The notes under the pieces: model-generated
The model's input: only the letters and a program-made list of their open reading frames with translations
What the model was told of the DNA's origin: nothing
The model's database searches: none
In this document: positions 1 through 45,813 of the stretch, piece by piece
How the letters are laid out: each line of letters opens with the position of its first letter
How positions within the stretch are numbered: the stretch's first letter is position 1
IMG/VR virus record: IMGVR_UViG_3300012921_000078
Span: 1-45,813 of that record
DNA: 45,813 bases
Source of the DNA: a virus
Taxonomy: Duplodnaviria; Caudoviricetes
Reading direction: 5' to 3' (one strand)
Program-made: the position numbers and the translations under genes

Positions 1-1425
1 TCACACCGCCAGTCCTTCCTGCTGTTTCCACTCCACGAGCCGGTCGATCACGTCGTCGGCGATCTCCGCATCCGAGCCGAGATAGTGCTCGATCACGGAA
101 TGCACGGTCGAGACCTTGTGGCCCGAGACGCGGGAAATCTGCAGCGCGGTCGAGCCCGAGCGCGCCATGCGCGTGATCGCGGTGTGCCGCAGCATGCGGT
201 CGGAAACCTCGCCGAGATCTTCGGCGAGTTCGGGTTGCGGCGCGATCAGCCAGTCTTCCGTGCGCATCGTCTTCATGAAGCCTGCGATGCGCGCCTTCGC
301 AACCGGACCCCAGTTGCGCAGGAACGCCTTGGTCGGCACGACCAGGCGCATGCCTTCGTCATTGCGCTTCTTGCCGTTCGTGTAGCCGCCTTCGGCCGGC
401 GGCAGCCAGAACGCGCCGAAGATCAGCGCATCGCGCACGGTGCGGAATTCATGGCTGTAGGTGTCCTGCACGTAGGCCTCACCGGTCGCCTCGTGCACGA
501 GCACCGTTTTCGGGCGCTCGTCGGGCTTCTGCCCGAATTTCAGCGCGAGTTCGGCGCGGCGCTTCGCGGCATCCACGAGCCGTGCATGCAGCTCGGGCGT
601 TTCCTTCACGCGAACCACGGCGCCGGTCTTCGATTGCCGGAAGATACGCCGCCCTTGCTCGTCGAAACCGCCATCCTCGTGCAGGAGCCGGTCGCCCTGG
701 CGCTGGCCGGTATCGACGCCGAGCATGATGCTGTCGCCGATCGAGGGCTTTTCGAGCAGGTCGGCCGCGCGGACGAGCAGCGGCAGGTGCGCGTCCTTAA
801 TCACGCGCACGTTCAGCTCGGGCTTCGGCAGGTCGAGCTCGCGGCAGGGGTTGCCGTCGAGCTCCCAGCCCGGCGCAAGCTTCGCCCAGCGATAGGCCGC
901 CGACAGCACCTTGATCACGCCGAGCGCCATCGAAAGCCCGCGCTCGCGCTCCATCTGCTCGAAGAACTGCTTCACGCGCACCGGCTTCAGCGTGCGTGCC
1001 GGCGCGAGCGAGATCAGTTCGGGTGCACGTTCCTCGCCGCGGGCGAGCGCCTTCACATCGACCGGCTTCCAGTAGATCGCCTGCGCCTTTTCGAGGTAAT
1101 CGTCCCGCGTTTCTTCCGAATAGCCGCCCTGTTCGCGCGGCCGGAGAAAATCAGGCGAGCGGAAGAAGTCGTCGAGCAGGTCGCGCACGCGCTCGCCCTT
1201 CGGCACCGGCGGCGCCTTCGGCTTCTTGCCGGCTTCGAGCGCGGCGTCGATCTCGTCGGCCTTTGCTTTCGCCCAGGCGATGGTCTCGCCGGCGTCGAAC
1301 CACGGGCCGGTCTTGCCGTGGCGGAGGTCCTCGCCCCTGTATCCGATGGCGCGCAGCGCAGGGCCGGGCACGAAGCGCGGCTTGCCTTCGCGCCATGCGA
1401 TGTAGCGGGCTTTCACGACAGCCAT
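1..1425 (-). CDS. int: Tyrosine recombinase / phage integrase
   Basis: Catalytic motifs TGQRQGD (R), QSKT (K), LRHTAITR, SGH, HYL (Y); likely start MAVVKARY at 1425 after a purine-rich RBS. Confidence 0.93.
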   Translation of the reverse strand: MAVVKARYIAWREGKPRFVPGPALRAIGYRGEDLRHGKTGPWFDAGETIAWAKAKADEIDAALEAGKKPKAPPVPKGERVRDLLDDFFRSPDFLRPREQGGYSEETRDDYLEKAQAIYWKPVDVKALARGEERAPELISLAPARTLKPVRVKQFFEQMERERGLSMALGVIKVLSAAYRWAKLAPGWELDGNPCRELDLPKPELNVRVIKDAHLPLLVRAADLLEKPSIGDSIMLGVDTGQRQGDRLLHEDGGFDEQGRRIFRQSKTGAVVRVKETPELHARLVDAAKRRAELALKFGQKPDERPKTVLVHEATGEAYVQDTYSHEFRTVRDALIFGAFWLPPAEGGYTNGKKRNDEGMRLVVPTKAFLRNWGPVAKARIAGFMKTMRTEDWLIAPQPELAEDLGEVSDRMLRHTAITRMARSGSTALQISRVSGHKVSTVHSVIEHYLGSDAEIADDVIDRLVEWKQQEGLAV

Positions 1426-1484
1426 GGGGTTTGCTCTCTCGTTTTCTCTGCGCGAACCGGGAAGGCCCGGCGCGCGCTGCTCTC

Positions 1485-1865
1485 TCAAAAGACGAAGAAG
1501 TAGATCGCTGCTCCGCCTGCCAGCCATAGTGCGCCGATCTCGGCGGCGAGGGCAATCAGCCGCCGCCAGCCTTGGGATGGAACAGGTTCCGCCGCGCGTT
1601 CGATGGCGTCGAGCGTGTCAGCGACGAGTGCCCGGTCGCGGGCTCGCTGCGCTTCAATTTCTGCTTTCGCTCCGTGCTTCGCATCCATGCGCTGGGTGCT
1701 GCCGCCTGCGGCTGCGATGCGGGCAAGCTGGACGGTTGCCGCGGCGCGCTTCTCGACCGTGCAGGCGAGGGCCGCGACTTTACGATGAAAGCGCGGCGCG
1801 CGCGGATTGTGCGCGGTGCGCGAAAGCTTCGCGAGCAGCGCGTCGAGCGCCGGATCGCCGGTCAT
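1485..1865 (-). CDS. Hypothetical early phage protein with C-terminal hydrophobic anchor
   Basis: 126 aa ORF, ATGA overlap with upstream gene, ends LWLAGGAAIYFFVF. Confidence 0.65.
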   Translation of the reverse strand: MTGDPALDALLAKLSRTAHNPRAPRFHRKVAALACTVEKRAAATVQLARIAAAGGSTQRMDAKHGAKAEIEAQRARDRALVADTLDAIERAAEPVPSQGWRRLIALAAEIGALWLAGGAAIYFFVF

Positions 1866-2233
1866 GACAGCTTGCCGCCGTTCGCGCCGATGATGGTGGC
1901 CTTCGCCTTCGAATAGTCGAGCGCGAAGCTGACCGTCATGTTCACGACCTGCTCGTGCATCGCGCCGAAAACGCGGCCCGCCATGTGGCCGGGATTGTCG
2001 GTGTGCTTCCCGACCAGTTCGACCGTTGCAAAGCCGAACAGCGAGCCGAGCGCTACCGCGAGATTGTTTGGCTGCGTGTTGAGCGCCATCTCGTCGGCGA
2101 CGGCGCGACGCAGCGCCGGCAGGATCGCAAGCTGCATGCGCGCATAGACGGCGCTTTCGCCGTGCCCCTGCGCCATGCGCTCGAGCGCGGCCTTCGCTTC
2201 CGGCGGAAACTCGTGCGGGTCCTTGGTGTTCAT
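1862..2233 (-). CDS. Hypothetical early phage protein (MNTKDPHEF...)
   Basis: 3' part of the 1862..3373 ORF; ATG at 2233 with AGGAA RBS, ATGA overlaps at both ends. Confidence 0.7.
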   Translation of the reverse strand: MNTKDPHEFPPEAKAALERMAQGHGESAVYARMQLAILPALRRAVADEMALNTQPNNLAVALGSLFGFATVELVGKHTDNPGHMAGRVFGAMHEQVVNMTVSFALDYSKAKATIIGANGGKLS

Positions 2234-2640
2234 GCGATTTCCTTTCTGCCGTACTCGGCTTCCAGCGCGCGGTCCCATGCGTCGTCGGTGTTGCGCGTCA
2301 CCGGCGCGAAATCGTTTGCCGCCTTCAGCTTCGGGCGCATCGGGTCGTTGCGGGCGAACCACGCTTCCATCGCGTTGCGCTCGAAGGTCGGGCTGCCGAT
2401 GCTCGCGATCGGCGCGGGCATGCCGTCGCGCTCGATCAGCGCTTCCCAGTTTTTTAGCGGGCGCGAACCGGGCAAGCCCGCCGCGCGCCGGGAACACCAC
2501 TTGCGCGCCTTGCCCAGGCGTCGCTCGATCTCGGCGAGCGTCACGGCATCTTGCCGCCCGTGATAGGGCAGCGAGAACTGGCGGCGGAGCTCGAGCGCTG
2601 TGGCGCGCGAAGGCGCCACAGCTTTTTGTGTCAGAGACAT
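2230..2640 (-). CDS. Excisionase/AlpA-like winged-HTH protein
   Basis: VTLAEIERRLG...W...GMPAPI...PTFERNAMEAWF pattern resembles Xis/AlpA; lies upstream of int in the same operon. Confidence 0.6.
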   Translation of the reverse strand: MSLTQKAVAPSRATALELRRQFSLPYHGRQDAVTLAEIERRLGKARKWCSRRAAGLPGSRPLKNWEALIERDGMPAPIASIGSPTFERNAMEAWFARNDPMRPKLKAANDFAPVTRNTDDAWDRALEAEYGRKEIA

Positions 2641-3389
2641 TCGCCGACGATCTCTCGTTTGAGTGCGCCGATCTTGTCGTCTTCGTGCTCGACCTCGCCG
2701 TGCATGGCGACGATCCACCAGCGCTCGCCTTCCCATTTGTTCGGGAGAAACGTCGCGTGCAGCGTGCCGGCAGCACAGCAGCGGAGCGGGCCCGGTGCGG
2801 TTTCGATCGTGCCCGGCTGCACTGGATCGTTCTTGCCGCCGTTGCACGCCCGGCCGTTCTTGTCCGAGCGCCAATAGGCGAGCGGCACTCCCGACCTCTG
2901 GAGTTCGGCGAAGCGCTGCTGCTGCGCGCGCGGCCACTTCGCGGCGAAGTGCTCCATGCATGCGAGCCAATATTTCTTGTCTTGCTCGCCGGAGCCGTCG
3001 CCGTAGCCGTCGCCGTAGCCGTCGCCGGAGCCGTCGCCGGAGCCGTCGCCGTAGCCGTCGCCGTAGCCGTCGCCGGAGCCGTCGCCGTAGCCGTCGCCGT
3101 AGCCGTCGCCGGAGCCGTCGCCGTAGCCGTCGCCGTAGCCGTCGCCGGAGCCGGAGCCGTCGCCGTAGCCGTAGCCGTCGCCGGAGCCGTAGCCGTCGCC
3201 GTAGCCGTCGCCGTAGCCGTCGCCGGAGCCGTAGCCGGAGCCGTAGCCGGAGCCGTAGCCGTCGCCGTAGCCGTAGCCGGAGCCGTAGCCGGAGCCGTAG
3301 CCGTCGCCGGAGCCGTAGCCGGAGCCGTAGCCGTCGCCGGAGCGAAATGCGTCCGGGGCTGTGCCCCGGACAAGTTTTATTTGGCTCAC
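2631..3389 (-). CDS. Gly-[Tyr/Asp/Ser] repeat protein with C-terminal globular (DUF7666-like) domain
   Basis: GTG start overlapping the stop of the upstream gene (GTGA); 59 X-G dipeptides, then C..GTLH...W...V...GEV..EDDKI....EIVGE. Confidence 0.8.
   Translation of the reverse strand: MSQIKLVRGTAPDAFRSGDGYGSGYGSGDGYGSGYGSGYGYGDGYGSGYGSGYGSGDGYGDGYGDGYGSGDGYGYGDGSGSGDGYGDGYGDGSGDGYGDGYGDGSGDGYGDGYGDGSGDGSGDGYGDGYGDGSGEQDKKYWLACMEHFAAKWPRAQQQRFAELQRSGVPLAYWRSDKNGRACNGGKNDPVQPGTIETAPGPLRCCAAGTLHATFLPNKWEGERWWIVAMHGEVEHEDDKIGALKREIVGECL
2988..3341. repeat. Hexamer tandem array (GCCGTA/GCCGTC/GCCGGA), 59 units, with a 36-bp higher-order repeat
   Basis: Directly visible; on the minus strand only GGC plus TAC/GAC/TCC codons are used. 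Confidence 0.98.
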
Positions 3390-3688
3390 TTCCACGGCGC
3401 GGCTTCCCAGTTCTTCACCGCTTCCAGCGTGCATTCGGCCACGCAGGTGATGTCGCGCAGTTCGATGTCGGCGGCAGGACCGACGCGCGACCCGCTCATC
3501 GGTCCCATGCTGGCAAGCCCGATGAAGCCCTTGTTCTCGCGCGGCCAGTAGATGCAGTTTCTCGCTGCACGCAGCTTGATCGTTTCGCCATCGGTCTTCG
3601 TGGCATAGCCGAAGAAGACGCCGCGATGCGTGGTGGTGACGAGCACGGCGCGCTCGCCTTTCGTGCTGCGGTTAGGGTGATTAGCCAT
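3386..3688 (-). CDS. DUF6948-like small beta-rich phage protein
   Basis: VLVTTTHRGVFFG...I.LRAARNCIYW...GL...G...SRVGP pattern; good RBS; coupled to the Gly-repeat gene. Confidence 0.8.
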   Translation of the reverse strand: MANHPNRSTKGERAVLVTTTHRGVFFGYATKTDGETIKLRAARNCIYWPRENKGFIGLASMGPMSGSRVGPAADIELRDITCVAECTLEAVKNWEAAPWK

Positions 3689-3742
3689 TTCGTTTCTCTT
3701 CTCTCGCCCCTGAAAAGCCCCGAGGCGCGGGCACGCCTTGGC

Positions 3743-4042
3743 TTACAAAAGCTTCTTGCGCGGGAGTTCCTCGCGCGCGGAAAGGATGGACTGGATCAGC
3801 ACGAGGCCGGAGCGCGACAGCGCGAACAGCGGCCCGCGGCTGCCTTCCTCCGGCACCTGCTGGTGCCAGACTTCCACGAGCCAGCGCCGCCAGAGCGGAA
3901 TGGCAAAGCCGCGAAACTTGTTCGGTAGCGTGATCGCAGCACCCGCATGCACTGCATTCGCGCGGTGCAGGATTTTCAGGACCGCGATCTGTGGCCGCTT
4001 CAGGCGTTCGCGCATCGATGGCCTCGCGTGGCTGCTGCTCAT
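3743..4042 (-). CDS. Hypothetical protein, possible winged helix
   Basis: 99 aa, ATGA overlap, F.LSRSG wing-like motif. Confidence 0.6.
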   Translation of the reverse strand: MSSSHARPSMRERLKRPQIAVLKILHRANAVHAGAAITLPNKFRGFAIPLWRRWLVEVWHQQVPEEGSRGPLFALSRSGLVLIQSILSAREELPRKKLL

Positions 4043-4152
4043 CGCGCGGCCTCGTAGAGTTCGCGGACATGATCGGCCAGGGCGGCAAGCGTCAGCACCG
4101 CCATGAAGAACAGGAAGGCCAGCAGGAAGTCGCGCGTGGTGGGCTCACGCAT
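4039..4152 (-). CDS. 37-aa single-TM peptide MREPTTRDFLLAFLFFMAVLTLAALADHVRELYEAAR (absent from ORF track)
   Basis: Translated by hand; fills the gap between neighbours, overlapping both. Confidence 0.7.
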   Translation of the reverse strand: MREPTTRDFLLAFLFFMAVLTLAALADHVRELYEAAR

Positions 4153-4540
4153 CGTTCGCACCGAGCGGCTGGATGGAAGGGGTGAGCAGGCGCGGCACCA
4201 GCGTGCGGTGCGCTTCGACGCGGCGCATGCTCGCTGCCGCCGCCTCGTGCTTGCGCTTCACCGTGCGGGCATACCAGCCGCCTTTCGGGGTCAGCTTCGC
4301 CGCCTGCCAGCGCTTGCCGCCGCGCATCGCGGAGACAAGGTAGAGGCTGCCGCGCTTCTCGAGCGCGTCCACGGTCGCGCGCTTCACGTCGATCACGATC
4401 TGGTCGCTCTCGGGCCGCCAGCAGTTCGCGCCCGCGTGCAGGTACAGCGGGCCGTCGAGCAGCAAAAGCAGCGCGAGCTGCTGGCTCTCGGTGTGCCCGT
4501 TCAATGGAGCCATCGGCTCGGCTGTCAGATTGGTGGTCAC
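4145..4540 (-). CDS. First gene of leftward early operon, winged-helix-like hypothetical
   Basis: GTG start after GGGGGA; TVDALEKRG...KLTPKG motif. Confidence 0.65.
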   Translation of the reverse strand: MTTNLTAEPMAPLNGHTESQQLALLLLLDGPLYLHAGANCWRPESDQIVIDVKRATVDALEKRGSLYLVSAMRGGKRWQAAKLTPKGGWYARTVKRKHEAAAASMRRVEAHRTLVPRLLTPSIQPLGANDA

Positions 4541-4618
4541 GCCGCATCCCCCGGTTTTGTCTGGCGCGAACCGGCAGGCGGCACGCGCGAAGCAAATCAG
4601 TGGCGAGAGCATACAGAG

Positions 4619-4638
4619 GAATTGCAATGATGCAACAT
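4619..4638. promoter_or_regulatory. Putative left operator GAATTGCAATGATGCAACAT
   Basis: 18/20 identical to 5786-5805; AT-rich region upstream of the leftward operon. Confidence 0.7.
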
Positions 4639-4670
4639 AGAGTAGCTTGATTGCAATTTATCGAGTGGAA

Positions 4671-4686
4671 TGTTTCACGTGAAATG
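4671..4686. promoter_or_regulatory. parS-like palindrome TGTTTCACGTGAAATG
   Basis: 14/16 match to the parS consensus TGTTTCACGTGAAACA. Confidence 0.5.
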
Positions 4687-4752
4687 CAACGGCATCAAAG
4701 GGTTGCTCACGGATTTCCGGGCTGCGATGCTTTTCTGCATCGGAGGGAACTC

Positions 4753-4989
4753 ATGGAACTTTTGCGGCTGCTCGGCGATGCGGGGTTGACGGTCTTCCTG
4801 TTGGCGGGACTTCACCGCGTCTTCATGACGCCAGCCCGCATGTCAGCTGTCTGGCAGGGCGGCGACCTGCGCGATCACTACAGCGTGGTGTTCGCAATCG
4901 GGATAACTTCCGCTTTCGTTGTGGCCGTGCTCGCACTCTCGCGGGCGCTGACGGGCGCGCCGCGATGGCTAGGCTACTTCGGACTGTAA
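4753..4989 (+). CDS. Small two-TM membrane protein in the immunity region (moron / possible superinfection exclusion)
   Basis: GGAGGG RBS, 78 aa, two hydrophobic stretches, convergent with cI. Confidence 0.65.
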   Translation: MELLRLLGDAGLTVFLLAGLHRVFMTPARMSAVWQGGDLRDHYSVVFAIGITSAFVVAVLALSRALTGAPRWLGYFGL

Positions 4990-5024
4990 GATCGAATTGA
5001 GCCCGCCAGCGGCCACGGCTGCGG

Positions 5025-5681
5025 TCAGGCGACCGCCTTCACATTGCGGATCAGGTTCGTCACCACGCCCATGACCACGACCCGCTCGGGATCCAGCATC
5101 ATCGGCTTGCGGAACGCCGGGTCATAGGAGAGGGCGACCAGAGACGGCGGCTCGTAGAACCGGAAGGCTGTCTCCTTGGCTTCGCCCGAGTGGTCGTAAA
5201 CCTGCGCGCATACGATGTCGCCGGGCTGCGGATGGCGGCCATGGTCGACCAGCACCACGTCGCCGGGAAAGTAGCCCGCCGCTTCGAGCGAGCGGCTCCT
5301 TAGCGTCCAGGCCTCCGCGTTGTTGCGTCCGGCCTTCAACGCCTTCAGCGCAATCTCGATGGCGATGCCTTCGGGGTGATCGGCGGCATCGAACTTAACG
5401 CCGTCGTCGCGAAATCCCCGGACAAAGCGCTTCGAAGGCGCAGAGGCCACGGCTGGCGGCGCGATGCCGGTCGCGCGGGCGACCTTCTCGATCGTGGTCG
5501 GATGCAGCGCGTGCGGGTTGTCGGCGTCTTCTTCGAGGAAGCGCGTGAGCGTGGAGGTCGCGACGCCAGCCATGGCGGCGAGCGGCGTCGGCTTGATCCC
5601 GGTTTCCGTGATTACGCTGCGGAGCCATTCCCGCTGCATCTGTCCGGTCAGCGGCGGGGACGGCTTCTTCGACTTCGCCAC
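5025..5681 (-). CDS. cI: CI-like repressor (HTH + S24/LexA-like C-terminal domain); start uncertain (GTG 5681 or ATG 5639)
   Basis: HTH PTPLAAMAGVATSTLTRFL; C-terminal SRSLE..GY.PGDVVLVD....PGDIVCA...VMGVV; divergent from cro-like gene. Confidence 0.85.
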   Translation of the reverse strand: MAKSKKPSPPLTGQMQREWLRSVITETGIKPTPLAAMAGVATSTLTRFLEEDADNPHALHPTTIEKVARATGIAPPAVASAPSKRFVRGFRDDGVKFDAADHPEGIAIEIALKALKAGRNNAEAWTLRSRSLEAAGYFPGDVVLVDHGRHPQPGDIVCAQVYDHSGEAKETAFRFYEPPSLVALSYDPAFRKPMMLDPERVVVMGVVTNLIRNVKAVA

Positions 5682-5785
5682 GTGCAACCCCTGCGGTGCA
5701 ACAACGCTACCGCTTGTATGCAGTTGCGCTTTACCCCCTTCAACTTGCGAGATTGCACTTGACATTGTTGCTCGGGTCAGTCGGT

Positions 5786-5805
5786 GAATTGCAACTATGC
5801 AACAT
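5786..5805. promoter_or_regulatory. Putative right operator GAATTGCAACTATGCAACAT overlapping the cro start; TTGACA -35 at 5759-5764
   Basis: Near-identical to 4619-4638; further TGCAA half sites at about 5683, 5697 and 5753. Confidence 0.7.
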
Positions 5806-6108
5806 GCCGACCATAAAAGCCAATACAAGCTTCGCTGCCAGATGGTGGGCCTTACCATCCGCAGCTTCGCGCGCGAGGCGGGGGTTGATCCCTCGACCGT
5901 GCATCGTTTTCAGGAAGCCGGCGGGCTCCGCTCCACCGAGCGGAAGCTTGAGGGGGTACTAGTACGGCGCGAGCAGCAGGTACTCCGGCACCTGCTCGCA
6001 CTCCACGGCCGCTCCGATCTCTACGACCAGATCATCCCGGCATCTTCTGCCGATGCGACGCGGACTACGCTCGACGCTGCACCGGGCGGCGACGCGGAGG
6101 CCGCATGA
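5797..6108 (+). CDS. cro: Cro-like HTH regulator
   Basis: GLTIRSFAREAGVDPSTVHRF HTH; divergent from cI. Confidence 0.8.
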   Translation: MQHADHKSQYKLRCQMVGLTIRSFAREAGVDPSTVHRFQEAGGLRSTERKLEGVLVRREQQVLRHLLALHGRSDLYDQIIPASSADATRTTLDAAPGGDAEAA

Positions 6109-6308
6109 GCCGCTGCGCCAAGAACGCCCAGGACGAAGTGAAGCTGATCGAGGAGCTGCGCCACACCTCGGGTCTTGCGCTGCGCGAGTTCGCGCTGCGC
6201 TCCGGCGTGCCGCTGCTGCAATACCTCGAAGCCACGCAAGGCCAGCGGAAGCTTTCGAAGGCGCAGCTCGACCAGCTCACCGCCGCACTCCCGGGAGCGG
6301 CAGCATGA
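6105..6308 (+). CDS. Small HTH protein
   Basis: LRHTSGLALREFALRSGV...YLE; ATGA overlaps. Confidence 0.7.
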   Translation: MSRCAKNAQDEVKLIEELRHTSGLALREFALRSGVPLLQYLEATQGQRKLSKAQLDQLTAALPGAAA

Positions 6309-6763
6309 CCGATCCCGCATCCATCGACTGGAAAGGTTCGCGCCAGATCGTGGCCGACTGCCGCCCCGGCGAGGAGCCGCGCATCGTGATCGCGCTCGGC
6401 GACGCGCGCGTCGTCGCCTTGCAGAAAGACAGCGAAGGCAAGCCGCAGGTGCTGTTCGGCCCGGTCTCGAAACGCGGGGCGGAAGCGCTCGCCTTCCAGA
6501 TCGTGGCCGGTGACGCGCGTGCGATCACCGATCCGCTGGCGCTCGGCTTTCTCGCGACCGCGTTTCTCGGGTTTGTCGTATCAGGCGCGAACGGGGCAGG
6601 CCCCGCGCGCGAAGTTTCGGAAGCGGGTCTTGCCGCATCGCCTGCAACCGAAGCGCAAGCCGGGGGCGTTGGATGTTCGCTCCCGGCTTCGCAGCGCCCG
6701 GGCAATGCGTCGCCGAGCGAAGTCCGCGACGCATTGCCAGATAACAACGGGGTGCGCACATGA
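6305..6763 (+). CDS. Hypothetical phage protein (MTDPASIDWKG...)
   Basis: ATGA overlaps on both sides, GGAG RBS. Confidence 0.7.
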   Translation: MTDPASIDWKGSRQIVADCRPGEEPRIVIALGDARVVALQKDSEGKPQVLFGPVSKRGAEALAFQIVAGDARAITDPLALGFLATAFLGFVVSGANGAGPAREVSEAGLAASPATEAQAGGVGCSLPASQRPGNASPSEVRDALPDNNGVRT

Positions 6764-7101
6764 CCCGCGCCGACGAAAAGCTTTGCGCCGTCTGCGCCGA
6801 AGCGCTCGCGCTGGCCGACAAGACCGGCAACGTCATGCGCGACACGCGCCTTGACGGCGCGCTGAAAGACGAAGCGCACGACGTGCTCGCCGATCTGCGC
6901 GGCGCCGTCGCCGACCTCGACATCTACACCGACCGGAACTGGCCGCGGCTCGGCCGCGCGGCGGCGGCACTCGCGCAAAGCGTGATCGCCTTTGTCGATG
7001 CCGGCACCGGGCCGACCGTTTCCGCCTGGGCCTTCGCGGTGCGCGAACTGAAGCAGACCGTGAAGGCGGAGCTTCGCATCTACCCGACAGGAGAACGATG
7101 A
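6760..7101 (+). CDS. Hypothetical phage protein
   Basis: 113 aa, coupled overlaps. Confidence 0.7.
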   Translation: MTRADEKLCAVCAEALALADKTGNVMRDTRLDGALKDEAHDVLADLRGAVADLDIYTDRNWPRLGRAAAALAQSVIAFVDAGTGPTVSAWAFAVRELKQTVKAELRIYPTGER

Positions 7102-7307
7102 TGTTCGACGACGACAAGCCGCTGCCCGAAGGCCTCGTACTGTTGCGCGCGATTATCCTGTTCCTGCTCTCGGCTTTCCTTGTGGCGACGCTGACTGCCG
7201 CCGCCTTCCGCACCGAGGCGGGCAAGTTCTGCGGCTTCTCGCAGTGGGCGTCTGGCTGCGCCTCGCCTGCGCCGGAGAGCACCCGCCCCGGAAAGGGCGG
7301 GCAATGA
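7098..7307 (+). CDS. Small membrane protein
   Basis: AGGAG RBS, one TM segment, coupled overlaps. Confidence 0.65.
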   Translation: MMFDDDKPLPEGLVLLRAIILFLLSAFLVATLTAAAFRTEAGKFCGFSQWASGCASPAPESTRPGKGGQ

Positions 7308-7525
7308 TCTTCGTCGCGGGACAGATCGTGCGGCTGAAATCCGGCGGGCCGGACATGACGGTCACGCAGGTGTTCGGCAAGACCGAGAAGCACGAGGGCT
7401 TCGTCCACTGCACATGGTTCGAAGGCAAGAAGCGGCAGGTCGCCGCCTTCACCCTGCCGACCATCGAGCTGGTGCTTCCGCCTGCCGCTCCGTCCCATCA
7501 TGAACCGGAGCACGAGCGCACATGA
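7304..7525 (+). CDS. YodC/DUF2158 family protein
   Basis: GQIVRLKSGGPDMTV...VHCTWFEG signature. Confidence 0.85.
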   Translation: MIFVAGQIVRLKSGGPDMTVTQVFGKTEKHEGFVHCTWFEGKKRQVAAFTLPTIELVLPPAAPSHHEPEHERT

Positions 7526-7752
7526 GCGAGAGCGAGAAGGCAGCCGCCAAGGCTTTCGGAACAGAGAACCTCGCTGCGACCCTGCGGCAGCAGACCGAGA
7601 AATACGGCAAGCCCGTCGAGGCGATCGAGTTCGCGACCGGCCACATCGAGAACGATCACGATGCCATGAACTTCCTGCGCAGCTGGAGCGAGGGCGACTT
7701 CACCGCGCTTGAGCAGCGCTGGCCGGAGTTTCCCGCGGCGGTGCGCAAATGA
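7522..7752 (+). CDS. Hypothetical phage protein
   Basis: 76 aa, ATGA overlaps. Confidence 0.7.
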   Translation: MSESEKAAAKAFGTENLAATLRQQTEKYGKPVEAIEFATGHIENDHDAMNFLRSWSEGDFTALEQRWPEFPAAVRK

Positions 7753-8390
7753 CCCGGCCCTCGAACGCGCTCCTGATTTCCCGCGCCTGCTCGACGCCCG
7801 AGGCGAGGGCCGCGCGGAGCCAGCAGGCGAAGGCGAGCTGGGCCGACCCCGAAGTGCGGGCGAAGCGCATCGCTGCGCTTAAGGCTGCTGCGTCGCGCAG
7901 TGACGTAAAGCGCCGGCGGCGGCTTGCCATCGTGCTTTCGAAGCGCGAGCCGGAAGCGCGGAAACAGGCGCGGCGCGGCCTGCAAATCAACTGTAATAAG
8001 TCCCCCCAGTTCTCCATAGATTTCAACGGCTTGGCTCATGCGATCCAGAGCGTGCGACGCGCGCCCAAGCAGGCCGCGAAACAAGCCGGGGTGCTGTTTG
8101 CCTTCGCCGCCTATCGCGCCTCGGCCGCGGCCGCCGCGATCGAGGGCGGGGTCGATGCCGCGCGGATCGCGAACCCGCATGTGTGGTGCGGGCACCGGAT
8201 CGCGAAGCTCGGCGGCGTCGCGCAGTACCTTGCGGTGACGGCCTTCGGCGTGCCGCACCGGCTGCTTGCGGAAAGCGCGGGCCTCGACCGGCGGCACATG
8301 CGCCGGGTTTGTTCCCGCATGGAAGAAGCCCGCGACGACGAAGCGACCGACGCGCTGCTCTCGCGGATCGAGCGGAGGCTCTCGCATTGA
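7749..8390 (+). CDS. DNA-binding protein: basic N-terminal helical repeats + DnaA-domain-IV-like HTH
   Basis: C-terminal AQYLA...GV...LA...GLDRRH....C..MEEARDD...DALL..IE resembles DnaA_C-like small regulators. Confidence 0.6.
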   Translation: MTRPSNALLISRACSTPEARAARSQQAKASWADPEVRAKRIAALKAAASRSDVKRRRRLAIVLSKREPEARKQARRGLQINCNKSPQFSIDFNGLAHAIQSVRRAPKQAAKQAGVLFAFAAYRASAAAAAIEGGVDAARIANPHVWCGHRIAKLGGVAQYLAVTAFGVPHRLLAESAGLDRRHMRRVCSRMEEARDDEATDALLSRIERRLSH

Positions 8391-9433
8391 CCGGGCCTTC
8401 CTTGCAGGAAATCAGAAGCGAACTAAAGGCGCGCATCCGCCCGCTGGTGCGGCAGCTCGCGCCCGGCGGGCACGAGCTCGGCGGAAAATATTTCGCGCTG
8501 AACCCGACGCGCAACGACCGCTCGGTCGGCTCGTTCGTGATGTGGCTCGACGGCGACGGCGCCGGCGCATGGAAGGACTACGCGACCGGCGACAAGGGCG
8601 ACGTGTTCGACCTGATCCGCTACTGCCTCGGCCTCGCCGAGAAGCAGGAGTTTGCCTGGGCAAAGAACTGGCTCGGCATCACCACGGGCGCTGCGCCGCA
8701 AGGGCGCATCGTGCCAAAGGCCTCGCCCGTTTCCGGCGAGGACATGGAGAAGCGGCGCGAGAAGATGGTGCGCACCGCGCGCGCGATCTGGCTGGACTGC
8801 CAGCCGTCGCTGCTCGAGACCAAAGCCGAAACCTATTTCTCTGCGCGCGGCATCGACCTGCGCATGCTGAAGAAACAGCCCGGCGCGCTGCGCTATCACG
8901 CCGCGCTCGAGTGGCACGGCGAGCACGACACCAAGAAATTCCCCGGCATCGTCGCCGCCATGGTGCGCGAAGGCGAGGGCATCGTGGCCGTGCACCGCAC
9001 CTACCTCAAGCAGGACGGCTCCGGCAAAGCGGAGGTGAAGCCCGCGCGGAAAGTGTACGGCGATGTTTCGGGTGCTGCGATCTACCTCTCGCGCGGGCAC
9101 AGCGATCTGCCGGTGAAGGAAGCCAACGAGAACGGCATCGCCGACACGCTCGTGCTTTGCGAAGGGATCGAGGACGGGCTTTCGATCGCGCTCTCCGATC
9201 CCGATGTCCGCGTGTGGGCGGCCTATTCGCTTTCCAATCTTGCGGCGCTGCGGCTGCCAGCCTGCGCGCATGACGTGATCGTCTATGCCGACAACGACTG
9301 GGGCAAGCGCGAGGCGGAGCAACAGTTCAAGCGCGCGATCGACGCGCTCGGCAAGCAGTGCCCGCGCATCAAGGTGGCGCGCTCGCCGCACGGCAAGGAT
9401 GCGAATGATCTACTGCGGAAAGGTGCAGCGTGA
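8387..9433 (+). CDS. TOPRIM primase-like protein
   Basis: TTG start after GGAGG; HRTYL, LCEGIEDGLS, ADND and KDAND motifs; N-terminal CHC2-like region lacking Cys ligands. Confidence 0.88.
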   Translation: MTGPSLQEIRSELKARIRPLVRQLAPGGHELGGKYFALNPTRNDRSVGSFVMWLDGDGAGAWKDYATGDKGDVFDLIRYCLGLAEKQEFAWAKNWLGITTGAAPQGRIVPKASPVSGEDMEKRREKMVRTARAIWLDCQPSLLETKAETYFSARGIDLRMLKKQPGALRYHAALEWHGEHDTKKFPGIVAAMVREGEGIVAVHRTYLKQDGSGKAEVKPARKVYGDVSGAAIYLSRGHSDLPVKEANENGIADTLVLCEGIEDGLSIALSDPDVRVWAAYSLSNLAALRLPACAHDVIVYADNDWGKREAEQQFKRAIDALGKQCPRIKVARSPHGKDANDLLRKGAA

Positions 9434-9630
9434 GCGTGTTCTGGTCCATCGACTGCATGAAATGCCGCGCACCGCTGGTGCTCAACGGATTTTTCTATCG
9501 AACGGTGCGTTCTGCGATCAAGCGCGCGCTGCACTACGGATGGAAAGTCGATACCCGCCGATGGGGGCGCTACCGCGCAACCTGCCCAGGTTGCCTAGCA
9601 AAAGCAGCCAAGAAAAGGAGGCGCAAATGA
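9430..9630 (+). CDS. Small Zn-ribbon protein
   Basis: CMKC...GW...CPGC; GTGA/ATGA overlaps. Confidence 0.7.
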   Translation: MSVFWSIDCMKCRAPLVLNGFFYRTVRSAIKRALHYGWKVDTRRWGRYRATCPGCLAKAAKKRRRK

Positions 9631-10142
9631 AAGCCGCTGAACTTCGCGAACATCACAAGGCGATCCTGTCTGCGCCGCCGTTCGATGTGCAGGATGCCAT
9701 CGCGATCGCGCTGCATGCCGGTGACTTCGCCGCAAAAGCTGCGGGCCGGGCCGCCGCCGACCTCTTCGCGAACAACTACAATCTGCAGGCGCTGGTGCAG
9801 CACGCGAAGCGCGACCGCGACCTGAAGCCGGACGTTGCCTTCAAGGTGGCGGGCGGCTCGATCGCGTTCGAGCATGTGAGCAAGGACATCCGCTTCGGGT
9901 TCATCGCCTTCTGCGAAACCTTCAAGGCGCTGCGCATCTATGCCGAGCGCGAGGAAGCGCACTACGCGCGGGTCTCGATGGAGATCGCACAAGCCGAAGC
10001 GCGCGAGGCGAAGGCGAAGCAGTCGCCCTTCTTCAAACAGTTCACCGCGCTGCGCGACAAGCTGCGCGATCGACGCAAGGCGAGAGAGCAGAAGGCGAAA
10101 CGACCGAAAGCAAAAGGAGGAACGAAAGATGGCAAGCGTTAA
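9627..10142 (+). CDS. Hypothetical phage protein
   Basis: AGGAGG RBS, ATG 9627, basic C-terminus. Confidence 0.7.
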   Translation: MKAAELREHHKAILSAPPFDVQDAIAIALHAGDFAAKAAGRAAADLFANNYNLQALVQHAKRDRDLKPDVAFKVAGGSIAFEHVSKDIRFGFIAFCETFKALRIYAEREEAHYARVSMEIAQAEAREAKAKQSPFFKQFTALRDKLRDRRKAREQKAKRPKAKGGTKDGKR

Positions 10143-10362
10143 TTCCGCCGGCAACGACCGCACCGTGAACAACACGATGCGCCACCAGTACCGGGTGCTC
10201 ACCGACAAAGAGAAGGCAGACATGCTCGCGATCAAGGATCACGGGCTTGCGATGCACCAGCTGCTCGAGCAGATCGCGCCCGATGGCTCGCGCGAAATGT
10301 CGATCGCGAAAACCAAGATCGAAGAAGCAGTGATGTGGGCGGTTAAGCACATCACGGCCTAA
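10129..10362 (+). CDS. Acb2/Tad1-like cyclic-nucleotide sponge (anti-defence) candidate
   Basis: AGGAGG RBS; YRVLTDKEKADM..IK..G...SREMSIAKTKIEEAVMWAVKHIT resembles the Acb2/Tad1 helical hairpin. Confidence 0.75.
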   Translation: MASVNSAGNDRTVNNTMRHQYRVLTDKEKADMLAIKDHGLAMHQLLEQIAPDGSREMSIAKTKIEEAVMWAVKHITA

Positions 10363-10395
10363 CGGTTCGCCGCACGCGCGGCGAAGGATTGCACC

Positions 10396-12324
10396 ATGAC
10401 TGATAAGCCGAACACGGCAGGCGTGCGCGCGTCGCTCGCCGATGCGCAACCGCTTGTGTCGAAAGCCTTCCGCGCCGGCAACGATCCGGTGCCGGGGAAG
10501 GCGCGCCGCGTCGGCAAGAAGGAACTGCAGCCCGGCAACTGGGAGCCCGACGCGCTCGGCCTGCCGCCCGATTGCCCGGTGATCCCGCTCGGGGTCGCGG
10601 GCGACGACTACATCTTCCTCGACACCATCGGCCAGCTGCGCGCGCTGCCCTATTCGAAGGCCTCGAAGAAAGCGGTGCAGTCCCTGTTCATGGGCCGCGC
10701 CGGCTTCACCATGTGGGCCTGGCCGAAGTGGAGCGAGAAGGCCGGCGGCGTCACCGGCGTTGCCGCCGACGACGCGATCGACTGCCTGTTCGAAGCCTGC
10801 TCGAAGAAGGGGCCGTGGTCGCAGGTCGAGCGCGTGCGCGGGCGAGGCGCATGGCGCGGGCAGGACGGCGCGCTCGTGCTGCACTGTGGCGACGCGCTCT
10901 TCACCGCGCACGAAGGCCGGATGCAGGTGGTCACGCTCGGCGAGGTCGGCCGCAACGTCTATCCGACACGGCCGCCGGTGCCGACGCCATGGCCCGACCA
11001 TATCCCCGACACGCAGGACCCGGCGCGGCTTCTCGTGCCGCTGTTCAAGTCATGGAACTGGCAGCGGCCGGCGGTCGATCCGTTCCTCGCGCTCGGCTGG
11101 ATCGGCATGGCGATGCTCGGCGGCGCCATGCCCTGGCGCCCGACCGTCTTCATCACCGGCGACAAGGCGACCGGCAAGTCCACCTTTCAGGAGGTGATCA
11201 AGGCCGTGCTCGGCGATGCGCTGGTGCAGGCGGCCGACACCACGGCGGCTGGCATTTACCAGCACGTCGGCATGGATGCGGTGCCGGTCGCTGTCGATGA
11301 ATTGGAAAGCGAAGCCGATCCGCGCAAGGCCAAGAACATCATCAAGCTCGCGCGCCTCGCAGCCTCCGGCGCGCTGATGCTGCGCGGCGGCGGCGAGCAT
11401 ACCGGCGTGGAATTCCAGGCGCGCTCGGCGTTTCTGTTCTCGTCGATCAATCGCCCGCCGCTCGAGCCGCAGGATCTGTCGCGCCTGTGCCTGCTCCAAC
11501 TCGACAAGCTGCCGAAAGATACGGTTGCAATCTCGCTCGACATGACCGCGCTTGCCAATGCCGGGCGCATGTTGCTGCGCCGGCTCGCCGAAAACTTTCA
11601 CCGCTTCGACGAAACGCTGAACGCATGGCAGCGGATGCTCGCCGCGATCGGGCACGAGATGCGGGGGCAGCGCACCTATGGCGTGTTGCTCGCTTGCGCC
11701 GACCTCATGATCGGCACGGCCGCAAACGATGTCGGCTTTCCCGGCGAGGACGACCCGGTGTGGCGGGATGCGCTCGCTCCCAACCTGCTCCCCGAGATGG
11801 AAGATGCGCGCGAAAACTGGCGGGCCTGCCTCGACTACATGTTCTCGGTGCCGGTCGAGACGTGGCGCAACGGCACGCGCTCGTCGATCGGCCAGGCGGT
11901 GCAGGATTTCTACGAGGACCGCGGGCAGATCGGCGAGGACGGCTTCAGCTTCTCGAAAGCCGACGCGCTTCTGCGCACCACCGGGCTTGCCTTGCAGAAG
12001 CCCGAGCGACCGCCCGAGCCCTACTGGCTGGCGGTGCCGAACCAGCACCCGATGCTGACCCGCCTGTTCAAGGATGCGAAGTGGGCGGGCGAGCCGGGCG
12101 CCGGCGTGTGGGCCGGCGCGCTGCGGCAAGGGCCGCGCTTCGATCCGAAGATCGAGGGCAACGGCGACCCCGCGCGGCGGGGCTTATGGAAACTCGGGCA
12201 GGCAAGGATCACCGGGCGCATGTGCAAGTGCACGCTGCTCTCGCTCGATTTCGTCTGCGGCGAGCGCGGAACAAACCATGACGCGCCTGCGGGCGGGGAG
12301 GGTTCGGATGCTCCCCCGCTGTAG
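10396..12324 (+). CDS. Replicative helicase / P-loop ATPase
   Basis: Walker A GDKATGKST, Walker B AVDE, FSSIN, SR arginine finger; downstream of primase. Confidence 0.85.
   Translation: MTDKPNTAGVRASLADAQPLVSKAFRAGNDPVPGKARRVGKKELQPGNWEPDALGLPPDCPVIPLGVAGDDYIFLDTIGQLRALPYSKASKKAVQSLFMGRAGFTMWAWPKWSEKAGGVTGVAADDAIDCLFEACSKKGPWSQVERVRGRGAWRGQDGALVLHCGDALFTAHEGRMQVVTLGEVGRNVYPTRPPVPTPWPDHIPDTQDPARLLVPLFKSWNWQRPAVDPFLALGWIGMAMLGGAMPWRPTVFITGDKATGKSTFQEVIKAVLGDALVQAADTTAAGIYQHVGMDAVPVAVDELESEADPRKAKNIIKLARLAASGALMLRGGGEHTGVEFQARSAFLFSSINRPPLEPQDLSRLCLLQLDKLPKDTVAISLDMTALANAGRMLLRRLAENFHRFDETLNAWQRMLAAIGHEMRGQRTYGVLLACADLMIGTAANDVGFPGEDDPVWRDALAPNLLPEMEDARENWRACLDYMFSVPVETWRNGTRSSIGQAVQDFYEDRGQIGEDGFSFSKADALLRTTGLALQKPERPPEPYWLAVPNQHPMLTRLFKDAKWAGEPGAGVWAGALRQGPRFDPKIEGNGDPARRGLWKLGQARITGRMCKCTLLSLDFVCGERGTNHDAPAGGEGSDAPPL
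12306..12317 (+). promoter_or_regulatory. Late-promoter-like motif GGATGCTCCCCC, copy 1 (upstream of terS)
   Basis: Same motif at 15425, 18696, 31094, 35227. Confidence 0.65.
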
Positions 12325-12450
12325 CCCCGACCCTAAGGATTTCAGGAAGGTTCGGCGCGGCGGGCGGGTTCGGGGTGAAACGGTCTCGATTTGTTCGTTG
12401 CTAGTGCGTTGCGCGTCAAGCCTTTGAGAGAGCGAATGAAATTCTCCTGC

Positions 12451-12536
12451 GAAACGATGAAACGCTGAAACGGCTCCCCCCTATACGAGCCCGCGCGCGC
12501 GTATAGGCAGCCATGGTTTCTTCGTTTCATCGTTTC
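12451..12536. repeat. Long imperfect palindrome with GAAAC iterons (candidate replication origin)
   Basis: GAAACGATGAAACG/CGTTTCATCGTTTC outer arms, CCTATACG/CGTATAGG inner arms, adjacent AT-rich tract. Confidence 0.75.
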
Positions 12537-12557
12537 ACAGAGAGATTAGATTAATAA

Positions 12558-12570
12558 AATCAATGGGTTA
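12558..12570 (+). promoter_or_regulatory. IHF consensus site AATCAATGGGTTA
   Basis: Exact WATCAANNNNTTR match with upstream AT tract. Confidence 0.65.
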
Positions 12571-12649
12571 GAATGAAACTGCAGAGAAACGCCAGCGCCG
12601 GGACCGTTTCCGAAAGGCAATTAAAAATTGCCGGATATTCGGGTTCGGC

Positions 12650-13237
12650 ATGAGCGCGGGCGGGCGCAAGTCGGTGACGGCCGAGTTCGTGGGCGCGGCG
12701 AAAGCCGAGTACGAGGCCGACCGCGCGCGCGCCGAGGGCGAGCAGCCGTCGCTGTTCCCGGCGCCGACGCGCTTCTCCGGCCCGCGCGCCGACGCGCTCA
12801 ACCTCGCGCTTCGAGAGCATCACGGCCCGGGCCGTCCCGCGGGATCCCCGAACAAATCGACCGAGGAATGGCGGCAGTTCCTGCTCGGTCATGGCGTCTC
12901 GCCGCTCGTGCAGATGATGCGCTGGTCGCTGATGACGCCGACCGCGCTCGCCGCCGAGCTCAAGTGCGAACGCCTGGAAGCCTTCGATCGGCTGAAAAGC
13001 CTGTGGGTCGAGCTCGCGCCCTACACGAACCAGCAGCTGCCGCGCGCGGTCGAGATCGCCGGCGCGTCGGCCGGCATGCTCGTGCTCGGCGTGATCACCG
13101 CCGAGCAGAAGGCCGACATCGAGCAGAACTTCGGGCCGGAGGCGCTGCGCCTGGTCGAAAATAAAGGCGAGGAAAATCAAGCAGTTATGATCGACGTTAC
13201 CCCGCAGTCTCACGAGGGAAAGTCTCATGAGAAGTGA
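12650..13237 (+). CDS. terS: Terminase small subunit candidate
   Basis: GPGRPAGSPNK motif; position directly upstream of terL. Confidence 0.7.
   Translation: MSAGGRKSVTAEFVGAAKAEYEADRARAEGEQPSLFPAPTRFSGPRADALNLALREHHGPGRPAGSPNKSTEEWRQFLLGHGVSPLVQMMRWSLMTPTALAAELKCERLEAFDRLKSLWVELAPYTNQQLPRAVEIAGASAGMLVLGVITAEQKADIEQNFGPEALRLVENKGEENQAVMIDVTPQSHEGKSHEK
13175..13187 (+). promoter_or_regulatory. IHF consensus site AATCAAGCAGTTA in the terS 3' end (pac-region candidate)
   Basis: Exact WATCAANNNNTTR match; near-match on the opposite strand at ~13237-13249. Confidence 0.6.
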
Positions 13238-13522
13238 AGCCCTTGATTTGTCGGGTCAATTCGCAACCGACCTCCTGCTCGTGCATCAGGTGGGCTGCGC
13301 TTTGCCGGGTCGCGATCGAGCCGACCATCGGCAATTCCTATCGCCGGGTTTCTCCCCCGGGGTGTCCTGCGCTCTGCGCGCAGCTGGCGCGACCAGCCCC
13401 CGGAAAACGCGCGAGCCCCACCCGCCCGGGAGGTTCTCATACACGAAATGCGGAAATCCGCAGCTTTGGGGGCGGGCGAAACCGGATCGTCGCTTTGCGG
13501 GGTTCGGGGCCGGGGCGCGGGC

Positions 13523-15031
13523 ATGACCATCAACGTCTCACAATTCAAACCCGCAGGGCCGATCGCGGCAAAGTTCATCAATTCGGATGCGCGAAATTGC
13601 GGGATCATGGGGCCGATGCGGTCGGGCAAGACCACGGCCGCGCTCTACAAGCGGCTGCGCCGCGCGCTCTCGCTGCCGCGATGCAAGAATGGCAACCGCT
13701 ACTATTCGTTCCTTGTCGTGCGCGACAGTTACGGCGCGCTCTACGATACCACGATCCGCTCCTGGCACCGGATGTTCCCGGCGAGCGTCGGCAAGTGGAA
13801 CGGCACCGACGGCCGCCCCGCGAACCATGAGCTTTCGTTCGACACGCCGGACGGCTCTCGGCTTTTCCTGCGCGCCCGCTTCGTCTCGATCCAGAAGGAC
13901 AGCATCGAAAACCTGACGCGCGGCGCGGAATTCACCGACGTCATGCTCGAGGAAGCGGACCTGCTTCCCGAAGATCTCGTGAAGTTCTGCAACGGCCGTG
14001 TGGCGCAGTACCCGACGCGCGAAATGCTCGGGCCGGGCGTGAAGGCGAGCGGGCAGGTCGATGTCGTCACGAACCCGCCCGATACCGAGAACTGGTTCTA
14101 CAAGCGCTTCGTCGAGGACCAGCTTCCGCTGCACGAATTCTTCCAGCAGCCGAGCGGGCTCTCGCCGGAAGCCGAGAACATCGAGAACATTCCCGAAGGC
14201 CGCGCCTACTACGAGAACCTCGCCGCGACCGAGGCCGCCTGGTACGTGCAGCGCATGGTGCACGGCCGCTTCGGCGCTTCGCGCTCGGGCGAGGCGGTCT
14301 ATGCCAACGAGTACGACGACACGAAACACTGCGGCAACCGGATCATCGAGCCCGCGGACGTGCCGCTCCTCTTGGGCTTCGACCAGAACCTCGTGAACCC
14401 GGCCTGCACGATCTCGCAATGGATGCCGAGCGGACAGTGGCGGACGATCGGCGAAGTGGTGCCGGGTCGCATGGGCGGCTTCCGCTTCGGCGGTTACGTG
14501 CGCGAATTCCTGCGGCGCGAGCTGAAGGGCCTGCCGATCCAGAACGCATGGATCGACCCCTCGACTGCCGTCGGCGCCGACACCGAGGGTGGGGATCTCA
14601 CCTACCTCGAAAGCCTGCGCAAAGGGCTCGGCTTCCACGTACAGCTCGCGCCGACGCAGGAGCTTTCCGCGCGCATCTCCGGCATTTCGAACTTGCTGAA
14701 GGCACCGGACATCGTGTTGCCGAGCGGCGAGAAGGTGCCGGCTTACGCGCTTTCCTCGAAGTGCAAGATGCTGCGCAAGGGCTTCCTCTCGCACTATCGC
14801 TTCAAGCGCGAGCGGAACGACCCGAAGGCGCGGCTCATGCCGAAGCCGGACAAGAACGAATATTCCGATCCGATGGATGCCGAGGCGTACAAGATCAACG
14901 GCGCCTTCGGCATCCACAACATCACCGGAAACGTGCAGGTCGTGCCGCGCTATCAGCCGCCGAAGCCCGCCCGCCCGCAGTCTTTCGTGAACCCCGCCAA
15001 TCGCGGCGACTTCGACGTGTTCAAGGTCTAG
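13523..15031 (+). CDS. terL: Terminase large subunit
   Basis: Walker A GPMRSGKT, Walker B VMLEEA, TNPP, nuclease LGFD...DPS...DPMDA. Confidence 0.93.
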   Translation: MTINVSQFKPAGPIAAKFINSDARNCGIMGPMRSGKTTAALYKRLRRALSLPRCKNGNRYYSFLVVRDSYGALYDTTIRSWHRMFPASVGKWNGTDGRPANHELSFDTPDGSRLFLRARFVSIQKDSIENLTRGAEFTDVMLEEADLLPEDLVKFCNGRVAQYPTREMLGPGVKASGQVDVVTNPPDTENWFYKRFVEDQLPLHEFFQQPSGLSPEAENIENIPEGRAYYENLAATEAAWYVQRMVHGRFGASRSGEAVYANEYDDTKHCGNRIIEPADVPLLLGFDQNLVNPACTISQWMPSGQWRTIGEVVPGRMGGFRFGGYVREFLRRELKGLPIQNAWIDPSTAVGADTEGGDLTYLESLRKGLGFHVQLAPTQELSARISGISNLLKAPDIVLPSGEKVPAYALSSKCKMLRKGFLSHYRFKRERNDPKARLMPKPDKNEYSDPMDAEAYKINGAFGIHNITGNVQVVPRYQPPKPARPQSFVNPANRGDFDVFKV

Positions 15032-15033
15032 GC

Positions 15034-15636
15034 ATGGTCACGATCGAAAGCCCCGCTGCGAAGCGGCAAATCATGCGCATCCTGATGGCCGGCGCGCCGC
15101 CGGCCTCGGTCGCGCGGCTCCTGCACGGCGAGTTCGACAACCTCGATCGCGGCGCGTCCTACGTGCTGATCGAGGACGGCCAGCCGCTTGCGGCGTCGGG
15201 CTTTGTCCGCATCGAGGAGCCTTCGCCGGTCTCGCTGTCGATTGCAGGCATGAGGCCCGTGTTCGTCCTGTGGTTTCTATCGAGCCGTCACGCGGCGCCG
15301 CACGTCCGGCTGATCGCGACCCGCGCGCGGGCGGAGATGCGGGCGCTCGCCGCTGCCGGCTGCTGCGTGCTTGCCGACATCGACGCCGGATTTTCCTCGG
15401 CAAAGAAGCTCGCGCGGCTCTGCGGGATGCTCCCCCGGGTCGAAGTCGAAGGGCATCACTTGTGGGAATTCACTGACGCACCGATCGAGAAGGACAACGG
15501 CCATGGAAGCGATCTCGGGACTATTCGGCGGGAAGAAAGCCGAGCGCCAGATGCGACAGCAGCAGGAGCAGGACCGGCAGAACGCCCAGGCGGAGCAGGC
15601 GACGGCGCGGATGCAGCAGAACAAGGCCGCGGCTGA
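15034..15636 (+). CDS. GNAT-fold-like virion-associated protein (T7 gp13-like)
   Basis: PLAASG...WFL...AKKLARLCG pattern; 3' end overlaps next gene by 134 bp. Confidence 0.55.
   Translation: MVTIESPAAKRQIMRILMAGAPPASVARLLHGEFDNLDRGASYVLIEDGQPLAASGFVRIEEPSPVSLSIAGMRPVFVLWFLSSRHAAPHVRLIATRARAEMRALAAAGCCVLADIDAGFSSAKKLARLCGMLPRVEVEGHHLWEFTDAPIEKDNGHGSDLGTIRREESRAPDATAAGAGPAERPGGAGDGADAAEQGRG
15425..15436 (+). promoter_or_regulatory. Late-promoter-like motif, copy 2 (upstream of pre-portal/portal genes)
   Basis: GGATGCTCCCCC exact. Confidence 0.65.
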
Positions 15637-15742
15637 CGCCGCCGAAGCCGACCAGAAAACCAAGCAGGTCACAAGCGTGCGCGGCCGGCGCGGTCTCGCG
15701 GCCTATCTGCCGTCGAGCGAACTCTCCGACACGCTCGGATAA
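15503..15742 (+). CDS. Small virion protein preceding portal (gp7.3-like)
   Basis: MEAISGLFGGKK...RGRRGL...LG; AAGGA RBS; position. Confidence 0.75.
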   Translation: MEAISGLFGGKKAERQMRQQQEQDRQNAQAEQATARMQQNKAAADAAEADQKTKQVTSVRGRRGLAAYLPSSELSDTLG

Positions 15743-15745
15743 CCC

Positions 15746-17341
15746 ATGCCGCAGACCGTATCCGCGCCGAACATCCAGTCGCAGTCGCAGACCCCGAAAG
15801 AGGAAAGCGACTTCGAGCGCTGCGTCCGGCGTTCCGGGCGGTTGTGGAACCGCGGCGACCAGTGGCGCGCGACGCTTGACGAAATCCACGAGCTTTCCCC
15901 GGTGCGGCGCCATGCCAGCCGCTCGGGCAATACGATCGCGAACGACCGGCAGTTCGACGGCACGCTCTCCAACGCGCAGATGCGCTTCGCCGGCCGCCTG
16001 CAGACCGACCTCACGCCGACCGACGAGCAGTTCGCGATCCTCGAGCCCGGCCCGCTGATGCCGGCGGGCGACGAGCGCAAGCAGCTTGCAACCGATCTCG
16101 ACGGCATCACCAAGCTCGTCGATGCCACGCTCTCGAACGACGTGTTCCAGACCGCCTCGGTCGAGGTCTATGCCGACCTGTTCGCAGGCCAGGGCGCGAT
16201 GATCTCGAACCCGGGCGAGGACTACGACGACATCGTGAACGATGTCGCGGTGCCGAGCTACGAGATCGTGCCGGAGGAAGACGGCTATGGCCGCGTGAAG
16301 GGCGTGGTGTGGCGGCGCATGCACTATGCCGACAACCTGCCCGGCACCTTCCCGAAAGCGAAGTTCTCCGACCAGCTCATGCAGCAGATCAAGGCAGAGC
16401 AGGACCGCGAGATCGAGGTCACACAATACACCTATCGCGACGAAAAAGGCCGCTGGCAGCACCGCGCCATGATCAAGGGCGAGAGCGCCTATGCCGCGCA
16501 AAGCAATTCGCGCGTTTCGCCCTGGCTCACGCCCCGCTTCTTCAAGCTGCCCGGCATCGCGCAGGGCTTCGGTGTCGCGCATCTCGCGCTGCCGCACGCC
16601 AAGACCGTGAACAAGGCGCGCGAGCTCGCGCTGAAGGCGGCGGCCTTCGCGCTCCTCGGCCTCTGGATGCAGCGCGACGACGGCGTGTTCGATCCCGATA
16701 CTGCGCGCTTCCATCCGGGCGCGTTCCTGAAGGTCGGCTCGACCGGCGGGCCGATGGGTCCGACGCTCTCGCGCATGGAGCTGCCCGGGAATTTCGACAT
16801 CTCCTCGATCACGATCGACGACGAGCGCGAGCAGATCAAGATCGCCACCTTCGACGACCGCCTGCCGCCCATGACCGGCGCGGTGCGCACGCCGACCGAA
16901 ATCGTCGAGCGCATGCGCAGGCTCGACGCGGACTGGGCCGGCGTGGACGGCCGTCTTTCGCGCGAGATCATCCGGCCGCTTTATGCGCGCCGCCTCGAAA
17001 TCCTCGAACAGAGAAACATCCTGCCGACCAAGCTGACGATCGACCAGCTCCTGGTGAAGTGCTCGATCGTGTCGCCGATGGCGCGCGCCCGCCGCACCCG
17101 CAAGGCGCAGACGATCGTCGAGGGCCTCACGCTCACGGCATCGCTGGTCGGCAAGGAACTCATGATGATGATCGCCGATGTCGAAGAGGCGGTGATCGAA
17201 ATCCTGCGCGAGCTCGGCGTACCCGAGCGCCTGATCCGCTCGAAGGAAGCCCGCGCGCAGCTGCAGCAGATGATCGGCCAGATCATCGCGCAGCAGCAGA
17301 TGGCCGCGAACCCGGCCGCCGCACCGCCGGAGGCCGCATGA
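15746..17341 (+). CDS. Portal (T7-like head-tail connector)
   Basis: 531 aa; FD.T....FAGRLQ..LTP, SPW...RF....G...G.G, RTPTEI.ER, SPMARA motifs. Confidence 0.92.
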   Translation: MPQTVSAPNIQSQSQTPKEESDFERCVRRSGRLWNRGDQWRATLDEIHELSPVRRHASRSGNTIANDRQFDGTLSNAQMRFAGRLQTDLTPTDEQFAILEPGPLMPAGDERKQLATDLDGITKLVDATLSNDVFQTASVEVYADLFAGQGAMISNPGEDYDDIVNDVAVPSYEIVPEEDGYGRVKGVVWRRMHYADNLPGTFPKAKFSDQLMQQIKAEQDREIEVTQYTYRDEKGRWQHRAMIKGESAYAAQSNSRVSPWLTPRFFKLPGIAQGFGVAHLALPHAKTVNKARELALKAAAFALLGLWMQRDDGVFDPDTARFHPGAFLKVGSTGGPMGPTLSRMELPGNFDISSITIDDEREQIKIATFDDRLPPMTGAVRTPTEIVERMRRLDADWAGVDGRLSREIIRPLYARRLEILEQRNILPTKLTIDQLLVKCSIVSPMARARRTRKAQTIVEGLTLTASLVGKELMMMIADVEEAVIEILRELGVPERLIRSKEARAQLQQMIGQIIAQQQMAANPAAAPPEAA

Positions 17342-17799
17342 GCAGCCAGCCATCGCTCGAAGACCTCGTGCAGAAATTCATCGACGGCGGCTGGGATACG
17401 CTGTCGGCCGCGACCGACCGCACGAGCTCGGACAAAAGCCAGCGCGTCTCGAAAATGAAAACCGTCTCGGAGGACGTGCTTGCCGTTGCGCAAACGCCGC
17501 AGGGTCGCCGGATGATCGAGTGGATCTTCGACCAATCCATCCGCCGCGCCTCGTGGGTCGCGACAAGCACGAACACGATGGAGCAGATCGCGCCCTACGG
17601 GCTTCTGCGCGAGGGCCAGAATTCGATTGCCGCCATGATCGTCGGTGCGCTGCGTCACGCCACCGGCGGCGATATTTCATTCCTGACGCAAGGAGAGAGC
17701 AATGAGCACCGCACCCGCAACCGACCCGGCCGCTTCGAACGGTGGAAACGCCGCACCCGCCGCAGGCTCGCCTCCGCCTTCGGCCGCACCCGCCGCTGA
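17338..17799 (+). CDS. Bbp19-like protein
   Basis: TPQGRRMIEW...REGQNS motif between portal and scaffold. Confidence 0.75.
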   Translation: MSSQPSLEDLVQKFIDGGWDTLSAATDRTSSDKSQRVSKMKTVSEDVLAVAQTPQGRRMIEWIFDQSIRRASWVATSTNTMEQIAPYGLLREGQNSIAAMIVGALRHATGGDISFLTQGESNEHRTRNRPGRFERWKRRTRRRLASAFGRTRR

Positions 17800-18619
17800 T
17801 GGCGGCGTGCCGGGGCCGAAGACGACCCCGATCCCCGATGTGAAAGCGGCCGGCGATCCGCCTGCTGCGCCCGCCGCAGGCGAAATCTACAAGCCCGAGG
17901 GCATGCCGGACGATCTCGTCGGCAAGACCAACCAGGAGACCATCGACAAGCTGTTTTCGATCAACAGGGGCTTTCGCGAGGCGCAGTCGAAGAACGGCGC
18001 GGTGCCGAAGGATGCCGACGGCTATGGTGCCATCGCGCTGCCCGAGGCGGTCGCCGCAAAGATCGGCGATCTCTCGAACGACCCGGCCATGAAGATCGTG
18101 CAGAAGGTCGCGCACGAGGTCGGCATGACCGACAAGGCCTATGGCGCCTTCCTGCCGAAGGTGATCGAAGCCTTCGACAAGGCGGGCCTGATCACCGACG
18201 CCAGCGAGTTCGACCCGAAAAAGCAGTTCGAGCTCCTGGCCGCCGACCACAAGGACGTGACCGACCCGCGCGAGCGGGAGGTCGTGGTCGGCAAGCGCGT
18301 CACGAACGCGAAGGCTTCGCTCGACGGACTGCTCGCCAAGGGCGCAATCGACAAGACCGACCACGAAAACCTGATGGCCCTGCTGCCCGTGGCCACCTCG
18401 TTCCGCACGCTCGAGAAAACCATTAAGGCGCTTTCCGGCGGCGACGGCGGCGTGCCGCTGCCCGGCGACGGCGCGGGAAGTGGTGCCGGGCTTTCGGAAA
18501 GCGAGATCGACCAGCGCATGCTCGACCCGCGCTATGACACCGGCCATCCGAAATACGACGCGAACTTCCGCCGCGAGACCGACGAGATGCTGCGGAAGTT
18601 CACGCAGAAAAAGCGCTGA
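17702..18619 (+). CDS. Capsid scaffolding protein
   Basis: Pro/Ala-rich N-terminus, VP..ADGY, C-terminal DPRY...D; precedes capsid. Confidence 0.8.
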   Translation: MSTAPATDPAASNGGNAAPAAGSPPPSAAPAADGGVPGPKTTPIPDVKAAGDPPAAPAAGEIYKPEGMPDDLVGKTNQETIDKLFSINRGFREAQSKNGAVPKDADGYGAIALPEAVAAKIGDLSNDPAMKIVQKVAHEVGMTDKAYGAFLPKVIEAFDKAGLITDASEFDPKKQFELLAADHKDVTDPREREVVVGKRVTNAKASLDGLLAKGAIDKTDHENLMALLPVATSFRTLEKTIKALSGGDGGVPLPGDGAGSGAGLSESEIDQRMLDPRYDTGHPKYDANFRRETDEMLRKFTQKKR

Positions 18620-18654
18620 CGCGGCTGGATTTGCTCTCTCGCCCGTCTCGCCTG

Positions 18655-18686
18655 CAGCCCGCGCCTCCGGCGCGGGCTGTTTCTTT
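18655..18686 (+). terminator. Rho-independent terminator after scaffold
   Basis: CAGCCCGCGCC-TCC-GGCGCGGGCTG-TTTCTTT. Confidence 0.8.
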
Positions 18687-18695
18687 CCCGACCCC

Positions 18696-18707
18696 GGATG
18701 CTCCCCC
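18696..18707 (+). promoter_or_regulatory. Late-promoter-like motif, copy 3 (capsid promoter)
   Basis: Exact motif immediately after a terminator and upstream of capsid. Confidence 0.75.
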
Positions 18708-18896
18708 CTCTCGTGTCGCGGCCGTACTGGCGAAAGCGACGCAGACGGATGGACCCGGCTGACGCGGAAGCTACCGGCGCAAGCGCTGGCCCGAAGCGAA
18801 AGCTGGCAATCGGCCTGAAGCGGAAATTTCAACCGTTTTTCTCGTGCGCACGGTTCACGCCTTCGGGCAACGCCGGCCGCACCGGAGGGTCAGATC

Positions 18897-19790
18897 ATGG
18901 TCGCACAGGCCGATGCCTTTTATGAGACCCAGTGGCTCAAGGGCACCATTCTCAAATTCCAATCCGAGGGCTTCGTCACGAAGGGCCTCGGGCTCGCTCC
19001 CGCGCAGGTCAACGCCAACGAAGTGAAGTGGCGTCTCGCCGGCGCAGGCACTGCCGTCACGCTGCAGCGTGGCGCCCACGAAGTCGTGCCGATGAACGCG
19101 GCACGCGAAATCGTCACCGGCACGATGACGGCGAAACAGGCCGCCGAATACATCGACGGCGTGGACGTGAACCGCATGTCCGAGAACGAAAAGGACATCG
19201 TGAACCGGACCTGCGCCATGGCGCTCGGCCGCGCGCACGACGGCATGTTCTCGGATGCGCTGGTCGCGGGCGCGACCTCGCTCGGTAGCTCGATCGGCGA
19301 CTTCTCCAGCAAGATGACGCTCGGGATGCTGATCGAGGCGAAGGCCGCGCTCGAGAAGCGGCTGAAGCGGGCGGCCAACTACCGCATCTTCGGTCTCTTC
19401 ACTTCGAACCCGTGGAACCAGCTGCTGACCTTCCCCGAGTTTTCGAACTCGCAGTGGGTCGGCACCGATCTGCCGTTCTCGAAGATGACCGACCGCCGCG
19501 CGTGGAACGGCATGTACCTGATGCAGGTGCCCGACGACATGCTGCCGCTCGCCAACACCGACGACCGCACCTGCTTCCTGTTCGCGCAGGAAGCGATCGG
19601 CCAGGCGAACGCGCAGACGCTCACCGGCCATGTGTCCTGGGAGAACTCGCGCACCGCGTGGCTCCATAACATGTGGCTCGACATGTGCGTGAAGTGCCTG
19701 CAGCCGGAAGGCGTGCAGGACATCAAGGTCGATGACAACGCGGCCATCGAGACCATGAGCACGCAGCTCCTGACGGCGCTCGGCTCGTAA
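18897..19790 (+). CDS. Major capsid protein
   Basis: 297 aa; AMALGR..D, W.QLL..PEF.NS.WVG...LPF motifs; GGAGG RBS; position. Confidence 0.88.
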   Translation: MVAQADAFYETQWLKGTILKFQSEGFVTKGLGLAPAQVNANEVKWRLAGAGTAVTLQRGAHEVVPMNAAREIVTGTMTAKQAAEYIDGVDVNRMSENEKDIVNRTCAMALGRAHDGMFSDALVAGATSLGSSIGDFSSKMTLGMLIEAKAALEKRLKRAANYRIFGLFTSNPWNQLLTFPEFSNSQWVGTDLPFSKMTDRRAWNGMYLMQVPDDMLPLANTDDRTCFLFAQEAIGQANAQTLTGHVSWENSRTAWLHNMWLDMCVKCLQPEGVQDIKVDDNAAIETMSTQLLTALGS

Positions 19791-19800
19791 CGACCAACCG

Positions 19801-19827
19801 GCGGGCGGCATCAGCCGCCCGCTTCTT
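19801..19827 (+). terminator. Terminator after capsid
   Basis: GCGGGCGGC-ATCA-GCCGCCCGC-TTCTT. Confidence 0.7.
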
Positions 19828-19881
19828 CCCTCGTGGCGTGCCCTCCGGTCGAGAAACACCGGACACGCTTAGGAAACGACA

Positions 19882-20250
19882 ATGGCTTTCGCTGCAGAAA
19901 ATCTCCGCCGCATCGGCTTCGGCGGCACGCTCTCGAAGAGCGCCGCACCCGCGGTCGTCGCCCACTTTGTCACGAACGACACGCTCGCCGCCGCGCTCGG
20001 CGCCAACTACTTCGACGCTGCCGCGGCGCTCATCCCGAAGGGCTCGCTGATCATCGGTGCCTTCGACATCGACGGCACCCCGCAGGCGGGCCTCCTGCTC
20101 GTGACGGCGAACACCGGCTCGGCAGTCACGGTCGCGGCGATGCCGTTCACCGCGCTCGGCCTCACGCCCGGCACGCTCGGCACCAACGGGCAAATCCTGA
20201 AGATGAACTCCGGCGCGACCGCGCTCGAGTGGGCGTCCGACGCCACCTAA
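19882..20250 (+). CDS. Capsid decoration / minor virion protein
   Basis: T.DT.A....ANYFD...GSLI pattern; C-terminal GTNGQILK..SGATALEW fibre-like motif. Confidence 0.7.
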   Translation: MAFAAENLRRIGFGGTLSKSAAPAVVAHFVTNDTLAAALGANYFDAAAALIPKGSLIIGAFDIDGTPQAGLLLVTANTGSAVTVAAMPFTALGLTPGTLGTNGQILKMNSGATALEWASDAT

Positions 20251-20274
20251 CCGCGGCGACGCGAACACATTCGG

Positions 20275-20312
20275 CGGAGCCGCGGGAAAACCCGCGGCTC
20301 CGTATTTGATTT
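20275..20312 (+). terminator. Terminator
   Basis: CGGAGCCGCGGG-AAAA-CCCGCGGCTCCG-TATTTGATTT. Confidence 0.75.
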
Positions 20313-20325
20313 CACGGAGTGACGC

Positions 20326-20952
20326 ATGGCGCTGAACCGGGCCGATGTCATCAACCGCTCGCTCGTGCGGATCGGCGCCCTGCCGCGGCAGGTGGCCGAT
20401 CTCCAGCTCGACAGCGAAGACCTCGTGATGACCTACGAGCAGCGCGTCGCCAACACGCTCACGGTGTTCCCGTGGAAGGAAACCGTGAAGCGCCTGCAGC
20501 TCGTGCGCGGCGAAGTTCCCGATGCCTGCGACTACGATTATGCCTATCTCCTGCCGTCGGATTGCGCCGGGCATCCGCTGGAAGCCTGGTCGTCGGCCGC
20601 CTGCGCCGAGCACGACCGGCTCAAGCTCTATGAGCTCGGCCTCGACAAGCAGCATCGGCTCGCGATCCTCACCGATGCGGCGGTCGTGGTCGCCGCCTAC
20701 CAGAAGCTGACGCCGCCTTCGCTGTGGTCGCCGCCGCTCCTCGAGCTCGTCATTCAGGATTTGATGTCGGCTTACGCGCTGCAGGTGCGGCAGGACCGCA
20801 CGCAGATGATCGAGCTCTACGAGCTTGCGTGGGGCTCGACCGAGCGCAATGCGCAGGGTCAGTTCCATAAGGCGAAGCAGATGCAGTCGGCGCGCTCGCC
20901 CTCGAAGGTGATCACGCTCGAAGACGGGCCGCTTGTGCGAGCGAGGTCCTAG
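20326..20952 (+). CDS. Tail adaptor (tubular protein A, gp11-like)
   Basis: VINRSL..IG, PW...KR.QL, YAY.LPSD motifs. Confidence 0.82.
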   Translation: MALNRADVINRSLVRIGALPRQVADLQLDSEDLVMTYEQRVANTLTVFPWKETVKRLQLVRGEVPDACDYDYAYLLPSDCAGHPLEAWSSAACAEHDRLKLYELGLDKQHRLAILTDAAVVVAAYQKLTPPSLWSPPLLELVIQDLMSAYALQVRQDRTQMIELYELAWGSTERNAQGQFHKAKQMQSARSPSKVITLEDGPLVRARS

Positions 20953-23465
20953 TGGCCCGCCGCACGCATACCTTCTACAGCTTCAACAACGGCGAGCTCG
21001 ACCCGAAGCTGTGGTCGCGCGCCGACGTTAAGCACTACCATTCCTCGCTCGCCCGCGCGAAAAACACGCTCGGCCAGCCGCAGGGCGGGCAGCGCCTGAA
21101 GTTCGGCACGCGGCATCGGGCGATCTGCCGCCGCATCATGGTCGCGCAGTCGTTTTCCGGCGCGACCGTCACCGCGCCGAACGGCGGCACCGCCTCGAAC
21201 CTGACCGACGGCAATCAGGCAACGGCGCTGCAGACCGACGAAATCACGTCCGGCACCTTCCGGGTGCTGAAGATCGACTTCGGCGCGCCGGTCTCGCTTG
21301 CCGCCTTCGATCTCCTCGGCGCGCGCTGCGAGAGCGGCGAGCAGGTTGCAAATGCCATCCAGGTGCGCACGTCCGCCGACGATGTGACCTACACGAATTT
21401 CGGCACCGCCTATCCGATGTCCAAGAACGCGCGCAACATCCGCGCGGCGCTCGCGCCGAAGCAGACGCGCACCGCGCGCTACTGGGATGTTGTGATCGTC
21501 AATGGCGAGAGCCACGGCGATTTCCTACTGAACGAGATCGAAGCCTTCACCGCAGGCGACCGTTCGGCCGGGCGGCTGTTCGAAGTGAACCGCGACCCCG
21601 ACAACATCTATGCGCTGGTTGCGACCGGCGGCAATGTCGATGTGTTCGAGGCGGGCGTGTGGCGCGCTGCGATCCGCATCCCGCATAGCTCGGCGCAACT
21701 CGCGGAGCTGACGTGGACCACGAGCGCGGATAGCGTCTATCTGTTCCACAAGGACGTGCCGGTGCGGCGGCTGTTGCGGCTCGGCGCGGCAGCGCACTGG
21801 TCTTCGTCCGAGCAGACGTTCACGAACATCCCGCGCTTCGACTTCGGCGATGTGACCTACACGAACGGCGTGAACGAGAAGCAGCTGCTCGCCTTCTCGC
21901 TCGGCGCGACCTCGCTGCGCTATACGCTGACGATCGAAGGTTACACGACCGAGGCCATCGAGTTTTCCGACACGCTCGCGACCCACAACACGAACATCCA
22001 GACCGCGCTCGAAGCGCTGCCGAACGTCGAGGCGGGGCTCACCGTCACCACGAAATACAACGCCGGCAGCGGCAACCCGACCCAGCACGTGCTGATCGAA
22101 TTCACCGGCGGCCGGAACGCGGCCCGACCTTGGCTCGAGCTGATCCCGCGCATCCTCGTCACCGATGTCGGGAGCACGGTCACGGCAAGCCGCGAGCAGC
22201 GCGGGCGCAAGGGCGGCGAGGATTTGTGGAGCGCCACGCGCGGCTACCCGCGCTGCGGCGTGATCTTCAACGAGCGGCTGGTGCTTGCGGGCTTCCGCGG
22301 TATCGGTTCCGCGCTCGCCTTGTCGCGGCCCGGCGAGCTCTTCGACTACGACACCGAGTTCGAAGGGCCTTCTGGCGCGATCCTCGATCTTCTCGGATCG
22401 GATGACGACCGCACCGTGCGGCGGCTGCATGTCGGCCGGCATCTGCAGGTCTTCACCAACACGAGCGCGCACTATGTTTCGAACCGCACGATCGACAAGA
22501 CCGAGCCGCGCAACTACGTGCAGTCCGCGCGCGCCGGCATAGCCGCAGGTTCGCGCTCGATCGACCTGCAGGGCGCCACGGTTTACATCGAAACCGACCC
22601 GGAAGCCCCGGGCGGCGAGGTCGTGCGCGAATTCCTGTTCTCGGATGTCGAGCAGGACTATCAGGCCACGAACCTTTCGATCCTGCAGTCGCACCTGATC
22701 ACCGGCGCGCTCGACCTTGCGGTCAAGCGCTCGTCGTCCTCCTCCGACAGCGACATCGTGTTCGTGGTGCGCGCGGACGGGCATCTCTCCGCGATGACGG
22801 CGCTGCGCACGGAAGACGTGAACGGCATCACTTGGTGGGGCAACGAGACCGGAGCCTATCGCTCGGCCTGCGTCGAGAACCGCGGGCTCGTGCATTTTCT
22901 GCGCGAGGTCGAGATCGGCGAGGACGACGAGCTGGTGCTGGAAACCGCAGACCAGGACATCGTGCTCGACGGCGCGGTCGATGGCGTGGTCGCCGGCACG
23001 ACCGTTTCCGGGCTCGAAGCGCTCGAGGGCGCAAGCGTGTGGGCCTATCTCGACGGCGCGCCCTACGGCCCGTTCGAGGTCGAGGACGGCGAGATCGAAC
23101 TGCCGGTGGAAGGCGTCGAAGCGGCGCTGGTCGGCCGCTGGTCGCCGCCCGAACTGCGCACGCTGCCGATCCGTCCGCAGGACAGCGAGAGCGCGCCGGT
23201 GCGGCCGAAGCGCGTGCACAAGGTGTTCGCCTCGGTGCTCGAGACCGGCAACATCGCGATCGGAGCAAATGGCGGACCCGTGCGCGAGGTGCCGGTGTGG
23301 CGCTTCGACGAGGTGCTCGATGTGCCCGTCGAGGAGCGCCTCTTCACCGGCGAGGCGGTGCGCGACGGCATGCTCGGCTGGACTATGCAAGGCGAGATTT
23401 TCATCACGCAGACGAAACCCGCGCGGCTCGAATTGCGCGGGCTTCGCGCGGAATACGACGGCTAG
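20952..23465 (+). CDS. Tail nozzle (tubular protein B, gp12-like) with inserted domains
   Basis: SFNNGELDP.L..R.D...Y...L..A.N...PQGG..FGT start; WS.TRGYP....F..RL..AG. Confidence 0.85.
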   Translation: MARRTHTFYSFNNGELDPKLWSRADVKHYHSSLARAKNTLGQPQGGQRLKFGTRHRAICRRIMVAQSFSGATVTAPNGGTASNLTDGNQATALQTDEITSGTFRVLKIDFGAPVSLAAFDLLGARCESGEQVANAIQVRTSADDVTYTNFGTAYPMSKNARNIRAALAPKQTRTARYWDVVIVNGESHGDFLLNEIEAFTAGDRSAGRLFEVNRDPDNIYALVATGGNVDVFEAGVWRAAIRIPHSSAQLAELTWTTSADSVYLFHKDVPVRRLLRLGAAAHWSSSEQTFTNIPRFDFGDVTYTNGVNEKQLLAFSLGATSLRYTLTIEGYTTEAIEFSDTLATHNTNIQTALEALPNVEAGLTVTTKYNAGSGNPTQHVLIEFTGGRNAARPWLELIPRILVTDVGSTVTASREQRGRKGGEDLWSATRGYPRCGVIFNERLVLAGFRGIGSALALSRPGELFDYDTEFEGPSGAILDLLGSDDDRTVRRLHVGRHLQVFTNTSAHYVSNRTIDKTEPRNYVQSARAGIAAGSRSIDLQGATVYIETDPEAPGGEVVREFLFSDVEQDYQATNLSILQSHLITGALDLAVKRSSSSSDSDIVFVVRADGHLSAMTALRTEDVNGITWWGNETGAYRSACVENRGLVHFLREVEIGEDDELVLETADQDIVLDGAVDGVVAGTTVSGLEALEGASVWAYLDGAPYGPFEVEDGEIELPVEGVEAALVGRWSPPELRTLPIRPQDSESAPVRPKRVHKVFASVLETGNIAIGANGGPVREVPVWRFDEVLDVPVEERLFTGEAVRDGMLGWTMQGEIFITQTKPARLELRGLRAEYDG

Positions 23466-23475
23466 GAGAAGCAAC

Positions 23476-24039
23476 ATGGAGATGATCGGCTCGATCTTTG
23501 CGGGTTCTGCGGCGTCCGCCACGGCAACCGGCGCGGCGGCCGCGACCACTGCAGCGCCGAGCGCCGGGCTGTTTTCGTTTCTGCCCGGCGGCTCCACGGC
23601 CATGACCGTGCTGCAGGGCGTGACGACCGCCTTCTCCGCTGCCGCCGCCATGGGCCGCGGTCTCGCCGAGGCGGGAGCGAAGCGCTCCGACGCAAACCAG
23701 ATGGACACGCGCGCCGAGCAGGAAATGCTCGTCGGCGAGACCGAGCAGAAGAAGGCGAAGAAGGCGCTGCTGCAGCAGGTCTCGAAGACGCAGGTTGCCT
23801 ATGCCGCAAGCGGCATCGACCTTTCTGCCGGCACCGTGCTGACCGCGATGGACGAAGCGACGGAAGATGCCGAGGCCGATCTCTCGACCTCGCGCACGCT
23901 TACCTTGCAGCGCGCCTCGAACTATCGCCGCCGCGCGACGCAGCTGCGCGCGGAAGCCGACCTCGCCGAACAGTCCGGCAAGATGTCGGCGTTTGGACAC
24001 TGGGCCAATTTCGGCATCGGCCTGTTGCGGCGGGGGTAA
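23476..24039 (+). CDS. Internal virion/ejection protein (gp14-like)
   Basis: AGGAG RBS; Ala/Gly-rich N-terminus, AYAASGIDLS.GT motif. Confidence 0.78.
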   Translation: MEMIGSIFAGSAASATATGAAAATTAAPSAGLFSFLPGGSTAMTVLQGVTTAFSAAAAMGRGLAEAGAKRSDANQMDTRAEQEMLVGETEQKKAKKALLQQVSKTQVAYAASGIDLSAGTVLTAMDEATEDAEADLSTSRTLTLQRASNYRRRATQLRAEADLAEQSGKMSAFGHWANFGIGLLRRG

Positions 24040-24042
24040 GGC

Positions 24043-26289
24043 ATGAGCACGAACCGGCAGGCACAGGCAGTCCGCGCACCCGAATACGACGGCAAGCCGC
24101 GGCTTGAACCCACGCCGTTCATCTCCGCGGGCGACGGCGGCGGGCAGTATTTCGCGCGCGCCGAGCGCATGTTCGCGGGGCTCTCCGAAGACATCGGCAA
24201 GCTCGCCGATACCGCGGCCACGATCGAGGGCCGCACCGCCGGCGCGGAAGCCGGCATGTCGCAGGAGTTCCGCCCGACGCGGCACTTCTCGCTGCGCGCC
24301 CGCGCCTATGACGACGCCGGGATCGACGCCTACCGGCTGACGATGCAGACCCGCATCGCCGAGGAAAGCCGGAAGATCGTCCAGCAATACGGCAACGATC
24401 CGGTGAAGCTGAAGGAAGCCTTCGCCGATCTGAAGCGAAAGGAAACCGACGGCTTCCCCGAGATCACGCCGCAGGCGACCGCGATGATCGCCCGCGCCGA
24501 GTTTGGCGCGCAGCGTGCGGCAGTGCGCGGTGTCGCGGCATCCGCGCACAAGGCGCATGTCGAGACACTCGAGAAGAACCTCGAGGCCCGCTTCTCGCTG
24601 ATCGACCGGCAGGCCTCCGTGCTCGGTCTCGACGCCGAGGCCGACAAGAAGATCGCGGCCGAGCTCGACCAGCTGCGCACCGACGTGCGCACCGCGGAGA
24701 AGCAGCGCTACATCTCGACCAAGGCCGCCGACGCGGTGATCGCAAAAGCCGAAGGCATCGTCGTACATGCGCGCGTGAAAGGCGCGTTCGAGCGGCTGCC
24801 GGACTTCGAGACGCGGCAGAAGTTCTACGACGAGTTCGTCCAGAATTATTCGAAGGGCAACGACAGCTTCGGCAAGATCGACCCGCAGACCTTCCATAGT
24901 GTCCGCGATGTCATGGCCTCGCACCTGAAAAGCGAGAGCGTCGCGATTTCCGCGAACAACCGGAAACTTGCAGTTGAGATCGACGCGATCGAGAAGCAGC
25001 TTGCGCAGAGCGGCATCCAGCCGCCGCAGGAGCAGGTGCTGTCGCTGCAGGCGAGGGTCGCAAACACGAACGACCCCGAGCTTGCCGCGCGCCTGCAGCG
25101 CACGGAAGCGGTGCTGAAGCTCTCCGAGAACCTGAAGAAGAGCCCGCTCGCCGACGCCGAGGCGCAGCTCTCCGCGATCGACAAGCTGATCGAAGAGAAA
25201 GGCGGCTCGCCGGATGCGCTCGCCGCGCGCAATGCCGTTTCCGGCATCGTGCGGCGGATGAAGGAAGAGCTCGGCAAGAACCCGCTCGGCTGGGCCGACC
25301 GCACCGGGCTCTCGAAGGTGCCGCCGATCGACTTCACCACGGACGGCGCGATCTACCAGCTGCGCAACCGCGTCGCGCAGGCGGAAGCCGTCGCCACGCA
25401 TTACGGCGTGCAGCCGAATTATCTCCTGCCGCAGGAGCGCGCCGCGCTCGAGCAGATCGCGGCAAAAGGCGGCGACGACCTGATCAAGGTCTCGCGCTTC
25501 ATCGCCGATGCAACCGGCGACCGTGCGCCCCAGGTGCTGCGCGAGATCGGCCAGCAGTCGCCGGTCGTCGCCCATATCGGCATGCTCACGCGCGACGGCG
25601 GCGCGGAGCACTTCGCGCTCGATGTCGCCGAAGCGCTGAAGGTTCGCTCGAACCCGGAGGCGAAACTGCCGAAGTGGTTCACCGACCGGCCGCCCGAGAA
25701 GGTGCTGGACGCGCAGCTCAAGGCCTCCCGCGCGCTGTTCGGCACCGCGTTCTCGCTGCTGCCGGAAACGCAGCGCGCCGCGGAGACTGCGGCAGCGGCG
25801 GCCTTCCAGAGCCGCGCGTTGCGGCGCAGCCTCGATCCGGTGCTTGCTTCACCCGATGCGCGCGACACCTTCGCGCGCACGCTGCAGGAAGCGGCGGGTG
25901 CGAGCTACGACCGCGACGGCAACCAGTTCGGCGGCGTCGTCAACATCGGCGGCGGCTTCTTCGCCGCCCGTCCGCAGACGCAGGTGCTGGTGCCGGCGAA
26001 CGTGAAAGCCGACCGCTTCGGCGATGTCCTGTCCACGATCACGAACGACGACCTGAAGACGCTGCCAATGCCGCCGCTTTCGCCGGACGGCAAGGATTAC
26101 ACTGCGCTCGACCTGCAGCGCGCCCGCCCGGTCGCGGTGCCGGGCGGCTATCGCTTCGCCTTGGGCGATCTCGACGGCGATCCGAAGTGGATGCGCGGCG
26201 CGGACGGCAAGCCCTTCGTGCTGCCCTCGCTCTTCATCGAATACACGTTGCGCCAGCGCGTGCCCGACGCCTTCCGCGGGGGGCGCTGA
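24043..26289 (+). CDS. Internal virion/ejection protein (gp15-like)
   Basis: 748 aa helical, Ala-rich; position. Confidence 0.72.
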   Translation: MSTNRQAQAVRAPEYDGKPRLEPTPFISAGDGGGQYFARAERMFAGLSEDIGKLADTAATIEGRTAGAEAGMSQEFRPTRHFSLRARAYDDAGIDAYRLTMQTRIAEESRKIVQQYGNDPVKLKEAFADLKRKETDGFPEITPQATAMIARAEFGAQRAAVRGVAASAHKAHVETLEKNLEARFSLIDRQASVLGLDAEADKKIAAELDQLRTDVRTAEKQRYISTKAADAVIAKAEGIVVHARVKGAFERLPDFETRQKFYDEFVQNYSKGNDSFGKIDPQTFHSVRDVMASHLKSESVAISANNRKLAVEIDAIEKQLAQSGIQPPQEQVLSLQARVANTNDPELAARLQRTEAVLKLSENLKKSPLADAEAQLSAIDKLIEEKGGSPDALAARNAVSGIVRRMKEELGKNPLGWADRTGLSKVPPIDFTTDGAIYQLRNRVAQAEAVATHYGVQPNYLLPQERAALEQIAAKGGDDLIKVSRFIADATGDRAPQVLREIGQQSPVVAHIGMLTRDGGAEHFALDVAEALKVRSNPEAKLPKWFTDRPPEKVLDAQLKASRALFGTAFSLLPETQRAAETAAAAAFQSRALRRSLDPVLASPDARDTFARTLQEAAGASYDRDGNQFGGVVNIGGGFFAARPQTQVLVPANVKADRFGDVLSTITNDDLKTLPMPPLSPDGKDYTALDLQRARPVAVPGGYRFALGDLDGDPKWMRGADGKPFVLPSLFIEYTLRQRVPDAFRGGR

Positions 26290-28475
26290 TGCAGCTCTAC
26301 GAAAACCCGCGCGAGCGGCCGGCATCCTTCGCGCTTCCCGGCGAGAATTCGTCTTTCCTCGAGCGCATCACCGAAGCGGCGCCGGGTGTTGTCGATATGA
26401 TCACCGCGCCGCTCGGCAACCCGAACCTTGCGATCCGCACCGCGCGGGCAAGCTCCGAGCTCTACGATCTGGTCTGGGCGGCGGAGCGCGAAACGCTCTT
26501 GTCGCGCACCGTGACGTCGCGACAGGTTTCGCTCGAAGAGGCAGCGGACGCGCAAATCCGAAAGCTCTCGGAAGCAACCGGCGTGCAGCTCGAGAACCCG
26601 TTCCGCGACGGCTACTATCGCGAGGCCCGCGACCGCGTGCTCGCAGCCCTTCGCGCGCGCGGCGAGTTCAATCCGAACGCGCTCCTGCAACACACCGGAG
26701 AACTGGAAGCCGAGCAGCGCAACCTCTTCAACGAGAAGATGGAAGAGCTGCTCGCGCGCTTTCCCGACAAGGCTGAAAGCCTGCGGCCGGCGCAGACCTT
26801 CGAACAAACGGCGGGTGCCAGCGCAACGCAGGCCGAGAACGCGGCCAATGCCGCGCGCACCAAGGCCGAGAACGCCGACGCGCCATGGGCTGCGCGCTTC
26901 GGCGCGGAGCTCGTGGGCGGGATCATGGGCTCGCGGCGCGATCCCCTGTTCATCGCTTCGCTCTTTGCCGGACCCTATTCGGCGATCGGGAAAACCGCAG
27001 GCTCCCGCATCGTCTATTCGGCGATCGCAAACGGCGTGGTCAATGCTACTGCGCAGGCGCTGGCGCAGCCTGCGGTGCAAGCGTGGCGGGCCGAGCGTGG
27101 CCGCGAATATGGCGTGCTGCCGGCGCTCGAGGAGGTCGGCTTCGCTTTCATCCTCGGCATGATCCCGGGCGCTGCGGTGCAGGGCGTGTCCGAAGCGCTG
27201 AAGCACCCACTCACACGGATCGCACGCGGCGAGGGATCGCTCGCCGATGCGAAGGCGGCGGCGGAAGCGCTTGGCGTGCGGCTGGATGAAGACACGACCC
27301 GCGCTCTCGTCGCCGCCGATCGCGCGGCAGCCGAGGAAACCCTGCTGCTCTCCGAGCGCCCGAAGGGCGTGCGCGCCGAGGAGCACGCCGATGCCATCGC
27401 CGCTGCGATCCGCGCGGAGGTGGAGCCCGCAGCACCGCCTCCCGCGCCCTATCGCGCCGTGCCCGAGAACGTCACGGGCGAAGCGGCGGAGAAGGCGCTG
27501 AAAGAAAGCCCGACGGCTGCCGATGCGCTTGCGGCGCTTCGCGACGATCCGCAGCTGCGCGCGTCGGCTGCGGCTTCCGAGAACCCGGAAGTGCGCGCTG
27601 CCGGTGTTTTGGCCGAGGGCTCCGACGAACTGGTGCAGGACGTGCTGAACGGGCGCGTCTCGCCGCGTGCCGCGCGCGCGGCGCTCGATGCCGGCGTGCC
27701 CGAACTCGACCAGGTAACGGTCGCCCGCAGGATCGAGGATGCGCGGCTTGAAACCGAAGCCGAGATGCGGGCGCTGGCTGCGAACGAAATCCGCGAGGCT
27801 TATCCGCGTGCCGTGCGTACCGATCCGATGCCGCGCCTGCCCGAGGGTGTCGAAGTCGTGGGCGAAGGGCTGAACGGCCCCGTGCTTCGCGGTTTCGCCG
27901 GCCGGTTTCTCGATGCGGTCAACTGGCTGCGCCGTGCCGGCAGCGGCGATGCGCTGGAAGTGCTCGAACTTCCTGCGCGGCCGGGCGAGCGGATCGATCT
28001 GATCGCGGGCCGGGAAGGCCCGGACGGTTACGGCGTGCGCCACATCGACAGCCAGCATCCCGGCGATCTCGACAAGCTGCCTACGCTCTGGCCGCGGCTT
28101 GCGATCCGCGACGAAGGGCCGTCGCGGATCGTGCTTGAAAGCGCGGAAGCCCGCGCCGTGGTCGTCAAGAACTTCGCCGGCGCAGAGAAGCGCTGGCTGC
28201 TTACGTTTTTCGAGAGGAAGGGTGACCGGTCCGGCAGCGGGCCTATCGAGGTCGCTGCCGATCAAGGTCCGGCCCTGCGTTCCCCGGACCGACCGGCCAG
28301 AACAGATGTAAGCCCAACGGCGCCCGCGCGCAACATGGATCCCGCTGACCCGCTGAACCTCGTGCCTGTCACACGTGACGACGGCACGACCGTGCTGGTC
28401 TCGCGCGATGCGGTCGAGCAGGCCGGCGCTCGTTCCGAGTATCTTTCCGACCTCGTGAGGGCGTGCAAAGAATGA
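26289..28475 (+). CDS. Internal virion protein with C-terminal PBECR-like (barnase/colicin E5/RelE-fold) nuclease domain
   Basis: TGATG overlap; IDL..G....GYGVRHI...H...RIVLE...AVV......KRWLLTFFE. Confidence 0.7.
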   Translation: MQLYENPRERPASFALPGENSSFLERITEAAPGVVDMITAPLGNPNLAIRTARASSELYDLVWAAERETLLSRTVTSRQVSLEEAADAQIRKLSEATGVQLENPFRDGYYREARDRVLAALRARGEFNPNALLQHTGELEAEQRNLFNEKMEELLARFPDKAESLRPAQTFEQTAGASATQAENAANAARTKAENADAPWAARFGAELVGGIMGSRRDPLFIASLFAGPYSAIGKTAGSRIVYSAIANGVVNATAQALAQPAVQAWRAERGREYGVLPALEEVGFAFILGMIPGAAVQGVSEALKHPLTRIARGEGSLADAKAAAEALGVRLDEDTTRALVAADRAAAEETLLLSERPKGVRAEEHADAIAAAIRAEVEPAAPPPAPYRAVPENVTGEAAEKALKESPTAADALAALRDDPQLRASAAASENPEVRAAGVLAEGSDELVQDVLNGRVSPRAARAALDAGVPELDQVTVARRIEDARLETEAEMRALAANEIREAYPRAVRTDPMPRLPEGVEVVGEGLNGPVLRGFAGRFLDAVNWLRRAGSGDALEVLELPARPGERIDLIAGREGPDGYGVRHIDSQHPGDLDKLPTLWPRLAIRDEGPSRIVLESAEARAVVVKNFAGAEKRWLLTFFERKGDRSGSGPIEVAADQGPALRSPDRPARTDVSPTAPARNMDPADPLNLVPVTRDDGTTVLVSRDAVEQAGARSEYLSDLVRACKE

Positions 28476-31024
28476 GCTTCCGCGATTGCATCATCTCCGC
28501 GCGCGAACAGGGTGGGCTTTCTCCCGAGGAAGCCGACGACCTTCTGCGCCGCTACGAAAGAAACCGCGCGGCGTTCGGCGACGGCGCAAAGGAAAAGCTG
28601 GAAGAAGAACTTTCTGCGGAAGCCAAGCGCAAGCTGCGGCTGGCGACGCTCGCGCGCGAGAAGCAGGAGCGCATCGCGCAACATCTCGAAACCTTCCGCA
28701 ATGCGAGCGGGAAGGCCGATGTGTTCGAGGCGGCGCTGAAGCTGATCGAGAGCTTCGGCTTTTCCGGCACCGACAACCTGCGCGGCCTGCAGCATGCGAT
28801 CGTTGCGATGTCGCACGGCCGCATGGCCGAGCTGATCCAGACCTTCGAGCGCAACTTCTACACGGGGCTGCATACGAACAAGCCGCTCGCGAACGATGTT
28901 GTGCGCGAGATGCTCGGGCAGGACACCGCGAAGCCCGAAGCGAAGGCCATGGCCCGCGCGGTTGCGGAAGTCTTTGACGATCTTCTCGAGCGGTTCAACA
29001 AGGCGGGCGGCGATGTCGCCCGCCTCGAGCGCTACATTCCGCAGCACCACAACCCGCTCGCGCTGATGAAAGCGGGCTTCGAGCAATGGCGCGACTGGAT
29101 CGTGCCGCGGCTCGATCGCGCGAAGATGCGCGACCCGCTGACGGGCGGCGCGCTTTCCGCCGATCGTTTCGAGGAAAGCCTGCGGGCTGCTTTCCGCAAC
29201 ATTACGACCGACGGCTGGGAAGGGCGGACGCCTACGCAGCAGCGCATGGGCGCCGGGGCGATTGCCAACCAGCGGCAGGAGCACCGCTTCCTGCAGTTCC
29301 GCGATGCCGACGCCTGGCTCGAATACGACCGGCAGTTCGGCCACGGCGATCCGCTGGTCGCGATCTTCTCGCACGTGAATTCGATGGCGCGGGACATCGC
29401 GGCCATGGAAATCTTCGGCCCGAACCCGAACGCTATGATCGAGTGGCTGAAGCAGGTCGTGCAATCGGAAGCCGGGAAGGCGCAGCTTTCGCAGCAAAGC
29501 CTGTTCAACGCGAAAGCCTGGACCACGCAGGGCACCATGGATGCCGGCGAGAAGGCCGCGCAGCGGATCGAGGACGTTTACCAGTTTGTGCGCGGCCGGC
29601 GGCCTGTTTCGCAGCAGCTCGCGAACACCACAGGCGACGTGCGCAACGTGCTTACGTCGATCATGCTGGGCTCGACCTCACTGATCGCGGCCACGACCGA
29701 TCCCTTCATCGAGCTCTCCGCGCGCCGCGCGCTCGGTATGCCGCTCAAGGACCTGCTCGGCTCGAACGCGAAGGTGTTTGCCGATACCGTTTCACAGTTT
29801 TTCGCGCAGCTGCCTGCGGCGAAGATCGTCTCGCGTGTGATCGACGGCATGACCGGCGCGCCGCGCGAGATGGCCGCGCGCTCGGCGATGATCGCCGACG
29901 AATTCCTGCACATTCTCGGGGATGAAGCCCGCTATGCCGGGACCCTCGGCGGGCGCACCTGGTCGCGCTGGCTAGCCGACCGCACGCTGACGCTCACCGG
30001 CCTCTCGCCGATGACGAACGCGCGCCGCGCGGTGTTCGGTCTCGACATGCAGGCCTTCATGGCCGACCTCTCCGGCAAGACCTTCCCAGAGCTCCCCGAG
30101 CGCTGGCGGATCAAGATGGAAGGCTACGGCATTACCGCCGCCGACTGGGACGTGATGCGGGCCGTGCCGCACTACACGCCCGATGCCGGCGCTTCGGGCT
30201 TCCTGCGGCCGATCGACATTGCGAGAGCGGACGAGCGCGTGGCCGAAAAGTTTTTGCAGATGATCCTCGGCGAGACCGAGCGGGCGGTGCCTTCCGGTAC
30301 GGCACGCTCGAAGTCGCTGATCATCGGCGGCGGCAAGAAGGGCACGATCGCGACCGAGCTCGTCGAAGGCTTTACGCAGTTCAAGGCCTTTGGCCTTTCG
30401 ATCACGACCCTGCAGCTCGAGGCGATGGGCCGCGCCACGCAGCACTTCGGCAAGCCCGGCGGTGCCGCGCATGCGGCCTGGTTGCTTCCGCTTGCGACGC
30501 TCGGCGCCGCCGTCGGTATCCAGCTGCGGCATCTCGCGCAGGGCCGCGACCCGGAGCGGATCGACACGCCGAAGTTCTGGCTCTCGGCACTCGCACAGGG
30601 CGGCGGCTTCGGCATCTTCGGCGACTTCCTGTTCGCGGAATGGAACCGCTTCGGCCGCACGCTCGGCGAGCAGGTGGCGGGGCCGCAGGTCGGCCTCGTG
30701 TCGGACCTCTTCAAGCTCACGCTCGGAAACGTGCAGAACGTGCTCGAAGGCAAGGGTGGCCGCTTTGCGAACGATGCAGCGCTTTTCGCGGGGCGCTACA
30801 CGCCGTTCCTTTCCTCGGCCTGGCAGACCCGTCTCGCCTACCGGAGGCTCGTGGTGAACCAGCTGCAATGGCTGCTCGACCCGCAGGCCGAGCGGAAATT
30901 CCGCGACGAGCAGCGGCGCTTCCTGCGCGAGCGGGGCCAAGGCTTCTGGTGGGCGCCGGGCGACACCGCGTCTTCGCGCCTGCCGCAGGCACCGCAGCCG
31001 ATCCCCGAGAAGAAAAAGCGCTGA
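28472..31024 (+). CDS. Large internal virion/ejection protein (gp16-like)
   Basis: 850 aa; YIPQHH, QFKAF, GGGFGIFGDFL motifs; position before fibre. Confidence 0.78.
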   Translation: MSFRDCIISAREQGGLSPEEADDLLRRYERNRAAFGDGAKEKLEEELSAEAKRKLRLATLAREKQERIAQHLETFRNASGKADVFEAALKLIESFGFSGTDNLRGLQHAIVAMSHGRMAELIQTFERNFYTGLHTNKPLANDVVREMLGQDTAKPEAKAMARAVAEVFDDLLERFNKAGGDVARLERYIPQHHNPLALMKAGFEQWRDWIVPRLDRAKMRDPLTGGALSADRFEESLRAAFRNITTDGWEGRTPTQQRMGAGAIANQRQEHRFLQFRDADAWLEYDRQFGHGDPLVAIFSHVNSMARDIAAMEIFGPNPNAMIEWLKQVVQSEAGKAQLSQQSLFNAKAWTTQGTMDAGEKAAQRIEDVYQFVRGRRPVSQQLANTTGDVRNVLTSIMLGSTSLIAATTDPFIELSARRALGMPLKDLLGSNAKVFADTVSQFFAQLPAAKIVSRVIDGMTGAPREMAARSAMIADEFLHILGDEARYAGTLGGRTWSRWLADRTLTLTGLSPMTNARRAVFGLDMQAFMADLSGKTFPELPERWRIKMEGYGITAADWDVMRAVPHYTPDAGASGFLRPIDIARADERVAEKFLQMILGETERAVPSGTARSKSLIIGGGKKGTIATELVEGFTQFKAFGLSITTLQLEAMGRATQHFGKPGGAAHAAWLLPLATLGAAVGIQLRHLAQGRDPERIDTPKFWLSALAQGGGFGIFGDFLFAEWNRFGRTLGEQVAGPQVGLVSDLFKLTLGNVQNVLEGKGGRFANDAALFAGRYTPFLSSAWQTRLAYRRLVVNQLQWLLDPQAERKFRDEQRRFLRERGQGFWWAPGDTASSRLPQAPQPIPEKKKR

Positions 31025-31093
31025 TCTTTCTGGCCGCAACGTCGCGGACTGCGCGGGCTTCGCCCGCTTCGCTCGACGACGCGGCGGCTTTAC

Positions 31094-31105
31094 GGATGCT
31101 CCCCC
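31094..31105 (+). promoter_or_regulatory. Late-promoter-like motif, copy 4 (tail fibre/lysis)
   Basis: Exact motif, intergenic, 30 bp before the fibre ATG. Confidence 0.72.
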
Positions 31106-31135
31106 GGCCGTGGCCCGGCCCGCATCTTCCGGCGC

Positions 31136-32917
31136 ATGGCCGATGTCGATATTGAAGAAAACGACCGCTACTGCACCGCGACCGCGACCGGCGGCGAAAC
31201 CGCCGTGCCTGCGGACTTCCCGATCTATGACCAGACCGAGATCCTCGTCGAGCGCACCCGCGCGGGCGTGAAGCTCGCGCTCACGAACCCGACGCATTTC
31301 ACGATTTCCGATGTCGGCGAGGAGGACGGCTTCTCGGTCGATCTCGTTGCGGCGGCGCAGGCCGGCGACTTCTTCGAAATCTGGGGCAAGACGCGGCTCG
31401 AGCGGGTCGGCGGCTATAACCAGTCGAACTTCCAGGCCGACGCGCTGAACCGCGAGTTCGACCGCAAGACCTTCATCGAGCAGGAGCGCCGCCGCGACAC
31501 CGCCCGCGCGCTTCTGAAGGACCTCGCGCTCAACAAATACGACGCCGGCGGCGCGCGGATTTCGAACGTCGGCACGCCTTCGGCTTCCTCCGATGCGGTG
31601 CCGGTGAGCTACCTCGACAGCGAATTCCGCGACGGCCTCGAGGCGCTGGTCGAGGAAGCCGAAGGCTACAAGGACGACGCGGCGGCGGATGCTGCGCAGA
31701 CCGCCGAGGACCGGATCGCGGTTGCGGCGAACGCGCTTGCGGCTTCGAACGCGCAAACCGCCGCGGAAGCCGCGCAGGCGGCGGCCGAAGCTGCCCGCGA
31801 CGAGGCCGAGGAAGTCGTCGGCAACGACTACCAGCTCAAATCCGAAAAGGGGCAGGCGAACGGCTATGCCTCGCTCGACGAAAGCGGGCTGGTGCCGAGC
31901 ACGCAGCTGCCGTCCTTTGTCGATGACGTGATCGAGGCCGCGAACTTCGCGGCACTCCCCGGCACCGGCGTGACCGGCAAGATTTACGTCACCCTCGACA
32001 ACAACAAGACCTATCGCTGGTCCGGCTCGGCCTATGTCGCGGTGAACGAATTCACCGAGGCGATGGTGCGCGCGACCCCGCTCACCGGGCTCGACACCGG
32101 CAGCGCGGCTGACGTCGAGGCGACCGACACGGTGCTCGAAGCGCTCGGCAAGCTGCAGGCGAAGGCCGCGGCAGGCGGCGGCTTGCCGAAGAACTACCTC
32201 ACCGGCCTCACGCTCTCGAACAACGCATCCGATGCCACGAACGACATCGACATCGCCGTCGGTGCAGCGCGCGCCGACGGCGATGCGGCCGACATGGTGC
32301 TCGCCGCCGCACTCACGAAGCGCCTCGACGCGGCCTGGGCGGTCGGCACCGGCAACGGCGGGCTCGACACCGGCGCGATCGCGGACACGACCTATCACGT
32401 ATTCCTGATCAAGCGGTCAGACACGGGTGTCGTGGACGTGCTGTTCTCGACCAGCGCGACTTCTCCGACGATGCCCGCAAACTACGATTATAAGCGCCGC
32501 ATCGGCTCCATCGTTCGCGCATCCTCCGCAATTCGGCGCTTCACGCAGACCGGCGATCTGTTCCTGTGGGATGCCATGCTGCGCGACATCAATGTCGCTG
32601 GCGCGGGCTCCGCTGCTGTCACCCGCACCCTCACGTTGCCCACGGGGGTCAAGGTCGAGGCCATGATCTTCGCGCCGATGAACGGTGCAACGATCCCGAA
32701 TTATGCGATCATGTCGTCGCTCGACGCCGTGGACACCGCGCCGTCTTCTACCGTCTATAATTCGATCTCCGGCGCGAACAACCAGGTGAGCAGCGTTATT
32801 TTCGTGCGCACCAATACCTCCGCGCAAATTCGTTCGCGCATGGCATCCGGCGGCGGCAGCGACGGGCTCGAAATCTTCACGCTCGGATGGCGCGATCTGC
32901 GCGGAAAGGAAGGCTGA
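31136..32917 (+). CDS. Tail fibre / receptor-binding protein
   Basis: gp17-like N-terminal anchor (F.ADALNREFD), Ala-rich coiled coil, KGQANGYASLD motif, C-terminal LTLSNN..D.TNDIDIA.G...RRIGS domain. Confidence 0.85.
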   Translation: MADVDIEENDRYCTATATGGETAVPADFPIYDQTEILVERTRAGVKLALTNPTHFTISDVGEEDGFSVDLVAAAQAGDFFEIWGKTRLERVGGYNQSNFQADALNREFDRKTFIEQERRRDTARALLKDLALNKYDAGGARISNVGTPSASSDAVPVSYLDSEFRDGLEALVEEAEGYKDDAAADAAQTAEDRIAVAANALAASNAQTAAEAAQAAAEAARDEAEEVVGNDYQLKSEKGQANGYASLDESGLVPSTQLPSFVDDVIEAANFAALPGTGVTGKIYVTLDNNKTYRWSGSAYVAVNEFTEAMVRATPLTGLDTGSAADVEATDTVLEALGKLQAKAAAGGGLPKNYLTGLTLSNNASDATNDIDIAVGAARADGDAADMVLAAALTKRLDAAWAVGTGNGGLDTGAIADTTYHVFLIKRSDTGVVDVLFSTSATSPTMPANYDYKRRIGSIVRASSAIRRFTQTGDLFLWDAMLRDINVAGAGSAAVTRTLTLPTGVKVEAMIFAPMNGATIPNYAIMSSLDAVDTAPSSTVYNSISGANNQVSSVIFVRTNTSAQIRSRMASGGGSDGLEIFTLGWRDLRGKEG

Positions 32918-33279
32918 TGCCTTACGTCCAGCGCAACCAGAGCCAGCAGGTGATCGGCATCTTCGAGCAGCCGCAGCCCGGCTATGCCGAAGAATTTCTC
33001 GCCGACGACCACGCGGACGTGGTGGCGTTTCTGACGCCGCCGATCACCGCGACGCCGCTGCAGGTGCGCCGCGCGCTTCTTGCCGCGGGCCTGCTCGCGA
33101 CCGTCGAAGCGATTGTCGAAAGCGCCGGCGGCGAGACGAAAATTGCCTGGGACTGGGCGACCGAATTCAGGAGCGACAGCCCGATGCTGCTTGCGATGGC
33201 GCAACAGCTCGACCCGCCGCTCGATGCGGCGGCCGTGCGCGCGTTGTTCGAGCAGGCGCGCAGCCTGCAGGATTTGTGA
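32917..33279 (+). CDS. Tail-fibre-associated small protein/chaperone
   Basis: TGATG overlap; TPLQVRRALL..GLL..VE...W.WATEF.SDSP...LF..A. Confidence 0.72.
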   Translation: MPYVQRNQSQQVIGIFEQPQPGYAEEFLADDHADVVAFLTPPITATPLQVRRALLAAGLLATVEAIVESAGGETKIAWDWATEFRSDSPMLLAMAQQLDPPLDAAAVRALFEQARSLQDL

Positions 33280-33293
33280 GCGGGAGCCACGCC

Positions 33294-34331
33294 ATGCAGA
33301 TCGAAATCCGCAACCACTTTGTTTTCGTGAACGGCGTGCAGGCGCCCTATCTGCCTTCGCCCAACCACTCCGGGGTGATGGCCTATATCGACGCGATCGT
33401 CGATCACGACACCGCCTCGAACCCGCTCGACCCTTCCGGCGACATCGGCTGGCTGCGCATGCCGAGGGCGAAAGCCTCCGCGCACATCGTGATCGACTGG
33501 GCCGGGAAGATTTACCAGCTCCTGCCGCTCAACTATGCCGCCTGGCATGCCGGGCCTTCCGCGCTCGGCTCGCGGCGCAACTACAATGCGCACTCGATCG
33601 GCATCGAGCACGACAACCCCGGCTATCTCGACAAGACCGAAACGCCGGGCGTCTATCGCGGCGTCTGCACGATCGACACCAACAAGAACCCGGCGTTTCG
33701 CGTCTCGGCCGCGCCGGTGCAGCACAACCCGAAGCTCTTGAAATACTGGCTGCACTATTCGGAGGCGCAGATCGCCGCCTCCGCGCAGCTGCATCTCGCG
33801 CTGAAGCGCGCCTATCCCTCGATCGACGAAGTGGTCGGCCACTGGCAAATCTGCCCGGGCCGCAAGACCGACACGAACCCGGTGTTTCCGCTCGCGCGCA
33901 TGCGCTCGCTCGTCATCGGCAACCCGCCGCAGAGCGTGCCGCAGAAGGTGGCGGAAGTCGCGAACGATCCGAAGACCGAGGTCGGCGTGCCGGCGGCAAC
34001 CGTGCCGGCGGGCTACATGGCCGACAGTCAGGCGCAGGCGATGATGTCGCCGGTTGCTTCGACCGGCGACTTCTACACCGACATCACCACGCAGCTCTCG
34101 ATGCTCGCGGGCTACGGCCTTTCGTTTGCCGGCAAGGCGCTGATGGTGATCGGCGTGCTGTTCGCGCTGTGGGTCGCCGGGAAATATCTCTGGCGCTACG
34201 CGCTCTCGCCCGCTTGGCAGTATTTCTTTCCGCCGAAGCCCGACCCGATCCTGCTCGAAGGCATGGACTACCAGCCGGCCGTGGCCGACGCGGATGCGCT
34301 CTATCCCGAACCGCCTGCGAGGCCCGCATGA
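33294..34331 (+). CDS. Endolysin, N-acetylmuramoyl-L-alanine amidase (Amidase_2 type) with C-terminal TM segment
   Basis: HDTA, SAHIVI, AWHAG, SIGIE, VVGH, RKTD motifs. Confidence 0.9.
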   Translation: MQIEIRNHFVFVNGVQAPYLPSPNHSGVMAYIDAIVDHDTASNPLDPSGDIGWLRMPRAKASAHIVIDWAGKIYQLLPLNYAAWHAGPSALGSRRNYNAHSIGIEHDNPGYLDKTETPGVYRGVCTIDTNKNPAFRVSAAPVQHNPKLLKYWLHYSEAQIAASAQLHLALKRAYPSIDEVVGHWQICPGRKTDTNPVFPLARMRSLVIGNPPQSVPQKVAEVANDPKTEVGVPAATVPAGYMADSQAQAMMSPVASTGDFYTDITTQLSMLAGYGLSFAGKALMVIGVLFALWVAGKYLWRYALSPAWQYFFPPKPDPILLEGMDYQPAVADADALYPEPPARPA

Positions 34332-34672
34332 TTGCCGACTGGAAATTCTGGATTGCGCTGCTCTTGACGGCTGGGCCGCTCGCGCTGCGCTTCATCCCCT
34401 TCACCGCGCCGCTGGTCTCGGCGTTTCTGCAAACCTCGCTCGGCCGCGGCGCGCTCGCTGCGATCGTGATCGTCGCGGGCTCGCTCTGGATCGGAACCTA
34501 CTACCAGAGCAAGGGGGTCGCGCTCGGCGAGCAGAAAACGCAGGAGCGTATTCGCGCGCAGAACGAGCGCGCGGTGCAGCGCGCGGTCGAGCACGCGATC
34601 CCGGTCACGGAGTGTTACGAGCGGAACGGCTTGTGGGACCAGGAGCGCGGCACATGCCTGATCGGCGAATGA
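34328..34672 (+). CDS. i-spanin (Rz-like) candidate
   Basis: N-terminal TM segments followed by coiled coil; ATGA overlaps. Confidence 0.65.
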   Translation: MIADWKFWIALLLTAGPLALRFIPFTAPLVSAFLQTSLGRGALAAIVIVAGSLWIGTYYQSKGVALGEQKTQERIRAQNERAVQRAVEHAIPVTECYERNGLWDQERGTCLIGE

Positions 34673-34896
34673 ACCTTTTGCGCGTGCTTGCGTTGCTGCC
34701 GATCGCTGTCGCGCTCGGCGCCTGCCCGGAGCGCGAGAAGCCCGCGACTGCGATCGAGGGCGAATGCCGCATCTTCGTTGCGCCGACGCAGCCGGTCACC
34801 GGCAAGACACGCGCCGACCAGTTCTGGATCGACACCAACATCGAGCGCGGGGTCGGCGGCTGCGGCTGGGAGCGTCCGCGGAGCGCGAAGAAATGA
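34669..34896 (+). CDS. o-spanin (Rz1-like) lipoprotein candidate
   Basis: Lipobox MNLLRVLALLPIAVALGAC; Pro/Cys-containing mature part. Confidence 0.72.
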   Translation: MNLLRVLALLPIAVALGACPEREKPATAIEGECRIFVAPTQPVTGKTRADQFWIDTNIERGVGGCGWERPRSAKK

Positions 34897-35225
34897 ACGC
34901 GACCCGCACGCCACCCGATTTGAGCGATGTGTTCATGGCGATCGGCGAGCTGAAGGCCGGCGTCTCCGGCATCATTTCGCGGCAGACCGAGGAAATCCAG
35001 AACAGCGCGGCGCACCGGCAGCGCATCTATGGCCGTCTCGAAACGATCGAGAACACGCTGGCGAAGAACACGGGCGACCTCGAGGAAATGACGCCCGTGT
35101 TCAAGCGCGCGCAGGAAGCCGAGCAGGCCCGCAAGGTTTACAAGTGGCAGGCGCGCGCGGTGCTCGTCATGCTTGGCGGCGCGCTCACGGCTGGCTTCTC
35201 CTGGCTTTTGAAACAGATCGGCTAG
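34893..35225 (+). CDS. Coiled-coil protein with C-terminal TM (holin-like lysis gene)
   Basis: IGEL.A.V...RLE.IE..L, C-terminal hydrophobic helix; last gene of lysis cassette. Confidence 0.6.
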   Translation: MNATRTPPDLSDVFMAIGELKAGVSGIISRQTEEIQNSAAHRQRIYGRLETIENTLAKNTGDLEEMTPVFKRAQEAEQARKVYKWQARAVLVMLGGALTAGFSWLLKQIG

Positions 35226-35226
35226 C

Positions 35227-35237
35227 GATGCTCCCCC
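35227..35237 (+). promoter_or_regulatory. Late-promoter-like motif, copy 5 (GATGCTCCCCC), upstream of sRNA
   Basis: 11/12 match, followed 16 bp later by TAGAAC. Confidence 0.65.
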
Positions 35238-35329
35238 GCCTCGCGGCGGCGGCTAGAACGGTCTCGTGCGGTACGCGATGGCGTCGCGTTTCGCCGCCCT
35301 CCTTAAGGGACGAAGCGGGCAAGCCCGCA

Positions 35330-35395
35330 GCGTCTCTGGGCGTTTCCTCCCTAGACTTGGCCGCCGGTGACGACCTCCCCGGCGGCCTCTTTCTT
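35330..35395 (+). ncRNA. MmgR/suhB (alpha-r8) family sRNA; transcript may start near 35265
   Basis: CTGGGCGTTTCCTCCCTAGACTT core followed by GGCCGCCGG/CCGGCGGCC terminator and T-rich tail. Confidence 0.72.
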
Positions 35396-35418
35396 GGTGC
35401 CGCGTATATATATGTGAG

Positions 35419-35455
35419 CGAAGTCTCACGTGAGACTTCTTCCGAAGTCTCACGT
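35419..35455. repeat. Perfect 20-bp palindrome GAAGTCTCACGTGAGACTTC plus direct copy CGAAGTCTCACGT (candidate integrase arm sites)
   Basis: Directly visible, 45-80 bp from the tRNA-Pro 3' end. Confidence 0.75.
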
Positions 35456-35500
35456 TCGCGCTGCGTTCCGTGCGGTGTATCGGGAAAGCCTTGAAAAGAC

Positions 35501-35577
35501 TGGTCGGAGCGAGTGGATTCGAACCACCGACCCCCTGCTCCCGAAGCAGGTGCGCTACCAGGCTGCGCTACGCTCCG
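35501..35577 (-). tRNA. tRNA-Pro(CGG), probable prophage attachment site
   Basis: CGGAGCG acceptor, CCTGC-TTCGGGA-GCAGG anticodon arm, GGTTCGAATCC, encoded CCA. Confidence 0.97.
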
Positions 35578-35730
35578 CCGCCAGTCAGAAAAGCAATGCC
35601 GGAACCCTTAAGCCCCGGCAAGCGGCTGCTTCCTAGCAGCCTCGTCCGGCCCCCACAAGCAGCCTTGGATGCGGCCATTCCGGCGTTGCAGTAGGCCCGA
35701 TCTTGAGTAGATTGCGCCCCTTCCGGCCAT

Positions 35731-35805
35731 TGGGGCGTAGCCAAGCGGTAAGGCAGCGGATTTTGATTCCGCCATTCCCAGGTTCGAATCCTGGCGCCCC
35801 AACCA
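35731..35805 (+). tRNA. tRNA-Gln(TTG)
   Basis: TGGGGCG/CGCCCCA acceptor, GCGGA-TTTTGAT-TCCGC, GGTTCGAATCC, CCA. Confidence 0.97.
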
Positions 35806-35952
35806 ATTCCTCTAAATATTATAGGGACTTGGCGCAGGCCTGTTTTTTCATTCTGACAAAATCCGCCATCTCATTCTGACGGGTTTGCCCGATTGACGCT
35901 GCCGCATTCTGGTGATCGTTACGCGTCGGCGGCCGCTCTCGCTCCCGAATGA

Positions 35953-36064
35953 ACTAAATGGGAAATGCCGAGAGCTATAAGTGTGCGAGCCAACTAGTTA
36001 GAAAACTACAGAAAGCTAATAAGTTGGCGCTTACTCGATAGGAAAGAGCCGAAAGCTATCAAGT
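35953..36064. repeat. Three 13-6-13 dyad repeats at 40-bp period
   Basis: ACTNGWTAGGAAA-N6-AAAGCTAWCAAGT-like units at 35953 (degenerate), 35993, 36033. Confidence 0.85.
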
Positions 36065-36697
36065 TATTTTTTCTACTTTCGAGATCGCCACTTTTCGGCA
36101 AACTAGCTCAAATTCATTTCTGCGAAGAAACGTTGCGAAAATATCGACTCGCTGAACGATGCCTGAGGCGAGAATGCAGGGACGACTTTCGCGGGTTCGA
36201 CGATTAGCAAAAAATAGCGCCTTCTCTCGATCAGTTGTCCATGAGAGCGAGGTAGGCTGAATGGGACGGTCGGAACCGCGCCAGACTGTAGCGGGCATCG
36301 CCAACTCGTTCAGGAAAAGCTTTTCTTCTGCATTCATTGCATCCGTAAGGTCAGGTTCTTCAGAGGTCCAAATACCAAGCCAATCTGCGTGGTTCTGAAA
36401 AATATTCTCCGAGTCGCACCAAACGTCGCCCACCAGTTTCCAAAAGGACGATCCTCTCAAACCGGCGGAGTGGCACCGCTTAAGGATTTTCAGTCTGTAC
36501 GAGCGCGCGTGAAGAAAAACGTATCTTTCCCAGTCTTTTACGTGTCGAGCGGCATCAGCCTCTCTTTTTATTGAAAGATACTCAGAGTTGACGACATCAA
36601 ATTGGGAAGGAACGAGCGGTCGGACCAGAAGAGGGTGATGTACGAGACCTTCCTCTGAATCATAGTAGTCTTCGAGATCGGGATGAAGCGACGCCAT
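36059..36697 (-). CDS. ADP-ribosyltransferase-like protein (R-S-E type)
   Basis: VWRG, LSWTTD and NEFELV motifs in canonical order in the C-terminal ~80 aa. Confidence 0.68.
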   Translation of the reverse strand: MASLHPDLEDYYDSEEGLVHHPLLVRPLVPSQFDVVNSEYLSIKREADAARHVKDWERYVFLHARSYRLKILKRCHSAGLRGSSFWKLVGDVWCDSENIFQNHADWLGIWTSEEPDLTDAMNAEEKLFLNELAMPATVWRGSDRPIQPTSLSWTTDREKALFFANRRTRESRPCILASGIVQRVDIFATFLRRNEFELVCRKVAISKVEKIT

Positions 36698-36737
36698 TGC
36701 GTTATCTAGGGTTCTCGAGAAGGCACATACTGAAACT

Positions 36738-36807
36738 ACTGGATAGGAAATAGCAAAAAGCTATCAAGTTGGAGCTCTTGTTAGGAAAGACAACAAAGCT
36801 AACAAGT
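36738..36807. repeat. Two further 13-6-13 dyad repeats
   Basis: ACTGGATAGGAAA-TAGCAA-AAAGCTATCAAGT (36738) and TCTTGTTAGGAAA-GACAAC-AAAGCTAACAAGT (36776). Confidence 0.88.
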
Positions 36808-36840
36808 GCCGTTGTGCTCATTGAGAAGTATATGAGGTGA

Positions 36841-37746
36841 CTAGTGTTGTGAGCGCCAGGTCACTATCGGAAACCTGAACCTTTTCCAACAGAGTTTGGC
36901 TAGCTCAATCGACGTGGCAGTCTTTAGTTCAAATAGTGTTTCAAGGTCCGAGGAGTATGCAGCCCCGAAAATTGAATTTGAACGCAAATGTCCTTTATCC
37001 TCAGTGCACAAGAAATCGTAGCCGTATGAATGATGCGCACAAGCCATGTCAAAATCTGCCCAATCCGCTAGGCGATGGCGAACTATCGCTTGAAAAGCCT
37101 CGACAGACGGGTGTCGGAGAGGATTGTTTTCTTCCGCCGCTATTCCTTCTCTCCATAACAAGCGATCAATCGAGACCTTGTTTAGGGCCGCAGACTGCCG
37201 CATGCCTTGGTTCATGGCTGCAAGTCCATGGGCGATCGAAAGACTTTCGCCGAGGTCCTTTAGTTTGTTGAGTGGGAAATCTTGAAAGTGTCGAAGAAAT
37301 TTACTGAACCTCCGTTGTCGCTCTGCAATATCGAAAACGTCATCAATAGCCCATTGATTGGCTTGAATACCAACGATCTCTCCATAGACAATACGTGCGC
37401 CATGCAAAGCCTTGAAACCGAGCGCGAATGCTTTTTGAATTAGCTGACGTCGTCCCTCAGGGATTACGGGAGGTGTGGCAGCTTTCGAGGTGCCAAGCGT
37501 TAAAAGAAAGCTGATTCGACTCACGTTTGGGAGAACTTCAGCTGCAAAGGCTGCCTCAGAGATAGCGGCCTTTATCCGTCCGCGCCGTATGCACCATTGA
37601 ATATAGCACCAGGCGACTCTACGCTTCTTAGACAGAATGCGGTCGCGATTAATTGGCCACCAGCCACGGGAAAATAGTCTTGCAGGTTTTGGGCTGGCAA
37701 TTGAGCTATACGTATTGGTATCAAATGAAACGCGGATCGCACTCAT
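36841..37746 (-). CDS. PIN-like domain protein (putative RNase)
   Basis: VSFDTNT at N-terminus; ADFDMACAH...DFLCTEDK at C-terminus. Confidence 0.62.
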   Translation of the reverse strand: MSAIRVSFDTNTYSSIASPKPARLFSRGWWPINRDRILSKKRRVAWCYIQWCIRRGRIKAAISEAAFAAEVLPNVSRISFLLTLGTSKAATPPVIPEGRRQLIQKAFALGFKALHGARIVYGEIVGIQANQWAIDDVFDIAERQRRFSKFLRHFQDFPLNKLKDLGESLSIAHGLAAMNQGMRQSAALNKVSIDRLLWREGIAAEENNPLRHPSVEAFQAIVRHRLADWADFDMACAHHSYGYDFLCTEDKGHLRSNSIFGAAYSSDLETLFELKTATSIELAKLCWKRFRFPIVTWRSQH

Positions 37747-37785
37747 ATCTGACGAATAGTCCTTCGAAATAATTGGTGGGTTAAA

Positions 37786-38136
37786 ATGATTTCAAGGCTC
37801 GCAGTCTTCATATTATCAAGCAGTATTGCAGCATGCGCTTCGCCTTCCCAAGAGCAGTTGGTTAGTAGTGATTACAAGGTCCTGATTGCAACAGTTATGG
37901 GCCACACGAAAGATCAACGGGGGCCCCGTAAGATTTCGATCGCACAGCCATGGTCAGCACTTACAGGCGCCATTCTCGTTTGCGTAATTGATCACACGCC
38001 CGATGGACGAGGCGGGTTTAACGATAAAGGGCAGTACTCGCTCTTCACAATCAACGACGGGAGAATTACTCACCGTGGAACAGCCCGTGACGAAACTGCC
38101 CCTTGCGATCTGCCACGGCAATCAGCGGCGGCATAG
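37786..38136 (+). CDS. Small lipoprotein
   Basis: Lipobox-like SSSIAAC; 116 aa. Confidence 0.55.
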   Translation: MISRLAVFILSSSIAACASPSQEQLVSSDYKVLIATVMGHTKDQRGPRKISIAQPWSALTGAILVCVIDHTPDGRGGFNDKGQYSLFTINDGRITHRGTARDETAPCDLPRQSAAA

Positions 38137-40142
38137 CTGCGTTTGCCGTCGAAGAAGGAGTCGAGCAACTGGTCAGCATTGAAGCTATTCGTGGAGGGTG
38201 CGGGGCCTGCGGTCCCATTCGGCTGCAGGCCTGCTGCTTCCAATGTCAGGCAATATGCGACGTTCAGGTCGAAAATGGCACTGCGCTTGGCAGCCGGTGG
38301 CGTGAACGGCGAGAATAGCGGCGACGCAACGAGCCGGGCAGATAGAGGCAGTGTGCTCTCGATCTCTTCCGGCGACAGCGGACTACGAAGCGGAATGCTG
38401 CTTCGTATAAGATCGGGATCGACTTTCACCGGGCCCGAGGGGCCGACGTCTGGAACGGGCGGAAGCCGGAAGGAAATTCCCCCCATCGCGCTGATCGCCA
38501 CCGCCGCGGCTCCGGCCGCGGGTGGAATGGGCGACCACGCGATATACATCGTGCCGGGTACGCTCTGCGGAACACTCCACGTCTGCCGCAAAGCAACAGG
38601 CAAAGCGAAGTTTGGCGCGCGCGCTTTGAGCCATTGCGCGGCATAGGCGAGTTTCGCGACTTCCCGGACCTCGTGCAGCGCTGGGAATTCTTCCGAAAGT
38701 GAATTGTACAGTCGAGTGAGCAATTCCTCGTAGCCACCTGGTCTAGGAGGCAAGTCCCGGCCGTCTTTGCCTTTCTCACGAATGTTGAAACGCATTGCGA
38801 CATCGTCCAACGCCAGGACGCTGCCGTCCGGGGATTGGCGAGCGTTTACGCGATCCACGGAAATCCATAGGTGATAGGTGGCCGTCGCGCTGGACAATCT
38901 GCCTGTGTTTGGATGACTTCGCTGAAACGCAAACTCGGCCTGATAGCCTTTAATGCGGTTCGTCAGTTCCGGCATGTTGATTAGCCGCTTTGCCAGAAAG
39001 TCAGCTTCAAACATGACTTTCCCCAATAACGTGCGGCCATCGACATTGTAATATTTGGGTTCGGCCATCACGGTGCCGCGAAGCGATGGGCTCACGAGTT
39101 CGAGCGGCACATGGACTTCGCCCTTCGGCCTGAGCTTTTCGAAGGCTTTGCTGAGAACGCCAAACATCTGCCGGTCCATTTCGCCAAAGCAGAGCGTCAA
39201 AGCGTTCTCGGGATTTCGGTCACGCTGAAGCGAAGCTTCAAAAACTCGACTAACCGGCATGCTCGCAAGCGAAAAGGTGTCGTCAAGCGAGCGGCAGATT
39301 TCCCGATTCAGTTGCGTATAGGCTTGCTCGCGGGTGATGCGCCTTGCGACCATCTGGTCGCGCAAACGATAAGCCAGTTCGATCGTGTTCGTTGCAAAAT
39401 AAATGCTTTCGATCGCCTCCTGACGGGATTGCCCCGGTGTCGATCGCGCGAGCATTCCCATGGCATCGACGAGCTGATGGCCGCGAAAGTCGTCTGCTGC
39501 GAGCAATATCTTCGCGATGATCTGATACCGATCCATCGCATCCCAGTTGTATTTGCAGGCACCAGGTCCGCTAAATTCCACTTCCATTAAATCTGCAAGG
39601 CGGTTAGCGGCCGTTCCACCCTGCTTTCGAAGCGCCTCGATTTTCTTGCAGATGTGGCTCTCGTCGAATTGCGGCTTCACACCAAAGATTGGAAGGAAGT
39701 AGCGACCTGCCGGAGTGATCTTTCCGCGTTCATCGAGCCAGCGGCCCCACTCGGAGACAATCTTCTTCATCTCCGCATCAGAATCCATCCGTCGGAACAG
39801 TTCCGCGACGCGCCTTTCCGACTCGGCGACCCACTCCAACGAAAACTCGGGCGCAGGATATTGCAGGAGCGTCGCGAGATGTTGGTAATAGGGGATCGCT
39901 ATCGCGGGGTAAGTCGGATCGAAGTGACCCATGAGTATCAGGCGGCCCTTCGCGGCGTCGTACTCGATCCGGTCGAGCACATTGAAAGCAATCTGCTGCT
40001 CGGCAGCAGTCAGGCGCTGAACGTCTGGCTGCCGTTTGTTGAGGTCAGATTGTGCGTCGACCGGAGCAGCCGCAAACGACAAGTATCCAACTATGGACGC
40101 AACGAGCGTAACGCCCGTAATTCTGCGGTAGCCGTTTCGCAT
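38070..40142 (-). CDS. Large secreted protein, DUF1598-like motif
   Basis: Signal peptide; TLLGKVMFEADFLAKRL; 690 aa. Confidence 0.7.
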   Translation of the reverse strand: MRNGYRRITGVTLVASIVGYLSFAAAPVDAQSDLNKRQPDVQRLTAAEQQIAFNVLDRIEYDAAKGRLILMGHFDPTYPAIAIPYYQHLATLLQYPAPEFSLEWVAESERRVAELFRRMDSDAEMKKIVSEWGRWLDERGKITPAGRYFLPIFGVKPQFDESHICKKIEALRKQGGTAANRLADLMEVEFSGPGACKYNWDAMDRYQIIAKILLAADDFRGHQLVDAMGMLARSTPGQSRQEAIESIYFATNTIELAYRLRDQMVARRITREQAYTQLNREICRSLDDTFSLASMPVSRVFEASLQRDRNPENALTLCFGEMDRQMFGVLSKAFEKLRPKGEVHVPLELVSPSLRGTVMAEPKYYNVDGRTLLGKVMFEADFLAKRLINMPELTNRIKGYQAEFAFQRSHPNTGRLSSATATYHLWISVDRVNARQSPDGSVLALDDVAMRFNIREKGKDGRDLPPRPGGYEELLTRLYNSLSEEFPALHEVREVAKLAYAAQWLKARAPNFALPVALRQTWSVPQSVPGTMYIAWSPIPPAAGAAAVAISAMGGISFRLPPVPDVGPSGPVKVDPDLIRSSIPLRSPLSPEEIESTLPLSARLVASPLFSPFTPPAAKRSAIFDLNVAYCLTLEAAGLQPNGTAGPAPSTNSFNADQLLDSFFDGKRSYAAADCRGRSQGAVSSRAVPR

Positions 40143-40882
40143 GTGTCTAAGTTATTCGACACTCTCGGAACCTCATTGACCCAAGTCAAAGCCATCCGAT
40201 GTAACAGATTCTTCTAACAATGAGCACCCGCTGGAAGTGTGAATGGCGGTTCTGGCGGCCGCATTCCGACAAGGTGAAATCTAGCCTTATCTACCAATGC
40301 TGCGGGAAGGACAGTTTTGGCGGAATGGCTATTGAAGTCGTTGGCTTTTCAAACAACGTCTAAGCTGTTGGTCGCAGGTTTGTTTCCTATCTGGGTCACC
40401 AATATTTGGAATGACTTAGCGCTGTAACCCACTCGGACAAGCTACTCGAGCAGGCCTGATGGCCGCCTCTGTCTAACTAGCTTTCTCTACAAAGGCGAAA
40501 ATCGCAGCTCTGGACGAATGGCGTCACTGTAGGGTTGTATTCTGTGCTCGATAGCGTGTTTATTTGGGTGATCGTAAGCATTTGCTCAAGGCAATAGATG
40601 GTGTTGAGACAGTGTGAACGTGCAAAGAGCCTTTAATGGAGGTGTTCAGCGCTGTTGGTACCGGCATCAATGTTCAACTATCGTCTTCGGCGCAGCGCGA
40701 GCGATACGTAATTGGGTAGAATTGAACATGACTACGCGGGGGTGCGACGTTGCCGCAGAGTATTCAGACTGAATTGCGTTTGCTTCTTCACAGAGAAATT
40801 ATCGGCGTGAGCAAATGCGAGCTAGTCAAATTTGAACTGCCGTAGCGATCGCTTCCCGTGACGAGCGCAGGGGAGTAAGACT

Positions 40883-42499
40883 TTGAGTCTTATAGTTTCG
40901 CCAGCTGCTTACACCGCATCCGTCGATGCGCTTGAAAGCCGTTTGCGGCGCATTTATCCACTCATGCTTTTCCTTAAGGTCATGATGTTGTTTGTGGTTG
41001 CGGTGGTCCCGTTCTGGATCGTTGGCGCCAACTTGCTTCCACAGTCTGCGCTACTGGACTACGGCGGTATGCGTGGCACAGAACAAGCGCCTGCAGAAGT
41101 GCCAATCGCAGATAAGATCGCGTGGAGCGGAGATCCTGCAGCATATATCGGCCTGGCTATTGCCGTAGTAATCATCGCAAGTGTCATTTGGCTAGTGTGC
41201 TTCTTCGCGAGCAAACTGATCGCTAATCTGAGCCGAGCCATCGGAGTGTTTGGGCTGGTGATCGCCGCGTACTGGCTCGTCACAATCGCCGAGAACTATC
41301 CAGAGACAGAAATTTACCTGCTTCAAGCGATGGAAGATGTTCCCGCGACTGTGATGATCATCATATTTTCCATGATGACGCTCGCATTTCTCTATGCCCT
41401 TCACGTCCAGTGGACACTGGTGCTGGGGGCACTCAATATATTCCGGATGAGTGAAGAGGAGCGTGCCGTTTTTAAAGAACAGGCTTTGCTGCTTGGAAGG
41501 GCGCAACAGATACTCTTTCGCCTGCTGGCCCTTCCCGTTCTGGCTCCCTTTGCAGGCCGCTCTCGCATGCGGTTCATTGCTATTATTCTCCTGGCGGTTG
41601 TCTCCAACATCATTTTTTTCTGGGCAGCGCTCGGACTCGGGTCGTCACCGCGGGACCTAGCGTTCCTAGTCGGAAACGTCTCCGTTAGTTGCTCCGTACT
41701 GGGGCGCGCGGACTGGGTCGATGCGATCCCTTTACTGGCATCCATTCCTGCCCTGGCATGTTTCGCTGGCCAGATCAGCCACTTGCCGCGTTTGTTACAG
41801 TTGGCGGCGCAAACTCAAGTCATCGCAATTCTCGCACTGCCGCTAGCGTGGCTGGCGCAGCGCCTAGTTCGTCGCCTCGTTCGATTTTCGCTTGCGCGTT
41901 TGCAGGAGGTCGACCGCAGGCCACCAGTTCTGTTTCTTCGTGCCTTTGCCGACGATCAAGTCGGGCTCCCGAGAGGCCGGCTCGCGCTGGTCGCTCGCAT
42001 TCTCGAACTAGGCCGGGGCCGTCCGACACTCGATCAAATGCTGCTGGAAGAGGGCACGCCATATGGTCCTGTCGTTGCGCTCGGAAATCCTGCCGATAGG
42101 AATCCGCCCTACGGCGCGGCGCGGGGCTATTTCGAAGACAAGAACTGGCAGGAGGCCGTAGCCGATCTTGCCGCAAACTCGAAATTCGTTGTGATCTGTC
42201 TCGACCAAACCGAAGGAATATTCTGGGAGATCGAGCATCTCATCGGCAACCGGCATCTCGACAAGACGCTTTTTCTGGTTCATCCGAAGTTCGCATCGCG
42301 TGATGCCAATCGAAATTATCTAGCCGGACTGAGCGAACTAAAAATTCCCGTCCATGAACTTGACCCGGTAATCGGCTTTTTCTTCAAAAAGGACGGCGCG
42401 ATCCGCGTTATGCAATCTGGAACGTTCTCGCGCTTCGCCTATATGATTGCGATACGCACTTTCATTCAGCATATGGGATCAGAGCCCACCAAGCCGTGA
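40883..42499 (+). CDS. Polytopic membrane protein with C-terminal TIR/Rossmann-like domain
   Basis: Several TM segments, then PVLFLRAFADD...GPVVALG.P...GAAR.Y....WQ..V...T.G..WEI. Confidence 0.75.
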   Translation: MSLIVSPAAYTASVDALESRLRRIYPLMLFLKVMMLFVVAVVPFWIVGANLLPQSALLDYGGMRGTEQAPAEVPIADKIAWSGDPAAYIGLAIAVVIIASVIWLVCFFASKLIANLSRAIGVFGLVIAAYWLVTIAENYPETEIYLLQAMEDVPATVMIIIFSMMTLAFLYALHVQWTLVLGALNIFRMSEEERAVFKEQALLLGRAQQILFRLLALPVLAPFAGRSRMRFIAIILLAVVSNIIFFWAALGLGSSPRDLAFLVGNVSVSCSVLGRADWVDAIPLLASIPALACFAGQISHLPRLLQLAAQTQVIAILALPLAWLAQRLVRRLVRFSLARLQEVDRRPPVLFLRAFADDQVGLPRGRLALVARILELGRGRPTLDQMLLEEGTPYGPVVALGNPADRNPPYGAARGYFEDKNWQEAVADLAANSKFVVICLDQTEGIFWEIEHLIGNRHLDKTLFLVHPKFASRDANRNYLAGLSELKIPVHELDPVIGFFFKKDGAIRVMQSGTFSRFAYMIAIRTFIQHMGSEPTKP

Positions 42500-42672
42500 T
42501 TTTTACGGCGGGCGTGTGCCGGACTGCAGGGCTGAAGAAGGGCGCACCGTAATGCTTGTCCAGAAACCCGCAGTAGTTAGTAGTATTTAACGACTCTAGG
42601 AGCGGAATTTACAATTAAGGGAAGCATGTATTGTGCCGCTCTGGTTACGTTACCAAACGCAACATTGTTGTT

Positions 42673-43146
42673 TCAACCTTTCTCGTTCTGACCTGCGATG
42701 CCTTTAGCTGCCGGTGCCTGTTGTTGGCGCGACATCCAGTTTACGTTCTCCGTGGCAATGATGTTTTCGGTTTGAAGAATGAGAGTCTTTTTTGCTTCTT
42801 CGGGTGACAATCCATCATACGCACCAACCCCGCCGACATACGAGAACTTCTCGCGCCGCAAGTTTTCGCAAACTGCACGGTAGTTGATCCATTTGTCGTG
42901 CCACCCATTGACCTGTTGTAGTCCCTCCAGAATTACGACGCCTACGCCGATAGCCGCAGTTACGGTCCCGTCGGCCAGAATTGCAGCCAGAGGCACCGTG
43001 GCGCTCATGCTCATGGAAAGAAGCTTTGTCCTTTGCGCCCAGCCTTGTGCGGCGCGAGCTTTGCGATCGTACCAATCGAGTTGCTGTTCCAGCCGGGCGT
43101 ATCCGCTATCCGGTTCAGTGTATTTGGTTTCCGATTTTCCGGTCAT
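42673..43146 (-). CDS. DUF4231 / SLATT-family two-TM protein
   Basis: RLEQQLDWYDRKA...two hydrophobic helices...WINYR..CE.LRREK..Y. Confidence 0.85.
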   Translation of the reverse strand: MTGKSETKYTEPDSGYARLEQQLDWYDRKARAAQGWAQRTKLLSMSMSATVPLAAILADGTVTAAIGVGVVILEGLQQVNGWHDKWINYRAVCENLRREKFSYVGGVGAYDGLSPEEAKKTLILQTENIIATENVNWMSRQQQAPAAKGIAGQNEKG

Positions 43147-43279
43147 GAAAGCTGCCTTGAGAAGCGGGTTGAATTGTCGAAGCTAACCAGACGGGCACAA
43201 CTTTGCACTAGTAGGATGTTACCTCACTACTATATTCTCAATCGGAGCGTTTCTCGCGACGCTCCGCTGGGGAAGGTTC

Positions 43280-44365
43280 ATGAGCTTGATTGCGGTGCGA
43301 AAAGGGTTGCTGTTGCTGGCGGCACTCACTGGCTGTTCACTTCTTTTCATAGGCTCGTCCAAAGCTGCCAAGATCGAGTACGTGAGGCGAACCTATTGTA
43401 ATGTTCTTCTCAGCGGACCCATCGAGAAGGGCGATTTGCGCAGGCTCCAGAGCGCGCTCGAGAATATCCCGGAGCGATTCTCGCGGGTGCCTGTGGCCGG
43501 CGATGGCATTTTCGCTAACATCTGCCTGAACAGCCGCGGTGGAGATCTAGCCGAAGCACTGGCCATTGTCCGCTTCCTTGCGGAGACAATCCGCTACGGT
43601 ACGGTGGTCGATGAGGGACATGAGTGCCTGGATGCCTGCGCATTCATTTTCATGGCCGGCAGCTATTTTTACGATCATGGTAATGTAAAACCGTCGCGGC
43701 TCCTTCATGTCCGCGGGAAACTTGGTTTTCAAGTGCCGACGAACAATACTGGCGCTGGCACGTACGACCACGTTGCCGTTCAGCACGCCTATACAAATGC
43801 TTCCGCTGCAATTTCAGGGCTAATCGAGATCGATTCCTCACGAAAGATGGGATCAGATCGCGACCGTGTAATGCCCCGATCGCTTATGCTAGAAATACTC
43901 GGCCGGGAACCTGAAGAACCGCTGATCCTGGAAACCATTGAGCAGGCCTTGAGGTGGAACATTGCTCTCATCAGCGACACCCAGCTAAAAGCAATTACGC
44001 AGCGTATGACGCTTCGTGCTTGCGCCAACGACTTGCTTGAAAGGTATTCCATAAGAATAACCAGTGATAGCACGACCGATCAGCCCATCGAACTTTTGAA
44101 CAACCGGGCTACGCGCGTTTTTAAAAATCTCGGTCCTCGCAAAGACTACGACTGCACCGTACAGGTCATTCGCGACGCCAATAGCAGATATTTCGTCAAC
44201 GTGAACATCAACCAGCGCGGCATAAAGCGTTATGTAGTGCCTTTCAAGGTATTCCTTCGGGAAACGAAGAGGCCGGTGAGCGAAACGACCCGAGTGGGCA
44301 ATGGCGTCTGCGCGCCGATCTGGTCGCTGCTGCCCTCCGAAACTAAATTGGAAGCTCTACAGTGA
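43280..44365 (+). CDS. Exported ClpP/crotonase-fold (COG3904-like) protein, copy 1
   Basis: Signal peptide; LSGPIEKGD, LNSRGG, C.DAC.FIFMAG, LGF. Confidence 0.8.
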   Translation: MSLIAVRKGLLLLAALTGCSLLFIGSSKAAKIEYVRRTYCNVLLSGPIEKGDLRRLQSALENIPERFSRVPVAGDGIFANICLNSRGGDLAEALAIVRFLAETIRYGTVVDEGHECLDACAFIFMAGSYFYDHGNVKPSRLLHVRGKLGFQVPTNNTGAGTYDHVAVQHAYTNASAAISGLIEIDSSRKMGSDRDRVMPRSLMLEILGREPEEPLILETIEQALRWNIALISDTQLKAITQRMTLRACANDLLERYSIRITSDSTTDQPIELLNNRATRVFKNLGPRKDYDCTVQVIRDANSRYFVNVNINQRGIKRYVVPFKVFLRETKRPVSETTRVGNGVCAPIWSLLPSETKLEALQ

Positions 44366-44389
44366 CTGTATTGAACAAACGATTCGACC

Positions 44390-44617
44390 TCACGCTGGCA
44401 GCGCTCGGCATATTAGGCTGTGCCTCGGTTCTGGATGCGCCGGTATCCAATTTTTTAAACGTCGCTCGTTCGCACTCATGCTCATGGAAAGACGCTTTAT
44501 CCTTTGCGCCCAGCCTTGAGCAGCGCGCGCCTTGCGATCGTACCAACCGAGATGCTGTTCGAGCCGGGAGTATCCACTATCCGGGTCCGTGTACTTGGCT
44601 TGCGATTTTGAATTCAT
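44390..44617 (-). pseudogene. Truncated duplicate of the DUF4231/SLATT gene
   Basis: First ~48 codons highly similar to 42673..43146 (YT.PDSGY.RLEQ.L.WYDRKARAAQGWAQR.K.LSMSMSA), then similarity ends before the TM region. Confidence 0.85.
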
Positions 44618-44739
44618 GAAGGCTGCTTTAAGAAGCTGGTTGGGCAGAAAAAGCGGTGCACACTAACAGGCTGTTTGAGTTTGATATATTCCCCAGCTGC
44701 GGCATTCTTGCTACGTTGCACCGGGACAGGTTACAAAAA

Positions 44740-45813
44740 ATGATTGCAGTGCAAAAAGGTCTGTTGCTGTTGGCAGCCTTTGCGGGGTTCTCGCTTCCAT
44801 TCGCAAGCATGTCCGAAGCCGCCAAGATCGAGTACGTGAAGCGTACTTACTGCAATGTTCTTCTCAGTGGCCCCATCGAGACGGGCGATCTTCTTAAAGT
44901 AAAAACAGCCCTTGAGAATATCCCGGACCAGTTTTCCCAAATGCCGGAAACCGGGGATACCTCAAATGTGTGCCTGAACAGCCGCGGTGGAGATCTAGCC
45001 GAAGCACTGGCTATCGTCCGTTTTTTTTCGGAGACAATCCGCTATGGTACGGTGGTCGATGAGGGCCACGAGTGCCTAGACGTCTGCTCTTTCGTATTCA
45101 TGGCCGGCAGTTATGATTACTATCATAGCATTGCAAAGCCCTCGCGGCGCCTGCATGTCCGCGGCAAGCTCGGCTTCCGCGCGCCGACAAACAAGACTAG
45201 TGCTGGTACTTATGACCGTGTAGCCGTTCAACAGGCCTACACGAATGCTTCCGCCGCAATATCGGGCCTGATCGAAATCGAATCCTCGCGAAAGATAAGA
45301 TCCGACCGCAACCGCATCATGCCCCGCCCGCTGATGCTGGAAATTCTAGGCCGCGAGCCTGAAGAACCGCTGATGCTGGAAACCGTCGAGCAGGCATGGA
45401 CGTGGAACATTGCCCTGGTCGGCTATGCGCAGCCGAAAATCATTACGCAGCGTATGCTGTTTCGCGCTTGCGCGAACGACTTGCTCGACCGGTTCTCGAT
45501 AAGAATTTCTGACGAAGGGGCAACCGATCAACCGATCGAACTTTCCAACGACAGGGCCATGCGTGTTCTTAGGAGTCTTGGCCCTCGCAAGGACTATGAC
45601 TGCACCGTGCAAGTCGTTCGAGATGCCAGCCGAGGGCATTTCATCGATGTGAACAACAACCAGCGCGGTAGGGAACCCTATGTCACGCCTTTCGAACTCT
45701 TCCTTGAGGAAACGAAGAAACAGGTGAGCGAGCTAAATAAGGTCGGCCTCGGTATCGGAGAGCCGATTTGGTCGTTGCTGCCACCCGATACGAAATTGGA
45801 CGCGCTACGATGA
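44740..45813 (+). CDS. Exported ClpP/crotonase-fold protein, copy 2
   Basis: Colinear paralogue of 43280..44365; ATG 44740 aligns with the copy 1 start region. Confidence 0.8.
   Translation: MIAVQKGLLLLAAFAGFSLPFASMSEAAKIEYVKRTYCNVLLSGPIETGDLLKVKTALENIPDQFSQMPETGDTSNVCLNSRGGDLAEALAIVRFFSETIRYGTVVDEGHECLDVCSFVFMAGSYDYYHSIAKPSRRLHVRGKLGFRAPTNKTSAGTYDRVAVQQAYTNASAAISGLIEIESSRKIRSDRNRIMPRPLMLEILGREPEEPLMLETVEQAWTWNIALVGYAQPKIITQRMLFRACANDLLDRFSIRISDEGATDQPIELSNDRAMRVLRSLGPRKDYDCTVQVVRDASRGHFIDVNNNQRGREPYVTPFELFLEETKKQVSELNKVGLGIGEPIWSLLPPDTKLDALR

Follow-up and report, generated by a model that had tools for sequence, protein, structure and literature searches.

A conserved phage gene pair linking DUF6948 to a Gly-X repeat protein with a predicted ART-fold domain

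The phage genes rIIA and rIIB counter lambda RexAB (PMC11879866 and PMC13716836), and the anti-Rex specificity of RIIB is called unclear after nearly seven decades (PMC11879866). RIIB is treated as a transcription factor in PMC7824862, in a passage that describes no ART fold. A literature search for DUF6948, for DUF7666, for the peptide NHPNR in phages and for an ART fold in RIIB returned nothing; the supplements of PMC7824862 or subscription reviews on ART proteins may already note the fold. Here, a pair of prophage genes is described that encode a DUF6948 protein (ORF A) and a Gly-X repeat protein with a folded C-terminal domain, or CTD (ORF B). The pair is real, conserved, and undescribed in the literature searched; it is built from known folds, and we infer its function. 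The original prediction for this locus did not mention an ART-like fold, an Sm-like fold or an RNA leader.

The window, that is, the whole 45.8-kb stretch of DNA that was analyzed, is a provirus record with integrase, S24-type repressor, primase, terminase, head, tail, and lysis genes. The cassette lies in a leftward run of small genes between the repressor and the integrase, and this run is read as early genes. Clues to the host come from relatives alone, with alphaproteobacterial names on 9 of the 13 genome loci that carry the CTD. The flanks of the cassette differ among relatives, the commonest neighbor family occurring at 16 of 73 loci. An unnamed family, to which a 99-aa ORF upstream of the cassette (positions 3743 to 4042, minus strand; no Pfam, PHROG, or NCBIfam match) apparently belongs, flanks it on the upstream or downstream side in 16 of 73 loci, the window among them. 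No sigma-70 promoter match was found within positions 1400 to 6100, and the region holds 4 terminator-like sites versus 4.6 expected. Two strong terminator-like hairpins, at 3351 to 3371 and 2597 to 2622 (both plus strand), are antisense to the cassette, within a regional count equal to chance. PHROGs and PADLOC gave no match for the cassette proteins, nor did tblastn searches of 50,697 GenBank phages with the CTD, DUF6948, or a pentapeptide-type relative as the query. Among sequencing runs, the best share was 0.15, probably from repeat words, and four RNA runs compared over positions 3350 to 4000 yielded only short pieces less than 90% alike and no expression evidence.

Several other features of this prophage were recorded. 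A gene at approximately 10126 to 10362 (plus strand) encodes an Acb2/Tad1 hairpin domain (PF24729; E value, 6e-18) and is likely an anti-defense nucleotide sponge. A 28-nt direct repeat with 89% identity occurs at 1450 to 1477 and 2461 to 2488, with a partial copy near 4563 to 4574; one copy lies just before the likely integrase start, and the repeats are possible integrase or excisionase binding sites. Similar TTGCA-rich 20-mers at 4619 to 4638 and 5786 to 5805 bracket the repressor region and are likely operators. The stretch from 36000 to 45813 has a GC content of 47 to 59%, versus about 66%, and large ORFs with no PADLOC or NCBIfam match, and can be read as cargo or host flank.

ORF A (positions 3386 to 3688, minus strand; 100 aa) matches Pfam DUF6948 (PF22253) with an E value of 3.7e-23 and 81.9 bits, above the gathering cutoff of 27, and thus belongs to the family to which it had originally been assigned. 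Its structure model (pLDDT, 89.9) consists of a low-confidence N-terminal peptide, MANHPNRS, and a predicted Sm/LSm-like barrel: the best fold match is an LSm1-7 chain (Z score, 7.5; rmsd, 2.5; 64 residues aligned), and the top 19 rows are all Sm/LSm-type chains or complexes containing them. What ORF A has in common with Sm, LSm, and Hfq proteins is the fold, on the predicted model, whereas extra helices at residues 54 to 61 and 88 to 96 are its own. Compared with Pfam DUF6948 at large, the subtype is set apart by its NHPNR N terminus and by a partner whose C-terminal domain is folded. The median dN/dS of DUF6948 is 0.10 (from the 171 usable of 197 close pairs, which are not independent).

The linkage of the two genes was surveyed in three sets of loci that overlap, partly including the same phages, and that are weighted to close relatives. 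The first protein search gave 53 CTD homologs, every one of which, on inspection by eye, has a Gly-X stretch before the domain. Among 93 CTD loci, the record ends upstream with the frame open in 23; DUF6948 is adjacent in 66 of the remaining 70 and lies beyond an insertion in 1. Three had no scored DUF6948, namely, one with a DUF6948-like gene of another type, judged by eye (L138), one with almost no upstream DNA (L122), and one without the gene (L113); the phage represented by L113 and L365 keeps the CTD without DUF6948. Starting from DUF6948, the best 80 of 106 loci include 52 with an adjacent Gly-X-plus-CTD gene, 17 that end in the repeat, 4 with a Gly-X protein lacking the CTD, 3 with the CTD further on, and 4 others. 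In metagenomes, 79 loci (after the window's own contig, L324, was dropped) comprise 36 adjacent pairs, 40 broken off upstream, and 3 without DUF6948, which amounts to 36 of 39 informative loci. These surveys bear out the predicted linkage of the genes across phages. At three loci (L020, L048, and L074), HNH-like ORFs, identified by eye, lie between DUF6948 and the Gly-X partner. The assembly breaks just upstream of the CTD (23 of the 93 CTD loci and 40 of the 79 metagenome loci) fall mostly inside the repeat, so that the full ORF B gene is underrepresented in databases.

The two proteins are linked as genes, but their divergence is poorly correlated. The distance correlation between DUF6948 and the CTD is weak (rho = 0.13 on partly saturated distances, versus 0.49 to 0.53 between odd and even columns within each protein and 0.25 to 0.60 between halves; a tree version built with FastTree gave 0.26), which argues against a tight, coevolving interface between them and suggests recombination within the repeat.

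ORF B ends at position 2631 and is likely 254 aa long. Possible starts were compared in 73 unique complete DUF6948/ORF B pairs (115 before duplicate removal). The codon over the last DUF6948 Trp codon shares the partner's frame in 70 of the 73 and is ATG in 34, whereas the codon at -4 (GTGA type) is ATG, GTG, or TTG in only 22. Furthermore, the Pro codon preceding the former start is CCA in 33 of 71 cases, compared with 40 of the 288 Pro codons elsewhere. Given a conserved in-frame start at that Trp codon, translation of ORF B most likely begins at GTG 3395, 10 nt inside ORF A, and not at the GTGA at 3389, as judged by sequence comparison. The original prediction of translational coupling through GTGA is therefore right about the overlap, and coupling is supported, but the start itself has to be moved. 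From this start runs an 18-aa leader peptide (3342 to 3395, minus strand) with the family motif hydrophobic-R-G-x-x-P, conserved beyond the gene overlap.

The leader is followed by the repeat (2988 to 3341, minus strand; 118 aa), which, as first counted, consists of exactly 59 alternating X-Gly units, X being Tyr in 22, Asp in 21, and Ser in 16, with no basic residue. It is the strongest of three TRF rows in the window (score of 478 versus 60 and 54) and ranges from 16 to 158 aa in relatives. The Gly-X frame, which the prediction took to be translated, is, on comparative grounds, the coding one, since it joins the conserved leader to a CTD under purifying selection (median dN/dS, 0.12, from 33 usable of 34 close pairs, again not independent) and since noncanonical X codons in repeats keep Tyr, Asp, or Ser in 148 cases versus 80 that do not. 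Other frames of the repeat were rejected, having no conserved leader and no CTD, and Pfam TrAA12 and NCBIfam serine-rich matches on ORF B were set aside as low-complexity artifacts of the repeat.

Two explanations turn on the nature of this chain. It might self-assemble into a condensate or a silk-like polymer, with DUF6948 as a chaperone, as was initially envisaged. In keeping with this idea, Tyr makes up about 40% of the non-Gly residues in the repeat regions of 73 relatives, and Ala (GCC) is depleted, with 18 occurrences versus 203 expected from codon neighbors; however, the GCC deficit could stem from avoidance of the palindromes GGCGCC and GCCGGC or from a history of slippage. Repeats as short as 16 to 24 residues are attached to CTDs about 90% alike to those of long-repeat relatives; for example, two phages with CTDs 90% alike have repeat regions of 24 and 122 aa. 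Given that relatives manage with as few as 16 repeat residues, a tether fits better than a polymer, and the period of 2 makes the chain unlike polyglycine-II bundles, in which the pattern has a period of 3. Self-assembly is thus considered improbable. Alternatively, the two genes might share expression signals alone, their proteins never touching and the repeat being a slippage-prone spacer. This would suit the low DUF6948-CTD correlation, the use of only four codons in the window's repeat (GGC, TAC, GAC, and TCC), and the GGC share of Gly codons, which is 91% in repeats versus 57% outside; it sits poorly with the strict Gly alternation and the Tyr/Ser/Asp alphabet kept through synonymous change, with the conservation of the leader peptide beyond the overlap, and with the near-obligate linkage, and so has only a slim chance of being correct.

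Small H-type pseudoknot leaders are known from the T4 gene 32 operator and preQ1-I. Upstream of ORF A and beyond the coordinates of the original prediction, before the DUF6948 ribosome site, lies an RNA motif of approximately 27 nt (3706 to 3732, minus strand) that resembles these leaders in size, topology, and place beside the ribosome site but differs in sequence, and Rfam gave no match over it. Stem 1 pairs 3732 to 3729 with 3720 to 3717, and the loop GCCUC (3726 to 3722) is complementary to GGGGC (3710 to 3706), after which comes the purine-rich ribosome site. The three core pairs of stem 1 are 100% paired in 59 aligned copies, with 8, 25, and 20 double changes and also G-U pairs, and the covariation score is 0.394, compared with 0.110 for shuffled alignments and at most 0.072 for slid ones. 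The predicted stem 2, which is part of the search pattern, is 99.7% paired and nearly invariant; G027 and G548 show a double change from G-C to A-U, and L065 has one A-C mismatch. RNAalifold picked the invariant loop-tail helix rather than stem 1; together, the two helices make an H-type pseudoknot, which is the likely structure of the motif. The minimum free energy fold of the window's leader is a longer hairpin containing stem 1, a possible alternative structure. An HDV-like ribozyme was considered by eye and rejected, the P1, P2, and P4 partners being absent.

A viral scan for the motif, with stem 1 left unspecified, returned 104 loci (L220 to L323), 94 of them unique. A stem of at least 3 bp is present in 70 of the 94, versus a mean of 19 and a maximum of 30 in 2,000 shuffles, and all 70 stem-bearing matches have an ATG or GTG 3 to 16 nt downstream. 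The genes that follow the 94 unique matches encode DUF6948 in 25 cases, other proteins starting with NHPNR in 17 (two of them DUF7666), and other or chance products in 52. The motif is mostly single copy, being present in 46 of 65 records, with two or three matches in four. The element is portable, sitting in front of numerous unrelated phage genes whose products often begin M-x-N-H-P-N-R; since, under a strict pattern, 43 of 104 DUF6948 loci lack it and so many unrelated genes have it, it is not specific to the cassette.

These observations bear on the idea that DUF6948 is an RNA-binding translational regulator acting on the leader pseudoknot, possibly via NHPNR, with the acidic Gly-X chain as a nucleic-acid-like competitor that strips DUF6948 off RNA and the CTD as cargo. 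The acidic tail of Hfq competes with RNA, and the Gly-X chain would be such a tail supplied in trans. The predicted Sm-like fold and the charges (14 basic versus 10 acidic residues in DUF6948, 21 Asp in the repeat) agree with this, as does the co-occurrence of the motif and NHPNR: under a strict pattern, the 104 DUF6948 loci have both in 54 cases, neither in 39, the motif alone in 7, and the peptide alone in 4. That co-occurrence may reflect shared ancestry. Yet no more than 25 of the 94 unique matches lead into DUF6948, and 17 unrelated proteins also start with NHPNR, so that the motif and peptide make up a portable unit for which no Sm domain is required; moreover, about 40% of DUF6948 loci have neither. 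Such a regulator is accordingly regarded as unlikely.

The CTD of ORF B (2631 to 2987, minus strand; 118 aa plus stop) contains the originally noted pattern CC..GTLH..W..DDK..EI, in a domain close to the length of about 115 aa first given. Conservation was assessed in 140 sequences, comprising the window's own and what was left of 150 representatives once partial matches had been taken out; residues are numbered in the 254-aa protein. W175, C207, H213, K241, R247, and E252 are conserved in 91 to 100%, with C207 in 96%, H213 in 100%, K241 in 96%, and R247 in 100%. Only the second Cys of the CC pair, C207, is kept, the first column being mostly Leu or Ile; the Cys/His character assigned to the domain thus does not extend to a metal cluster, and a metal site was rejected on the ground that there is a single conserved Cys.

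The structure model of the CTD is confident (pLDDT, 94.9; pTM, 0.89). Foldseek against the PDB gave nothing at E ≤ 0.001, but about 45 of the 50 matches listed in a VIA fold search are, by their titles, ART-superfamily chains, led by Arr (Z score, 6.5; rmsd, 3.6; 78 residues aligned), BC2332 (5.9), entry 9ld3 (4.9), and diphtheria toxin (4.3), with 2'-phosphotransferases at 3.2 and below. All of these scores are lower than the VIA caution level of 8; the ART core fold is predicted because the match list is consistent, though the Z scores are middling. The minimal ART folds Arr, BC2332, and Tpt1/KptA include the best solved-structure matches to the CTD and have no sequence similarity to it; Arr was detected by none of the sequence profiles compared. 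A LOV-domain identity, raised by a PDB sequence search (best E value, 0.033), is not supported by the best fold matches. ESM Atlas, which offers leads only, gave an unnamed best match at 0.88 and a DUF7666 cluster at 0.86.

ART active sites carry the triads H-Y-E or R-S-E, or His-Tyr-acid in the Arr type, and Arr and the tRNA 2'-phosphotransferases work without the canonical Glu. In the CTD, Trp, His, and Lys would occupy the H-Y-E positions, in a register taken from secondary structure, motif reading, and the ART layout, not from residue-level superposition. At these putative positions, the canonical H-Y-E or R-S-E residues are absent, and in place of the catalytic Glu there is no conserved acidic residue but a Lys in 96% of the 140 sequences. 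The CTD might still be an active enzyme that uses noncanonical, Cys-His-Lys-based ART chemistry to modify or cleave a host protein, the end of an RNA, or an NAD-derived signal. The near-invariance of C207, H213, K241, and R247, the recurrence of Cys-His-Lys in DUF7666 and RIIB (see below), and the presence of Arr and tRNA 2'-phosphotransferases among the close folds speak for activity; but the first NAD-binding position, as placed here, is not fixed (Trp in the CTD, Lys or His in relatives), and the core spans only about 85 aa, which leaves catalysis decidedly unlikely. A further proposal, that ORF B acts as a toxic effector of exclusion or host takeover, with DUF6948 as its antitoxin or chaperone, draws on the small upstream gene, the coupled start, the near-obligate linkage, and the fact that many ART folds are toxins. 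It is very unlikely in view of the 4 loci, among the best 80 of 106, where DUF6948 accompanies Gly-X proteins without a CTD, and of the CTD found without DUF6948, the weak covariation, and the missing catalytic Glu.

The relatives of the CTD point elsewhere. Against Pfam DUF7666 (PF24703), it scores 13.2 bits (E value, 0.13), under the cutoff of 27, and 7 of 46 members match at E ≤ 1 (best, 0.005). Profile-profile alignment with hhalign, using a DUF7666 profile of 5 DUF7666-search matches (4 above the Pfam cutoff), gave a probability of 96%, an E value of 4.6e-9, and a score of 48.9 versus a maximum of 16.9 in 40 shuffles. By profile and fold, the CTD is a remote DUF7666 homolog below the Pfam cutoff, and the resemblance first noted is confirmed to that extent. 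The two have in common the Cys-Gly-His...Lys pattern and fusion to repeats, and two distinct DUF7666 genes (L222 and L223) have the same RNA leader and NHPNR start as the cassette. The CTD differs from the DUF7666 head domain in its C-terminal position, in two additional helices at its N terminus, and in a Trp for the first Lys or His.

The kinship extends, with less certainty, to RIIB. A BFVD fold search with the CTD matched DUF7666 (E value, 1.7e-4), an RIIB (5.7e-4), and many more RIIB rows, the best rows being DUF7666, pentapeptide, RIIB, and giant-virus ankyrin proteins. The hhalign probability between DUF7666 and the RIIB C terminus is 83%, whereas, compared directly, the CTD and RIIB profiles match only marginally (score of 16.3 versus a shuffled maximum of 15.5) and the CTD profile does not match T4 RIIB alone. 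The Cys, His, and Lys align across the CTD, DUF7666, and RIIB groups, and the C-terminal ~110 aa of T4 RIIB share this pattern with the CTD. T4 RIIB has a helix-turn-helix (HTH) at residues 7 to 50, in the place of which ORF B has its leader and Gly-X repeat and nothing HTH-like. No RIIA gene was seen among the subset of window ORFs scanned or among recurrent neighbors.

A distant search of representatives with the CTD returned 294 matches, the best 150 of which were sorted by a rough classifier: a Gly-rich stretch comes before the domain in 56 and a long tail comes after it in 49 to 51; the domain stands alone or as a fragment in 34 and is otherwise placed in 11. Pfam searches of 100 of these 150 identified the long tails mostly as pentapeptide repeats. 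The repeat type attached to the CTD therefore looks exchangeable. Some Gly-X partners (L060 and L071; P0180, P0181, P0233, and P0241) bear an additional head that looks folded, either in place of the CTD or alongside it. A broader synthesis would make DUF7666, the T4 RIIB C terminus, the giant-virus ankyrin heads, and the CTD a single unrecognized viral branch of the ART fold with a Cys-His-Lys site, carried on interchangeable arms (Gly-X, pentapeptide, or HTH-bearing RIIB), neutralizing defenses, and often placed behind a portable pseudoknot-plus-NHPNR module; such a synthesis is speculative and, on present evidence, doubtful.

The reading that we prefer, tentatively, is that of a mobile early-phage cassette in which a noncatalytic, RIIB-like ART-fold binder on an acidic Gly-X tether, together with an Sm-like DUF6948 partner of the leader or repeat, counters a host or rival-prophage defense. 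It draws on sequence and comparison for the linkage, the coupled start, CTD selection, repeat-length variation, the DUF7666 homology, and the covariation of stem 1, and on prediction for the Sm fold, the ART fold, and the second stem. The leader RNA would set ORF A translation, and translational coupling would then match the amounts of ORF A and ORF B. DUF6948 would bind ORF B at the leader peptide or the repeat rather than at the CTD, for which the repeat would serve as a flexible acidic tether, and the Cys-His-Lys cleft of the CTD may bind an NAD-derived nucleotide, a nucleic acid, or a defense protein, without ADP-ribose transfer. The target would be a defense system of the host or of a rival prophage. 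This anti-defense role is proposed by analogy, because the CTD seems distantly related to RIIB, because rIIA and rIIB counter RexAB, and because the same prophage carries an Acb2/Tad1 hairpin gene. The preferred reading is weakened by the marginal CTD-RIIB score, the Z scores below 8, the empty Foldseek search, the failure of the profiles to detect Arr, the lack of an HTH and of any RIIA seen, the phage of L113 and L365, the rho of 0.13, the occurrence of the RNA motif outside the cassette, and the lack of a PADLOC match.

Two phage modules that are widespread but have gone unstudied come together in the cassette. Its leader RNA may represent a new family of cis-regulatory elements in phages, and the 118-aa stand-alone CTD, with its confident model, is convenient for structure determination and ligand screens. 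The comparison also points to the same three residues, Cys, His, and Lys, in T4 RIIB; if the single-branch synthesis is true, the mechanism of rII counter-defense would be directly testable at those three residues.

Follow-up and report, generated by a model that had tools for sequence, protein, structure and literature searches.

A 32-bp hairpin-forming repeat at the joints of a candidate swappable single-gene module beside a tRNA gene

Integron attC sites are roughly 55–140 bp long and consist of two paired segments (R''/R' and L''/L'), with RYYYAAC first and GTTRRRY last, and pdif sites are 28 bp long (11-6-11). Type III antitoxins are encoded by near-identical head-to-tail repeats located just upstream of the toxin gene and followed by a terminator. 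The sites of dif modules alternate in orientation. The hairpins of IS200/IS605, PATE and REP elements are 20–25 nt long, with small loops and with guide and cleavage tetranucleotides; REP sequences have GT[AG]G at the 5' foot, a fully paired 7–20 stem and a loop of 2–5, and are present in many copies per genome (PMC6006769). The PeSL sequences of T4-type phages are described as a consensus sigma-70 promoter plus a terminator stem-loop (PMC2839356). PeSL cassettes are the closest functional analogue of the repeats that we describe here, which we call boxes.

The window, by which we mean the whole 45,813-nt stretch of viral DNA that was analysed, contains a low-GC island that begins right after the 3' end of a tRNA-Gln gene, where the GC content changes from approximately 0.66 to 0.47. 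The island contains the boxes, and its features are listed in Table 1. Two boxes are upstream of ORF1, with box 4 ending 40 nt before its start, and three are downstream; two boxes rather than one separate the neighboring genes ORF1 and ORF2. The window has no copies of the tRNA 3' ends that could represent att repeats.

Table 1. Features of the locus, in window coordinates.
Feature	Position	Strand	Basis
tRNA-Gln(ttg)	35731..35805	+	ARAGORN, Rfam
Box 1, degenerate (5-nt centre, without stable hairpin)	35953..35983	+	
Box 2, GTTAG/CTAAT type, 13-bp stem with flanks	35993..36024	+	pattern, folding
Box 3, GATAG/CTATC type, contains ORF1 stop, left end of common module	36033..36064	+	
Module of box 3, ORF1 and box 4, candidate swappable	36030..36768	.	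limits from contigs of other metagenomes
ORF1, 212 aa, phrog_4776	36059..36697	-	profile, predicted structure
Box 4, GATAG/CTATC type, right end of common module	36738..36769	+	
Box 5, GTTAG/CTAAC type, 33 nt downstream of ORF2 stop	36776..36807	+	
ORF2, 301 aa, predicted PIN fold, large helical insertion	36841..37746	-	predicted structure

A search of the window with the pattern ACTNGWTAGGAAA-N6-AAAGCTAWCAAGT, allowing up to three mismatches, gave matches at 35993, 36033, 36738 and 36776, all four on the + strand and none on the – strand, compared with no matches in 100 shuffles of the sequence. The boxes are real 32-bp hairpin-forming repeats, and not chance. The degenerate copy at 35953 has no fold, and was found only by a covariance model trained on it. 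A preliminary description of this DNA had placed five repeat units at these positions, with a period of 38–40 bp and a central spacer that varies in every copy, and had located the TGA stop of ORF1 within the third; all of this was borne out. The start-to-start spacings are 40, 40, 705 and 38, leaving linkers of 6–8 nt between tandem boxes; the centre is different in each copy; and the stop codon (36059–36061, – strand) is inside the right arm of the 36033 copy. Pairwise identities are 23–28 of 32 positions (4–9 differ). The most similar pair (28/32) is boxes 3 and 4, which lie on either side of ORF1, and boxes 2 and 5, which lie outside these, have in common the other stem type (GTTAG).

The same description presented the unit as a 13-6-13 dyad. 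The outer 9 nt are indeed inverted, but the inner GAAA and AAAG are mirror images and not dyad-symmetric, so that a 9-bp stem with a 14-nt loop (GAAA-N6-AAAG) is a better description. The loop is strand-asymmetric, as only one of its strands is purine-rich. No two copies have the same four bases 5' of the stem foot. The co-variation reported between GATAG/CTATC and GTTAG/CTAAC is real but thin: only one of the nine pairs is changed on both sides, in two of the five copies, the covariation score is equalled by 22 of 500 shuffles, and the right arm of box 2 reads CTAAT rather than CTAAC. On the + strand, box 2 folds with an energy of –12.2 kcal/mol (z –3.5) and box 5 with –11.4 kcal/mol (z –3.2), and boxes 3 and 4 form weak hairpins (z –0.6 and –1.1). 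In the mRNA sense, which is the – strand, boxes 2, 3 and 5 fold with –10.6, –8.2 and –10.3 kcal/mol (z –2.2 to –2.9), and the hairpin of box 4 is not formed.

Contigs from other metagenomes were then compared with the window. Two contigs from two different studies (X2, record 16, 2481 nt; X3, record 24, 1151 nt) match it only at 36030–36765, which corresponds to box–ORF1–box, with 96.7% identity, 24 differences and no gaps; in depth bins, their cover is absent at 35885–36029 and beyond 36765. The X2 contig extends 1528 nt leftward and 217 nt rightward past the matched segment, and these foreign flanks are unlike the window in the sense of being less than 80% alike to it. A third contig (X1, record 7, 17691 nt) has a match limited to 36769–38122, on the ORF2 side. 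Each of the three identity breaks falls no more than 4 nt from the edge of a box, joint positions being resolved to approximately 4 nt. Only some 4.4% of window positions are this close to a box edge, which gives a chance of approximately 9e-5 for three such breaks. Box 5 stays with the ORF2 side, and the break falls between boxes 4 and 5; the presence of two boxes between neighboring genes, with a break between them, implies that each module has a box at both ends. For the ORF1 module, the comparisons give at least three sequence contexts at 96.7% identity. In a further X1 contig, a box-2-like box abuts box 5 (joint 36024>36780), which shows boxes in what is apparently a further context; as proof of an empty site this joint was rejected, because the matching sequence to either side of it is only about 30 nt long.

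Both in the window and in the 96% relative, the ORF1 stop codon is overlapped by the box arm. The protein encoded on the 2481-nt contig (P0067) is identical to ORF1 at 204 of 212 positions and ends in KITR where ORF1 ends in KIT, which together with the lack of gaps in the DNA implies that its stop is a TAG within the box arm. All five close homologues of ORF1 (60–96% identity) end in ITR, which fits the ACT-CGA-TAG of the box arm.

The explanation that we favor, and to which we would give about an even chance, is that the boxes lie at the joints of a module of approximately 740 bp (box, ORF1, box) and are likely the sites at which a recombination activity cuts it in and out. An enzyme with its gene elsewhere would recognize the boxes, whether in duplex form or as a folded single strand, and the module would exit and enter at the box edges; a folded strand as the recognized form would agree with the asymmetry of the loop and with the single compensated pair in the stem. 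ORF1 and ORF2, the latter as a PIN-fold nuclease, would then be cargo, toxin-like or accessory genes and not mobility machinery. The preliminary description had named a linked recombinase further along the island as possible support. Pfam identified no recombinase, integrase or HUH transposase in the window, in 24 ORFs among which are all the long ones between 36 and 45.8 kb, the window ending 10 kb past the boxes.

The cassette or gene-capture interpretation offered earlier is supported by a module that is found in other surroundings with breaks at box edges, but fails in its analogies to dif and attC. Like integron cassettes and CALIN arrays, the locus consists of promoter-less single-gene modules bounded by folded imperfect palindromes, and as in integron cassettes the stop codon is inside the site, all sites have one orientation, and the same module is found in different surroundings with joints at the sites. 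However, the box is only 32 bp long, with a single 9-bp stem and without the R''-L''/L'-R' layout, there are two boxes between neighboring genes, and no IntI or other integrase was found in the 24 ORFs of the window scanned with Pfam. The dif modules of Acinetobacter plasmids are similarly small accessory modules, often toxin–antitoxin, bounded by short arm-centre-arm sites, and are shuffled between replicons by XerCD encoded elsewhere, much as is proposed here for the box enzyme; unlike pdif sites, which are dyad-symmetric up to the centre and alternate, the boxes are 32 bp long, asymmetric inside and all direct. We regard it as extremely unlikely that the boxes are classical tyrosine-recombinase sites, whether dif/pdif sites used by XerCD or short attC sites used by an integron integrase whose gene lies elsewhere. 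The arm-centre-arm appearance, the stop codon inside the site and the module joints at the sites would all fit such an origin, as would the resemblance of the G36768/T36769 joint to a G|TT cleavage point. Against this, the inner arm positions beside the centre are not inverted repeats, the centre is different in each copy, a single orientation is unlike the alternation of dif modules, 32 bp with one stem compares poorly with the two paired segments and approximately 55 bp or more of attC, and GTTAG before CTAAC, which is the reverse of the attC order, is found in only two of the five copies.

The locus also resembles IS200/IS605 and PATE elements, in that each end of the moved segment has a similar hairpin, with both hairpins on one strand (boxes 3 and 4), there are no terminal inverted repeats, and the enzyme of these elements can act in trans. 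It appears to differ from these, and differs from REP sequences, in that the box stem-loop is 32 nt long with a loop of 14 nt and no conserved foot tetranucleotide, and no Y1 gene was found in the window; unlike REP/BIME sequences, it has no GT[AG]G, and stem position 4 is unpaired in four of the five boxes. The boxes fail the defining features of attC, dif/pdif and canonical REP sequences, as well as those of type III antitoxin repeats, which are discussed below.

The locus also resembles PeSL cassettes. In both cases, single accessory ORFs have a short, conserved box with a hairpin on either side, insertion or replacement joints between relatives are at the boxes, there is no dedicated recombinase nearby, and the cargo is a phage-type gene without an assigned role. 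The differences are that the boxes have only the stem-loop part, with no sigma-70 promoter or terminator by scan, and that they belong to a bacterial island adjacent to a tRNA gene, have a conserved 14-nt loop and are arranged in same-strand tandem pairs. It could be argued that the boxes are primarily regulatory: a transcription signal (promoter-like and/or an attenuator hairpin) would travel with its gene, and swapping would result passively when general or phage recombination acts on boxes that are alike, requiring no dedicated enzyme. PeSLs of T4-type phages are reported to flank ORFans, to mark the joints of insertions, deletions and replacements, and to form mini-circles in the absence of a dedicated recombinase (PMC2839356). 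The mostly phage-borne ORF1 family and the lack of a recombinase within the window are in agreement with this, and on the gene strand each box has the sequence CTTGAT-N16-CTATCN, with an apparent likeness to the promoter consensus of alpha-proteobacteria. We nevertheless consider this explanation unlikely: the sigma-70 scan located neither a promoter nor a terminator-like site at any box, the stems are not followed by a T-run, and an identity of 23–28/32 with variable centres is very short for homologous exchange. Moreover, the three boxes downstream of ORF1 are directed towards the tRNA gene, a position in which a promoter would serve no gene.

We carried out a wider search for boxes. The covariance model, with filters off, detected only the five training copies in the 45.8-kb window. 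The exact pattern gave 11 loci in IMG/VR, all of them AT-rich chance matches without the outer arms, and 2 loci in 185,579 species genomes, both chance, while a stems-only pattern gave 26 loci in IMG/VR viral contigs, none of which has the GAAA..AAAG loop. No boxes were found beside 163 distant ORF1-homologue loci (1.08 Mb) using a fuzzy motif and the covariance model R1, which gave one match there with an E of 0.99, so that the scan of the window and relatives recommended in the preliminary description yielded no additional copies. A de novo search for flanking repeats around 133 ORF1 homologues gave only one case (L147, 22/24), whose sequence is unrelated to the boxes. With Rfam at E <= 5 nothing was found at the boxes, and only the two tRNAs were above threshold. 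Judged by the Rfam search and the family comparisons alone, this suggests that the boxes are not a described family. Within the window there are five boxes at a single locus, with covariation on one pair.

ORF1 is a member of phrog_4776, and is predicted to have a helical N-terminal half and a C-terminal half with an ADP-ribosyltransferase fold. The structure was predicted with a pLDDT of 96.1. Residues ~121–212 are similar to KptA (Z 7.3, rmsd 4.7, 112 aligned), the diphtheria toxin C domain (Z 6.6, rmsd 3.1, 88 aligned), TreX (Z 6.4, rmsd 2.5, 75 aligned), Arr (Z 5.5), pertussis S1 (Z 5.4) and ParT (Z 5.0), where all Z values are less than 8, the range in which likeness can be a common arrangement. 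Foldseek with the model gave nothing at E <= 0.001. Across 60 homologues, G141, R193, E195 and E197 do not vary, and at least 90% of the sequences retain R140, S152, W153 and T154. R140, S152-W-T154 and E195-x-E197 match the ADP-ribosyltransferase catalytic motif R / S-x-S(T) / E-x-E. The model thus indicates an ADP-ribosyltransferase fold with conserved catalytic-type residues. ORF1 has no Pfam or NCBIfam match to a named ADP-ribosyltransferase family, and Pfam gave nothing for five fused or longer relatives. Profile searches of PDB sequences, using the ORF1 profile and a second family profile (A2, A3), gave no matches, and comparison of the family with three DraT sequences by hhalign gave 9 columns at a probability of 1.5%, which is not significant. 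The nearest named ESM cluster is DRAT (0.86), which is a lead only. The family is mostly phage-borne, with 110 relatives in viral contigs and 107 phage records. phrog_4776 is widespread in phages and plasmids, with no assigned function, and no papers were found under its name in the literature.

ORF2 is predicted to have a PIN fold (pLDDT 87.8). Its structural matches are 1y82_A (Z 10.7, rmsd 3.7, 143 aligned), VapC2 3zvk (Z 9.2), and VapC 6sd6 and 6nkl (both Z 8.6); six chains have Z of at least 8, and the first 40 rows of the fold search are almost all PIN domains. The best Foldseek match is protein-only RNase P (E 0.04). All of 27 homologues share D9 (in an FDTN motif), E70, D228, D231, D233 and D250. 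There is no Pfam PIN match, and relatives of ORF2 were found neither in viral contigs nor in plasmids; in a sample of 401 genomes from one class there were two weak, partial matches. The earlier labels of ADP-ribosyltransferase-like and PIN-like are thus upheld by predicted fold, but have no support from Pfam, NCBIfam or PADLOC. The pairing of ORF1 with ORF2 is not conserved: none of 159 ORF1-homologue loci encodes a homologue of ORF2, nor of ORF3 or ORF4.

Control of the two genes by RNA hairpins or operators, the alternative put forward in the preliminary description, found no support in the analyses run. As RNA, the boxes would be hairpins in the ORF2–ORF1 transcript, acting as 3' stabilizers, as processing sites, or as a type III-like antitoxin that restrains the ADP-ribosyltransferase-fold or PIN protein. 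In keeping with this, boxes 2, 3 and 5 fold on the mRNA-sense strand, the boxes are intergenic and directly after the ORF1 stop, and the period of 38–40 nt is close to the 36 nt of ToxI repeats. However, unlike the repeats of ToxIN-like systems, the boxes are only 23–28/32 alike, two are upstream and three downstream of ORF1, and no terminator was found; no ToxN/AbiQ endoribonuclease was identified by Pfam or PADLOC, and the predicted folds of ORF1 and ORF2 are those of an ADP-ribosyltransferase and a PIN domain. Rfam is empty at the boxes, box 4 has no hairpin on the – strand, and RNA hairpins alone give no account of the identity breaks at box edges, so that we consider a role as RNA improbable. 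It is still less probable that the boxes are operators, from which a dimeric DNA-binding regulator would repress ORF1 and ORF2 by way of sites bracketing ORF1. The dyad half-sites CTNGWTAG and CTAWCAAG are conserved around a variable centre, with half-site centres approximately two helical turns apart, as would be expected for such sites, but there is no adjoining regulator gene, the inner GAAA/AAAG is conserved yet not dyad-symmetric, and the mosaic joints and the three copies past the gene end are left unexplained.

We return to junction sites of swappable modules as our preferred explanation. A bolder form of it, which we put forward tentatively as a possibility that is rather less likely to be right than wrong, is that the locus represents a new type of gene cassette with folded 32-bp boxes that have a conserved asymmetric loop and are unrelated to attC, dif or REP, in which an undiscovered trans-acting recombinase that recognizes hairpins shuttles single toxin-like genes, here the ADP-ribosyltransferase-fold gene, from one bacterial island or genome to another. 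That a single gene can become portable by means of very short sites is demonstrated by integrons, dif modules and the PeSLs of phages. The box is a small, well-defined site tied to a concrete module, which makes the idea directly testable, and phrog_4776 gains a model with a predicted ADP-ribosyltransferase fold and conserved catalytic-type residues. A newly recognized class of site would provide a route to cargo genes, and to the enzymes that move them, in metagenomes.

Searched for with up to three mismatches, the repeat pattern of the preliminary description matched the window at boxes 2–5 of the table below, on the + strand in 4/4 cases, and gave no match in 100 shuffles, so the repeats are real. 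Box 1 is a degenerate copy and has no fold. The proposed scan of this genome with a covariance model, built here from all five copies and run over the window with filters off, found nothing beyond those five. Describing the unit as a 13-6-13 dyad is correct only in part: the inversion in each arm is limited to the outer 9 nt, and the inner tetranucleotides GAAA and AAAG, though conserved, mirror each other. This makes the unit a 9-bp stem carrying a 14-nt loop that is rich in purines on one strand. Stem position 4 is unpaired in four of the five copies, and one stem pair switches from A–T to T–A in two; this switch bears out the suggested co-variation of the arms to some extent, but the evidence is thin because 22/500 shuffles reach its score. 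The four good boxes have + strand folding energies, in order, of −12.2, −5.3, −5.7 and −11.4 kcal/mol; on the − strand, boxes 2, 3 and 5 give −10.6, −8.2 and −10.3 kcal/mol and box 4 adopts a different fold. Boxes 3 and 4, which lie either side of ORF1, are alike at 28/32 positions, as against 23–24/32 for every other pair, and the 8-nt linkers following boxes 2 and 4 are similar (TGGCGCTT and TGGAGCTC). The stop codon of ORF1 does lie inside the third copy, in its right arm.

Boxes, genes and other features of the window (for boxes 1, 2, 3 and 5 the first base is given)
Feature	Position	Strand	Basis or remark
S24 repressor-like protein	5025-5858	-	Pfam scan
DUF7146/Toprim primase	8183-9433	+	Pfam scan
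Amidase_2 lysin	33276-34331	+	Pfam scan
tRNA-Pro	35501-35577	-	
tRNA-Gln	35731-35805	+	
Box 1	35953	+	
Box 2	35993	+	
Box 3	36033	+	
ORF1	36059-36697	-	
Box 4	36738-36769	+	
Box 5	36776	+	
ORF2	36841-37746	-	
116-aa ORF	37786-38136	+	lipoprotein-like signal (…SSSIAAC…)
690-aa ORF	38070-40142	-	signal-like segment at N-terminus
157-aa protein	42673-43146	-	DUF4231 E 1.6e-17, SLATT_1 E 1.7e-5

Small shares of a 2-kb stretch are present in 20 public metagenome runs from 12 studies, and contigs of four of these runs were aligned to the window at a likeness threshold of 80%. Contigs of 2481 nt (run X2) and 1151 nt (run X3, a different study) match 36030–36765 only; the gap-free match has 24 differences, starts 3 nt ahead of box 3 and stops 4 nt short of the end of box 4. 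Their cover of the window in depth bins is zero at 35885–36029 and past 36765, and the X2 contig has a further 1528 nt to one side of the match and 217 nt to the other. In run X1, a contig of 17,691 nt matches only 36769–38122, at about 95%, starting at the right edge of box 4. In a further X1 contig a box-2-like box stands immediately before box 5, with a match of only about 30 nt per side; in run X6 there are 151-nt pieces identical to the window's own variant. In three independent cases, therefore, identity breaks off no more than 4 nt from a box edge; 4.4% of positions are that near, which puts the chance of three such breaks at about 9e-5. The break between ORF1 and ORF2 falls between two tandem boxes, so each module retains one box per end. 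P0067, the protein encoded on the 2481-nt contig, is identical to ORF1 at 204/212 positions and ends in KITR rather than KIT, a change that maps to the variable fourth position of the box; as the DNA alignment is gap-free, its stop must be TAG within the box arm. All five close ORF1 homologues (60–96% identity) have a C-terminal ITR, a hint from protein alone that a box overlaps the gene end there too.

We consider it about an even proposition that the boxes are junction sites of swappable single-gene modules, a reading drawn from one locus, with foreign flanks known only as non-matching at 80% likeness. The earlier cassette proposal gains partial support from the breaks of independent contigs at box edges; against it stand the single locus and the absence of any recombinase family among 24 window ORFs scanned with Pfam, a set that takes in all long ORFs between 36 and 45.8 kb. 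A linked recombinase further along the island had been named as possible support. The enzyme recognising the boxes and acting at the module junctions would then probably be encoded elsewhere. It may recognise the box as a folded strand, which is favoured because the conserved loop is strand-asymmetric and both module ends carry the box in the same-strand orientation.

PeSL, integron and dif-module junctions are closest to the boxes in working. The PeSL paper (PMC2839356) describes passive shuffling of such boxes with no dedicated enzyme, and a passively shuffled, PeSL-like regulatory box is a possible though unlikely alternative; neither a promoter nor a terminator turned up when the boxes here were scanned. 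That the boxes serve as an operator is less likely by a good deal. Analogies with attC, dif/pdif and type III antitoxins had been drawn, and the boxes lack the defining features of each. They differ from attC in length and in having no two-segment pairing, and from dif/pdif in that their inner arms are not dyad-symmetric and their orientation does not alternate; classical dif or attC sites are accordingly very improbable. Box copies are too dissimilar for ToxI-type repeats and are found to the left and right of the gene; a role as mRNA hairpins, or as a type III-like antitoxin, we rate as improbable. Canonical REP identity was rejected together with the other three: the boxes have no GT[AG]G foot, and their loop is 14 nt, as against the 2–5 nt given with that foot in PMC6006769. 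No match to the site class was found in Rfam or among these tested families. The exact pattern gave only chance matches in 185,579 species genomes and IMG/VR, and the copies sought in relatives were not found beside distant ORF1 homologues. On one viral contig (L147) a dyad-containing 24-nt sequence, 22/24 identical between copies and unrelated in sequence to the window boxes, occurs on both sides of an ORF1 homologue (5001–5648).

The 45,813 bases of the window form a provirus record in IMG/VR, excerpted from a 2.19-Mb metagenome contig (L018). Bases 1–35,400 have a G+C content of about 66% and carry phage-type genes; this part resembles a prophage block ending at tRNA-Pro. Beyond both tRNA genes the G+C content is 0.47–0.59, and a second, foreign island therefore begins just past tRNA-Gln; the repeats lie within the first 1 kb of it. 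Apparently the provirus call took in this separate island as well. SLATT_1, matched by the 157-aa protein along with DUF4231, is a two-transmembrane effector domain associated with defence systems; the neighbours of the 157-aa protein (538, 361, 85 and 385 aa) match no family in Pfam, and the 116-aa and 690-aa ORFs match none in Pfam, NCBIfam, PADLOC or PHROGs.

ORF2 (301 aa, 53 homologues) gave no match in family searches. Its model (pLDDT 87.8) aligns with PIN domains (1y82, Z 10.7; VapC proteins, 8.2–9.2), which make up nearly all of the first 40 structural rows, and the PIN-like label holds at fold level. Foldseek ranked protein-only RNase P highest; this PIN protein carries a helical insert. 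An ORF2 homologue was found at 0/159 loci with an ORF1 homologue, and the two are therefore not a conserved pair. The 17,691-nt X1 contig has an 11-nt insertion behind 37348, within ORF2; the matching database protein (P0033) runs to just 172 aa, which suggests that ORF2 is broken in this relative.

ORF1 (212 aa) belongs to phrog_4776, of unknown function (E 3.6e-41), and has no match in Pfam, NCBIfam or PADLOC. Its relatives number 366 in metagenome contigs, 110 in viral contigs, 107 in phage records (105 from mycobacteriophages) and 22 in plasmid records (20 from Agrobacterium); in the one plasmid examined of the 22, an A. tumefaciens pAt plasmid, the homologue adjoins a site-specific integrase. 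Across 60 aligned homologues there is no variation at G141, R193, E195 and E197 and almost none at R140, S152, W153 and T154. AlphaFold models ORF1 with high confidence (pLDDT 96.1). Foldseek gave nothing at E ≤ 0.001, its weak rows being mostly ADP-ribosyltransferases. In an exhaustive structural search, residues ~121–212 aligned with KptA (Z 7.3), the catalytic domain of diphtheria toxin (6.6), TreX (6.4), Arr (5.5), pertussis S1 (5.4) and ParT (5.0), middling values in a range for which the method advises caution. The agreement among these matches and the R / S-x-T / E-x-E pattern argue for an ADP-ribosyltransferase fold, as the earlier label had it; on the predicted model this is a fair reading, making ORF1 a candidate enzyme.

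KptA/Tpt1, the top match, is a tRNA 2'-phosphotransferase. ORF1 lies beside a tRNA gene, as does its homologue gp123 in Mycobacterium phage Faith1 (2432–3148), which is in a tRNA cluster immediately before tRNA-Lys. RNA or tRNA is a candidate target of the ORF1 family that would be worth testing.
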